DNA of 64,000 bases from Eledone cirrhosa (Eukaryota). Below are positions 1-64,000 of this stretch, piece by piece. Where the stretch lies: positions 10,168,001 to 10,232,000 of the forward strand of contig OZ024757.1 in the NCBI GenBank assembly GCA_964016885.1, written 5' to 3'. Position 1 is the stretch's first letter, and each line of letters starts with the position of its first letter. Under the pieces are notes generated by a model. That model had not been told where the DNA came from and did not search any database. It saw only the letters and a list, made by a program, of their open reading frames with translations. The translations under genes were made by a program, and so were the position numbers.

Positions 1-3000
1 GTTAAGTTAAGTCGGAGTAAAGTTAAGTTGGGGTTAAGTTAAGTTGGGGGTAAGTTAAGTTGTGGTTAAGTTAAGTTGGGGTTAAGTTGGGGTTAAGTTA
101 AGTTGGGGTTGAGTTAAGTTGGGGTTGAATTAAGTTGGGATTGAGTTAAGTTGGAGTTAAGTTAAGTTGGGGTTAAATTAAGTTGGGGGTAAGTTAAGTT
201 GTGGTTAAGTTAAGTTGGGGTTAAGTTGGGGTTAAGTTAAGTTGGGGTTGAGTTAAGTTGGGGTTGAATTAAGTTGGGATTGAGTTAAGTTGGAGTTAAG
301 TTAAGTTGGGGTTAAGTTAAGTTGGGGTTAAGTTAAGTTGGCGTTAAATTAAGTTGGGGTTAAGTTAAGTTGGGGTTACGTTAAGTTGGGGTTAAGTTAA
401 GTTGGGGTTAAGTCAAGTTGGGGTTAAATCAAGTTGGGGTTAACTTAAGTTTGGATTAACTTAAGTTGGGTTAACTTAAGTTGGGATTAAGTTGGGGTTA
501 ACTTAAGTTGGGGTTAAGTTAAGTTGGGGTTGAGTTAAGTTGGGGTTGAGTTAAGTTGGGGTTGAGTTAAGTTGGGGTTAAGTTAAGTTGGGGTTAAGTT
601 AAGTTGGGGTTAAGTTAAGTTGGGATTAGATTAAGTAGGAGTTAAGTTAAGTTGGGGTTAAGTTAAGTTGTGGTTAAGTTAAGTTGGGGTTAAGTTAAGT
701 TGGGGTTAAGTTAAGTTGGGGTTAACTTAAGTTGGAGTTAAGTTAAGTTGGGGTTAAGTTAAGTTGAGGCTAAGTTAAGTTGGGGCTGAGTTAACTTGGG
801 GTTAAGTTAAGTTGGGGTTAAGTTAAGTTGGGGTTAAGGTAAGTTGGGGTTAAGTTAAGTTGGGGTTAAGTTAAGTTGGGGTTAACTTAAGTTGGGGTTA
901 ACTTAAGTTGGGGTTAAGTTGGGGTTAACTTAAGTTGGGGTTAATTTAAGTTGGGGTTGAGTTAAGTTGGGGTTGATTTCAGTTTGGGTTGAGTTAAGTT
1001 GGGGTCGAGTTAAGTTGGGGTTGTGTTAAGTTGGGGTTAAGTTAAGTTGGGGTTAAGTTAAGTTGGGGTTGAGTTAAGTTGGGATCGAGGTAAGTTGGGG
1101 TTGAGTTAAGTTGGGGTTAAGTTAAGTTGGGGTTAACTTAAGTTGGGGTTAACTTAAGTTGGGGTTAAGTTAAGTTGGGGTTAAGTTAAGTTGGGGTTAA
1201 GTTAAGTTGGGGTTAAGTTAAGTTGGGGTTAAGTTAAGTTGGGGTTGAGTTAAGTTAGGGTCGAGTTAAGTTGGGGTTGAGTTAATTTGGGGTTGAATTA
1301 AGTTGGGGTTAGGTTAAGTTGGGGTTAAGTTAAATTTGGTTTAAGTTAAGTTGGGGTTAAGTTAAGTTGGGGTTAAGTTAAGTTGGGATTAGATTAAGTT
1401 AGGGTTAAGTTAAGTTGGGGTTGAGTTAAGTTGGGGTTAAGTTAAGTTGGCGTTAAGTTAAGTTGGGGTTAAGTTAAGTTGGGGTTAAGTTAAGTTGGGG
1501 TTAAGTTAAGTTGGGGTTAAGTTAAGTTGGGGTTAAGTTAAGTTGGAGTTAAGTTAAGTTGGGGTTAAGTCAAGTTGGGGTTGAGTTAATTTGGGGTTAA
1601 GTTAAGTTGGGGTTAAGTTAAGTTGGAGTTAAGTTAAGTTGGGGTTAAGTCAAGTTGGGGTTGAGTTAATTTGGGGTTGAATTAAGTTGGGGTTAGGTTA
1701 AGTTGGGGTTAAGTTAAGTTTGGTTTAAGTTAAGTTGGGGTTAAGTTAAGTTGGGGTTAAGTTAATTTGGGGTTAAGTTAAGTTGGGGTTGAGTTAAGTT
1801 GGGGTTGATTTAAGTTGGGGTTGAATTAAGTTGGGGTCGAGTTAAGTTGGGGTTGAGTTAAGTTGGGGTTAAGTTAAGTTGGGGTTAAGTTAAGTTGGAG
1901 TTAAGTTAAGTTGGGGTTAAGTTAAGTTGGGGTTAAGTTAAGTCGGAGTAAAGTTAAGTTGGGGTTAAGTTAAGTTGGGGGTAAGTTAAGTTGTGGTTAA
2001 GTTAAGTTGGGGTTAAGTTGGGGTTAAGTTAAGTTGGGGTTGAGTTAAGTTGGGGTTGAATTAAGTTGGGATTGAGTTAAGTTGGAGTTAAGTTAAGTTG
2101 GGGTTAAGTTAAGTTGGGGTTAAGTTAAGTTGGCGTTGAATTAAGTTGGGGTTAAGTTAAGTTGGGGTTACGTTAAGTTGGGGATAAGTTAAGTTGGGGT
2201 TAAGTCAAGTTGGGGTTAAATCAAGTTGGGGTTAACTTAAGTTTGGATTAACTTAAGTTGGGTTAACTTAAGTTGGGATTAAGTTGGGGTTAACTTAAGT
2301 TGGGGTTAAGTTAAGTTGGCGTTGAGTTAAGTTGGGGTTGAGTTAAGTTGGGGTTGAGTTAAGTTGGGGTTGAGTTAAGTTGGGGTCGAGTTAAGTTGGG
2401 GTTGATTTAAGTTGGGGTTAAGTTAAGTTGGGGTTAAGTTAAGTTGGGGTTAAGTTAAGTTGGGATTAGATTAAGTAGGAGTTAAGTTAAGTTGGGGTTA
2501 AGTTAAGTTGTGGTTAAGTTAAGTTGGGGTTAAGTTAAGTTGTGGTTAAGTTAAGTTGGGGTTAAGTTAAATTTGGTTTAAGTTAAGTTGGGGTTAAGTT
2601 AAGTTGGGATTAGATTAAGTTGGGGTTAAGTTAAGTTGGGGTTGAGTTAAGTTGGGGTTAAGTTAAGTTGGCGTTAAGTTAAGTTGGGGTTAAGTTAAGT
2701 TGGGGTTAAGTTAAGTTGGAGTTAAGTTAAATTGGGGTTAAGTCAAGTTGGGGTTGAGTTAATTTTGGGTTAAGTTAAGTTGGGGTTAAGGTAAGTTGGA
2801 GTTAAGTTAAGTTGGGGTTAAGTCAAGTTGGGGTTGAGTTAATTTGGGGTTGAATTAAGTTGGGGTTAGGTTAAGTTGGGGTTAAGTTAAGTTTGGTTTA
2901 AGTTAAGTTGGGGTTAAGTTAAGTTGGGGTTAAGTTAAGTTGGGGTTAAGTTAAGTTGGGGTTGATTTAAGTTGGGGTTGATTTAAGTTGGGGTTGAATT

Positions 3001-6000
3001 AAGTTGGGGTCGAGTTAAGTTGGGGTTGAGTTAAGTTGGGGTTAAGTTAAGTTGGGGTTAAGTTAAGTTGGAGTTAAGTTAAGTTGGGGTTAAGTTAAGT
3101 TGGGGTTAAGTTAAGTCGGAGTAAAGTTAAGTTGGGGTTAAGTTAAGTTGGGGGTAAGTTAAGTTGTGGTTAAGTTAAGTTGGGGTTAAGTTGGTGTTAA
3201 GTTAAGTTGGGGTTGAGTTAAGTTGGGGTTGAATTAAGTTGGGATTGAGTTAAGTTGGAGTTAAGTTAAGTTGGGGTTAAGTTAAGTTAGCGTTAAATTA
3301 AGTTGGGGTTAAGTTAAGTTGGGGTTACGTTAAGTTGGGGTTGAGTTAAGTTGGGGTCGAGTTAAGTTGGGGTTGAGTTAAGTTGGGGTTAAGTTAAGTT
3401 GGGGTTAAGTTAAGTTGGGGTTAAGTTAAGTTGGGGTTGAGTTAATTTGGGGTTAAGTTAAGTTGGGGTTAAGTTAAGTTGGAGTTAAGTTAAGTTGGGG
3501 TTAAGTCAAGTTGGGGTTGAGTTAATTTGGGGTTGAATTAAGTTGGGGTTAGGTTAAGTTGGGGTTAAGTTAAGTTTGGTTTAAGTTAAGTTGGGGTTAA
3601 GTTAAGTTGGGGTTAAGTTAAGTTGGGGTTAAGTTAAGTTGGGGTTGATTTAAGTTGGGGTTGATTTAAGTTGGGGCTGAATTAAGTTGGGGTCGAGTTA
3701 AGTTGGGGTTGATTTAAGTTGGGGTTAAGTTAAGTTGGGGTTTAGTTAATTTGGGGTTAAGTCAAGTTGGGGTTAAGTCAAGTTGGGGTTAAGTTAAGTT
3801 GGGGTTAAGTTAAGTCGGGGTTAAGTTAAGTTGGGGTTAAGTTAAGTCGGGGTTAAGTTAAGTTGGGGTTAAGTTAAGTTGGGGTAAGTTAAGTTGGGGT
3901 TAAGTTAAGTTGGGGTTTACTTAAGTTGGGGTTAAGTCAAGTTGGGGTAAGTTAAGTTGGGGTTAAGTTAAGTTGGGGTTTACTTAAGTTGGGGTTAAGT
4001 CAAGTTGGGGTTAAGTCAAGTTGGGGTTAAGTCAAGTTGGGGTTAAGTTAAGTTGGGGTTAAGTTAAGTTGGGGTTAAATTAAGTTGGGGTTAAGTTAAG
4101 TTGGGGTTAAGTTAAGTTGGCGTTAAGTTAAGTTGGGGTTAAGTTAACTTGGGGTTAAGTTAACTTGGGGTTAAGTTAAGTTGGGGTTAAGTCAAGTTGG
4201 GGTTAAATCAAGTTGGGGTTAACTTAAGTTTGGATTAACTTAAGTTGGGTTAACTTAAGTTGGGGTTAAGTTGGGGTTAACTTAAGTTGGGGTTAAGTTA
4301 AGTTGGGGTTAAGTTAAGTTGGGGTTGAGTTAAGTTGGGGCTGAGTTAAGTTGGGGTTGAGTTAAGTTGGGGTTGATTTAAGTTGGGGTCGAGTTAAGTT
4401 GGGGTTGAGTTAAGTTGCGGTTAAGTTAAGTTGGGGTTAAGTTAAGTTGGGGTTAAGTTAAGTTTGGTTTAAGTTAAGTTGGGGTTAAGTTAAGTTGGGG
4501 TTAAGTTAAGTTGGGATTAGGTTAAGTTGGGGTTAAGTTAAGTTGGGGTTAAGTTAAGTTGTGGTTAATTTAAGTTGGGGTTAAGTTAAGTTGGGGTTAA
4601 GTTGGTGTTAAGGTAAGTTGGGGTTAAGTTAAGTTGGGGTTAAGTTAAGTTGGGGTTAACTTAAGTTGGGGTTAACTTAAGTTGGGGTTAAGTTAAGTTG
4701 GGGTTCAGTTAAGTTGGGGTTAAGTTAAGTTGGGGTTAAGTTAAGTTGGGGTTGATTTAACTTGGGGTTGAGTTAAGTTGGAGTCGAGTTAAGTTGGGGT
4801 TGAGTTAAGTTGGGGTTAAATTAAGTTGGGGTTAAGTTAAGTTGGGGTTGAGTTAAGTTGGGGTTGATTTAACTTGGGGTTGAGTTAAGTTGGAGTCGAG
4901 TTAAGTTGGGGTTGAGTTAAGTTGGGGTTAAATTAAGTTGGGGTTAAGTTAAGTTGGAGTTAAGTTAAGTTGGGGTTAAGTTGGGGTTAAGTTAAGTTGG
5001 CGTTAAATTAAATTGGGGTTAAGTTAAGTTGGGGTTACGTTAAGTTGGGGTTAAGTTAAGTTGGGGTTAAGTCAAGTTGGGGTTAAATCAAGTTGGGGTT
5101 AACTTAAGTTTGGATTAACTTAAGTTGGGTTAACTTAAGTTGGGGTTAAGTTGGGCTTAACTTAAGTTGGGGTTAAGTTAAGTTGGGGTTGAGTTAAGTT
5201 GGGGTTGAGTTAAGTTGGGGTTGAGTTAAGTTGGGGTTGAGTTAAGTTGGGGTCGAGTTAAGTTGGGGTTGAGTTAAGTTGGGGTTAAGTTAAGTTGGGG
5301 TTAAGTTAAGTTGGGGTTAAGTTAAGTTGGGATTAGGTTAAGTTGGGGTTAAGTTAAGTTGGGGTTAAGTTAAGTCGGAGTAAAGTTAAGTTGGGGTTAA
5401 GTTAAGTCGGGGGTAAGTTAAGTTGTGGTTAAGTTAAGTTGGGGTTAAGTTGGGGTTAAGTTAAGTTGGGGTTGAGTTAAGTTGGGGTTGAATTAAGTTG
5501 GGATTGAGTTAAGTTGGAGTTAAGTTAAGTTGGGGTTAAGTTAAGTTGGGGTTAAGTTAAGTTGGCGTTAAATTAAGTTGGGGTTAAGTTAAGTTGGGGT
5601 TACGTTAAGTTGGGGTTAAGTTAAGTTGGGGTTAAGTCAAGTTGGGGTTAAATCAAGTTGGGGTTAACTTAAGTTTGGATTAACTTAAGTTGGGTTAACT
5701 TAAGTTGGGATTAAGTTGGGGTTAACTTAAGTTGGGGTTAAGTTAAGTTGGGGTTGAGTTAAGTTGGGGTTGAGTTAAGTTGGGGTTGAGTTAAGTTGGG
5801 GTTAAGTTAAGTTGGGGTTAAGTTAAGTTGGGGTTAAGTTAAGTTGGGATTAGATTAAGTAGGAGTTAAGTTAAGTTGGGGTTAAGTTAAGTTGTGGTTA
5901 AGTTAAGTTGGGGTTAAGTTAAGTTGGGGTTAAGTTAAGTTGGGGTTAACTTAAGTTGGGTTAACTTAAGTTGGGATTAAGTTGGGGTTAACTTAAGTTG

Positions 6001-9000
6001 GGGTTAAGTTAAGTTGAGGCTAAGTTAAGTTGGGGCTGAGTTAACTTGGGGTTAAGTTAAGTTGGGGTTAAGTTAAGTTGGGGTTAAGGTAAGTTGGGGT
6101 TAAGTTAAGTTGGGGTTAAGTTAAGTTGGGGTTAACTTAAGTTGGGGTTAACTTAAGTTGGGGTTAAGTTGGGGTTAACTTAAGTTGGGGTTAATTTAAG
6201 TTGGGGTTGAGTTAATTTGGGGTTGATTTCAGTTTGGGCTGAGTTAAGTTGGGGTCGAGTTAAGTTGGGGTTGTGTTAAGTTGGGGTTAAGTTAAGTTGG
6301 GGTTAAGTTAAGTTGGGGTTGAGTTAAGTTGGGATCGAGGTAAGTTGGGGTTGAGTTAAGTTGGGGTTAAGTTAAGTTCGGGTTAACTTAAGTTGGGGTT
6401 AAGTTAAGTTGGGGTTAAGTTAAGTTGGGGTTAAGTTAAGTTGGGGTTAAGTTAAGTTGGGGTTAAGTTAAGTTGGGGTTAAGTTAAGTTGGGGTTAAGT
6501 TAAGTTGGGGTTGAGTTAAGTTAGGGTCGAGTTAAGTTGGGGTTGAGTTAATTTGGGGTTGAATTAAGTTGGGGTTAGGTTAAGTTGGGGTTAAGTTAAA
6601 TTTGGTTTAAGTTAAGTTGGGGTTAAGTTAAGTTGGGGTTAAGTTAAGTTGGGATTAGATTAAGTTGGGGTTAAGTTAAGTTGGGGTTGAGTTAAGTTGG
6701 GGTTAAGTTAAGTTGGCGTTAAGTTAAGTTGGGGTTAAGTTAAGTTGGGGTTAAGTTAAGTTGGGGTTAAGTTAAGTTGGGGTTAAGTTAAGTTGGGGTT
6801 AAGTTAAGTTGGAGTTAAGTTAAGTTGGGGTTAAGTCAAGTTGGGGTTGAGTTAATTTGGGGTTAAGTTAAGTTGGGGTTAAGTTAAGTTGGAGTTAAGT
6901 TAAGTTGGGGTTAAGTCAAGTTGGGGTTGAGTTAATTTGGGGTTGAATTAAGTTGGGGTTAGGTTAAGTTGGGGTTAAGTTAAGTTTGGTTTAAGTTAAG
7001 TTGGGGTTAAGTTAAGTTGGGGTTAAGTTAATTTGGGGTTAAGTTAAGTTGGGGTTGAGTTAAGTTGGGGTTGATTTAAGTTGGGGTTGAATTAAGTTGG
7101 GGTCGAGTTAAGTTGGGGTTGAGTTAAGTTGGGGTTAAGTTAAGTTGGGGTTAAGTTAAGTTGGAGTTAAGTTAAGTTGGGGTTAAGTTAAGTTGGGGTT
7201 AAGTTAAGTCGGAGTAAAGTTAAGTTGGGGTTAAGTTAAGTTGGGGGTAAGTTAAGTTGTGGTTAAGTTAAGTTGGGGTTAAGTTGGGGTTAAGTTAAGT
7301 TGGGGTTGAGTTAAGTTGGGGTTGAATTAAGTTGGGATTGAGTTAAGTTGGAGTTAAGTTAAGTTGGGGTTAAATTAAGTTGGGGGTAAGTTAAGTTGTG
7401 GTTAAGTTAAGTTGGGGTTAAGTTGGGGTTAAGTTAAGTTGGGGTTGAGTTAAGTTGGGGTTGAATTAAGTTGGGATTGAGTTAAGTTGGAGTTAAGTTA
7501 AGTTGGGGTTAAGTTAAGTTGGGGTTAAGTTAAGTTGGCGTTAAATTAAGTTGGGGTTAAGTTAAGTTGGGGTTACGTTAAGTTGGGGTTAAGTTAAGTT
7601 GGGGTTAAGTCAAGTTGGGGTTAAATCAAGTTGGGGTTAACTTAAGTTTGGATTAACTTAAGTTGGGTTAACTTAAGTTGGGATTAAGTTGGGGTTAACT
7701 TAAGTTGGGGTTAAGTTAAGTTGGGGTTGAGTTAAGTTGGGGTTGAGTTAAGTTGGGGTTGAGTTAAGTTGGGGTTAAGTTAAGTTGGGGTTAAGTTAAG
7801 TTGGGGTTAAGTTAAGTTGGGATTAGATTAAGTAGGAGTTAAGTTAAGTTGGGGTTAAGTTAAGTTGTGGTTAAGTTAAGTTGGGGTTAAGTTAAGTTGG
7901 GGTTAAGTTAAGTTGGGGTTAACTTAAGTTGGAGTTAAGTTAAGTTGGGGTTAAGTTAAGTTGAGGCTAAGTTAAGTTGGGGCTGAGTTAACTTGGGGTT
8001 AAGTTAAGTTGGGGTTAAGTTAAGTTGGGGTTAAGGTAAGTTGGGGTTAAGTTAAGTTGGGGTTAAGTTAAGTTGGGGTTAACTTAAGTTGGGGTTAACT
8101 TAAGTTGGGGTTAAGTTGGGGTTAACTTAAGTTGGGGTTAATTTAAGTTGGGGTTGAGTTAAGTTGGGGTTGATTTCAGTTTGGGTTGAGTTAAGTTGGG
8201 GTCGAGTTAAGTTGGGGTTGTGTTAAGTTGGGGTTAAGTTAAGTTGGGGTTAAGTTAAGTTGGGGTTGAGTTAAGTTGGGATCGAGGTAAGTTGGGGTTG
8301 AGTTAAGTTGGGGTTAAGTTAAGTTGGGGTTAACTTAAGTTGGGGTTAACTTAAGTTGGGGTTAAGTTAAGTTGGGGTTAAGTTAAGTTGGGGTTAAGTT
8401 AAGTTGGGGTTAAGTTAAGTTGGGGTTAAGTTAAGTTGGGGTTGAGTTAAGTTAGGGTCGAGTTAAGTTGGGGTTGAGTTAATTTGGGGTTGAATTAAGT
8501 TGGGGTTAGGTTAAGTTGGGGTTAAGTTAAATTTGGTTTAAGTTAAGTTGGGGTTAAGTTAAGTTGGGGTTAAGTTAAGTTGGGATTAGATTAAGTTAGG
8601 GTTAAGTTAAGTTGGGGTTGAGTTAAGTTGGGGTTAAGTTAAGTTGGCGTTAAGTTAAGTTGGGGTTAAGTTAAGTTGGGGTTAAGTTAAGTTGGGGTTA
8701 AGTTAAGTTGGGGTTAAGTTAAGTTGGGGTTAAGTTAAGTTGGAGTTAAGTTAAGTTGGGGTTAAGTCAAGTTGGGGTTGAGTTAATTTGGGGTTAAGTT
8801 AAGTTGGGGTTAAGTTAAGTTGGAGTTAAGTTAAGTTGGGGTTAAGTCAAGTTGGGGTTGAGTTAATTTGGGGTTGAATTAAGTTGGGGTTAGGTTAAGT
8901 TGGGGTTAAGTTAAGTTTGGTTTAAGTTAAGTTGGGGTTAAGTTAAGTTGGGGTTAAGTTAATTTGGGGTTAAGTTAAGTTGGGGTTGAGTTAAGTTGGG

Positions 9001-10939
9001 GTTGATTTAAGTTGGGGTTGAATTAAGTTGGGGTCGAGTTAAGTTGGGGTTGAGTTAAGTTGGGGTTAAGTTAAGTTGGGGTTAAGTTAAGTTGGAGTTA
9101 AGTTAAGTTGGGGTTAAGTTAAGTTGGGGTTAAGTTAAGTCGGAGTAAAGTTAAGTTGGGGTTAAGTTAAGTTGGGGGTAAGTTAAGTTGTGGTTAAGTT
9201 AAGTTGGGGTTAAGTTGGGGTTAAGTTAAGTTGGGGTTGAGTTAAGTTGGGGTTGAATTAAGTTGGGATTGAGTTAAGTTGGAGTTAAGTTAAGTTGGGG
9301 TTAAGTTAAGTTGGGGTTAAGTTAAGTTGGCGTTGAATTAAGTTGGGGTTAAGTTAAGTTGGGGTTACGTTAAGTTGGGGATAAGTTAAGTTGGGGTTAA
9401 GTCAAGTTGGGGTTAAATCAAGTTGGGGTTAACTTAAGTTTGGATTAACTTAAGTTGGGTTAACTTAAGTTGGGATTAAGTTGGGGTTAACTTAAGTTGG
9501 GGTTAAGTTAAGTTGGCGTTGAGTTAAGTTGGGGTTGAGTTAAGTTGGGGTTGAGTTAAGTTGGGGTTGAGTTAAGTTGGGGTCGAGTTAAGTTGGGGTT
9601 GATTTAAGTTGGGGTTAAGTTAAGTTGGGGTTAAGTTAAGTTGGGGTTAAGTTAAGTTGGGATTAGATTAAGTAGGAGTTAAGTTAAGTTGGGGTTAAGT
9701 TAAGTTGTGGTTAAGTTAAGTTGGGGTTAAGTTAAGTTGTGGTTAAGTTAAGTTGGGGTTAAGTTAAATTTGGTTTAAGTTAAGTTGGGGTTAAGTTAAG
9801 TTGGGATTAGATTAAGTTGGGGTTAAGTTAAGTTGGGGTTGAGTTAAGTTGGGGTTAAGTTAAGTTGGCGTTAAGTTAAGTTGGGGTTAAGTTAAGTTGG
9901 GGTTAAGTTAAGTTGGAGTTAAGTTAAATTGGGGTTAAGTCAAGTTGGGGTTGAGTTAATTTTGGGTTAAGTTAAGTTGGGGTTAAGGTAAGTTGGAGTT
10001 AAGTTAAGTTGGGGTTAAGTCAAGTTGGGGTTGAGTTAATTTGGGGTTGAATTAAGTTGGGGTTAGGTTAAGTTGGGGTTAAGTTAAGTTTGGTTTAAGT
10101 TAAGTTGGGGTTAAGTTAAGTTGGGGTTAAGTTAAGTTGGGGTTAAGTTAAGTTGGGGTTGATTTAAGTTGGGGTTGATTTAAGTTGGGGTTGAATTAAG
10201 TTGGGGTCGAGTTAAGTTGGGGTTGAGTTAAGTTGGGGTTAAGTTAAGTTGGGGTTAAGTTAAGTTGGAGTTAAGTTAAGTTGGGGTTAAGTTAAGTTGG
10301 GGTTAAGTTAAGTCGGAGTAAAGTTAAGTTGGGGTTAAGTTAAGTTGGGGGTAAGTTAAGTTGTGGTTAAGTTAAGTTGGGGTTAAGTTGGTGTTAAGTT
10401 AAGTTGGGGTTGAGTTAAGTTGGGGTTGAATTAAGTTGGGATTGAGTTAAGTTGGAGTTAAGTTAAGTTGGGGTTAAGTTAAGTTAGCGTTAAATTAAGT
10501 TGGGGTTAAGTTAAGTTGGGGTTACGTTAAGTTGGGGTTGAGTTAAGTTGGGGTCGAGTTAAGTTGGGGTTGAGTTAAGTTGGGGTTAAGTTAAGTTGGG
10601 GTTAAGTTAAGTTGGGGTTAAGTTAAGTTGGGGTTGAGTTAATTTGGGGTTAAGTTAAGTTGGGGTTAAGTTAAGTTGGAGTTAAGTTAAGTTGGGGTTA
10701 AGTCAAGTTGGGGTTGAGTTAATTTGGGGTTGAATTAAGTTGGGGTTAGGTTAAGTTGGGGTTAAGTTAAGTTTGGTTTAAGTTAAGTTGGGGTTAAGTT
10801 AAGTTGGGGTTAAGTTAAGTTGGGGTTAAGTTAAGTTGGGGTTGATTTAAGTTGGGGTTGATTTAAGTTGGGGCTGAATTAAGTTGGGGTCGAGTTAAGT
10901 TGGGGTTGATTTAAGTTGGGGTTAAGTTAAGTTGGGGTT
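1..10939 (+). repeat. Tandem higher-order duplication, offset 7,197 bp (1-3742 matches 7198-10939; first copy truncated by the window edge)
   Basis: Markers recur at constant offset 7197: CGGAGTAAAG 13/7210, AGATTAAGTTAGGG 1401/8598, GGGGCTGAATT 3677/10874. The match ends at 3743 (T) versus 10940 (A). Confidence 0.9.
46..323 (+). repeat. Local 139-bp tandem duplication (8 x 16 + 11 bp) of a variant cassette
   Basis: The cassette GGGGGTAAG..GTGG..11-mer..TTGAG..TTGAA..GGGATTGAG..GGAG starts at 46 and again at 185. The same doublet occurs at 7243/7382 and 48572/48711. Confidence 0.85.
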
Positions 10940-13900
10940 AAGTTAAGTTGGAGTTAAGTTAAGTTGGGGTTAAGTTAAGTTGGGGTTAAGTTAAGTCGGA
11001 GTAAAGTTAAGTTGGGGTTAAGTTAAGTTGGGGGTAAGTTAAGTTGTGGTTAAGTTAAGTTGGGGTTAAGTTGGGGTTAAGTTAAGTTGGGGTTGAGTTA
11101 AGTTGGGGTTGAATTAAGTTGGGATTGAGTTAAGTTGGAGTTAAGTTAAGTTGGGGTTAAGTTAAGTTGGGGTTAAGTTAAGTTGGCGTTAAATTAAGTT
11201 GGGGTTAAGTTAAGTTGGGGTTACGTTAAGTTGGGGTTGAGTTAAGTTGGGGTCGAGTTAAGTTGGGGTTGAGTTAAGTTGGGGTTAAGTTAAGTTGGGG
11301 TTAAGTTAAGTTGGGGTTAAGTTAAGTTGGGATTAGATTAAGTAGGAGTTAAGTTAAGTTGGGGTTAAGTTAAGTTGTGGTTAAGTTAAGTTGGGGTTAA
11401 GTTAAGTTGGGGTTAAGTTAAGTTGGGGTTAACTTAAGTTGGAGTTAAGTTAAGTTGGGGTTAAGTTAAGTTGAGGCTAAGTTAAGTTGGGGCTGAGTTA
11501 AGTTGGGGTTGAGTTAAGTTGGGGTTGAGTTAAGTTGGGGTTGAGTTAAGTTGGGGTCGAGTTAAGTTGGGGTTGAGTTAAGTTGGGGTTAAGTTAAGTT
11601 GGGGTTAAGTTAAGTTGGGGTTAAGTTAAGTTGGAATTAGGTTAAGTTGGGGTTAAGTTAAGTTGGGGTTAAGTTAAGTTGTGGTTAATTTAAGTTGGGG
11701 TTAAGTTAAGTTGGGGTTAAGTTAAGTTGGTGTTAAGGTAAGTTGGGGTTAAGTTAAGTTGGGGTTAAGTTAAGTTGGGGTTAAGTTAAGTTGGGGTTAA
11801 CTTAAGTTGGGGTTAACTTAAGTTGGGGTTAAGTTGGGGTTAACTTAATTGGGGTTAAGTTGGGGTTAACTTAAGTTGGGGTTAAGTTAAGTTGGGGTTG
11901 AGTTAAGTTGGGGTTGATTTAACTTGGGGTTGAGTTAAGTTGGAGTCGAGTTAAGTTGGGGTTGAGTTAAGTTGGGGTTAAATTAAGTTGGGGTTAAGTT
12001 AAGTTGGAGTTAAGTTAAGTTGGGGTTAAGTTAAGTTGGGGTTAAGTTAAGTTGGCGTTAAATTAAATTGGGGTTAAGTTAAGTTGGGGTTACGTTAAGT
12101 TGGGGTTAAGTTAAGTTGGGGTTAAGTCAAGTTGGGGTTAAATCAAGTTGGGGTTAACTTAAGTTTGGATTAACTTAAGTTGGGTTAACTTAAGTTGGGG
12201 TTAAGTTGGGCTTAACTTAAGTTGGGGTTAAGTTAAGTTGGGGTTGAGTTAAGTTGGGGTTGAGTTAAGTTGGGGTTGAGTTAAGTTGGGGTTGAGTTAA
12301 GTTGGGGTTGAGTTAAGTTGGGGTTAAGTTAAGTTGGGGTTAAGTTAAGTTGGGGTTAAGTTAAGTTGGGATTAGGTTAAGTTGGGGTTAAGTTAAGTTG
12401 GGGTTAAGTTAAGTCGGAGTAAAGTTAAGTTGGGGTTAAGTTAAGTTGGGGGTAAGTTAAGTTGTGGTTAAGTTAAGTTGGGGTTAAGTTGGGGTTAAGT
12501 TAAGTTGGGGTTGAGTTAAGTTGGGGTTGAATTAAGTTGGGATTGAGTTAAGTTGGAGTTAAGTTAAGTTGGGGTTAAGTTAAGTTGGGGTTAAGTTAAG
12601 TTGGCGTTAAATTAAGTTGGGGTTAAGTTAAGTTGGGGTTACGTTAAGTTGGGGTTAAGTTAAGTTGGGGTTAAGTCAAGTTGGGGTTAAATCAAGTTGT
12701 GGTTAAGTTAAGTTGGGGTTAAGTTAAGTTGGGGTTAAGTTAAGTTGGGGTTAACTTAAGTTGGAGTTAAGTTAAGTTGGGGTTAAGTTAAGTTGAGGCT
12801 AAGTTAAGTTGGGGCTGAGTTAACTTGGGGTTAAGTTAAGTTGGGGTTAAGTTAAGTTGGGGTTAAGGTAAGTTGGGGTTAAGTTAAGTTGGGCTTAAGT
12901 TAAGTTGGGGTTAAGTTAAGTTGGGGTTAACTTAAGTTGGGGTTAACTTAAGTTGGGGTTAAGTTGGGGTTAACTTAAGTTGGGGTTAATTTAAGTTGGG
13001 GTTGAGTTAAGTTGGGGTTGATTTCAGTTTGGGTTGAGTTAAGTTGGGGTCGAGTTAAGTTGTGGTTGTGTTAAGTTGGGGTTAAGTTAAGTTGGGGTTA
13101 AGTTAAGTTGGGGTTGAGTTAAGTTGGGATCGAGGTAAGTTGGGGTTGAGTTAAGTTGGGGTTAAGTTAAGTTGGGGTTAACTTAAGTTGGGGTTAACTT
13201 AAGTTGGGGTTAAGTTAAGTTGGGGTTAAGTTAAGTTGGGGTTAAGTTAAGTTGGGGTTAAGTTAAGTTGGGGTTAAGTTAAGTTGGGGTTGAGTTAAGT
13301 TAGGGTCGAGTTAAGTTGGGGTTGAGTTAATTTGGGGTTGAATTAAGTTGGGGTTAGGTTAAGTTGGGGTTAAGTTAAGTTGGGGTTAAGTTAAGTTGGG
13401 GTTGATTTAAGTTGGGGTTGATTTAAGTTGGGGCTGAATTAAGTTGGGGTCGAGTTAAGTTGGGGTTGAGTTAAGTTGGGGTTAAGTTAAGTTGGGGTTA
13501 AGTTAAGTTGGAGTTAAGTTAAGTTGGGGTTAAGTTAAGTTGGGGTTAAGTTAAGTCGGAGTAAAGTTAAGTTGGGGTTAAGTTAAGTTGGGGGTAAGTT
13601 AAGTTGTGGTTAAGTTAAGTTGGGGTTCAGTTGGGGTTAAGTTAAGTTGGGGTTGAGTTAAGTTGGGGTTGAATTAAGTTGGGATTGAGTTAAGTTGGAG
13701 TTAAGTTAAGTTGGGGTTAAGTTAAGTTGGGGTTAAGTTAAGTTGGCGTTAAATTAAGTTGGGGTTAAGTTAAGTTGGGGTTACGTTAAGTTGGGGTTGA
13801 GTTAAGTTGGGGTCGAGTTAAGTTGGGGTTGAGTTAAGTTGGGGTTAAGTTAAGTTGGGGTTAAGTTAAGTTGGGGTTAAGTTAAGTTGGGATTAGATTA

Positions 13901-16900
13901 AGTAGGAGTTAAGTTAAGTTGGGGTTAAGTTAAGTTGTGGTTAAGTTAAGTTGGGGTTAAGTTAAGTTGGGGTTAAGTTAAGTTGGGGTTAACTTAAGTT
14001 GGAGTTAAGTTAAGTTGGGGTTAAGTTAAGTTGAGGCTAAGTTAAGTTGGGGCTGAGTTAAGTTGGGGTTGAGTTAAGTTGGGGTTGAGTTAAGTTGGGG
14101 TTGAGTTAAGTTGGGGTCGAGTTAAGTTGGGGTTGAGTTAAGTTGGGGTTAAGTTAAGTTGGGGTTAAGTTAAGTTGTGGTTAATTTAAGTTGGGGTTAA
14201 GTTAAGTTGGGGTTAAGTTAAGTTGGTGTTAAGGTAAGTTGGGGTTAAGTTAAGTTGGGGTTAAGTTAAGTTGGGGTTAAGTTAAGTTGGGGTTAACTTA
14301 AGTTGGGGTTAACTTAAGTTGGGGTTAAGTTGGGGTTAACTTAATTGGGGTTAAGTTGGGGTTAACTTAAGTTGGGGTTAAGTTAAGTTGGGGTTGAGTT
14401 AAGTTGGGGTTGATTTAACTTGGGGTTGAGTTAAGTTGGAGTCGAGTTAAGTTGGGGTTGAGTTAAGTTGGGGTTAAATTAAGTTGGGGTTAAGTTAAGT
14501 TGGAGTTAAGTTAAGTTGGGGTTAAGTTAAGTTGGGGTTAAGTTAAGTTGGCGTTAAATTAAATTGGGGTTAAGTTAAGTTGGGGTTACGTTAAGTTGGG
14601 GTTAAGTTAAGTTGGGGTTAAGTCAAGTTGGGGTTAAATCAAGTTGGGGTTAACTTAAGTTTGGATTAACTTAAGTTGGGTTAACTTAAGTTGGGGTTAA
14701 GTTGGGCTTAACTTAAGTTGGGGTTAAGTTAAGTTGGGGTTGAGTTAAGTTGGGGTTGAGTTAAGTTGGGGTTGAGTTAAGTTGGGGTTGAGTTAAGTTG
14801 GGGTCGAGTTAAGTTGGGGTTGAGTTAAGTTGGGGTTAAGTTAAGTTGGGGTTAAGTTAAGTTGGGGTTAAGTTAAGTTGGGATTAGGTTAAGTTGGGGT
14901 TAAGTTAAGTTGGGGTTAAGTTAAGTCGGAGTAAAGTTAAGTTGGGGTTAAGTTAAGTTGGGGGTAAGTTAAGTTGTGGTTAAGTTAAGTTGGGGTTAAG
15001 TTGGGGTTAAGTTAAGTTGGGGTTGAGTTAAGTTGGGGTTGAATTAAGTTGGGATTGAGTTAAGTTGGAGTTAAGTTAAGTTGGGGTTAAGTTAAGTTGG
15101 GGTTAAGTTAAGTTGGCGTTAAATTAAGTTGGGGTTAAGTTAAGTTGGGGTTACGTTAAGTTGGGGTTAAGTTAAGTTGGGGTTAAGTCAAGTTGGGGTT
15201 AAATCAAGTTGTGGTTAAGTTAAGTTGGGGTTAAGTTAAGTTGGCGTTAAGTTAAGTTGGGGTTAACTTAAGTTGGGGTTAAGTTAAGTTGAGGCTAAGT
15301 TAAGTTGGGGCTGAGTTAACTTGGGGTTAAGTTAAGTTGGGGTTAAGTTAAGTTGGGGTTAAGGTAAGTTGGGGTTAAGTTAAGTTGGGCTTAAGTTAAG
15401 TTGGGGTTAAGTTAAGTTGGGGTTAACTTAAGTTGGGGTTAACTTAAGTTGGGGTTAAGTTGGGGTTAACTTAAGTTGGGGTTAATTTAAGTTGGGGTTG
15501 AGTTAAGTTGGGGTTGATTTCAGTTTGGGTTGAGTTAAGTTGGGGTCGAGTTAAGTTGTGGTTGTGTTAAGTTGGGGTTAAGTTAAGTTGGGGTTAAGTT
15601 AAGTTGGGGTTGAGTTAAGTTGGGATCGAGGTAAGTTGGGGTTGAGTTAAGTTGGGGTTAAGTTAAGTTGGGGTTAACTTAAGTTGGGGTTAACTTAAGT
15701 TGGGGTTAAGTTAAGTTGGGGTTAAGTTAAGTTGGGGTTAAGTTAAGTTGGGGTTAAGTTAAGTTGGGGTTAAGTTAAGTTGGGGTTGAGTTAAGTTAGG
15801 GTCGAGTTAAGTTGGGGTTGAGTTAATTTGGGGTTGAATTAAGTTGGGGTTAGGTTAAGTTGGGGTTAAGTTAAATTTGGTTTAAGTTAAGTTGGGGTTA
15901 AGTTAAGTTGGGGTTAAGTTAAGTTGGGATTAGATTAAGTTGGGGTTAAGTTAAGTTGGGGTTGAGTTAAGTTGGGGTTAAGTTAAGTTGGCGTTAAGTT
16001 AAGTTGGGGTTGAGTTAAGTTGGGGTTGAATTAAGTTGGGATTGAGTTAAGTTGGAGTTAAGTTAAGTTGGGGTTAAGTTAAGTTGGGGTTAAGTTAAGT
16101 TGGCGTTAAATTAAGTTGGGGTTAAGTTAAGTTGGGGTTACGTTAAGTTGGGGATAAGTTAAGTTGGGGTTAAGTCAAGTTGGGGTTAAATCAAGTTGGG
16201 GTTAACTTAAGTTTGGATTAACTTAAGTTGGGTTAACTTAAGTTGGGATTAAGTTGGGGTTAACTTAAGTTGGGGTTAAGTTAAGTTGGCGTTGAGTTAA
16301 GTTGGGGTTGAGTTAAGTTGGGGTTGAGTTAAGTTGGGGTTGAGTTAAGTTGGGGTCGAGTTAAGTTGGGGTTGATTTAAGTTGGGGTTAAGTTAAGTTG
16401 TGGTTAAGTTAAGTTGGGGTTAAGTTAAGTTGGGATTAGATTAAGTAGGAGTTAAGTTAAGTTGGGGTTAAGTTAAGTTGTGGTTAAGTTAAGTTGGGGT
16501 TAAGTTAAGTTGGGGTTAAGTTAAGTTGGGGTTAACTTAAGTTGGAGTTAAGTTAAGTTGGGGTTAAGTTAAATTTGGTTTAAGTTAAGTTGGGGTTAAG
16601 TTAAGTTGGGGTTAAGTTAAGTTGGGATTAGATTAAGTTGGGGTTAAGTTAAGTTGGGGTTGAGTTAAGTTGGGGTTAAGTTAAGTTGGCGTTAAGTTAA
16701 GTTGGGGTTAAGTTAAGTTGGGGTTAAGTTAAGTTGGGGTTAATTTAAGTTGGGGTTAAGTTAAGTTGGGGTTAAGTTAAGTTGGGGTTAAGTTAAGTTG
16801 GGGTTAAGTTAAGTTGGAGTTAAGTTAAGTTGGGGTTAAGTCAAGTTGGGGTTGAGTTAATTTGGGGTTAAGTTAAGTTGGGGTTAAGTTAAGTTGGAGT

Positions 16901-19757
16901 TAAGTTAAGTTGGGGTTAAGTCAAGTTGGGGTTGAGTTAATTTGGGGTTGAATTAAGTTGGGGTTAGGTTAAGTTGGGGTTAAGTTAAGTTTGGTTTAAG
17001 TTAAGTTGGGGTTTAGTTAAGTTGGGGTTAAGTTAAGTTGGGGTTAAGTTAAGTTGGGGTTGATTTAAGTTGGGGTTGATTTAAGTTGGGGTTGAATTAA
17101 GTTGGGGTCGAGTTAAGTTGGGGTTGAGTTAAGTTGGGGTTAAGTTAAGTTGGGGTTAAGTTAAGTTGGAGTTAAGTTAAGTTGGGGTTAAGTTAAGTTG
17201 GGGTTAAGTTAAGTCGGAGTAAAGTTAAGTTGGGGTTAAGTTAAGTTGGGGGTAAGTTAAGTTGTGGTTAAGTTAAGTTGGGGTTAAGTTGGGCTTAAGT
17301 TAAGTTGGGGTTGAGTTAAGTTGGGGTTGAATTAAGTTGGGATTGAGTTAAGTTGGAGTTAAGTTAAGTTGGGGTTAAGTTAAGTTGGCGTTAAATTAAG
17401 TTGGGGTTAAGTTAAGTTGGGGTTACGTTAAGTTGGGGTTGAGTTAAGTTGGGGTCGAGTTAAGTTGGGGTTGAGTTAAGTTGGGGTTAAGTTAAGTTGG
17501 GGTTAAGTTAAGTTGGGGTTAAGTTAAGTTGGGATTAGATTAAGTAGGAGTTAAGTTAAGTTGGGGTTAAGTTAAGTTGTGGTTAAGTTAAGTTGGGGTT
17601 AACTTAAGTTGGAGTTAAGTTAAGTTGGGGTTAAGTTAAGTTGAGGCTAAGTTAAGTTGAGCTGAGTTAACTTGGGGTTAAGTTAAGTTGGGGTTAAATT
17701 AAGTTGGGGTTAAGGTAAGTTGGGGTTAAGTTAAGTTGGGGTTAAGTTAAGTTGGGGTTAAGTTAAGTTGGGGTTAACTTAAGTTGGGGTTAAGTTGGGG
17801 TTAACTTAAGTTGGGGTTAATTTAAGTTGGGGTTGAGTTAAGTTGGGGTTGATTTCAGTTTGGGTTGAGTTAAGTTGGGGTCGAGTTAAGTTGGGGTTGT
17901 GTTAAGTTGGGGTTAAGTTAAGTTGGGGTTAAGTTAAGTTGGGGTTGAGTTAAGTTGGGATCGAGGTAAGTTGGGGTTGAGTTAAGTTGGGGTTAAGTTA
18001 AGTTTGGTTTAAGTTAAGTTGGGGTTAAGTTAAGTTGGGGTTAAGTTAAGGTGGGATTAGGTTAAGTTGGGGTTAAGTTAAGTTGGGGTTAAGTTAAGTT
18101 GTGGTTAATTTAAGTTGGGGTTAAGTTAAGTTGGGGTTAAGTTAAGTTGGGGTTAAGGTAAGTTGGGGTTAAGTTAAGTTGGGGTTAAGTTAAGTTGGGG
18201 TTAAGTTAAGTTGGGGTTAACTTAAGTTGGGGTTAAGTTGGGGTTAACTTAAGTTGGGGTTAAGTTGGGGTTAACTTAAGTTGGGGTTAAGTTAAGTTGG
18301 GGTTGAGTTAAGTTGGGGTTGATTTAAGTTGGGGTTGAGGTAAGTTGGAGTCGAGTTAAGTTGGGGTTGAGTTAAGTTGGGGTTAAGTTAAGTTGGGGTT
18401 AAGTTAAGTTGGGGTTAAGTTAAGTCGGAGTTAAGTTAAGTTGGGGTTAAGTTAAGTTGGGGGTAAGTTAAGTTGTGGTTAAGTTAAGTTGGAGTTAAGT
18501 TGGGGTTAAGTTAAGTTGGGGTTAAGTTAAGTGGGGTTGAGTTAAGTTGGAGTTAAGTTAAGTTGGGGTTAATTTAAGTTGGGGTTAAGTTAAGTCGGGG
18601 TAAAGTTAAGTTGGGGTTAAGTTAAGTTGGGGGTAAGTTAATTTGGGGTTAAGTTAAGTTGGGGTTTAGTTAATTTGGGGTTAAGTCAAGTTGGGGTTAA
18701 GTCAAGTTGGGGTTAAGTTAAGTTGGGGTTAAGTTAAGTCGGGGTTAAGTTAAGTTGGGGTTAAGTTAAGTCGGGGTTAAGTTAAGTTGGGGTTAAGTTA
18801 AGTTGGGGTAAGTTAAGTTGGGGTTAAGTTAAGTTGGGGTTTACTTAAGTTGGGGTTAAGTCAAGTTGGGGTTAAGTCAAGTTGGGGTTAAGACAAGTTG
18901 GGGTTAAGTTAAGTTGGGGTTAAGTTAAGTTGGGGTTAAATTAAGTTGGGGTTAAGTTAAGTTGGGGTTAAGTTAAGTTGGCGTTAAGTTAAGTTGGGGT
19001 TAAGTTAACTTGGGGTTAAGTTAAGTTGGGGTTAAGTTAAGTTGGGGTTAAGTCAAGTTGGGGTTAAATCAAGTTGGGGTTAACTTAAGTTTGGATTAAC
19101 TTAAGTTGGGTTAACTTAAGTTGGGGTTAAGTTGGGGTTAACTTAAGTTGGGGTTAAGTTAAGTTGGGGTTAAGTTAAGTTGGGGTTGAGTTAAGTTGGG
19201 GTTGAGTTAAGTTGGGGTTGAGTTAAGTTGGGGTTGATTTAAGTTGGGGTTGAGTTAAGTTGGGGTCGAGTTAAGTTGGGGTTGAGTTAAGTTGGGGTTA
19301 AGTTAAGTTGGGGTTAAGTTAAGTTGGGGTTAAGTTAAGTTTGGTTTAAGTTAAGTTGTGGTTAATTTAAGTTGGGGTTAAGTTAAGTTGGGGTTAAGTT
19401 AAGTTGGTGTTAAGGTAAGTTGGGGTTAAGTTAAGTTGGGGTTAAGTTAAGTTGGGGTTAAGTTAAGTTGGGGTTAACTTAAGTTGGGGTTAACTTAAGT
19501 TGGGGTTAAGTTGGGGTTAACTTAAGTTGGGGTTAAGTTAAGTTGGGGTTGAGTTAAGTTGGGGTTGATTTAACTTGGGGTTGAGTTAAGTTGGAGTCGA
19601 GTTAAGTTGGGGTTGAGTTAAGTTGGGGTTAAATTAAGTTGGGGTTAAGTTAAGTTGAAGTTAAGTTAAGTTGGGGTTAAGTTAAGTTGGGGTTAAGTTA
19701 AGTTGGCGTTAAATTAAATTGGGGTTAAGTTAAGTTGGGGTTACGTTAAGTTGGGGT
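3741..19757 (+). repeat. Long block paralogous to ~45151-58605 (offset ~41.4 kb, falling to ~38.8 kb after the extra 2.5-kb copy)
   Basis: Collinear rare markers: doubled GGGGTTTACTT cassette after 3741/45151, GGGGCTGAG 4341/45751, TTGCGG 4418/45844, TTCGGG 6379/47708, TTAGCG 10486/51831, GGAATTAGG ~11633/~53074, TGTGGTTGTG 13061/54471, AGACAAG 18892/57711, TTGAAGTT 19657/58503. Confidence 0.88.
10838..15874 (+). repeat. Tandem duplication of ~2.5 kb (10838-13378 / 13398-15874)
   Basis: GGGCTGAATT occurs at 10871/13431 (offset 2560) and TGTGGTTGTG at 13061/15557 (offset 2496). Both copies share AAATCAAGTTGTGG and GGGCTTAAGTT. The offset shrinks by 64 bp, equal to 4 monomers. Confidence 0.85.
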
Positions 19758-19970
19758 TATTTTAAGTTGGGGTTAAGTTAAGTTGGGGTTAATTTAAGTT
19801 GGGGTTAAGGTAAGTTGGGGTTCAGTTAAGTTGGGGTTAAGTTAAGTTGGGGGTAATTTATGTTGGGGGTAAGTTAAGTTGGGGTTAAGTTAAGTTGGGG
19901 ATAAGTTAAGTTGGGTGTAAGTTAAGTTGGGGGTAAGTTAAGTTGGGGGTAAGTTAAGTTGGGGTGAAGT
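19753..19970 (+). repeat. Left copy of ~220-bp direct repeat bounding the core
   Basis: The series GGGGTTATTTTAAG..TTAATTT..TTAAGGTAAG..TTCAG..GGGGGTAATTTATG..GGGGATAAG recurs at 22582 (offset 2829). Confidence 0.85.
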
Positions 19971-20795
19971 TAAGTTGGGGTTAAGCTAAGTTGGGGTTAA
20001 GTTAAGTAGGGGCTGAGTTAAGTTGGAGGTAAGTTAAGTTGGGGTTAAGTTAAGTTGGGGTTAAGTTAAGTTGGGGTTAACTTAAGTTGGGTTTAACTTA
20101 AGTTGGGGTTAAATTAAGTTGGGGTTAAGTTGGGGTTAAGATAAGTTGGGGTTAAGTTAAGTTGGGATTAAGTTAAATTGGGGTTAAGTTGTGGTTCAGT
20201 TGGGGTTAAGTTAAGTTGGGGTTAAGTTAAGTTGGGGTTAAGTTAAGTTGTGGTTAAGTTAAGTTGGGGTTAATTTAAGTTGGGGTTAATTTAAGTTGGG
20301 GTTAATTTAAGTTGGGGTTAATTTAAGTTGGGGTTAATTTAAGTGGGGGTTAAGTTAAGTTGGGGTTAAGTTGGGGTTAAGTTGGGGTTAAGTTGGGGTT
20401 AAGTTAACTTGGGGTTAAGTTGGGGTTAAGTTAAGTTGGGGTTAAGTTAAGTTGGGGTTAAGTTAAGTTGGGGTTAAGTTATGTTGGGGTTAAGTCAAGT
20501 TGGGGTTAAGTCAAGTTGGGGTTAAGTCAAGTTGGGGTTAATTTAAGTTAGGGTTAAGTTAAGTTGGGGTTAAGTCAAGTTGGGGTTAAGTCAAGTTGGG
20601 GTTAAATCAAGTTGGGGTTAAGTTAAGTTAGGGTTAAGTTAAGTTGGGGTTAAGTTAACTTGGGGTTAAGTTGGAGTTAAGTTAAGTTGGGGTTAATTTA
20701 AGTTGGGGTTAAGTTAAGTTGGGGGTTATTTAAGTTGGGGTTAAGTTAAGTTGGGGTTAAGTTAAGTTGGGCTTCAGTTAAGTTGGGGTTAAGTT

Positions 20796-20939
20796 AACTT
20801 AACCCCAACTTAACTTAACCCCAACTTAACTTAACCCCAACTTAACTGAAGCCCAACTTAACTTAACCCCAACTTAACTTAACCCCAACTTAACTTAACC
20901 CCAACTTAAATAACCCCCAACTTAACTTAACCCCAACTT
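20796..20939 (-). repeat. 144-bp inverted segment (9 monomer lengths of AACTTAACTTAACCCC); inverted duplication of the adjacent upstream sequence
   Basis: This is the only C-rich stretch in the window. It contains reverse complements of two private upstream variants: GGGCTTCAGTTAAGTT (20769-20784, mirrored at 20839-20854) and GGGGGTTATTTAAGTT (20721-20736, mirrored at 20903-20918). Confidence 0.97.
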
Positions 20940-22581
20940 AAGTTGGGGTAAATTTAAGTTGGGGTTAAGTTAAGTTGGGGCTGAGTTAAGTTGGGGTTAA
21001 GTTAAGTTGGGGTTAATTTAAGTTGGGGTTAAGTTAATTTGGGGTTAAGTTAAGTTGGCGTTAAGTTAAGTTGGGGTTAAATTAAGTTGGGGTTAAGTTA
21101 AGTTGGGGTAAGTTAAGTTGGGGTTAAGTTAAGTTGGGGTTAAGTCAAGTTGGGGTTAAGTCAAGTTGGGGTTAAGTCAAGTTGGGGTTAACTTAAGTTG
21201 GGGTTAAGTTAAGTTGGGGTTAAGTTAATTTGGGGTTAAGTTAAGTTGGCGTTAAGTTAAGTTGGGGTTAAGTTAATTTGGGGTTAAGTTAAGTTGGGGT
21301 TAAGTTAAGTTGGGGTTAAGTTAAGTTGGGGTTAAGTCAAGTTGGGTTTAAGTCAAGTTGGGGTTAAATCAAGTTGGAGTTAACTTAAGTTTGGATTAAC
21401 TTAAGTTGGGTTAACTTAAATTGGGGTTAAGTTGGGGTTGACTTAAGTTGGGGTTGAGTTAAGTTGGGGTCGAGTTAAGTTGGGGTTGAGTTAAGTTGGG
21501 GTTAAGTTAAGTTGGGGGTAACTTTAAGTTGGGGTTAAGTTAAGTTGGGGTTAATTTAAGTTGGGGTTAAGTTAAGTTGGGGTTAAGTTAAGTTGGGGTT
21601 AAGTAAAGTTGGGGTTGAGTTAATTTGGGGTTGAATTAAGTTGGGGTTAGGTTAAGTTGGGGTTAAGTTAAATTTGGTTTAAGTTAAGTTGGGGTTAAGT
21701 TAAGTTGGGGTTAATTTAAGTTGGGATTAGGTTAAGTTGGGGTTAAGTTAAGTTAGGGTTAAGTTAAGTTGGGGTTAAGTCAAGTTGGGGTTAAGTCAAG
21801 TTGGGGTTAAGTCAAGTTGGGGTTAAGTTAAGTTAGGGTTAAGTTAAGTTGGGGTTAAGTTAAATTGGGGTTAAGTTGGGGTTAAGTTAAGTTGAGGTTA
21901 AGTTAAGTTGGGGTTAATTTAAGTTGGGGTTAAGTTAAGTTGGGGTTAAGTTAAGTTGGGGTTAAGTTAAGTTGGGGTTAAGATAAGTTGGGGCTAATTT
22001 AAGTTGGTGTTAATTGAAGTTGGGGTTAAGTTAAGTTGGGGTTAAGTTAAGTTGGGGTTAAGTTAAGTTGGGGTTAAGTTAAGTTGGTGTTAACTTAAGT
22101 AGGGGTTAAGTTAAGTTGGGGTTAACTTAAGTTGGGGTTAACTTAAGTTGGGGTTAACTTAAGTTGGGGTTAAGTTGGGGTTAACTTAAGTTGGGGTTAA
22201 GTTAAGTTGGGGTTAAGTTAAGTTGGGGTTAAGTTAAGTTGGGGTTAAGTTAAGTTGTATTAAGTTACGTTGGGGGTAAGTTAAGTTGGGGATAAGTTAA
22301 GTTGGGGTTAAGTTAAGTTGAGGTTAAGTTAATTTGGGGTTAAGTTGAGTTGGGGGTAAGTTAAGTTGGGGGTAAGTTAAGTTGGGGTTAAGTTAAGTTG
22401 GGGTTAAGTTAAGTTGGGGGTAAGTTAAGTTGGGGTTAAGTTGGGGTTAAGTTAAGTTGGGGTTAAGTTGGGGTTAAGTTAAGTTGGGGTTAAGTTAAGT
22501 TGGGGTTAAGTTAAGTTGGGGGTAAGTTAAGTTAGGGGTAAGTTAAGTTGGGGTTAAGTTAAGTTGGGGTTAAATTAAGTT

Positions 22582-22800
22582 GGGGTTATTTTAAGTTGGG
22601 GTTAAGTTAAGTTGGGGTTAATTTAAGTTGGGGTTAAGGTAAGTTGGGGTTCAGTTAAGTTGCGGTTAAGTTAAGTTGGGGGTAATTTATGTTGGGGGTA
22701 AGTTAAGTTGGGGTTAAGTTAAGTTGGGGATAAGTTAAGTTGGGGGTAAGTTAAGTTGGGGGTAAGTTAAGTTGGGGGTAAGTTAAGTTGGGGGTAAGTT
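22582..22800 (+). repeat. Right copy of ~220-bp direct repeat bounding the core
   Basis: It has the same marker series as 19753-19970 with a few differences (GCGG for GGGG, GGGGG for GGGTG). Confidence 0.85.
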
Positions 22801-25800
22801 AAGTTGGGGTTAAGTTAAGTTGGGGTTAAGTTAAGTTGGGGTTGAGTTAAGTTGGGGTTGAGTTAAGTTGGGGTCGAGTTAAGTTGGGGTTGAGTTAAGT
22901 TGGGGTTAAGTTAAGTTGGGGTTAAGTTAAGTTGGGGTTAAGTTAAGTTGGGATTAGGTTAAGTTGGGGTTAAGTTAAGTTGGGGTTAAGTTAAGTCGGA
23001 GTAAAGTTAAGTTGGGGTTAAGTTAAGTTGGGGGTAAGTTAAGTTGTGGTTAAGTTAAGTTGGGGTTAAGTTGGGGTTAAGTTAAGTTGGGGTTGAGTTA
23101 AGTTGGGGTTGAATTAAGTTGGGATTGAGTTAAGTTGGAGTTAAGTTAAGTTGGGGTTAAGTTAAGTTGGGGTTAAGTTAAGTTGGGGTTACGTTAATTT
23201 GGGGTTAAGTTAAGTTGGGGTTAAGTCAAGTTGGGGTTAAATCAAGTTGGGGTTAACTTAAGTTTGGATTAACTTAAGTTGGGTTAACTTAAGTTGGGAT
23301 TAAGTTGGGGTTAACTTAAGTTGGGGTTAAGTTAAGTTGAGGCTAAGTTAAGTTGGGGCTGAGTTAAATTGGGGTTAAGTTAAGTTGGGGTTAAGGTAAG
23401 TTGGGGTTAAGTTAAGCTGGGGTTAAGTTAAGTTGGGGTTAAGTTAAGTTGGGGTTAACTTAAGTTGGGGTTAACTTAAGTTGGGGTTAAGTTGGGGTTA
23501 ACTTAAGTTGGGGTTAATTTAAGTTGGGGTTGAGTTAAGTTGGGGTTGATTTCAGTTTGGGTTGAGTTAAGTTGGGGTCGAGTTAAGTTGGGGTTGTGTT
23601 AAGTTGGGGTTAAGTTAAGTTGGGGTTAAGTTAAGTTGGGGTTGAGTTATGTTGGGATCGAGGTAAGTTGGGGTTGAGTTAAGTTGGGGTTAAGTTAAGT
23701 TGGGGTTAACTTAAGTTGGGGTTAACTTAAGTTGGGGTTAAGTTAAGTTGGGGTTAAGTTTAGGTAGGGTTAAGTTAAGTTGGGGTTAAGTTAAGTTGGG
23801 GTTAAGTTAAGTTGGGGTTAAGTTAAGTTGGGGTTGAGTTAAGTTAGGGTCGAGTTAAGTTGGGGTTGAGTTAATTTGAGGTTGAATTAAGTTGGGGTTA
23901 GGTTAAGTTGGGCTTAAGTTAAATTTGGTTTAAGTTAAGTTGGGGTTAAGTTAAGTTGGGGTTAAGTTAAGTTGGGATTAGATTAAGTTGGGGTTAAGTT
24001 AAGTTGGGGTTGAGTTAAGTTGGGGTTAAGTTAAGTTGGCGTTAAGTTAAGTTGGGGTTAAGTTAAGTTGGGGTTAAGTTAAGTTGGGGTTAATTTAAGT
24101 TGGGGTTAAGTTAAGTTGGGGTTAAGTTAAGTTGGGGTTAAGTTAAGTTGGGGTTAAGTTAAGTTGGAGTTAAGTTAAGTTGGGGTTAATTTAAGTTGGG
24201 GTTAAGTTAAGTCGGGGTAAAGTTAAGTTGGGGTTAAGTTAAGTTGGGGGTAAGTTAATTTGGGGTTAAGTTAAGTTGGGGTTTAGTTGATTTGGGGTTA
24301 AGTCAAGTTGGGGTTAAGTCAAGTTGGGGTTAAGTTAAGTTGGGGTTAAGTTAAGTCGGGGTTAAGTTAAGTTGGGATTAAGTTAAGTCGGGGTTAAGTT
24401 AAGTTGGGGTTAAGTTAAGTTGGGGTAAGTTAAGTTGGGGTTAAGTTAAGTTGGGGTTTACTTAAGTTGGGGTTAAGTCAAGTTGGGGTTAAGTCAAGTT
24501 GGGGTTAAGTCAAGTTGGGGTTAAGTTAAGTTGGGGTTAAGTTAAGTTGGGGTTAAATTAAGTTGGGGTTAAGTTAAGTTGGGGTTAAGTTAAGTTGGCG
24601 TTAAGTTAAGTTGGGGTTAAGTTAACTTGGGGTTAAGTTAACTTGGGGTTAAGTTAAGTTGGGGTTAAGTCAAGTTGGGGTTAAATCAAGTTGGGGTTAA
24701 CTTAAGTTTGGATTAACTTAAATTGGGTTAACTTAAGTTGGGGTTAAGTTGGGGTTAACTTAAGTTGGGGTTAAGTTAAGTTGGGGTTAAGTTAAGTTGG
24801 GGTTGAGTTAAGTTGGGGTTGAGTTAAGTTGGGGTTGAGTTAAGTTGGGGTTGATTTAAGTTGGGGTTGAGTTAAGTTGGGGTCGAGTTAAGTTGGGGTT
24901 GAGTTAAGTTGGGGTTAAGTTAAGTTGGGGTTAAGTTAAGTTGGGGTTAAGTTAAGTTTGGTTTAAGTTAAGTTGGGGTTAAGTTAAGTTGGGGTTAAGT
25001 TAAGTTGGGATTAGGTTAAGTTGGGGTTAAGTTAAGTTGGGGTTAAGTTAAGTTGTGGTTAATTTAAGTTGGGGTTAAGTTAAGTTGGGGTTAAGTTAAG
25101 TTGGTGTTAAGGTAAGTTGGGGTTAAGTTAAGTTGAGGTTAAGTTAAGTTGGGGTTAAGTTAAGTTGGGGTTAACTTAAGTTGGGGTTAACTTAAGTTGG
25201 GGTTAAGTTGGGGTTAACTTAATTAGGGTTAAGTTGGGGTTAACTTAAGTTGGGGTTAAGTTAAGTTGGGGTTGAGTTAAGTTGGGGTTGATTTAACTTG
25301 GGGTTGAGTTAAGTTGGAGTCGAGTTAAGTTGGGGTTGAGTTAAGTTGGGGTTAAATTAAGTTGGGGTTAAGTTAAGTTGGAGTTAAGTTAAGTTGGGGT
25401 TATGTTAAGTTGGGGTTAAGTTAAGTTGGCGTTAAATTAAATTGGGGTTAAGTTAAGTTGGGGTTACGTTAAGTTGGGGTTAAGTTAAGTTGGGGTTAAG
25501 TCAAGTTGGGGTTAAATCAAGTTGGGGTTAACTTAAGTTTGGATTAACTTAAGTTGGGTTAACTTAAGTTGGGGTTAAGTTGGGCTTAACTTAAGTTGGG
25601 GTTAAGTTAAGTTGGGGTTGAGTTAAGTTGGGGTTGAGTTAAGTTGGGGTTGAGTTAAGTTGGGGTTGAGTTAAGTTGGGGTCGAGTTAAGTTGGGGTTG
25701 AGTTAAGTTGGGGTTAAGTTAAGTTGGGGTTAAGTTAAGTTGGGGTTAAGTTAAGTTGGGATTAGGTTAAGTTGGGGTTAAGTTAAGTTGGGGTTAAGTT

Positions 25801-28800
25801 AAGTCGGAGTAAAATTAAGTTGGGGTTAAGTTAAGTTGGGGGTAAGTTAAGTTGTGGTTAAGTTAAGTTGGGGTTAAGTTGGGGTTAAGTTGGGCTTAAC
25901 TTAAGTTGGGGTTAAGTTAAGTTGGGGTTGAGTTAAGTTGGGGTTGAGTTAAGTTGGGGTTGAATTAAGTTGGGATTGAGTTAAGTTGGAGTTAAGTTAA
26001 GTTGGGGTTAAGTTAAGTTGGGGTTAAGTTAAGTTGGCGTTAAATTAAGTTGGGGTTAAGTTAAGTTGGGGTTACGTTAAGTTGGGGTTAAGTTAAGTTG
26101 GGGTTAAGTCAAGTTGGGGTTAAATCAAGTTGGGGTTAACTTAAGTTTGGATTAACTTAAGTTGGGTTAACTTAAGTTGGGATTAAGTTGGGGTTAACTT
26201 AAGTTGGGGTTAAGTTAAGTTGAGGCTAAGTTAAGTTGGGGCTGAGTTAAATTGGGGTTAAGTTAAGTTAGGGTTAAGTTAAGTTGGGGTTAAGGTAAGT
26301 TGGGGTTAAGTTAAGTTGGGGTTAAGTTAAGTTGGGGTTAAGTTAAGTTGGGGTTAACTTAAGTTGGGGTTAACTTAAGTTGGGGTTAAGTTGGGGTTAA
26401 CTTAAGTTGGGGTTAATTTAAGTTGGGGTTGAGTTAAGTTGGGGTTGATTTCAGTTTGGGTTGAGTTAAGTTGGGGTCGAGTTAAGTTGGGGTTGTGTTA
26501 AGTTGGGGTTAAGTTAAGTTGGGGTTAAGTTAAGTTGGGGTTGAGTTAAGTTGGGATCGAGGTAAGTTGGGGTTGAGTTAAGTTGGGGTTAAGTTAAGTT
26601 GGGGTTAACTTAAGTTGGGGTTAACTTAAGTTGGGGTTAAGTTAAGTTGGGGTTAAGTTAAGTTGGGGTTAAGTTAAGTTGGGGTTGAGTTAAGTTAGGG
26701 TCGAGTTAAGTTGGGGTTGAGTTAATTTGAGGTTGAATTAAGTTGGGGTTAGGTTAAGTTGGGGTTAAGTTAAATTTGGTTTAAGTTAAGTTGGGGTTAA
26801 GTTAAGTTGGGGTTAAGTTAAGTTGGGATTAGATTAAGTTGGGGTTAAGTTAAGTTGGGGTTGAGTTAAGTTGGGGTTAAGTTAAGTTGGCGTTAAGTTA
26901 AGTTGGGGTTAAGTTAAGTTGGGGTTAAGTTAAGTTGGGGTTAATTTAAGTTGGGGTTAAGTTAAGTTGGGGTTAAGTTAAGTTGGGGTTAAGTTAAGTT
27001 GGGGTTAAGTTAAGTTGGAGTTAAGTTAAGTTGGGGTTAAGTCAAGTTGGGGTTGAGTTAATTTGGGGTTAAGTTAAGTTGGGGTTAAGTTAAGTTGGAG
27101 TTAAGTTAAGTTGGGGTTAAGTCAAGTTGGGGTTGAGTTAATTTGGGGTTGAATTAAGTTGGGGTTAGGTTAAGTTGGGGTTAAGTTAAGTTTGGTTTAA
27201 GTTAAGTTGGGGTTAAGTTAAGTTGGGGTTAAATTAAGTTGGGGTTAAGTTAAGTTGGGGTTGATTTAAGTTGGGGTTGATTTAAGTTGGGGTTGAATTA
27301 AGTTGGGGTCGAGTTAAGTTGGGGTTGAGTTAAGTTGGGGTTAAGTTAAGTTGGGGTTAAGTTAAGTTGGAGTTAAGCTAAGTTGGGGTTAAGTTAAGTT
27401 GGGGTTAAGTTAAGTCGGAGTAAAGTTAAGTTGGGTTTAAGTTAAGTTGGGGGTAAGTTAAGTTGTGGTTAAGTTAAGTTGGGGTTAAGTTGGGGTTAAG
27501 TTAAGTTGGGGTTGAGTTAAGTTGGGGTTGAATTAAGTTGGGATTGAGTTAAGTTGGAGTTAAGTTAAGTTGGGGTTAAGTTAAGTTGGGGTTAAGTTAA
27601 GTTGGCGTTAAATTAAGTTGGGGTTAAGTTAAGTTGGGGTCACGTTAAGTTGGGGTTGAGTTAAGTTGGGGTCGAGTTAAGTTGGGGTTGAGTTAAGTTG
27701 GGGTTAAGTTAAGTTGGGGTTAAGTTAAGTTGGGATTAGATTAAGTAGGAGTTAAGTTAAGTTGGGGTTAAGTTAAGTTGTGGTTAAGTTAAGTTGGTGG
27801 TAAGTTAAGTTGGGGTTAAGTTAAGTTGGGGTTAACTTAAGTTGGAGTTAAGTTAAGTTGGGGTTAAGTTAAGTTGAGGCTAAGTTAAGTTGGGGCTGAG
27901 TTAACTTGGGGTTAAGTTAAGTTGGGGTTAAGTTAAGTTGGGGTTAAGGTAAGTTGGGGTTAAGTTAAGTTGGGGTTAAGTTCAGTTGGGGTTAAGTTAA
28001 GTTGGGGTTAACTTAAGTTGGGGTTAAGTTGGGGTTAACTTAAGTTGGGGTTAATTTAAGTTGGGGTTGAGTTAAGTTGGGGTTGATTTCAGTTTGGGTT
28101 GAGTTAAGTTGGGGTCGAGTTAAGTTGGAGTTGTGTTAAGTTGGGGTTAAGTTAAGTTGGGGTTAAGTTAAGTTGGGGTTGAGTTAAGTTGGGATCGAGA
28201 TAAGTTGGGGTTGAGTTAAGTTGGGGTTAAGTTAAGTTTGGTTTAAGTTAAGTTGGGGTTAAGTTAAGTTGGGGTTAACTTAAGGTGGGATTAGGTTAAG
28301 TTGGGGTTAAGTTAAGTTGGGGTTAAGTTAAGTTGTGGTTAAGTTAAGTTGGGGTTAAGTTAAGGTGGGGTTAAGTTAAGTTGGGGTTAAGGTAAGTTGG
28401 GGTTAAGTTAAGTTGGGGTTAAGTTAAGTTGGGGTTAAGTTAAGTTGGGGTTAACTTAAGTTGGGGTTAAGTTGGGGTTAACTTAAGTTGGGGTTAAGTT
28501 GGGGTTAACTTAAGTTGGGGTTAAGTTAAGTTGGGGTTGAGTTAAGTTGGGGTTGATTTAAGTTGGGGTTGAGTTAAGTTGGAGTCGAGTTAAGTTGGGG
28601 TTGAGTTAAGTTGGGGTTAAGTTAAGTTGGGGTTAAGTTAAGTTGGGGTTAAGTTAAGTCGGAGTTAAGTTAAGTTGGGGTTAAGTTAAGTTGGGGGTAA
28701 GTTAAGTTGTGGTTAAGTTAAGTTGGGGTTAAGTTGGGGTTAAGTTAAGTTGGGGTTAAGTTAAGTGGGGTTGAGTTAAGTTGGAGTTAAGTTAAGTTGG

Positions 28801-31800
28801 GGTTAATTTAAGTTGGGGTTAAGTTAAGTCAGGGTAAAGTTAAGTTGGGGTTAAGTTAAGTTGGGGGTAAGTTAATTTGGGGTTAAGTTAAGTTGGGGTT
28901 TAGTTAATTTGGGGTTAAGTCAAGTTGGGGTTAAGTCAAGTTGGGGTTAAGTTAAGTTGGGGTTAAGTTAAGTCGGGGTTAAGTTAAGTTGGGGTTAAGT
29001 TAAGTCGGGGTTAAGTTAAGTTGGGGTTAAGTTAAGTTGGGGTAAGTTAAGTTGGGGTTAAGTTAAGTTGGGGTTTACTTAAGTTGGGGTTAAGTCAAGT
29101 TGGGGTTAAGTCAAGTTGGGGTTAAGTCAAGTTGGGGTTAAGTTAAGTTGGGGTTAAGTTAAGTTGGGGTTAAATTAAGTTGGGGTTAAGTTAAGTTGGG
29201 GTTAAGTTAAGTTGGCGTTAAGTTAAGTTGGGGTTAAGTTAACTTGGGGTTAAGTTAACTTGGGGTTAAGTTAAGTTGGGGTTAAGTCAAGTTGGGGTTA
29301 AATCAAGTTGGGGTTAACTTTAGTTTGGATTAACTTAAGTTGGGTTAACTTAAGTTGGGGTTAAGTTGGGGTTAACTTAAGTTGGGGTTAAGTTAAGTTG
29401 GGGTTAAGTTAAGTTGGGGTTGAGTTAAGTTGGGGTTGAGTTAAGTTGGGGTTGAGTTAAGTTGGGGTTGATTTAAGTTGGGGTTGAGTTAAGTTGGGGT
29501 CGAGTTAAGTTGGGGTTGAGTTAAGTTGGGGTTAAGTTAAGTTGGGGTTAAGTTAAGTTGGGGTTAAGTTAAGTTTGGTTTAAGTTAAGTTGGGGTTAAG
29601 TTAAGTTGGGGTTAAGTTAAGTTGGGATTAGGTTAAGTTGGGGTTAAGTTAAGTTGGGGTTAAGTTAAGTTGTGGTTAATTTAAGTTGGGGTTAAGTTAA
29701 GTTGGGGTTAAGTTAAGTTGGTGTTAAGGTAAGTTGGGGTTAAGTTAAGTTGGGGTAAAGTTAAGTTGGGGTTAAGTTAAGTTGGGGTTAAGTTAAGTTG
29801 GGGTTAACTTAAGTTGGGGTTAAGTTGGGGTTAACTTAATTGGGGTTAAGTTGGGGTTAACTTAAGTTGGGGTTAAGTTAAGTTGGGGTTGAGTTAAGTT
29901 GGGGTTGATTTAACTTGGGGTTGAGTTAAGTTGGAGTCGAGTTAAGTTGGGGTTGAGTTAAGTTGGGGTTAAATTAAGTTGGGGTTAAGTTAAGTTGGAG
30001 TTAAGTTAAGTTGGGGTTAAGTTAAGTTGGGGTTAAGTTAAGTTGGCGTTAAATTAAATTGGGGTTAAGTTAAGTTGGGGTTACGTTAAGTTGGGGTTAA
30101 GTTAAGTTGGGGTTAAGTCAAGTTGGGGTTAAATCAAGTTGGGGTTAACTTAAGTTTGGATTAACTTAAGTTGGGTTAACTTAAGTTGGGGTTAAGTTAA
30201 GTTGGGGTTGAGTTAAGTTGGGGTTGAGTTAAGTTGGGGTTGAGTTAAGTTGGGGTTGAGTTAAGTTGGGGTCGAGTTAAGTTGGGGTTGAGTTAAGTTG
30301 GGGTTAAGTTAAGTTGGGGTTAAGTTAAGTTGGGGTTAAGTTAAGTTGGGATTAGGTTAAGTTGGGGTTAAGTTAAGTTGGGGTTAAGTTAAGTCGGAGT
30401 AAAGTTAAGTTGGGGTTAAGTTAAGTTGGGGGTAAGTTAAGTTGTGGTTAAGTTAAGTTGGGGTTAAGTTGGGGTTAAGTTAAGTTGGGGTTGAGTTAAG
30501 TTGGGGTTGAATTAAGTTGGGATTGAGTTAAGTTGGAGTTAAGTTAAGTTGGGGTTAAGTTAAGTTGGGGTTAAGTTAAGTTGGGGTTAACTTAAGTTGG
30601 GGTTAAGTTGGGGTTAACTTAAGTTGGGGTTAATTTAAGTTGGGGTTAAGTTAAGTTGGGGTTACGTTAAGTTGGGGTTAAGTTAAGTTGGGGTTAAGTC
30701 AAGTTGGGGTTAAATCAAGTTGGGGTTAACTTAAGTTTGGATTAACTTAAGTTGGGTTAACTTAAGTTGGGATTAAGTTGGGGTTAACTTAAGTTGGGGT
30801 TAAGTTAAGTTGAGGCTAAGTTAAGTTGGGGCTGAGTTAAATTGGGGTTAAGTTAAGTTAGGGTTAAGTTAAGTTGGGGTTAAGGTAAGTTGGGGTTAAG
30901 TTAAGTTGGGGTTAAGTTAAGTTGGGGTTAAGTTAAGTTGGGGTTAACTTAAGTTGGGGTTAACTTAAGTTGGGGTTAAGTTGGGGTTAACTTAAGTTGG
31001 GGTTAATTTAAGTTGGGGTTAAGTTAAGTTGGGGTTGATTTCAGTTTGGGTTGAGTTAAGTTGGGGTCGAGTTAAGTTGGGGTTGTGTTAAGTTGGGGTT
31101 AAGTTAAGTTGGGGTTAAGTTAAGTTGGGGTTGAGTTAAGTTGGGATCGAGGTAAGTTGGGGTTGAGTTAAGTTGGGGTTAAGTTAAGTTGGGGTTAACT
31201 TAAGTTGGGGTTAACTTAAGTTGGGGTTAAGTTAAGTTGGGGTTAAGTTTAGGTAGGGTTAAGTTAAGTTGGGGTTAAGTTAAGTTGGGGTTAAGTTAAG
31301 TTGGGGTTAAGTTAAGTTGGGGTTGAGTTAAGTTAGGGTCGAGTTAAGTTGGGGTTGAGTTAATTTGAGGTTGAATTAAGTTGGGGTTAGGTTAAGTTGG
31401 GGTTAAGTTAAATTTGGTTTAAGTTAAGTTGGGGTTAAGTTAAGTTGGGGTTAAGTTAAGTTGGGATTAGATTAAGTTGGGGTTAAGTTAAGTTGGGGTT
31501 GAGTTAAGTTGGGGTTAAGTTAAGTTGGCGTTAAGTTAAGTTGGGGTTAAGTTAAGTTGGGGTTAAGTTAAGTTGGGGTTAATTTAAGTTGGGGTTAAGT
31601 TAAGTTGGGGTTAAGTTAAGTTGGGGTTAAGTTAAGTTGGGGTTAAGTTAAGTTGGAGTTAAGTTAAGTTGGGGTTAAGTCAAGTTGGGGTTGAGTTAAT
31701 TTGGGGTTAAGTTAAGTTGGGGTTAAGTTAAGTTGGAGTTAAGTTAAGTTGGGGTTAAGTCAAGTTGGGGTTGAGTTAATTTGGGGTTGAATTAAGTTGG

Positions 31801-34800
31801 GGTTAGGTTAAGTTGGGGTTAAGTTAAGTTTGGTTTAAGTTAAGTTGGGGTTAAGTTAAGTTGGGGTTAAATTAAGTTGGGGTTAAGTTAAGTTGGGGTT
31901 GATTTAAGTTGGGGTTGATTTAAGTTGGGGTTGAATTAAGTTGGGGTCGAGTTAAGTTGGGGTTGAGTTAAGTTGGGGTTAAGTTAAGTTGGGGTTAAGT
32001 TAAGTTGGAGTTAAGTTAAGTTGGGGTTAAGTTAAGTTGGGGTTAAGTTAAGTCGGAGTAAAGTTAAGTTGGGTTTAAGTTAAGTTGGGGGTAAGTTAAG
32101 TTGTGGTTAAGTTAAGTTGGGGTTAAGTTGGGGTTAAGTTAAGTTGGGGTTGAGTTAAGTTGGGGTTGAATTAAGTTGGGATTGAGTTAAGTTGGAGTTA
32201 AGTTAAGTTGGGGTTAAGTTAAGTTGGGGTTAAGTTAAGTTGGCGTTAAATTAAGTTGGGGTTAAGTTAAGTTGGGGTCACGTTAAGTTGGGGTTGAGTT
32301 AAGTTGGGGTCGAGTTAAGTTGGGGTTGAGTTAAGTTGGGGTTAAGTTAAGTTGGGGTTAAGTTAAGTTGGGGTTAAGTTAAGTTGGGATTAGATTAAGT
32401 AGGAGTTAAGTTAAGTTGGGGTTAAGTTAAGTTGTGGTTAAGTTAAGTTGGTGTTAAGTTAAGTTGGGGTTAAGTTAAGTTGGGGTTAACTTAAGTTGGA
32501 GTTAAGTTAAGTTGGGGTTAAGTTAAGTTGAGGCTAAGTTAAGTTGGGGCTGAGTTAACTTGGGGTTAAGTTAAGTTGGGGTTAAGTTAAGTTGGGGTTA
32601 AGGTAAGTTGGGGTTAAGTTAAGTTGGGGTTAAGTTCAGTTGGGGTTAAGTTAAGTTGGGGTTAACTTAAGTTGGGGTTAAGTTGGGGTTAACTTAAGTT
32701 GGGGTTAATTTAAGTTGGGGTTGAGTTAAGTTGGGGTTGATTTCAGTTTGGGTTGAGTTAAGTTGGGGTCGAGTTAAGTTGGGGTTGTGTTAAGTTGGGG
32801 TTAAGTTAAGTTGGGGTTAAGTTAAGTTGGGGTTGAGTTAAGTTGGGATCGAGGTAAGTTGGGGTTGAGTTAAGTTGGGGTTAAGTTAAGTTTGGTTTAA
32901 GTTAAGTTGGGGTTAAGTTAAGTTGGGGTTAACTTAACGTGGGATTAGGTTAAGTTGGGGTTAAGTTAAGTTGGGGTTGAGTTAAGTTAGGGTCGAGTTA
33001 AGTTGGGGTTGAGTTAATTTGAGGTTGAATTAAGTTGGGGTTAGGTTAAGTTGGGGTTAAGTTAAATTTGGTTTAAGTTAAGTTGGGGTTAAGTTAAGTT
33101 GGGGTTAAGTTAAGTTGGGATTAGATTAAGTTGGGGTTAAGTTAAGTTGGGGTTGAGTTAAGTTGGGGTTAAGTTAAGTTGGCGTTAAGTTAAGTTGGGG
33201 TTAAGTTAAGTTGGGGTTAAGTTAAGTTGGGGTTAATTTAAGTTGGGGTTAAGTTAAGTTGGGGTTAAGTTAAGTTGGGGTTAAGTTAAGTTGGGGTTAA
33301 GTTAAGTTGGAGTTAAGTTAAGTTGGGGTTAAGTCAAGTTGGGGTTGAGTTAATTTGGGGTTAAGTTAAGTTGGGGTTAAGTTAAGTTGGAGTTAAGTTA
33401 AGTTGGGGTTAAGTCAAGTTGGGGTTGAGTTAATTTGGGGTTGAATTAAGTTGGGGTTAGGTTAAGTTGGGGTTAAGTTAAGTTTGGTTTAAGTTAAGTT
33501 GGGGTTAAGTTAAGTTGGGGTTAAATTAAGTTGGGGTTAAGTTAAGTTGGGGTTGATTTAAGTTGGGGTTGATTTAAGTTGGGGTTGAATTAAGTTGGGG
33601 TCGAGTTAAGTTGGGGTTGAGTTAAGTTGGGGTTAAGTTAAGTTGGGGTTAAGTTAAGTTGGAGTTAAGTTAAGTTGGGGTTAAGTTAAGTTGGGGTTAA
33701 GTTAAGTCGGAGTAAAGTTAAGTTGGGTTTAAGTTAAGTTGGGGGTAAGTTAAGTTGTGGTTAAGTTAAGTTGGGGTTAAGTTGGGGTTAAGTTAAGTTG
33801 GGGTTGAGTTAAGTTGGGGTTGAATTAAGTTGGGATTGAGTTAAGTTGGAGTTAAGTTAAGTTGGGGTTAAGTTAAGTTGGGGTTAAGTTAAGTTGGCGT
33901 TAAATTAAGTTGGGGTTAAGTTAAGTTGGGGTCACGTTAAGTTGGGGTTGAGTTAAGTTGGGGTCGAGTTAAGTTGGGGTTGAGTTAAGTTGGGGTTAAG
34001 TTAAGTTGGGGTTAAGTTAAGTTGGGGTTAAGTTAAGTTGGGATTAGATTAAGTAGGAGTTAAGTTAAGTTGGGGTTAAGTTAAGTTGTGGTTAAGTTAA
34101 GTTGGTGTTAAGTTAAGTTGGGGTTAAGTTAAGTTGGGGTTAACTTAAGTTGGAGTTAAGTTAAGTTGGGGTTAAGTTAAGTTGAGGCTAAGTTAAGTTG
34201 GGGCTGAGTTAACTTGGGGTTAAGTTAAGTTGGGGTTAAGTTAAGTTGGGGTTAAGGTAAGTTGGGGTTAAGTTAAGTTGGGGTTAAGTTCAGTTGGGGT
34301 TAAGTTAAGTTGGGGTTAACTTAAGTTGGGGTTAAGTTGGGGTTAACTTAAGTTGGGGTTAATTTAAGTTGGGGTTGAGTTAAGTTGGGGTTGATTTCAG
34401 TTTGGGTTGAGTTAAGTTGGGGTCGAGTTAAGTTGGGGTTGTGTTAAGTTGGGGTTAAGTTAAGTTGGGGTTAAGTTAAGTTGGGGTTGAGTTAAGTTGG
34501 GATCGAGGTAAGTTGGGGTTGAGTTAAGTTGGGGTTAAGTTAAGTTTGGTTTAAGTTAAGTTGGGGTTAAGTTAAGTTGGGGTTAACTTAACGTGGGATT
34601 AGGTTAAGTTGGGGTTAAGTTAAGTTGGGGTTAAGTTAAGTTGTGGTTAAGTTAAGTTGGGGTTAAGTTAAGGTGGGGTTAAGTTAAGTTGGGGTTAAGG
34701 TAAGTTGGGGTTAAGTTAAGTTGGGGTTAAGTTAAGTTGGGGTTAAGTTAAGTTGGGGTTAACTTAAGTTGGGGTTAAGTTGGGGTTAACTTAAGTTGGG

Positions 34801-37800
34801 GTTAAGTTGGGGTTAACTTAAGTTGGGGTTAAGTTAAGTTGGGGTTGAGTTAAGTTGGGGTTGATTTAAGTTGGGGTTGAGTTAAGTTGGAGTCGAGTTA
34901 AGTTGGGGTTGAGTTAAGTTGGGGTTAAGTTAAGTTGGGGTTAAGTTAAGTTGGGGTTAAGTTAAGTCGGAGTTAAGTTAAGTTGGGGTTAAGTTAAGTT
35001 GGGGGTAAGTTAAGTTGTGGTTAAGTTAAGTTGGGGTTAAGTTGGGGTTAAGTTAAGTTGGGGTTAAGTTAAGTGGGGTTGAGTTAAGTTGGAGTTAAGT
35101 TAAGTTGGGGTTAATTTAAGTTGGGGTTAAGTTAAGTCGGGGTAAAGTTAAGTTGGGGTTAAGTTAAGTTGGGGGTAAGTTAATTTGGGGTTAAGTTAAG
35201 TTGGGGTTTAGTTAATTTGGGGTTAAGTCAAGTTGGGGTTAAGTCAAGTTGGGGTTAAGTTAAGTTGGGGTTAAGTTAAGTCGGGGTTAAGTTAAGTTGG
35301 GGTTAAGTTAAGTCGGGGTTAAGTTAAGTTGGGGTTAAGTTAAGTTGGGGTAAGTTAAGTTGGGGTTAAGTTAAGTTGGGGTTTACTTAAGTTGGGGTTA
35401 AGTCAAGTTGGGGTTAAGTCAAGTTGGGGTTAAGTCAAGTTGGGGTTAAGTTAAGTTGGGGTTAAGTTAAGTTGGGGTTAAATTAAGTTTGGGTTGAGTT
35501 AAGTTGGGGTCGAGTTAAGTTGGGGTTGTGTTAAGTTGGGGTTAAGTTAAGTTGGGGTTAAGTTAAGTTGGGGTTGAGTTAAGTTGGGATCGAGGTAAGT
35601 TGGGGTTGAGTTAAGTTGGGGTTAAGTTAAGTTGGGGTTAACTTAAGTTGGGGTTAACTTAAGTTGGGGTTAAGTTAAGTTGGGGTTAAGTTTAGGTAGG
35701 GTTAAGTTAAGTTGGGGTTAAGTTAAGTTGGGGTTAAGTTAAGTTGGGGTTAAGTTAAGTTGGGGTTGAGTTAAGTTAGGGTCGAGTTAAGTTGGGGTTG
35801 AGTTAATTTGAGGTTGAATTAAGTTGGGGTTAGGTTAAGTTGGGGTTAAGTTAAATTTGGTTTAAGTTAAGTTGGGGTTAAGTTAAGTTGGGGTTAAGTT
35901 AAGTTGGGGTTAAGTTAAGTTGGGGTTGAGTTAAGTTGGGGTTAAGTTAAGTTGGCGTTAAGTTAAGTTGGGGTTAAGTTAAGTTGGGGTTAAGTTAAGT
36001 TGGGGTTGATTTAAGTTGGGGTTAAGTTAAGTTGGGGTTAAGTTAAGTTGGGGTTAAGTTAAGTTGGGGTTAAGTTAAGTTGGAGTTAAGTTAAGTTGGG
36101 GTTAATTTAAGTTGGGGTTAAGTTAAGTCGGGGTAAAGTTAAGTTGGGGTTAAGTTAAGTTGGGGGTAAGTTAATTTGGGGTTAAGTTAAGTTGGGGTTT
36201 AGTTGATTTGGGGTTAAGTCAAGTTGGGGTTAAGTCAAGTTGGGGTTAAGTTAAGTTGGGGTTAAGTTAAGTCGGGGTTAAGTTAAGTTGGGATTAAGTT
36301 AAGTCGGGGTTAAGTTAAGTTGGGGTTAAGTTAAGTTGGGGTAAGTTAAGTTGGGGTTAAGTTAAGTTGGGGTTTACTTAAGTTGGGGTTAAGTCAAGTT
36401 GGGGTTAAGTCAAGTTGGGGTTAAGTCAAGTTGGGGTTAAGTTAAGATGGGGTTAAGTTAAGTTGGGGTTAAATTAAGTTGGGGTTAAGTTAAGTTGGGG
36501 TTAAGTTAAGTTGGCGTTAAGTTAAGTTGGGGTTAAGTTAACTTGGGGTTAAGTTAACTTGGGGTTAAGTTAAGTTGGGGTTAAGTCAAGTTGGGGTTAA
36601 ATCAAGTTGGGGTTAACTTAAGTTTGGATTAACTTAAATTGGGTTAACTTAAGTTGGGGTTAAGTTGGGGTTAACTTAAGTTGGGGTTAAGTTAAGTTGG
36701 GGTTAAGTTAAGTTGGGGTTGAGTTAAGTTGGGGTTGAGTTAAGTTGGGGTTGAGTTAAGTTGGGGTTGATTTAAGTTGGGGTTGAGTTAAGTTGGGGTC
36801 GAGTTAAGTTGGGGTTGAGTTAAGTTGGGGTTAAGTTAAGTTGGGGTTAAGTTAAGTTGGGGTTAAGTTAAGTTTGGTTTAAGTTAAGTTGGGGTTAAGT
36901 TAAGTTGGGGTTAAGTTAAGTTGGGATTAGGTTAAGTTGGGGTTAAGTTAAGTTGGGGTTAAGTTAAGTTGTGGTTAATTTAAGTTGGGGTTAAGTTAAG
37001 TTGGGGTTAAGTTAAGTTGGTGTTAAGGTAAGTTGGGGTTAAGTTAAGTTGGGGTTAAGTTAAGTTGGGGTTAAGTTAAGTTGGGGTTAACTTAAGATGG
37101 GGTTAACTTAAGTTGGGGTTAAGTTGGGGTTAACTTAATTGGGGTTAAGTTGGGGTTAACTTAAGTTGGGGTTAAGTTAAGTTGGGGTTGAGTTAAGTTG
37201 GGGTTGATTTAACTTGGGGTTGAGTTAAGTTGGAGTCGAGTTAAGTTGGGGTTGAGTTAAGTTGGGGTTAAATTAAGTTGGGGTTAAGTTAAGTTGGAGT
37301 TAAGTTAAGTTGGGGTTATGTTAAGTTGGGGTTAAGTTAAGTTGGCGTTAAATTAAATTGGGGTTAAGTTAAGTTGGGGTTACGTTAAGTTGGGGTTAAG
37401 TTAAGTTGGGGTTAAGTCAAGTTGGGGTTAAATCAAGTTGGGGTTAACTTAAGTTTGGATTAACTTAAGTTGGGTTAACTTAAGTTGGGGTTAAGTTGGG
37501 CTTAACTTAAGTTGGGGTTAAGTTAAGTTGGGGTTGAGTTAAGTTGGGGTTGAGTTAAGTTGGGGTTGAGTTAAGTAGGGGTTGAGTTAAGTTGGGGTCG
37601 AGTTAAGTTGGGGTTGAGTTAAGTTGGGGTTAAGTTAAGTTGGGGTTAAGTTAAGTTGGGGTTAAGTTAAGTTGGGATTAGGTTAAGTTGGGGTTAAGTT
37701 AAGTTGGGGTTAAGTTAAGTCGGAGTAAAGTTAAGTTGGGGTTAAGTTAAGTTGGGGGTAAGTTAAGTTGTGGTTAAGTTAAGTTGGGGTTAAGTTGGGG

Positions 37801-40800
37801 TTAAGTTAAGTTGGGGTTGAGTTAAGTTGGGGTTGAATTAAGTTGGGATTGAGTTAAGTTGGAGTTAAGTTAAGTTGGGGTTAAGTTAAGTTGGGGTTAA
37901 GTTAAGTTGGCGTTAAATTAAGTTGGGGTTAAGTTAAGTTGGGGTTACGTTAAGTTGGGGTTAAGTTAAGTTGGGGTTAAGTCAAGTTGGGGTTAAATCA
38001 AGTTGGGGTTAACTTAAGTTTGGATTAACTTAAGTTGGGTTAACTTAAGTTGGGATTAAGTTGGGGTTAACTTAAGTTGGGGTTAAGTTAAGTTGAGGCT
38101 AAGTTAAGTTGGGGCTGAGTTAAATTGGGGTTAAGTTAAGTTAGGGTTAAGTTAAGTTGGGGTTAAGGTAAGTTGGGGTTAAGTTAAGTTGGGGTTAAGT
38201 TAAGTTGGGGTTAAGTTAAGTTGGGGTTAACTTAAGTTGGGGTTAACTTAAGTTGGGGTTAAGTTGGGGTTAACTTAAGTTGGGGTTAATTTAAGTTGGG
38301 GTTGAGTTAAGTTGGGGTTGATTTCAGTTTGGGTTGAGTTAAGTTGGGGTCGAGTTAAGTTGGGGTTGTGTTAAGTTGGGGTTAAGTTAAGTTGGGGTTA
38401 AGTTAAGTTGGGGTTGAGTTAAGTTGGGATCGAGGTAAGTTGGGGTTGAGTTAAGTTGGGGTTAAGTTAAGTTGGGGTTAACTTAAGTTGGGGTTAACTT
38501 AAGTTGGGGTTAAGTTAAGTTGGGGTTAAGTTTAGGTAGGGTTAAGTTAAGTTGGGGTTAAGTTAAGTTGGGGTTAAGTTAAGTTGGGGTTAAGTTAAGT
38601 TGGGGTTGAGTTAAGTTAGGGTCGAGTTAAGTTGGGGTTGAGTTAATTTGAGGTTGAATTAAGTTGGGGTTAGGTTAAGTTGGGGTTAAGTTAAATTTGG
38701 TTTAAGTTAAGTTGGGGTTAAGTTAAGTTGGGGTTAAGTTAAGTTGGGATTAGATTAAGTTGGGGTTAAGTTAAGTTGGGGTTGAGTTAAGTTGGGGTTA
38801 AGTTAAGTTGGCGTTAAGTTAAGTTGGGGTTAAGTTAAGTTGGGGTTAAGTTAAGTTGGGGTTAATTTAAGTTGGGGTTAAGTTAAGTTGGGGTTAAGTT
38901 AAGTTGGGGTTAAGTTAAGTTGGGGTTAAGTTAAGTTGGAGTTAAGTTAAGTTGGGGTTAAGTCAAGTTGGGGTTGAGTTAATTTGGGGTTAAGTTAAGT
39001 TGGGGTTAAGTTAAGTTGGAGTTAAGTTAAGTTGGGGTTAAGTCAAGTTGGGGTTGAGTTAATTTGGGGTTGAATTAAGTTGGGGTTAGGTTAAGTTGGG
39101 GTTAAGTTAAGTTTGGTTTAAGTTAAGTTGGGGTTAAGTTAAGTTGGGGTTAAATTAAGTTGGGGTTAAGTTAAGTTGGGGTTGATTTAAGTTGGGGTTG
39201 ATTTAAGTTGGGGTTGAATTAAGTTGGGGTCGAGTTAAGTTGGGGTTGAGTTAAGTTGGGGTTAAGTTAAGTTGGGGTTAAGTTAAGTTGGAGTTAAGTT
39301 AAGTTGGGGTTAAGTTAAGTTGGGGTTAAGTTAAGTCGGAGCAAAGTTAAGTTGGGTTTAAGTTAAGTTGGGGGTAAGTTAAGTTGTGGTTAAGTTAAGT
39401 TGGGGTTAAGTTGGGGTTAAGTTAAGTTGGGGTTGAGTTAAGTTGGGGTTGAATTAAGTTGGGATTGAGTTAAGTTGGAGTTAAGTTAAGTTGGGGTTAA
39501 GTTAAGTTGGGGTTAAGTTAAGTTGGCGTTAAATTAAGTTGGGGTTAAGTTAAGTTGGGGTCACGTTAAGTTGGGGTTGAGTTAAGTTGGGGTCGAGTTA
39601 AGTTGGGGTTGAGTTAAGTTGGGGTTAAGTTAAGTTGGGGTTAAGTTAAGTTGGGATTAGATTAAGTAGGAGTTAAGTTAAGTTGGGGTTAAGTTAAGTT
39701 GTGGTTAAGTTAAGTTGGTGTTAAGTTAAGTTGGGGTTAAGTTAAGTTGGGGTTAACTTAAGTTGGAGTTAAGTTAAGTTGGGGTTAAGTTAAGTTGAGG
39801 CTAAGTTAAGTTGGGGCTGAGTTAACTTGGGGTTAAGTTAAGTTGGGGTTAAGTTAAGTTGGGGTTAAGGTAAGTTGGGGTTAAGTTAAGTTGGGGTTAA
39901 GTTCAGTTGGGGTTAAGTTAAGTTGGGGTTAACTTAAGTTGGGGTTAAGTTGGGGTTAACTTAAGTTGGGGTTAATTTAAGTTGGGGTTGAGTTAAGTTG
40001 GGGTTGATTTCAGTTTGGGTTGAGTTAAGTTGGGGTCGAGTTAAGTTGGGGTTGTGTTAAGTTGGGGTTAAGTTAAGTTGGGGTTAAGTTAAGTTGGGGT
40101 TGAGTTAAGTTGGGATCGAGGTAAGTTGGGGTTGAGTTAAGTTGGGGTTAAGTTAAGTTTGGTTTAAGTTAAGTTGGGGTTAAGTTAAGTTGGGGTTAAC
40201 TTAAGGTGGGATTAGGTTAAGTTGGGGTTAAGTTAAGTTGGGGTTAAGTTAAGTTGTGGTTAAGTTAAGTTGGGGTTAAGTTAAGGTGGGGTTAAGTTAA
40301 GTTGGGGTTAAGGTAAGTTGGGGTTAAGTTAAGTTGGGGTTAAGTTAAGTTGGGGTTAAGTTAAGTTGGGGTTAACTTAAGTTGGGGTTAAGTTGGGGTT
40401 AAGTTGGGGTTAACTTAAGTTGGGGTTAAGTTAAGTTGGGGTTGAGTTAAGTTGGGGTTGATTTAAGTTGGGGTTGAGTTAAGTTGGAGTCGAGTTAAGT
40501 TGGGGTTGAGTTAAGTTGGGGTTAAGTTAAGTTGGGGTTAAGTTAAGTTGGGGTTAAGTTAAGTCGGAGTTAAGTTAAGTTGGGGTTAAGTTAAGTTGGG
40601 GGTAAGTTAAGTTGTGGTTAAGTTAAGTTGGGGTTAAGTTGGGGTTAAGTTAAGTTGGGGTTAAGTTAAGTGGGGTTGAGTTAAGTTGGAGTTAAGTTAA
40701 GTTGGGGTTAATTTAAGTTGGGGTTAAGTTAAGTCGGGGTAAAGTTAAGTTGGGGTTAAGTTAAGTTGGGGGTAAGTTAATTTGGGGTTAAGTTAAGTTG

Positions 40801-42540
40801 GGGTTTAGTTAATTTGGGGTTAAGTCAAGTTGGGGTTAAGTCAAGTTGGGGTTAAGTTAAGTTGGGGTTAAGTTAAGTCGGGGTTAAGTTAAGTTGGGGT
40901 TAAGTTAAGTCGGGGTTAAGTTAAGTTGGGGTTAAGTTAAGTTGGGGTAAGTTAAGTTGGGGTTAAGTTAAGTTGGGGTTTACTTAAGTTGGGGTTAAGT
41001 CAAGTTGGGGTTAAGTCAAGTTGGGGTTAAGTCAAGTTGGGGTTAAGTTAAGTTGGGGTTAAGTTAAGTTGGGGTTAAATTAAGTTGGGGTTAAGTTAAG
41101 TTGGGGTTAAGTTAAGTTGGCGTTAAGTTAAGTTGGGGTTAAGTTAACTTGGGGTTAAGTTAACTTGGGGTTAAGTTAAGTTGGGGTTAAGTCAAGTTGG
41201 GGTTAAATCAAGTTGGGGTTAACTTAAGTTTGGATTAACTTAAGTTGGGTTAACTTAAGTTGGGGTTAAGTTGGGGTTAACTTAAGTTGGGGTTAAGTTA
41301 AGTTGGGGTTAAGTTAAGTTGGGGTTGAGTTAAGTTGGGGTTGAGTTAAGTTGGGGTTGAGTTAAGTTGGGGTTGATTTAAGTTGGGGTTGAGTTAAGTT
41401 GGGGTCGAGTTAAGTTGGGGTTGAGTTAAGTTGGGGTTAAGTTAAGTTGGGGTTAAGTTAAGTTGGGGTTAAGTTAAGTTTGGTTTAAGTTAAGTTGGGG
41501 TTAAGTTAAGTTGGGGTTAAGTTAAGTTGGGATTAGGTTAAGTTGGGGTTAAGTTAAGTTGGGGTTAAGTTAAGTTGTGGTTAATTTAAGTTGGGGTTAA
41601 GTTAAGTTGGGGTTAAGTTAAGTTGGTGTTAAGGTAAGTTGGGGTTAAGTTAAGTTGGGGTTAAGTTAAGTTGGGGTTAAGTTAAGTTGGGGTTAACTTA
41701 AGTTGGGGTTAACTTAAGTTGGGGTTAAGTTGGGGTTAACTTAATTGGGGTTAAGTTGGGGTTAACTTAAGTTGGGGTTAAGTTAAGTTGGGGTTGAGTT
41801 AAGTTGGGGTTGATTTAACTTGGGGTTGAGTTAAGTTGGAGTCGAGTTAAGTTGGGGTTGAGTTAAGTTGGGGTTAAATTAAGTTGGGGTTAAGTTAAGT
41901 TGGAGTTAAGTTAAGTTGGGGTTAAGTTAAGTTGGGGTTAAGTTAAGTTGGCGTTAAATTAAATTGGGGTTAAGTTAAGTTGGGGTTACGTTAAGTTGGG
42001 GTTAAGTTAAGTTGGGGTTAAGTCAAGTTGGGGTTAAATCAAGTTGGGGTTAACTTAAGTTTGGATTAACTTAAGTTGGGTTAACTTAAGTTGGGGTTAA
42101 GTTGGGCTTAACTTAAGTTGGGGTTAAGTTAAGTTGGGGTTGAGTTAAGTTGGGGTTGAGTTAAGTTGGGGTTGAGTTAAGTTGGGGTTGAGTTAAGTTG
42201 GGGTCGAGTTAAGTTGGGGTTGAGTTAAGTTGGGGTTAAGTTAAGTTGGGGTTAAGTTAAGTTGGGGTTAAGTTAAGTTGGGATTAGGTTAAGTTGGGGT
42301 TAAGTTAAGTTGGGGTTAAGTTAAGTCGGAGTAAAGTTAAGTTGGGGTTAAGTTAAGTTGGGGGTAAGTTAAGTTGTGGTTAAGTTAAGTTGGGGTTAAG
42401 TTGGGGTTAAGTTAAGTTGGGGTTGAGTTAAGTTGGGGTTGAATTAAGTTGGGATTGAGTTAAGTTGGAGTTAAGTTAAGTTGGGGTTAAGTTAAGTTGG
42501 GGTTAAGTTAAGTTGGCGTTAAATTAAGTTGGGGTTAACT
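22800..42540 (+). repeat. Domain B sub-family with private variants; includes ~11.9-kb-offset duplication (~23550-30570 / ~35490-42540)
   Basis: Markers seen only here: TTTAGGTAGGG (23762, 31251, 35694, 38534), TTTGAGGTTGAA and GGGGTCACG (27641, 32279, 33933, 39562). Paired markers: TAGTTGATTT 24289/36205 and TTATGTTAAG 25402/37318 (offset 11916), TTTACTT 29078/40983 (offset 11905). Confidence 0.85.
31310..34630 (+). repeat. Tandem duplication, offset 1,654 bp
   Basis: GGGGTCACG 32279/33933, TTAACGTGGGATTAGG 32938/34592 and CGGAGTAAAG 32054/33708 all recur at offset 1654. Confidence 0.88.
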
Positions 42541-45150
42541 TAAGTTTGGATTAACTTAAGTTGGGTTAACTTAAGTTGGGATTAAGTTGGGGTTAACTTA
42601 AGTTGGGGTTAAGTTAAGTTGGGGTTGAGTTAAGTTGGGGTTGAGTTAAGTTGGGGTTGAGTTAAGTTGGGGTTAAGTTAAGTTGGGGTTAAGTTAAGTT
42701 GGGGTTAAGTTAAGTTGGGATTAGATTAAGTAGGAGTTAAGTTAAGTTGGGGTTAAGTTAAGTTGTGGTTAAGTTAAGTTGGGGTTAAGTTAAGTTGGGG
42801 TTAAGTTAAGTTGGGGTTAACTTAAGTTGGAGTTAAGTTAAGTTGGGGTTAAGTTAAGTTGAGGCTAAGTTAAGTTGGGGCTGAGTTAACTTGGGGTTAA
42901 GTTAAGTTGGGGTTAAGTTAAGTTGGGGTTAAGGTAAGTTGGGGTTAAGTTAAGTTGGGGTTAAGTTAAGTTGGGGTTGAGTTAAGTTGGGGTTAACTTA
43001 AGTTGGGGTTAACTTAAGTTGGGGTTAAGTTGGGGTTAACTTAAGTTGGGGTTAATTTAAGTTGGGGTTGAGTTAAGTTGGGGTTGATTTCAGTTTGGGT
43101 TGAGTTAAGTTGGGGTCGAGTTAAGTTGGGGTTGTGTTAAGTTGGGGTTAAGTTAAGTTGGGGTTAAGTTAAGTTGGGGTTGAGTTAAGTTGGGATCGAG
43201 GTAAGTTGGGTTGAGTTAAGTTGGGGTTAAGTTAAGTTGGGGTTAACTTAAGTTGGGGTTAACTTAAGTTGGGGTTAAGTTAAGTTGGGGTTAAGTTAAG
43301 TTGGGGTTAAGTTAAGTTGGGGTTAAGTTAAGTTGGGGTTAAGTTAAGTTGGGGTTGAGTTAAGTTAGGGTCGAGTTAAGTTGGGGTTGAGTTAATTTGG
43401 GGTTGAATTAAGTTGGGGTTAGGTTAAGTTGGGGTTAAGTTAAATTTGGTTTAAGTTAAGTTGGGGTTAAGTTAAGTTGGGGTTAAGTTAAGTTGGGATT
43501 AGATTAAGTTGGGGTTAAGTTAAGTTGGGGTTGAGTTAAGTTGGGGTTAAGTTAAGTTGGCGTTAAGTTAAGTTGGGGTTAAGTTAAGTTGGGGTTAAGT
43601 TAAGTTGGGGTTAAGTTAAGTTGGGGTTAAGTTAAGTTGGGGTTAAGTTAAGTTGGAGTTAAGTTAAGTTGGGGCTAAGTCAAGTTGGGGTTGAGTTAAT
43701 TTGGGGTTAAGTTAAGTTGGGGTTAAGTTAAGTTGGAGTTAAGTTAAGTTGGGGTTAAGTCAAGTTGGGGTTGAGTTAATTTGGGGTTGAATTAAGTTGG
43801 GGTTAGGTTAAGTTGGGGTTAAGTTAAGTTTGGTTTAAGTTAAGTTGGGGTTAAGTTAAGTTGGGGTTAAGTTAATTTGGGGTTAAGTTAAGTTGGGGTT
43901 GAGTTAAGTTGGGGTTGATTTAAGTTGGGGTTGAATTAAGTTGGGGTCGAGTTAAGTTGGGGTTGAGTTAAGTTGGGGTTAAGTTAAGTTGGGGTTAAGT
44001 TAAGTTGGAGTTAAGTTAAGTTGGGGTTAAGTTAAGTTGGGGTTAAGTTAAGTCGGAGTAAAGTTAAGTTGGGGTTAAGTTAAGTTGGGGGTAAGTTAAG
44101 TTGTGGTTAAGTTAAGTTGGGGTTAAGTTGGGGTTAAGTTAAGTTGGGGTTGAGTTAAGTTGGGGTTGAATTAAGTTGGGATTGAGTTAAGTTGGAGTTA
44201 AGTTAAGTTGGGGTTAAGTTAAGTTGGGGTTAAGTTAAGTTGGCGTTGAATTAAGTTGGGGTTAAGTTAAGTTGGGGTTACGTTAAGTTGGGGATAAGTT
44301 AAGTTGGGGTTAAGTCAAGTTGGGGTTAAATCAAGTTGGGGTTAACTTAAGTTTGGATTAACTTAAGTTGGGTTAACTTAAGTTGGGATTAAGTTGGGGT
44401 TAACTTAAGTTGGGGTTAAGTTAAGTTGGCGTTGAGTTAAGTTGGGGTTGAGTTAAGTTGGGGTTGAGTTAAGTTGGGGTTGAGTTAAGTTGGGGTCGAG
44501 TTAAGTTGGGGTTGATTTAAGTTGGGGTTAAGTTAAGTTGGGGTTAAGTTAAGTTGGGGTTAAGTTAAGTTGGGATTAGATTAAGTAGGAGTTAAGTTAA
44601 GTTGGGGTTAAGTTATTTGTGGTTAAGTTAAGTTGGGGTTAAGTTAAGTTGGGGTTAAGTTAAGTTGGGATTAGATTAAGTTGGGGTTAAGTTAAGTTGG
44701 GGTTGAGTTAAGTTGGGGTTAAGTTAAGTTGGCGTTAAGTTAAGTTGGGGTTAAGTTAAGTTGGGGTTAAGTTAAGTTGGGGTTAATTTAAGTTGGGGTT
44801 AAGTTAAGTTGGGGTTAAGTTAAGTTGGGGTTAAGTTAAGTTGGGGTTAAGTTAAGTTGGAGTTAAGTTAAGTTGGGGTTAAGTCAAGTTGGGGTTGAGT
44901 TAATTTGGGGTTAAGTTAAGTTGGGGTTAAGTTAAGTTGGAGTTAAGTTAAGTTGGGGTTAAGTCAAGTTGGGGTTGAGTTAATTTGGGGTTGAATTAAG
45001 TTGGGGTTAGGTTAAGTTGGGGTTAAGTTAAGTTGGGGTTAAGTTAAGTTGGCGTTAAGTTAAGTTGGGGTTAAGTTAAGTTGGGGTTAAGTTAAGTTGG
45101 GGTTAAGTTAAGTTGCGGGTAAGTTAATTTGGGGTTAAGTTAAGTTGGGG

Positions 45151-48100
45151 TTTAGTTAATTTGGGGTTAAGTCAAGTTGGGGTTAAGTCAAGTTGGGGTT
45201 AAGTTAAGTTGGGGTTAAGTTAAGTCGGGGTTAAGTTAAGTTGGGGTTAAGTTAAGTCGGGGTTAAGTTAAGTTGGGGTTAAGTTAAGTTGGGGTAAGTT
45301 AAGTTGGGGTTAAGTTAAGTTGGGGTTTACTTAAGTTGGGGTTAAGTCAAGTTGGGGTAAGTTAAGTTGGGGTTAAGTTAAGTTGGGGTTTACTTAAGTT
45401 GGGGTTAAGTCAAGTTGGGGTTAAGTCAAGTTGGGGTTAAGTCAAGTTGGGGTTAAGTTAAGTTGGGGTTAAGTTAAGTTGGGGTTAAATTAAGTTGGGG
45501 TTAAGTTAAGTTGGGGTTAAGTTAAGTTGGCGTTAAGTTAAGTTGGGGTTAAGTTAACTTGGGGTTAAGTTAACTTGGGGTTAAGTTAAGTTGGGGTTAA
45601 GTCAAGTTGGGGTTAAATCAAGTTGGGGTTAACTTAAGTTTGGATTAACTTAAGTTGGGTTAACTTAAGTTGGGGTTAAGTTGGGGTTAACTTAAGTTGG
45701 GGTTAAGTTAAGTTGGGGTTAAGTTAAGTTGGGGTTGAGTTAAGTTGGGGCTGAGTTAAGTTGGGGTTGAGTTAAGTTGGGGTTGATTTAAGTTGGGGTT
45801 GAGTTAAGTTGGGGTCGAGTTAAGTTGGGGTTGAGTTAAGTTGCGGTTAAGTTAAGTTGGGGTTAAGTTAAGTTGGGGTTAAGTTAAGTTTGGTTTAAGT
45901 TAAGTTGGGGTTAAGTTAAGTTGGGGTTAAGTTAAGTTGGGATTAGGTTAAGTTGGGGTTAAGTTAAGTTGGGGTTAAGTTAAGTTGTGGTTAATTTAAG
46001 TTGGGGTTAAGTTAAGTTGGGGTTAAGTTAAGTTGGTGTTAAGGTAAGTTGGGGTTAAGTTAAGTTGGGGTTAAGTTAAGTTGGGGTTAAGTTAAGTTGG
46101 GGTTAACTTAAGTTGGGGTTAACTTAAGTTGGGGTTAAGTTGGGGTTAACTTAATTGGGGTTAAGTTGGGGTTAACTTAAGTTGGGGTTAAGTTAAGTTG
46201 GGGTTGAGTTAAGTTGGGGTTGATTTAACTTGGGGTTGAGTTAAGTTGGAGTCGAGTTAAGTTGGGGTTGAGTTAAGTTGGGGTTAAATTAAGTTGGGGT
46301 TAAGTTAAGTTGGAGTTAAGTTAAGTTGGGGTTAAGTTGGGGTTAAGTTAAGTTGGCGTTAAATTAAATTGGGGTTAAGTTAAGTTGGGGTTACGTTAAG
46401 TTGGGGTTAAGTTAAGTTGGGGTTAAGTCAAGTTGGGGTTAAATCAAGTTGGGGTTAACTTAAGTTTGGATTAACTTAAGTTGGGTTAACTTAAGTTGGG
46501 GTTAAGTTGGGCTTAACTTAAGTTGGGGTTAAGTTAAGTTGGGGTTGAGTTAAGTTGGGGTTGAGTTAAGTTGGGGTTGAGTTAAGTTGGGGTTGAGTTA
46601 AGTTGGGGTCGAGTTAAGTTGGGGTTGAGTTAAGTTGGGGTTAAGTTAAGTTGGGGTTAAGTTAAGTTGGGGTTAAGTTAAGTTGGGATTAGGTTAAGTT
46701 GGGGTTAAGTTAAGTTGGGGTTAAGTTAAGTCGGAGTAAAGTTAAGTTGGGGTCAAGTTAAGTTGGGGGTAAGTTAAGTTGTGGTTAAGTTAAGTTGGGG
46801 TTAAGTGGGGTTAAGTTAAGTTGGGGTTGAGTTAAGTTGGGGTTGAATTAAGTTGGGATTGAGTTAAGTTGGAGTTAAGTTAAGTTGGGGTTAAGTTAAG
46901 TTGGGGTTAAGTTAAGTTGGCGTTAAATTAAGTTGGGGTTAAGTTAAGTTGGGGTTACGTTAAGTTGGGGTTAAGTTAAGTTGGGGTTAAGTCAAGTTGG
47001 GGTTAAATCAAGTTGGGGTTAACTTAAGTTTGGATTAACTTAAGTTGGGTTAACTTAAGTTGGGATTAAGTTGGGGTTAACTTAAGTTGGGGTTAAGTTA
47101 AGTTGGGGTTGAGTTAAGTTGGGGTTGAGTTAAGTTGGGGTTGAGTTAAGTTGGGGTTAAGTTAAGTTGGGGTTAAGTTAAGTTGGGGTTAAGTTAAGTT
47201 GGGATTAGATTAAGTAGGAGTTAAGTTAAGTTGGGGTTAAGTTAAGTTGTGGTTAAGTTAAGTTGGGGTTAAGTTAAGTTGGGGTTAAGTTAAGTTGGGG
47301 TTAACTTAAGTTGGAGTTAAGTTAAGTTGGGGTTAAGTTAAGTTGAGGCTAAGTTAAGTTGGGGCTGAGTTAACTTGGGGTTAAGTTAAGTTGGGGTTAA
47401 GTTAAGTTGGGGTTAAGGTAAGTTGGGGTTAATTTAAGTTGGGGTTAAGTTAAGTTGGGGTTAACTTAAGTTGGGGTTAACTTAAGTTGGGGTTAAGTTG
47501 GGGTTAACTTAAGTTGGGGTTAATTTAAGTTGGGGTTGAGTTAATTTGGGGTTGATTTCAGTTTGGGTTGAGTTAAGTTGGGGTCGAGTTAAGTTGGGGT
47601 TGTGTTAAGTTGGGGTTAAGTTAAGTTGGGGTTAAGTTAAGTTGGGGTTGAGTTAAGTTGGGATCGAGGTAAGTTGGGGTTGAGTTAAGTTGGGGTTAAG
47701 TTAAGTTCGGGTTAACTTAAGTTGGGGTTAACTTAAGTTGGGGTTAAGTTAAGTTGGGGTTAAGTTAAGTTGGGGTTAAGTTAAGATGGGGTTAAGTTAA
47801 GTTGGGGTTAAGTTAAGTTGGGGTTAAGTTAAGTTGGGGTTGAGTTAAGTTAGGGTCGAGTTAAGTTGGGGTTGAGTTAATTTGGGGTTGAATTAAGTTG
47901 GGGTTAGGTTAAGTTGGGGTTAAGTTAAATTTGGTTTAAGTTAAGTTGGGGTTAAGTTAAGTTGGGGTTAAGTTAAGTTGGGATTAGATTAAGTTGGGGT
48001 TAAGTTAAGTTGGGGTTGAGTTAAGTTGGGGTTAAGTTAAGTTGGCGTTAAGTTAAGTTGGGGTTAAGTTAAGTTGGGGTTAAGTTAAGTTGGGGTTAAG

Positions 48101-51100
48101 TTAAGTTGGGGTTAAGTTAAGTTGGGGTTAAGTTAAGTTGGAGTTAAGTTAAGTTGGGGTTAAGTCAAGTTGGGGTTGAGTTAATTTGGGGTTAAGTTAA
48201 GTTGGGGTTAAGTTAAGTTGGAGTTAAGTTAAGTTGGGGTTAAGTCAAGTTGGGGTTGAGTTAATTTGGGGTTGAATTAAGTTGGGGTTAGGTTAAGTTG
48301 GGGTTAAGTTAAGTTTGGTTTAAGTTAAGTTGGGGTTAAGTTAAGTTGGGGTTAAGTTAATTTGGGGTTAAGTTAAGTTGGGGTTGAGTTAAGTTGGGGT
48401 TGATTTAAGTTGGGGTTGAATTAAGTTGGGGTCGAGTTAAGTTGGGGTTGAGTTAAGTTGGGGTTAAGTTAAGTTGGGGTTAAGTTAAGTTGGAGTTAAG
48501 TTAAGTTGGGGTTAAGTTAAGTTGGGGTTAAGTTAAGTCGGAGTAAAGTTAAGTTGGGGTTAAGTTAAGTTGGGGGTAAGTTAAGTTGTGGTTAAGTTAA
48601 GTTGGGGTTAAGTTGGGGTTAAGTTAAGTTGGGGTTGAGTTAAGTTGGGGTTGAATTAAGTTGGGATTGAGTTAAGTTGGAGTTAAGTTAAGTTGGGGTT
48701 AAGTTAAGTTGGGGGTAAGTTAAGTTGTGGTTAAGTTAAGTTGGGGTTAAGTTGGGGTTAAGTTAAGTTGGGGTTGAGTTAAGTTGGGGTTGAATTAAGT
48801 TGGGATTGAGTTAAGTTGGAGTTAAGTTAAGTTGGGGTTAAGTTAAGTTGGGGTTAAGTTAAGTTGGCGTTAAATTAAGTTGGGGTTAAGTTAAGTTGGG
48901 GTTACGTTAAGTTGGGGTTAAGTTAAGTTGGGGTTAAGTCAAGTTGGGGTTAAATCAAGTTGGGGTTAACTTAAGTTTGGATTAACTTAAGTTGGGTTAA
49001 CTTAAGTTGGGATTAAGTTGGGGTTAACTTAAGTTGGGGTTAAGTTAAGTTGGGGTTGAGTTAAGTTGGGGTTGAGTTAAGTTGGGGTTGAGTTAAGTTG
49101 GGGTTAAGTTAAGTTGGGGTTAAGTTAAGTTGGGGTTAAGTTAAGTTGGGATTAGATTAAGTAGGAGTTAAGTTAAGTTGGGGTTAAGTTAAGTTGTGGT
49201 TAAGTTAAGTTGGGGTTAAGTTAAGTTGGGGTTAAGTTAAGTTGGGGTTAACTTAAGTTGGAGTTAAGTTAAGTTGGGGTTAAGTTAAGTTGAGGCTAAG
49301 TTAAGTTGGGGCTGAGTTAACTTGGGGTTAAGTTAAGTTGGGGTTAAGTTAAGTTGGGGTTAAGGTAAGTTGGGGTTAAGTTAAGTTGGGGTTAAGTTAA
49401 GTTGGGGTTAACTTAAGTTGGGGTTAACTTAAGTTGGGGTTAAGTTGGGGTTAACTTAAGTTGGGGTTAATTTAAGTTGGGGTTGAGTTAAGTTGGGGTT
49501 GATTTCAGTTTGGGTTGAGTTAAGTTGGGGTCGAGTTAAGTTGGGGTTGTGTTAAGTTGGGGTTAAGTTAAGTTGGGGTTAAGTTAAGTTGGGGTTGAGT
49601 TAAGTTGGGATCGAGGTAAGTTGGGGTTGAGTTAAGTTGGGGTTAAGTTAAGTTGGGGTTAACTTAAGTTGGGGTTAACTTAAGTTGGGGTTAAGTTAAG
49701 TTGGGGTTAAGTTAAGTTGGGGTTAAGTTAAGTTGGGGTTAAGTTAAGTTGGGGTTAAGTTAAGTTGGGGTTAAGTTAAGTTGGGGTTGAGTTAAGTTAG
49801 GGTCGAGTTAAGTTGGGGTTGAGTTAATTTGGGGTTGAATTAAGTTGGGGTTAGGTTAAGTTGGGGTTAAGTTAAATTTGGTTTAAGTTAAGTTGGGGTT
49901 AAGTTAAGTTGGGGTTAAGTTAAGTTGGGATTAGATTAAGTTGGGGTTAAGTTAAGTTGGGGTTGAGTTAAGTTGGGGTTAAGTTAAGTTGGCGTTAAGT
50001 TAAGTTGTGGTTAAGTTAAGTTGGGGTTAAATTAAGTTGGGGTTAAGTTAAGTTGGGGTTAAGTTAAGTTGGGGTTAAGTTAAGTTGGAGTTAAGTTAAG
50101 TTGGGGTTAAGTCAAGTTGGGGTTGAGTTAATTTGGGGTTAAGTTAAGTTGGGGTTAAGTTAAGTTGGAGTTAAGTTAAGTTGGGGTTAAGTCAAGTTTG
50201 GGTTGAGTTAATTTGGGGTTGAATTAAGTTGGGGTTAGGTTAAGTTGGGGTTAAGTTAAGTTTGGTTTAAGTTAAGTTGGGGTTAAGTTAAGTTGGGGTT
50301 AAGTTAATTTGGGGTTAAGTTAAGTTGGGGTTGAGTTAAGTTGGGGTTGATTTAAGTTGGGGTTGAATTAAGTTGGGGTCGAGTTAAGTTGGGGTTGAGT
50401 TAAGTTGGGGTTAAGTTAAGTTGGGGTTAAGTTAAGTTGGAGTTAAGTTAAGTTGGGGTTAAGTTAAGTTGGGGTTAAGTTAAGTCGGAGTAAAGTTAAG
50501 TTGGGGTTAAGTTAAGTTGGGGGTAAGTTAAGTTGTGGTTAAGTTAAGTTGGGGTTAAGTTGGGGTTAAGTTAAGTTGGGGTTGAGTTAAGTTGGGGTTG
50601 AATTAAGTTGGGATTGAGTTAAGTTGGAGTTAAGTTAAGTTGGGGTTAAGTTAAGTTGGGGTTAAGTTAAGTTGGCGTTGAATTAAGTTGGGGTTAAGTT
50701 AAGTTGGGGTTACGTTAAGTTGGGGATAAGTTAAGTTGGGGTTAAGTCAAGTTGGGGTTAAATCAAGTTGGGGTTAACTTAAGTTCGGATTAACTTAAGT
50801 TGGGTTAACTTAAGTTGGGATTAAGTTGGGGTTAACTTAAGTTGGGGTTAAGTTAAGTTGGCGTTGAGTTAAGTTGGGGTTGAGTTAAGTTGGGGTTGAG
50901 TTAAGTTGGGGTTGAGTTAAGTTGGGGTCGAGTTAAGTTGGGGTTGATTTAAGTTGGGGTTAAGTTAAGTTGGGGTTAAGTTAAGTTGGGGTTAAGTTAA
51001 GTTGGGATTAGATTAAGTAGGAGTTAAGTTAAGTTGGGGTTAAGTTAAGTTGTGGTTAAGTTAAGTTGGGGTTAAGTTAAGTTGTGGTTAAGTTAAGTTG

Positions 51101-54100
51101 GGGTTAAGTTAAATTTGGTTTAAGTTAAGTTGGGGTTAAGTTAAGTTGGGATTAGATTAAGTTGGGGTTAAGTTAAGTTGGGGTTGAGTTAAGTTGGGGT
51201 TAAGTTAAGTTGGCGTTAAGTTAAGTTGGGGTTAAGTTAAGTTGGGGTTAAGTTAAGTTGGAGTTAAGTTAAATTGGGGTTAAGTCAAGTTGGGGTTGAG
51301 TTAATTTTGGGTTAAGTTAAGTTGGGGTTAAGTTAAGTTGGAGTTAAGTTAAGTTGGGGTTAAGTCAAGTTGGGGTTGAGTTAATTTGGGGTTGAATTAA
51401 GTTGGGGTTAGGTTAAGTTGGGGTTAAGTTAAGTTTGGTTTAAGTTAAGTTGGGGTTAAGTTAAGTTGGGCTTAAGTTAAGTTGGGGTTAAGTTAAGTTG
51501 GGGTTGATTTAAGTTGGGGTTGATTTAAGTTGGGGTTGAATTAAGTTGGGGTCGAGTTAAGTTGGGGTTGAGTTAAGTTGGGGTTAAGTTAAGTTGGGGT
51601 TAAGTTAAGTTGGAGTTAAGTTAAGTTGGGGTTAAGTTAAGTTGGGGTTAAGTTAAGTCGGAGTAAAGTTAAGTTGGGGTTAAGTTAAGTTGGGGGTAAG
51701 TTAAGTTGTGGTTAAGTTAAGTTGGGGTTAAGTTGGTGTTAAGTTAAGTTGGGGTTGAGTTAAGTTGGGGTTGAATTAAGTTGGGATTGAGTTAAGTTGG
51801 AGTTAAGTTAAGTTGGGGTTAAGTTAAGTTAGCGTTAAATTAAGTTGGGGTTAAGTTAAGTTGGGGTTACGTTAAGTTGGGGTTGAGTTAAGTTGGGGTC
51901 GAGTTAAGTTGGGGTTGAGTTAAGTTGGGGTTAAGTTAAGTTGGGGTTAAGTTAAGTTGGGGTTAATTTAAGTTGGGGTTAAGTTAAGTTGGGGTTCAGT
52001 TAAGTTGGGGTTAAGTTAAGTTGGGGTTAAGTTAAGTTGGAGTTAAGTTAAGTTGGGGTTAAGTCAAGTTGGGGTTGAGTTAATTTGGGGATAAGTTAAG
52101 TTGGGGTTAAGTTAAGTTGGAGTTAAGTTAAGTTGGGGTTAAGTCAAGTTGGGGTTGAGTTAATTTGGGGTTGAATTAAGTTGGGGTTAGGTTAAGTTGG
52201 GGTTAAGTTAAGTTTGGTTTAAGTTAAGTTGGGGTTAAGTTAAGTTGGGGTTAAGTTAAGTTGGGGTTAAGTTAAGTTGGGGTTGATTTAAGTTGGGGTT
52301 GATTTAAGTTGGGGTTGAATTAAGTTGGGGTCGAGTTAAGTTGGGGTTGAGTTAAGTTGGGGTTAAGTTAAGTTGGGGTTAAGTTAAGTTGGAGTTAAGT
52401 TAAGTTGGGGTTAAGTTAAGTTGGGGTTAAGTTAAGTCGGAGTAAAGTTAAGTTGGGGTTAAGTTAAGTTGGGGGTAAGTTAAGTTGTGGTTAAGTTAAG
52501 TTGGGGTTAAGTTGGGGTTAAGTTAAGTTGGGGTTGAGTTAAGTTGGGGTTGAATTAAGTTGGGATTGAGTTAAGTTGGAGTTAAGTTAAGTTGGGGTTA
52601 AGTTAAGTTGGGGTTAAGTTAAGTTGGCGTTAAATTAAGTTGGGGTTAAGTTAAGTTGGGGTTACGTTAAGTTGGGGTTGAGTTAAGTTGGGGTCGAGTT
52701 AAGTTGGGGTTGAGTTAAGTTGGGGTTAAGTTAAGTTGGGGTTAAGTTAAGTTGGGGTTAAGTTAAGTTGGGATTAGATTAAGTAGGAGTTAAGTTAAGT
52801 TGGGGTTAAGTTAAGTTGTGGTTAAGTTAAGTTGGGGTTAAGTTAAGTTGGGGTTAAGTTAAGTTGGGGTTAACTTAAGTTGGAGTTAAGTTAAGTTGGG
52901 GTTAAGTTAAGTTGAGGCTAAGTTAAGTTGGGGCTGAGTTAAGTTGGGGTTGAGTTAAGTTGGGGTTGAGTTAAGTTGGGGTTGAGTTAAGTTGGGGTCG
53001 AGTTAAGTTGGGGTTGAGTTAAGTTGGGGTTAAGTTAAGTTGGGGTTAAGTTAAGTTGGGGTTAAGTTAAGTTGGAATTAGGTTAAGTTGGGGTTAAGTT
53101 AAGTTGGGGTTAAGTTAAGTTGGTGTTAAGGTAAGTTGGGGTTAAGTTAAGTTGGGGTTAAGTTAAGTTGGGGTTAAGTTAAGTTGGGGTTAACTTAAGT
53201 TGGGGTTAACTTAAGTTGGGGTTAAGTTGGGGTTAACTTAATTGGGGTTAAGTTGGGGTTAACTTAAGTTGGGGTTAAGTTAAGTTGGGGTTGAGTTAAG
53301 TTGGGGTTGATTTAACTTGGGGTTGAGTTAAGTTGGAGTCGAGTTAAGTTGGGGTTGAGTTAAGTTGGGGTTAAATTAAGTTGGGGTTAAGTTAAGTTGG
53401 AGTTAAGTTAAGTTGGGGTTAAGTTAAGTTGGGGTTAAGTTAAGTTGGCGTTAAATTAAATTGGGGTTAAGTTAAGTTGGGGTTACGTTAAGTTGGGGTT
53501 AAGTTAAGTTGGGGTTAAGTCAAGTTGGGGTTAAATCAAGTTGGGGTTAACTTAAGTTTGGATTAACTTAAGTTGGGTTAACTTAAGTTGGGGTTAAGTT
53601 GGGCTTAACTTAAGTTGGGGTTAAGTTAAGTTGGGGTTGAGTTAAGTTGGGGTTGAGTTAAGTTGGGGTTGAGTTAAGTTGGGGTTGAGTTAAGTTGGGG
53701 TCGAGTTAAGTTGGGGTTGAGTTAAGTTGGGGTTAAGTTAAGTTGGGGTTAAGTTAAGTTGGGGTTAAGTTAAGTTGGGATTAGGTTAAGTTGGGGTTAA
53801 GTTAAGTTGGGGTTAAGTTAAGTCGGAGTAAAGTTAAGTTGGGGTTAAGTTAAGTTGGGGGTAAGTTAAGTTGTGGTTAAGTTAAGTTGGGGTTAAGTTG
53901 GGGTTAAGTTAAGTTGGGGTTGAGTTAAGTTGGGGTTGAATTAAGTTGGGATTGAGTTAAGTTGGAGTTAAGTTAAGTTGGGGTTAAGTTAAGTTGGGGT
54001 TAAGTTAAGTTGGCGTTAAATTAAGTTGGGGTTAAGTTAAGTTGGGGTTACGTTAAGTTGGGGTTAAGTTAAGTTGGGGTTAAGTCAAGTTGGGGTTAAA

Positions 54101-57100
54101 TCAAGTTGTGGTTAAGTTAAGTTGGGGTTAAGTTAAGTTGGGGTTAAGTTAAGTTGGGGTTAACTTAAGTTGGAGTTAAGTTAAGTTGGGGTTAAGTTAA
54201 GTTGAGGCTAAGTTAAGTTGGGGCTGAGTTAACTTGGGGTTAAGTTAAGTTGGGGTTAAGTTAAGTTGGGGTTAAGGTAAGTTGGGGTTAAGTTAAGTTG
54301 GGCTTAAGTTAAGTTGGGGTTAAGTTAAGTTGGGGTTAACTTAAGTTGGGGTTAACTTAAGTTGGGGTTAAGTTGGGGTATAACTTAAGTTGGGGTTAAT
54401 TTAAGTTGGGGTTGAGTTAAGTTGGGGTTGATTTCAGTTTGGGTTGAGTTAAGTTGGGGTCGAGTTAAGTTGTGGTTGTGTTAAGTTGGGGTTAAGTTAA
54501 GTTGGGGTTAAGTTAAGTTGGGGTTGAGTTAAGTTGGGATCGAGGTAAGTTGGGGTTGAGTTAAGTTGGGGTTAAGTTAAGTTGGGGTTAACTTAAGTTG
54601 GGGTTAACTTAAGTTGGGGTTAAGTTAAGTTGGGGTTAAGTTAAGTTGGGGTTAAGTTAAGTTGGGGTTAAGTTAAGTTGGGGTTAAGTTAAGTTGGGGT
54701 TGAGTTAAGTTAGGGTCGAGTTAAGTTGGGGTTGAGTTAATTTGGGGTTGAATTAAGTTGGGGTTAGGTTAAGTTGGGGTTAAGTTAAATTTGGTTTAAG
54801 TTAAGTTGGGGTTAAGTTAAGTTGGGGTTAAGTTAAGTTGGGATTAGATTAAGTTGGGGTTAAGTTAAGTTGGGGTTGAGTTAAGTTGGGGTTAAGTTAA
54901 GTTGGCGTTAAGTTAAGTTGGGGTTGAGTTAAGTTGGGGTTGAATTAAGTTGGGATTGAGTTAAGTTGGAGTTAAGTTAAGTTGGGGTTAAGTTAAGTTG
55001 GGGTTAAGTTAAGTTGGCGTTAAATTAAGTTGGGGTTAAGTTAAGTTGGGGTTACGTTAAGTTGGGGATAAGTTAAGTTGGGGTTAAGTCAAGTTGGGGT
55101 TAAATCAAGTTGGGGTTAACTTAAGTTTGGATTAACTTAAGTTGGGTTAACTTAAGTTGGGATTAAGTTGGGGTTAACTTAAGTTGGGGTTAAGTTAAGT
55201 TGGCGTTGAGTTAAGTTGGGGTTGAGTTAAGTTGGGGTTGAGTTAAGTTGGGGTTGAGTTAAGTTGGGGTCGAGTTAAGTTGGGGTTGATTTAAGTTGGG
55301 GTTAAGTTAAGTTGGGGTTAAGTTAAGTTGGGGTTAAGTTAAGTTGGGATTAGATTAAGTAGGAGTTAAGTTAAGTTGGGGTTAAGTTAAGTTGTGGTTA
55401 AGTTAAGTTGGGGTTAAGTTAAGTTGGGGTTAAGTTAAGTTGGGATTAGATTAAGTTGGGGTTAAGTTAAGTTGGGGTTGAGTTAAGTTGGGGTTAAGTT
55501 AAGTTGGCGTTAAGTTAAGTTGGGGTTAAGTTAAGTTGGGGTTAAGTTAAGTTGGGGTTAATTTAAGTTGGGGTTAAGTTAAGTTGGGGTTAAGTTAAGT
55601 TGGGGTTAAGTTAAGTTGGGGTTAAGTTAAGTTGGAGTTAAGTTAAGTTGGGGTTAAGTCAAGTTGGGGTTGAGTTAATTTGGGGTTAAGTTAAGTTGGG
55701 GTTAAGTTAAGTTGGAGTTAAGTTAAGTTGGGGTTAAGTCAAGTTGGGGTTGAGTTAATTTGGGGTTGAATTAAGTTGGGGTTAGGTTAAGTTGGGGTTA
55801 AGTTAAGTTTGGTTTAAGTTAAGTTGGGGTTAAGTTAAGTTGGGGTTAAGTTAAGTTGGGGTTAAGTTAAGTTGGGGTTGATTTAAGTTGGGGTTGATTT
55901 AAGTTGGGGTTGAATTAAGTTGGGGTCGAGTTAAGTTGGGGTTGAGTTAAGTTGGGGTTAAGTTAAGTTGGGGTTAAGTTAAGTTGGAGTTAAGTTAAGT
56001 TGGGGTTAAGTTAAGTTGGGGTTAAGTTAAGTCGGAGTAAAGTTAAGTTGGGGTTAAGTTAAGTTGGGGGTAAGTTAAGTTGTGGTTAAGTTAAGTTGGG
56101 GTTAAGTTGGGCTTAAGTTAAGTTGGGGTTGAGTTAAGTTGGGGTTGAATTAAGTTGGGATTGAGTTAAGTTGGAGTTAAGTTAAGTTGGGGTTAAGTTA
56201 AGTTGGCGTTAAATTAAGTTGGGGTTAAGTTAAGTTGGGGTTACGTTAAGTTGGGGTTGAGTTAAGTTGGGGTCGAGTTAAGTTGGGGTTGAGTTAAGTT
56301 GGGGTTAAGTTAAGTTGGGGTTAAGTTAAGTTGGGGTTAAGTTAAGTTGGGATTAGATTAAGTAGGAGTTAAGTTAAGTTGGGGTTAAGTTAAGTTGTGG
56401 TTAAGTTAAGTTGGGGTTAAGTTAAGTTGGGGTTAAGTTAAGTTGGGGTTAACTTAAGTTGGAGTTAAGTTAAGTTGGGGTTAAGTTAAGTTGAGGCTAA
56501 GTTAAGTTGGGGCTGAGTTAACTTGGGGTTAAGTTAAGTTGGGGTTAAATTAAGTTGGGGTTAAGGTAAGTTGGGGTTAAGTTAAGTTGGGGTTAAGTTA
56601 AGTTGGGGTTAAGTTAAGTTGGGGTTAACTTAAGTTGGGGTTAAGTTGGGGTTAACTTAAGTTGGGGTTAATTTAAGTTGGGGTTGAGTTAAGTTGGGGT
56701 TGATTTCAGTTTGGGTTGAGTTAAGTTGGGGTCGAGTTAAGTTGGGGTTGTGTTAAGTTGGGGTTAAGTTAAGTTGGGGTTAAGTTAAGTTGGGGTTGAG
56801 TTAAGTTGGGGTTAAGTTAAGTTTGGTTTAAGTTAAGTTGGGGTTAAGTTAAGTTGGGGTTAAGTTAAGGTGGGATTAGGTTAAGTTGGGGTTAAGTTAA
56901 GTTGGGGTTAAGTTAAGTTGTGGTTAAGTTAAGTTGGGGTTAAGTTAAGTTGGGGTTAAGTTAAGTTGGGGTTAAGGTAAGTTGGGGTTAAGTTAAGTTG
57001 GGGTTAAGTTAAGTTGGGGTTAAGTTAAGTTGGGGTTAACTTAAGTTGGGGTTAAGTTGGGGTTAACTTAAGTTGGGGTTAAGTTGGGGTTAACTTACGT

Positions 57101-58605
57101 TGGGGTTAAGTTAAGTTGGGGTTGAGTTAAGTTGGGGTTGATTTAAGTTGGGGTTGAGGTAAGTTGGAGTCGAGTTAAGTTGGGGTTGAGTTAAGTTGGG
57201 GTTAAGTTAAGTTGGGGTTAAGTTAAGTTGGGGTTAAGTTAAGTCGGAGTTAAGTTAAGTTGGGGTTAAGTTAAGTTGGGGGTAAGTTAAGTTGTGGTTA
57301 AGTTAAGTTGGAGTTAAGTTGGGGTTAAGTTAAGTTGGGGTTAAGTTAAGTGGGGTTGAGTTAAGTTGGAGTTAAGTTAAGTTGGGGTTAATTTAAGTTG
57401 GGGTTAAGTTAAGTCGGGGTAAAGTTAAGTTGGGGTTAAGTTAAGTTGGGGGTAAGTTAATTTGGGGTTAAGTTAAGTTGGGGTTTAGTTAATTTGGGGT
57501 TAAGTCAAGTTGGGGTTAAGTCAAGTTGGGGTTAAGTTAAGTTGGGGTTAAGTTAAGTCGGGGTTAAGTTAAGTTGGGGTTAAGTTAAGTCGGGGTTAAG
57601 TTAAGTTGGGGTTAAGTTAAGTTGGGGTAAGTTAAGTTGGGGTTAAGTTAAGTTGGGGTTTACTTAAGTTGGGGTTAAGTCAAGTTGGGGTTAAGTCAAG
57701 TTGGGGTTAAGACAAGTTGGGGTTAAGTTAAGTTGGGGTTAAGTTAAGTTGGGGTTAAATTAAGTTGGGGTTAAGTTAAGTTGGGGTTAAGTTAAGTTGG
57801 CGTTAAGTTAAGTTGGGGTTAAGTTAACTTGGGGTTAAGTTAAGTTGGGGTTAAGTTAAGTTGGGGTTAAGTCAAGTTGGGGTTAAATCAAGTTGGGGTT
57901 AACTTAAGTTTGGATTAACTTAAGTTGGGTTAACTTAAGTTGGGGTTAAGTTGGGGTTAACTTAAGTTGGGGTTAAGTTAAGTTGGGGTTAAGTTAAGTT
58001 GGGGTTGAGTTAAGTTGGGGTTGAGTTAAGTTGGGGTTGAGTTAAGTTGTGGTTGATTTAAGTTGGGGTTGAGTTAAGTTGGGGTCGAGTTAAGTTGGGG
58101 TTGAGTTAAGTTGGGGTTAAGTTAAGTTGGGGTTAAGTTAAGTTGGGGTTAAGTTAAGTTTGGTTTAAGTTAAGTTGTGGTTAATTTAAGTTGGGGTTAA
58201 GTTAAGTTGGGGTTAAGTTAAGTTGGTGTTAAGGTAAGTTGGGGTTAAGTTAAGTTGGGGTTAAGTTAAGTTGGGGTTAAGTTAAGTTGGGGTTAACTTA
58301 AGTTGGGGTTAACTTAAGTTGGGGTTAAGTTGGGGTTAACTTAAGTTGGGGTTAAGTTGGGGTTAACTTAAGTTGGGGTTAAGTTAAGTTGGGGTTGAGT
58401 TAAGTTGGGGTTGATTTAACTTGGGGTTGAGTTAAGTTGGAGTCGAGTTAAGTTGGGGTTGAGTTAAGTTGGGGTTAAATTAAGTTGGGGTTAAGTTAAG
58501 TTGAAGTTAAGTTAAGTTGGGGTTAAGTTAAGTTGGGGTTAAGTTAAGTTGGCGTTAAATTAAATTGGGGTTAAGTTAAGTTGGGGTTACGTTAAGTTGG
58601 GGTTA
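45151..58605 (+). repeat. Second copy of the long block 3741-19757
   Basis: The same rare markers occur in the same order, but there is only one copy of the 2.5-kb unit that is doubled at 10838-15874. Confidence 0.88.
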
Positions 58606-61600
58606 AGTTAAGTTGGGGTTAAGTCAAGTTGGGGTTAAATCAAGTTGGGGTTAACTTAAGTTTGGATTAACTTAAGTTGGGTTAACTTAAGTTGGGGTTA
58701 AGTTGGGCTTAACTTAAGTTGGGGTTAAGTTAAGTTGGGGTTGAGTTAAGTTGGGGTTGAGTTAAGTTGGGGTTGAGTTAAGTTGGGGTTGAGTTAAGTT
58801 GGGGTCGAGTTAAGTTGGGGTTGCGTTAAGTTGGGGTTAAGTTAAGTTGGGGTTAAGTTAAGTTGGGGTTAAGTTAAGTTGGGATAAGGTTAAGTTGGGG
58901 TTAAGTTAAGTTGGGGTTAAGTTAAGTCGGAGTAAAGTTAAGTTGGGGTTAAGTTAAGTTGGGGGTAAGTTAAGTTGTGGTTAAGTTAAGTTGGGGTTAA
59001 GTTGGGGTTAAGTTAAGTTGGGGTTGAGTTAAGTTGGGGTTGAATTAAGTTGGGATTGAGTTAAGTTGGAGTTAAGTTAAGTTGGGGTTAAGTTAAGTTG
59101 GGGTTAAGTTAAGTTGGCGTTAAATTAAGTTGGGGTTAAGTTAAGTTGGGGTTACGTTAAGTTGGGGTTAAGTTAAGTTGGGGTTAAGTCAAGTTGGGGT
59201 TAAATCAAGTTGGGGTTAACTTAAGTTTGGATTAACTTAAGTTGGGTTAACTTAAGTTGGGATTAAGTTGGGGTTAACTTAAGTTGGGGTTAAGTTAAGT
59301 TGGGGTTGAGTTAAGTTGGGGTTGAGTTAAGTTGGGGTTGAGTTAAGTTGGGGTTAAGTTAAGTTGGGGTTAATTTAAGTTGGGGTTAAGTTAAGTTGGG
59401 ATTAGATTAGGTAGGAGTTAAGTTAAGTTGGGGTTAAGTTAAGTTGTGGTTAAGTTAAGTTGGGTTTAAGTTAAGTTGGGGTTAAGTTAAGTTGGGGTTA
59501 ACTTAAGGTGGGGTTAAGTTAAGTTGAGGCTAAGTTAAGTTGGGGCTGAGTTAACTTGGGGTTAAGTTAAGTTGGGGTTAAGTTAAGTTGGGGTTAAGTT
59601 AAGTTGGGGTTAAGTTAAGTTGGGGTTAAGTTAAGTTGGGGTTAAGTTAAGTTGGAGTTAAGTTAAGTTGGGGTTAAGTCAAGTTGGGGTTGAGTTAATT
59701 TGGGGTTAAGTTAAGTTGGGGTTAAGTTAAGTTGGAGTTAAGTTAAGTTGGGGTTAAGTCAAGTTGGGGTTGAGTTAATTTGGGGTTGAATTAAGTTGGG
59801 GTTAGGTTAAGTTGGGGTTAAGTTAAGTTTGGTTTAAGTTAAGTTGGGGTTAAGTTAAGTTGGGGTTAAGTTACTTTGGGGTTAAGTTAAGTTGGGGTTG
59901 AGTTAAGTTGGGGTTGATTTAAGTTGGGGTTGAATTAAGTTGGGGTCGAGTTAAGTTGGGGTTGAGTTAAGTTGGGGTTAAGTTAAGTTGGGGTTAAGTT
60001 AAGTTGGAGTTAAGTTAAGTTGGGGTTAAGTTAAGTTGGGGTTAAGTTAAGTCGGAGTAAAGTTAAGTTGGGGTTAAGTTAAGTTGGGGGTAAGTTAAGT
60101 TGTGGTTAAGTTAAGTTGGGGTTAAGTTGGGGTTAAGTTAAGTTGGGGTTGAGTTAAGTTGGGGTTGAATTAAGTTGGGATTGAGTTAAGTTGGAGTTAA
60201 GTTAAGTTGGGGTTAAGTTAAGTTGGGGTTAAGTTAAGTTGGCGTTAAATTAAGTTGGGGTTAAGTTAAGTTGGGGTTACGTTAAGTTGGGGATAAGTTA
60301 AGTTGGGGTTAAGTTAAGTTGGGGTTAAATCAAGTTGGGGTTAACTTAAGTTTGGATTAACTTAAGTTGGGTTAACTTAAGTTGGGATTAAGTTGGGGTT
60401 AACTTAAGTTGGGGTTAAGTTAAGTTGGCGTTGAGTTAAGTTGGGGTTGAGTTAAGTTGGGGTTGAGTTAAGTTGGGGTTGAGTTAAGTTGGGGTCGAGT
60501 TAAGTTGGGGTTGAGTTAAGTTGGGGTTAAGTTAAGTTGGGGTTAAGTTAAGTTGGGGTTAAGTTAAGTTGGGATTAGATTAAGTAGGAGTTAAGTTAAG
60601 TTGGGGTTAAGTTAAGTTGTGGTTAAGTTAAGTTGGGGTTAAGTTAAGTTGGGGTTAAGTTAAGTTGGGGTTAACTTAAGTTGGAGTTAAGTTAAGTTGG
60701 GGTTAAGTTAAATTTGGTTTAAGTTAAGTTGGGGTTAAGTTAAGTTGGGGTTAAGTTAAGTTGGGATTAGATTAAGTTGGGGTTAAGTTAAGTTGGGGTT
60801 GAGTTAAGTTGGGGTTAAGTTAAGTTGGCGTTAAGTTAAGTTGGGGTTAAGTTAAGTTGGGGTTAAGTTAAGTTGGGGTTAATTTAAGTTGGGGTTAAGT
60901 TAAGTTGGGGTTAATTTAAGTTGGGGTTAAGTTAAGTTGGGGTTAAGTTAAGTTGGAGTTAAGTTAAGTTGGGGTTAAGTCAAGTTGGGGTTGAGTTAAT
61001 TTGGGGTTAAGTTAAGTTGGGGTTAAGTTAAGTTGGAGTTAAGTTAAGTTGGGGTTAAGTCAAGTTGGGGTTGAGTTAATTTGGGGTTGAATTAAGTTGG
61101 GGTTAGGTTAAGTTGGGGTTAAGTTAAGTTTGGTTTAAGTTAAGTTGGGGTTAAGTTAAGTTGGGGTTAAGTTAAGTTGGGGTTAAGTTAAGTTGGGGTT
61201 GATTTAAGTTGGGGTTGATTTAAGTTGGGGTTGAATTAAGTTGGGGTCGAGTTAAGTTGGGGTTGAGTTAAGTTGGGGTTAAGTTAAGTTGGGGTTAAGT
61301 TAAGTTGGAGTTAAGTTAAGTTGGGGTTAAGTTAAGTTGGGGTTAAGTTAAGTCGGAGTAAAGTTAAGTTGGGGTTAAGTTAAGTTGGGGGTAAGTTAAG
61401 TTGTGGTTAAGTTAAGTTGGGGTTAATTTGGGGTTAAGTTAAGTTGGGGTTGAGTTAAGTTGGGGTTGAGTTAAGTTGGGGTTGATTTAAGTTGGGGTTG
61501 AGTTAAGTTGGGGTCGAGTTAAGTTGGGGTTGAGTTAAGTTGGGGTTAAGTTAAGTTGGGGTTAAGTTAAGTTGGGGTTAAGTTAAGTTTGGTTTAAGTT

Positions 61601-64000
61601 AAGTTGTGGTTAATTTAAGTTGGGGTTAAGTTAAGTTGGGGTTAAGTTAAGTTGGTGTTAAGGTAAGTTGGGGTTAAGTTAAGTTGGGGTTAAGTTAAGT
61701 TGGGGTTAAGTTAAGTTGGGGTTAACTTAAGTTGGGGTTAACTTAAGTTGGGGTTAAGTTGGGGTTAACTTAAGTTGGGGTTAAGTTGGGGTTAACTTAA
61801 GTTGGGGTTAAGTTAAGTTGGGGTTGAGTTAAGTTGGGGTTGATTTAACTTGGGGTTGAGTTAAGTTGGAGTCGAGTTAAGTTGGGGTTGAGTTAAGTTG
61901 GGGTTAAATTAAGTTGGGGTTAAGTTAAGTTGAAGTTAAGTTAAGTTGGGGTTAAGTTAAGTTGGGGTTAAGTTAAGTTGGCGTTAAATTAAATTGGGGT
62001 TAAGTTAAGTTGGGGTTACGTTAAGTTGGGGTTAAGTTAAGTTGGGGTTAAGTCAAGTTGGGGTTAAATCAAGTTGGGGTTAACTTAAGTTTGGATTAAC
62101 TTAAGTTGGGTTAACTTAAGTTGGGGTTAAGTTGGGCTTAACTTAAGTTGGGGTTAAGTTAAGTTGGGGTTAAGTTAAGTTGGGGTTGAGTTAAGTTGGG
62201 GTTGAGTTAAGTTGGGGTTGAGTTAAGTTGGGGTCGAGTTAAGTTGGGGTTGCGTTAAGTTGGGGTTAAGTTAAGTTGGGGTTAAGTTAAGTTGGGGTTA
62301 AGTTAAGTTGGGATAAGGTTAAGTTGGGGTTAAGTTAAGTTGGGGTTAAGTTAAGTCGGAGTAAAGTTAAGTTGGGGTTAAGTTAAGTTGGGGGTAAGTT
62401 AAGTTGTGGTTAAGTTAAGTTGGGGTTAAGTTGGGGTTAAGTTAAGTTGGGGTTGAGTTAAGTTGGGGTTGAATTAAGTTGGGATTGAGTTAAGTTGGAG
62501 TTAAGTTAAGTTGGGGTTAAGTTAAGTTGGGGTTAAGTTAAGTTGGCGTTAAATTAAGTTGGGGTTAAGTTAAGTTGGGGTTACGTTAAGTTGGGGTTAA
62601 GTTAAGTTGGGGTTAAGTCAAGTTGGGGTTAAATCAAGTTGGGGTTAACTTAAGTTTGGATTAACTTAAGTTGGGTTAACTTAAGTTGGGATTAAGTTGG
62701 GGTTAACTTAAGTTGGGGTTAAGTTAAGTTGGGGTTGAGTTAAGTTGGGGTTGAGTTAAGTTGGGGTTGAGTTAAGTTGGGGTTAAGTTAAGTTGGGGTT
62801 AATTTAAGTTGGGGTTAAGTTAAGTTGGGATTAGATTAGGTAGGAGTTAAGTTAAGTTGGGGTTAAGTTAAGTTGTGGTTAAGTTAAGTTGGGGTTAAGT
62901 TAAGTTGGGGTTAAGTTAAGTTGGGGTTAACTTAAGTTGGGGTTAAGTTAAGTTGAGGCTAAGTTAAGTTGGGGCTGAGTTAACTTGGGGTTAAGTTAAG
63001 TTGGGGTTAAGTTAAGTTGGGGTTAAGTTAAGTTGGGGTTAAGTTAAGTTGGGGTTAAGTTAAGTTGGGGTTAAGTTAAGTTGGGGTTAAGTTAAGTTGG
63101 AGTTAAGTTAAGTTGGGGTTAAGTCAAGTTGGGGTTGAGTTAATTTGGGGTTAAGTTAAGTTGGGGTTAAGTTAAGTTGGAGTTAAGTTAAGTTGGGGTT
63201 AAGTCAAGTTGGGGTTGAGTTAATTTGGGGTTGAATTAAGTTGGGGTTAGGTTAAGTTGGGGTTAAGTTAAGTTTGGTTTAAGTTAAGTTGGGGTTAAGT
63301 TAAGTTGGGGTTAAGTTACTTTGGGGTTAAGTTAAGTTGGGGTTGAGTTAAGTTGGGGTTGATTTAAGTTGGGGTTGAATTAAGTTGGGGTCGAGTTAAG
63401 TTGGGGTTGAGTTAAGTTGGGGTTAAGTTAAGTTGGGGTTAAGTTAAGTTGGAGTTAAGTTAAGTTGGGGTTAAGTTAAGTTGGGGTTAAGTTAAGTCGG
63501 AGTAAAGTTAAGTTGGGGTTAAGTTAAGTTGGGGGTAAGTTAAGTTGTGGTTAAGTTAAGTTGGGGTTAAGTTGGGGTTAAGTTAAGTTGGGGTTGAGTT
63601 AAGTTGGGGTTGAATTAAGTTGGGATTGAGTTAAGTTGGAGTTAAGTTAAGTTGGGGTTAAGTTAAGTTGGGGTTAAGTTAAGTTGGCGTTAAATTAAGT
63701 TGGGGTTAAGTTAAGTTGGGGTTACGTTAAGTTGGGGTTAAGTTAAGTTGGGGTTAAGTCAAGTTGGGGTTAAATCAAGTTGGGGTTAACTTAAGTTTGG
63801 ATTAACTTAAGTTGGGTTAACTTAAGTTGGGATTAAGTTGGGGTTAACTTAAGTTGGGGTTAAGTTAAGTTGGGGTTGAGTTAAGTTGGGGTTGAGTTAA
63901 GTTGGGGTTGAGTTAAGTTGGGGTTAAGTTAAGTTGGGGTTAAGTTAAGTTGGGGTTAAGTTAAGTTGGGATTAGATTAAGTAGGAGTTAAGTTAAGTTG
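58010..64000 (+). repeat. Tandem duplication, offset 3,429 bp (~58010-60550 / ~61440-64000)
   Basis: TTGAAGTT 58503/61932, TTGCGTT 58824/62253, GGGATAAGG 58884/62313 and ATTAGATTAGG 59401/62830 recur at offset 3429. TTACTTT 59874/63319 is at 3445, one extra monomer. Confidence 0.9.

What the first reader, a model, noticed from the sequence alone, without database searches (positions are those of the whole stretch)
20705..20950. Fold-back inverted duplication with both junctions centred on the monomer's TTAA palindrome
Seen: polarity flips at GGGGTTAAGTT|AACTTAACCCC (centre 20795/20796, perfect spacerless 40-bp palindrome 20776-20815). It flips back at ACCCCAACTT|AAGTTGGGGT (centre 20939/20940, perfect 20-bp palindrome 20930-20949). 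The inverted 144 bp carries mirror copies of two private variants just upstream, so it is a copy of its neighbour rather than a simple flip. Inference: two template switches (or hairpin-primed fold-back synthesis) using TTAA self-complementarity. The product is cruciform-prone and is the only polarity break in 64 kb.
Basis: partly seen in the sequence, partly recalled or inferred. Interest (0 to 1): 0.75.

Follow-up and report, generated by a model that had tools for sequence, protein, structure and literature searches.

The report
Rare template-switch inversion in satellite DNA
A 144-base piece of a long simple-repeat array sits backwards and partly duplicates the sequence just before it; it occurs three times nearby, likely as copies of one old slip of the DNA-copying machinery onto the opposite strand, which is a known kind of mutation and probably has no function.

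Summary
In a 16-bp satellite, a 144-bp (nine-monomer) segment is inverted, both junctions fall on the monomer's second TTAA, and it carries mirror copies of two private upstream variants. It is not a one-off. The same two junctions occur three times on contig C18 in diverged flanks, and they are the only polarity breaks in 625 kb of array read, so this is one founder event that was later amplified. It is not an exact fold-back either: the inverted arm has two extra monomers next to the junction, the opposite of what hairpin priming predicts. The layout matches the known inter-strand '3-1-2-4' template switch (inverted repeat plus inverted spacer). A second, independent family on C28 has the same layout. 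Seven of eight independent junctions sit on TTAA (7.8% expected by chance), but TTAA is simply the only 4-bp cross-strand microhomology in this monomer, and one abundant junction is off TTAA. Raw-read support and cruciform formation were not tested. An earlier scan note on another satellite of this genome reached a similar founder-junction reading. Verdict: a real, clean example of a known mutation class; modest interest.

The parts
1..64000 (+). 16-bp G-rich/C-poor tandem satellite with two TTAA per monomer and 11-bp short variants; part of an array of at least 625 kb on C18
20700..20795 (+). Forward arm (6 monomers) that is duplicated in the inverted segment; starts at the centre of a second TTAA (switch point 3) and ends at switch point 1
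   Evidence: 66 bp perfect at a 32-nt offset; positions 25-96 perfect at a 48-nt offset
20721..20734 (+). Private variant 1 (five-G run and altered first TTAA), forward copy
20769..20777 (+). Private variant 2 (GGGC followed by TTCAG), forward copy
20776..20815 (.). Junction 1, forward to reverse, centre 20795/20796 on the second TTAA of both sides; 40-bp perfect palindrome
20796..20939 (-). Inverted segment, 144 bp = 9 monomers (fragment 2-to-3 of the template-switch model)
20796..20827 (-). Inverted spacer: two consensus monomers with no counterpart in the forward arm
   Evidence: inferred from the offset of the private marks
20828..20939 (-). Inverted copy (7 monomers) of the forward arm, with mirrored variant 2 (20846-20854) and variant 1 (20905-20918)
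20930..20949 (.). Junction 2, reverse to forward, centre 20939/20940 on the second TTAA of both sides; 20-bp perfect palindrome
20940..21040 (+). Downstream flank; resumes in the ancestral register (four monomers between the GGGC mark and the TAAATTT monomer, as in two uninverted paralogues)

Best explanation
The 144-bp segment is an inverted partial duplication, likely made once by an inter-strand template switch at a replication fork and then likely carried into three copies by ordinary duplication of array blocks. Inferred steps: the growing strand left its template at a TTAA (point 1, 20795), annealed through that 4-bp self-complementary word to the opposite template two monomers further on (point 2), copied backwards for nine monomers to another TTAA (point 3), and returned to its own template at about point 2 (point 4). 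One consensus monomer was later lost from the forward arm. Shown: the anatomy, the three copies, the private marks, the arm offset and the TTAA register. Inferred: the fork mechanism, the order of events and the absence of function. TTAA sets the register because it is the only cross-strand match of 4 bp or more in this monomer; it does not make a hotspot (one founder among about 62,000 TTAA sites read).
For: (1) Order of marks: forward '5T. B. 16C 3C', then inverted (read back) '.. B.. 16C 3C. .', i.e. an inverted repeat plus an inverted spacer. This is the product of event 3-1-2-4 in PMC5453318, which with its mirror case makes 23% of 794 human-chimp events and needs an inter-strand switch (passages). 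(2) Net gain of 8 monomers over both uninverted paralogues (C18:10128062, 10130429). (3) Only 0.02-1.7% of 39,602 monomer positions lie between near copies sharing two rare marks, so a flip is unlikely to hit such a boundary by chance. (4) Independent family B on C28 (213 bp, 4 copies examined) has the same layout: mirrored rare marks plus four extra monomers on the inverted side, both junctions on TTAA. (5) TTAA register in 7 of 8 independent junctions against 20 of 256 by chance (P about 1e-7; 5 of 6 without this locus, P about 2e-5). (6) Lengths of 144 and 213 bp, and 120-216 bp for 11 of 14 family-A copies measured, are near the 100-200 bp lagging-strand gap quoted in PMC7999016 (passage). 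(7) Three copies with the same junctions but diverged flanks and one substitution inside copy 1.
Against: No exact pre-event allele was found in 625 kb; the two paralogues match only about 12 monomers upstream and 6 downstream. The model needs one later monomer loss, an earlier two-monomer gain, and the coincidence that point 4 equals point 2, which a flip or a fold-back gives for free. The spacer is pure consensus, so its origin cannot be read directly. One family-A copy (L099:8316) shows marks moved across the junction, so arms do exchange after the event, which could mimic this layout. One of 8 junctions is off TTAA, as is an isolated 43-bp inverted pair outside the arrays. 144 bp exceeds the longest fragment (128) in the ape catalogue, which excluded masked repeats (PMC7954356 passages). 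The census misses junctions flanked by variant monomers, and two listings were cut at 100 rows.
Confidence: 0.5

Rival explanations
1. Plain in-place flip between two TTAA sites; the doubled marks come either from an earlier seven-monomer tandem duplication or from later copying between the two arms (quasi-palindrome correction).
For: Both junctions are reciprocal and in register, and the downstream flank resumes in the ancestral register. Marks moved across the junction in one family-A copy. Local tandem duplications exist in the array.
Against: A flip would have to start inside the 27-bp boundary window of that duplication; such positions are 0.02-1.7% of the array. Conversion alone does not give the 8-monomer gain over both paralogues. 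Family B repeats the layout.
Confidence: 0.18
2. Intra-strand hairpin fold-back, resuming where it stalled, followed by revision of the centre: inversion of the loop, or loss of two plus one monomers from the forward arm.
For: Explains the mirrored marks and the in-register downstream flank together. Exchange across a junction is seen in family A. Copy 1 has a deletion ending 2-3 monomers upstream of junction 1. The region folds into a long hairpin in silico (-111 to -130 kcal/mol against -19 for a forward-only stretch).
Against: As a single step it predicts a longer forward arm; both informative families have a longer inverted arm (+2 and +4 monomers), so each needs a second event in the same direction. 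All three C18 copies share the same offset at junction 1.
Confidence: 0.17
3. Staggered-break inversion: a break staggered by about seven monomers on the left and a nearly blunt break on the right, fill-in, flipping of the fragment and end-joining at TTAA.
For: Gives the same sequence, including the in-register right end. Inverted duplications at one breakpoint only are described for Drosophila inversions (PMC1885836 passages).
Against: Needs two breaks 32 bp apart on a fragment that is almost all overhang; the described cases are inversions of chromosome segments. It cannot be told from the best explanation by sequence.
Confidence: 0.1
4. Assembly or read artefact (fold-back chimera).
For: Raw reads were not examined. 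Runs X4-X6 hold 74-77% of the sampled words, which does not show that they hold the junction words.
Against: Three copies with identical junctions in flanks that differ by substitutions and whole monomers, and a substitution inside copy 1. The arms are not mirror images, as a fold-back read would be.
Confidence: 0.03
5. A TTAA-specific enzyme (piggyBac-type transposase, recalled as targeting TTAA) made the inversion, or the junctions are kept for a structural role.
For: TTAA at 7 of 8 junctions; hundreds of family-A junctions on C28.
Against: The segment is pure satellite with no terminal repeats or foreign sequence. TTAA is the only available microhomology. The C18 array does without junctions over more than 99.9% of its length. 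Family-A junctions share flanking marks, as copies of one founder would.
Confidence: 0.02

Closest known systems
Four-point template switch, type 3-1-2-4 / 1-3-4-2 (Loytynoja and Goldman 2017, PMC5453318; passages read)
   Same: [quoted passage not shown]
   Different: Here it lies inside a satellite (masked repeats were excluded in the ape survey, PMC7954356), is 144 bp (ape median 12, maximum 128), has TTAA microhomology at both ends, and was amplified afterwards.
Strand switches in satellite arrays: human HSat3 and beta satellite (10.1101/2021.07.12.452052; 10.64898/2026.07.22.740206), mouse major and minor satellite (PMC10880262); passages read
   Same: Polarity breaks inside otherwise head-to-tail arrays, read there as by-products of array expansion.
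   Different: The passages seen give counts and positions, not junction sequence or mechanism; here the register and the duplicated marks are resolved to the base.
Tribolium macro-dyad satellites (PMC13081366; passages read)
   Same: Inversion junctions repeated many times with near-identical sequence; predicted hairpins.
   Different: Those subarrays span kilobases and number in thousands genome-wide; this one is 144 bp in 3 copies. Only the C28 family A approaches that abundance.
Staggered-break inversions with inverted duplications (Ranz et al. 2007, PMC1885836; passages read)
   Same: Sequence at one breakpoint is duplicated in inverted orientation at the far end of the inversion.
   Different: Described for inversions of chromosome segments in non-repetitive DNA; here the duplication is most of the inverted piece.
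ODIRA inverted triplications (PMC4689423; search listing and start of abstract only) and fold-back inverted duplications (PMC3907307; search listing and start of abstract only)
   Same: Inverted junctions at short self-complementary sequence (recalled for both, not read).
   Different: No third, direct copy follows the inverted segment, and the spacer is inverted rather than left in its original orientation.

Membership tests
Template switch 3-1-2-4 | Inserted fragment is the reverse complement of nearby sequence | tested here: met
   Two marks, private on C18, are shared by the inverted segment and the adjacent forward arm
Template switch 3-1-2-4 | Inverted repeat separated by a spacer in inverted orientation | tested here: met
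   Two extra monomers on the inverted side of junction 1; the spacer is consensus sequence, so this rests on the offset of the marks
Template switch 3-1-2-4 | Product is fully explained from the ancestral sequence by one event | tested here: inconclusive
   No exact ancestor in 625 kb; two paralogues fit if one later monomer loss and one earlier two-monomer gain are allowed
Template switch 3-1-2-4 | Arises at a replication fork | not testable with these tools
   Inference from layout and length only
Intra-strand fold-back (3-2-1-4) | Loop stays in the original orientation, so the forward arm is at least as long as the inverted arm | tested here: not met
   Inverted arm longer by 2 monomers here and by 4 in family B
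Simple inversion (1-3-2-4) | No sequence duplicated, no net gain | tested here: not met
   Marks doubled; 16 against 8 monomer steps between the same landmarks
Inverted triplication (ODIRA type) | A third, direct copy after the inverted one | tested here: not met
   Neither mark occurs downstream of junction 2; the defining feature is taken from the abstract's wording and from recall
Staggered-break inversion | Inverted duplication of sequence from one breakpoint | tested here: met
   Same product as 3-1-2-4 with points 2 and 4 coinciding
Staggered-break inversion | Origin by breaks, fill-in and end-joining | not testable with these tools
   Sequence cannot separate it from template switching
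Macro-dyad satellite (Tribolium type) | Kilobase-scale opposed subarrays with thousands of conserved inversion sites | tested here: not met
   Three 144-bp segments in 625 kb on C18; C28 has hundreds of short ones and two larger switches
Cruciform-forming palindrome | Extrusion under negative supercoiling | not testable with these tools
   Only a computed single-strand fold

The most novel reading that the evidence does not exclude
Small polarity breaks in satellite arrays are born at replication forks as Okazaki-gap-sized inter-strand template switches, registered by the monomer's only cross-strand microhomology, and array amplification can turn one such accident into hundreds of regularly spaced dyads (family A on C28). 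This satellite would then be a natural base-resolved record that separates inter-strand from hairpin mechanisms, and a route by which a monomer with almost no dyad symmetry gains the cruciform-capable sites proposed to matter at centromeres.
Probability: 0.2. Interest if true: 0.55.

Novelty: new member of a known kind. Interest (0 to 1): 0.27.

Why it matters
Strand switches in satellites are widely counted, but in the passages I read they are not explained at base level. Here private variants give the arm offset, which favours an inter-strand switch over hairpin priming in two independent families, and the junction census shows the expected microhomology rule. That makes it a tidy worked example of how satellite arrays gain inversions and then multiply them. 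Nothing points to a function for this particular 144-bp segment.

Tried and rejected
Literature search for six monomer strings gave 1 unrelated paper, so the satellite was not found described in the searchable library. Searches on satellite inversion junctions gave no paper whose title or abstract start reports base-level template-switch junctions in a satellite; most full texts were not read, and supplements were not opened. The loose pattern returned 127 matches against 91 for the control; the 100 rows listed were non-satellite DNA, so it was uninformative. Of the non-array hits, L028, L029, L034 and L039 were inspected and are hairpins in unique DNA; they were left out of the tally, as were the other listed hits outside C18 and C28 arrays. 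L112 looked like a new junction class but is a family-A copy with a variant. The first inversion in L007 is read as a family-A copy shortened by a deletion and was not counted as independent. Palindrome arm length as evidence was rejected. No exact uninverted precursor was found. Runs X1-X3 hold small or partial shares of the words (0.05-0.23) and were not used. Raw-read support at the junctions remains open. Look-ups of earlier findings near this place and by sequence were empty.

Full report
Setting. The window is C18:10168001-10232000 of a 3.0-Gb genome and is wholly a 16-bp tandem repeat with strong G skew. I read 664 kb around it. The array starts near 9,896,700 and is still running at 10,522,000; it is absent at 10.70 Mb. 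The same satellite forms arrays on C2, C3 and C28. Earlier notes of this scan call the genome octopus-like; I did not test that.

Observation. Both breaks fall on the second TTAA of the monomer on both sides, nine monomers apart. The two variants are mirrored and occur once per strand in the window. Genome-wide exact searches find them on C18 only within this structure. The perfect arms are not informative: any in-register join of the two strands is locally a spacerless palindrome, and 30% of random joins give 20 bp or more.

One founder, three copies. Junction 1 occurs three times in the genome and junction 2 four times. Three pairs lie on C18 (10129119, 10132219, 10188795), each 144 bp long. 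They are the only polarity breaks in 625 kb, about 39,600 monomers and 61,900 TTAA sites. Copies 2 and 3 are identical inside and differ by 3 substitutions and two whole-monomer gaps in 1.6 kb of flank. Copy 1 differs by one substitution inside and 10-12 in 900 bp downstream, and has a different upstream flank. Shared junctions in diverged flanks mean one old event multiplied by block duplication (inference). A chimeric read would not give this pattern. Raw reads were not examined.

Anatomy. Written as monomers ('.' = consensus), with the inverted part read back, copies 2 and 3 are '5T. B. 16C 3C |.. B.. 16C 3C.. |. F'. Two uninverted paralogues nearby read '5T. x 16C y... F'. Three things follow. 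The structure has 8 monomers more than the paralogues. The right end of the read-back segment joins the downstream flank in the ancestral spacing. The inverted arm holds two monomers next to junction 1 that the forward arm lacks, and one more between the marks. In a tandem array a loop of whole monomers is invisible at the junction and shows only in such offsets. A hairpin-primed fold-back leaves its loop on the forward side; here the surplus is on the inverted side. That is an inverted repeat with an inverted spacer, event 3-1-2-4 of Loytynoja and Goldman, which they attribute to inter-strand switching and found (with its mirror case) in 23% of human-chimp events (PMC5453318, passages).

Other inversions of this satellite. 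Pattern searches with open gaps and 30 sampled 10-kb stretches of C28 (analysed in 20, 40) gave three more kinds. Family A: one search counts 1,479 matches, mostly two per junction among the 100 rows listed, so roughly 700 copies (estimate, not counted). One of its junctions is on the first TTAA of both sides; the other is off TTAA on the reverse side, with 1-3 nt of overlap. Fourteen copies measured were 120-423 bp. Family B: at least 21 places listed, 4 examined, 213 bp, both junctions pairing first with second TTAA. Its forward arm ends in rare marks that are mirrored in the inverted segment with four extra monomers beside the junction, the same layout as here. Two larger switches, at 131,964,565 and 132,859,225, are on the second TTAA; their arms are not long mirror images, and I count them as independent with some doubt. 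Tally: 7 of 8 junctions on TTAA. Of 256 possible blunt joins of the consensus, 20 have 4-bp microhomology, all at TTAA, and none has more. P is about 1e-7, or 2e-5 for 5 of 6 without this locus. Left out of the tally: a secondary deletion junction in L007 (on TTAA) and an isolated 43-bp inverted pair outside the arrays (off TTAA); with them it is 8 of 10. The census is incomplete where variant monomers flank a junction.

Mechanism. Best reading (0.5): one inter-strand template switch at a fork, both hops guided by TTAA, then loss of one monomer from the forward arm, then amplification. Founder lengths near the 100-200 bp lagging-strand gap (PMC7999016, passage) fit this but do not prove it. 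A flip after a tandem duplication would have to start at the duplication boundary; such positions are 0.02-1.7% of the array, depending on the rarity threshold. Against the best reading: no exact precursor was found, the return point coincides with point 2, and one family-A copy shows marks moved across its junction, so later exchange between arms is real and keeps the flip-plus-conversion and fold-back-plus-revision routes alive. A staggered-break inversion (PMC1885836, passages) gives the same sequence.

Structure and function. The region folds into a long hairpin as a single strand, as any opposed pair of array stretches would. Extrusion in cells is untested. The junctions survived copying; deletions beside junctions are seen in copy 1 and in L007, but whole-monomer indels are common throughout the array and I did not test for an excess. 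Nothing suggests a function for this segment.

Comparison and novelty. Strand switches in satellites are known from human, mouse and Tribolium, and the mutation class is known from unique DNA. What this locus adds is a base-resolved case inside a satellite, a second family with the same layout, and a microhomology rule with one exception. The monomer string was not found in the searchable papers. Supplements were not opened and could hold junction-level data for human or beetle satellites. Verdict: real, new member of a known kind, interest 0.27.

Noticed in passing
G000:C18:33633357-33633399 (L110): Isolated 43-bp inverted pair of satellite monomers with a one-base centre, between TA dinucleotides in AT-rich unique DNA, 23 Mb from the array; not TTAA-centred.
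   Followed up: partly
G000:C28:124.6-124.7 Mb and 130.2-135.0 Mb (L042, L054-L072, L098-L102, L104, L116-L118): Family A: hundreds of short inversions built into higher-order repeats every 1-4 kb in the stretches sampled, with variable length and one off-TTAA junction.
   Followed up: partly
G000:C28:128.56-129.15 Mb (L087-L089): Family B: 213-bp inverted duplication with the same layout as the finding.
   Followed up: yes
G000:C28:131964565 and 132859225 (L102, L104): Two switches of array polarity over several kb or more, both on the second TTAA; non-satellite DNA lies between them at 132.40 Mb.
   Followed up: partly
L099:8316 (C28, about 130,478,300): A family-A copy in which two marked monomers sit on the forward side of the junction instead of the inverted side, suggesting exchange between arms.
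   Followed up: partly
L090, L091 (C28:125.2 and 125.8 Mb): Repeated units with a short degenerate telomere-like tract, tandem subrepeats and what looks like the start of an 18S rRNA gene, between satellite blocks; recognised by eye from recall, not run through Rfam.
   Followed up: no
L040:1-1300 (C28, about 124.598 Mb): A diverged, related G-rich repeat borders the array.
   Followed up: no
G000:C2:209.20-209.75 Mb and C3:184.75 Mb onward: Further arrays of the same satellite in the middle of very long contigs, a position compatible with centromeres but not tested.
   Followed up: no
L028-L034, L039, L043 (C3, C4, C5, C8, C13, C28): Short near-perfect hairpins in unique DNA turn up repeatedly in the pattern searches.
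   Followed up: no
window 1-64000: G runs spaced 12 nt apart give 559 four-run matches with loops up to 12 nt but only 1 with loops up to 7 nt, so any G-quadruplex tendency would be of the long-loop kind.
   Followed up: no
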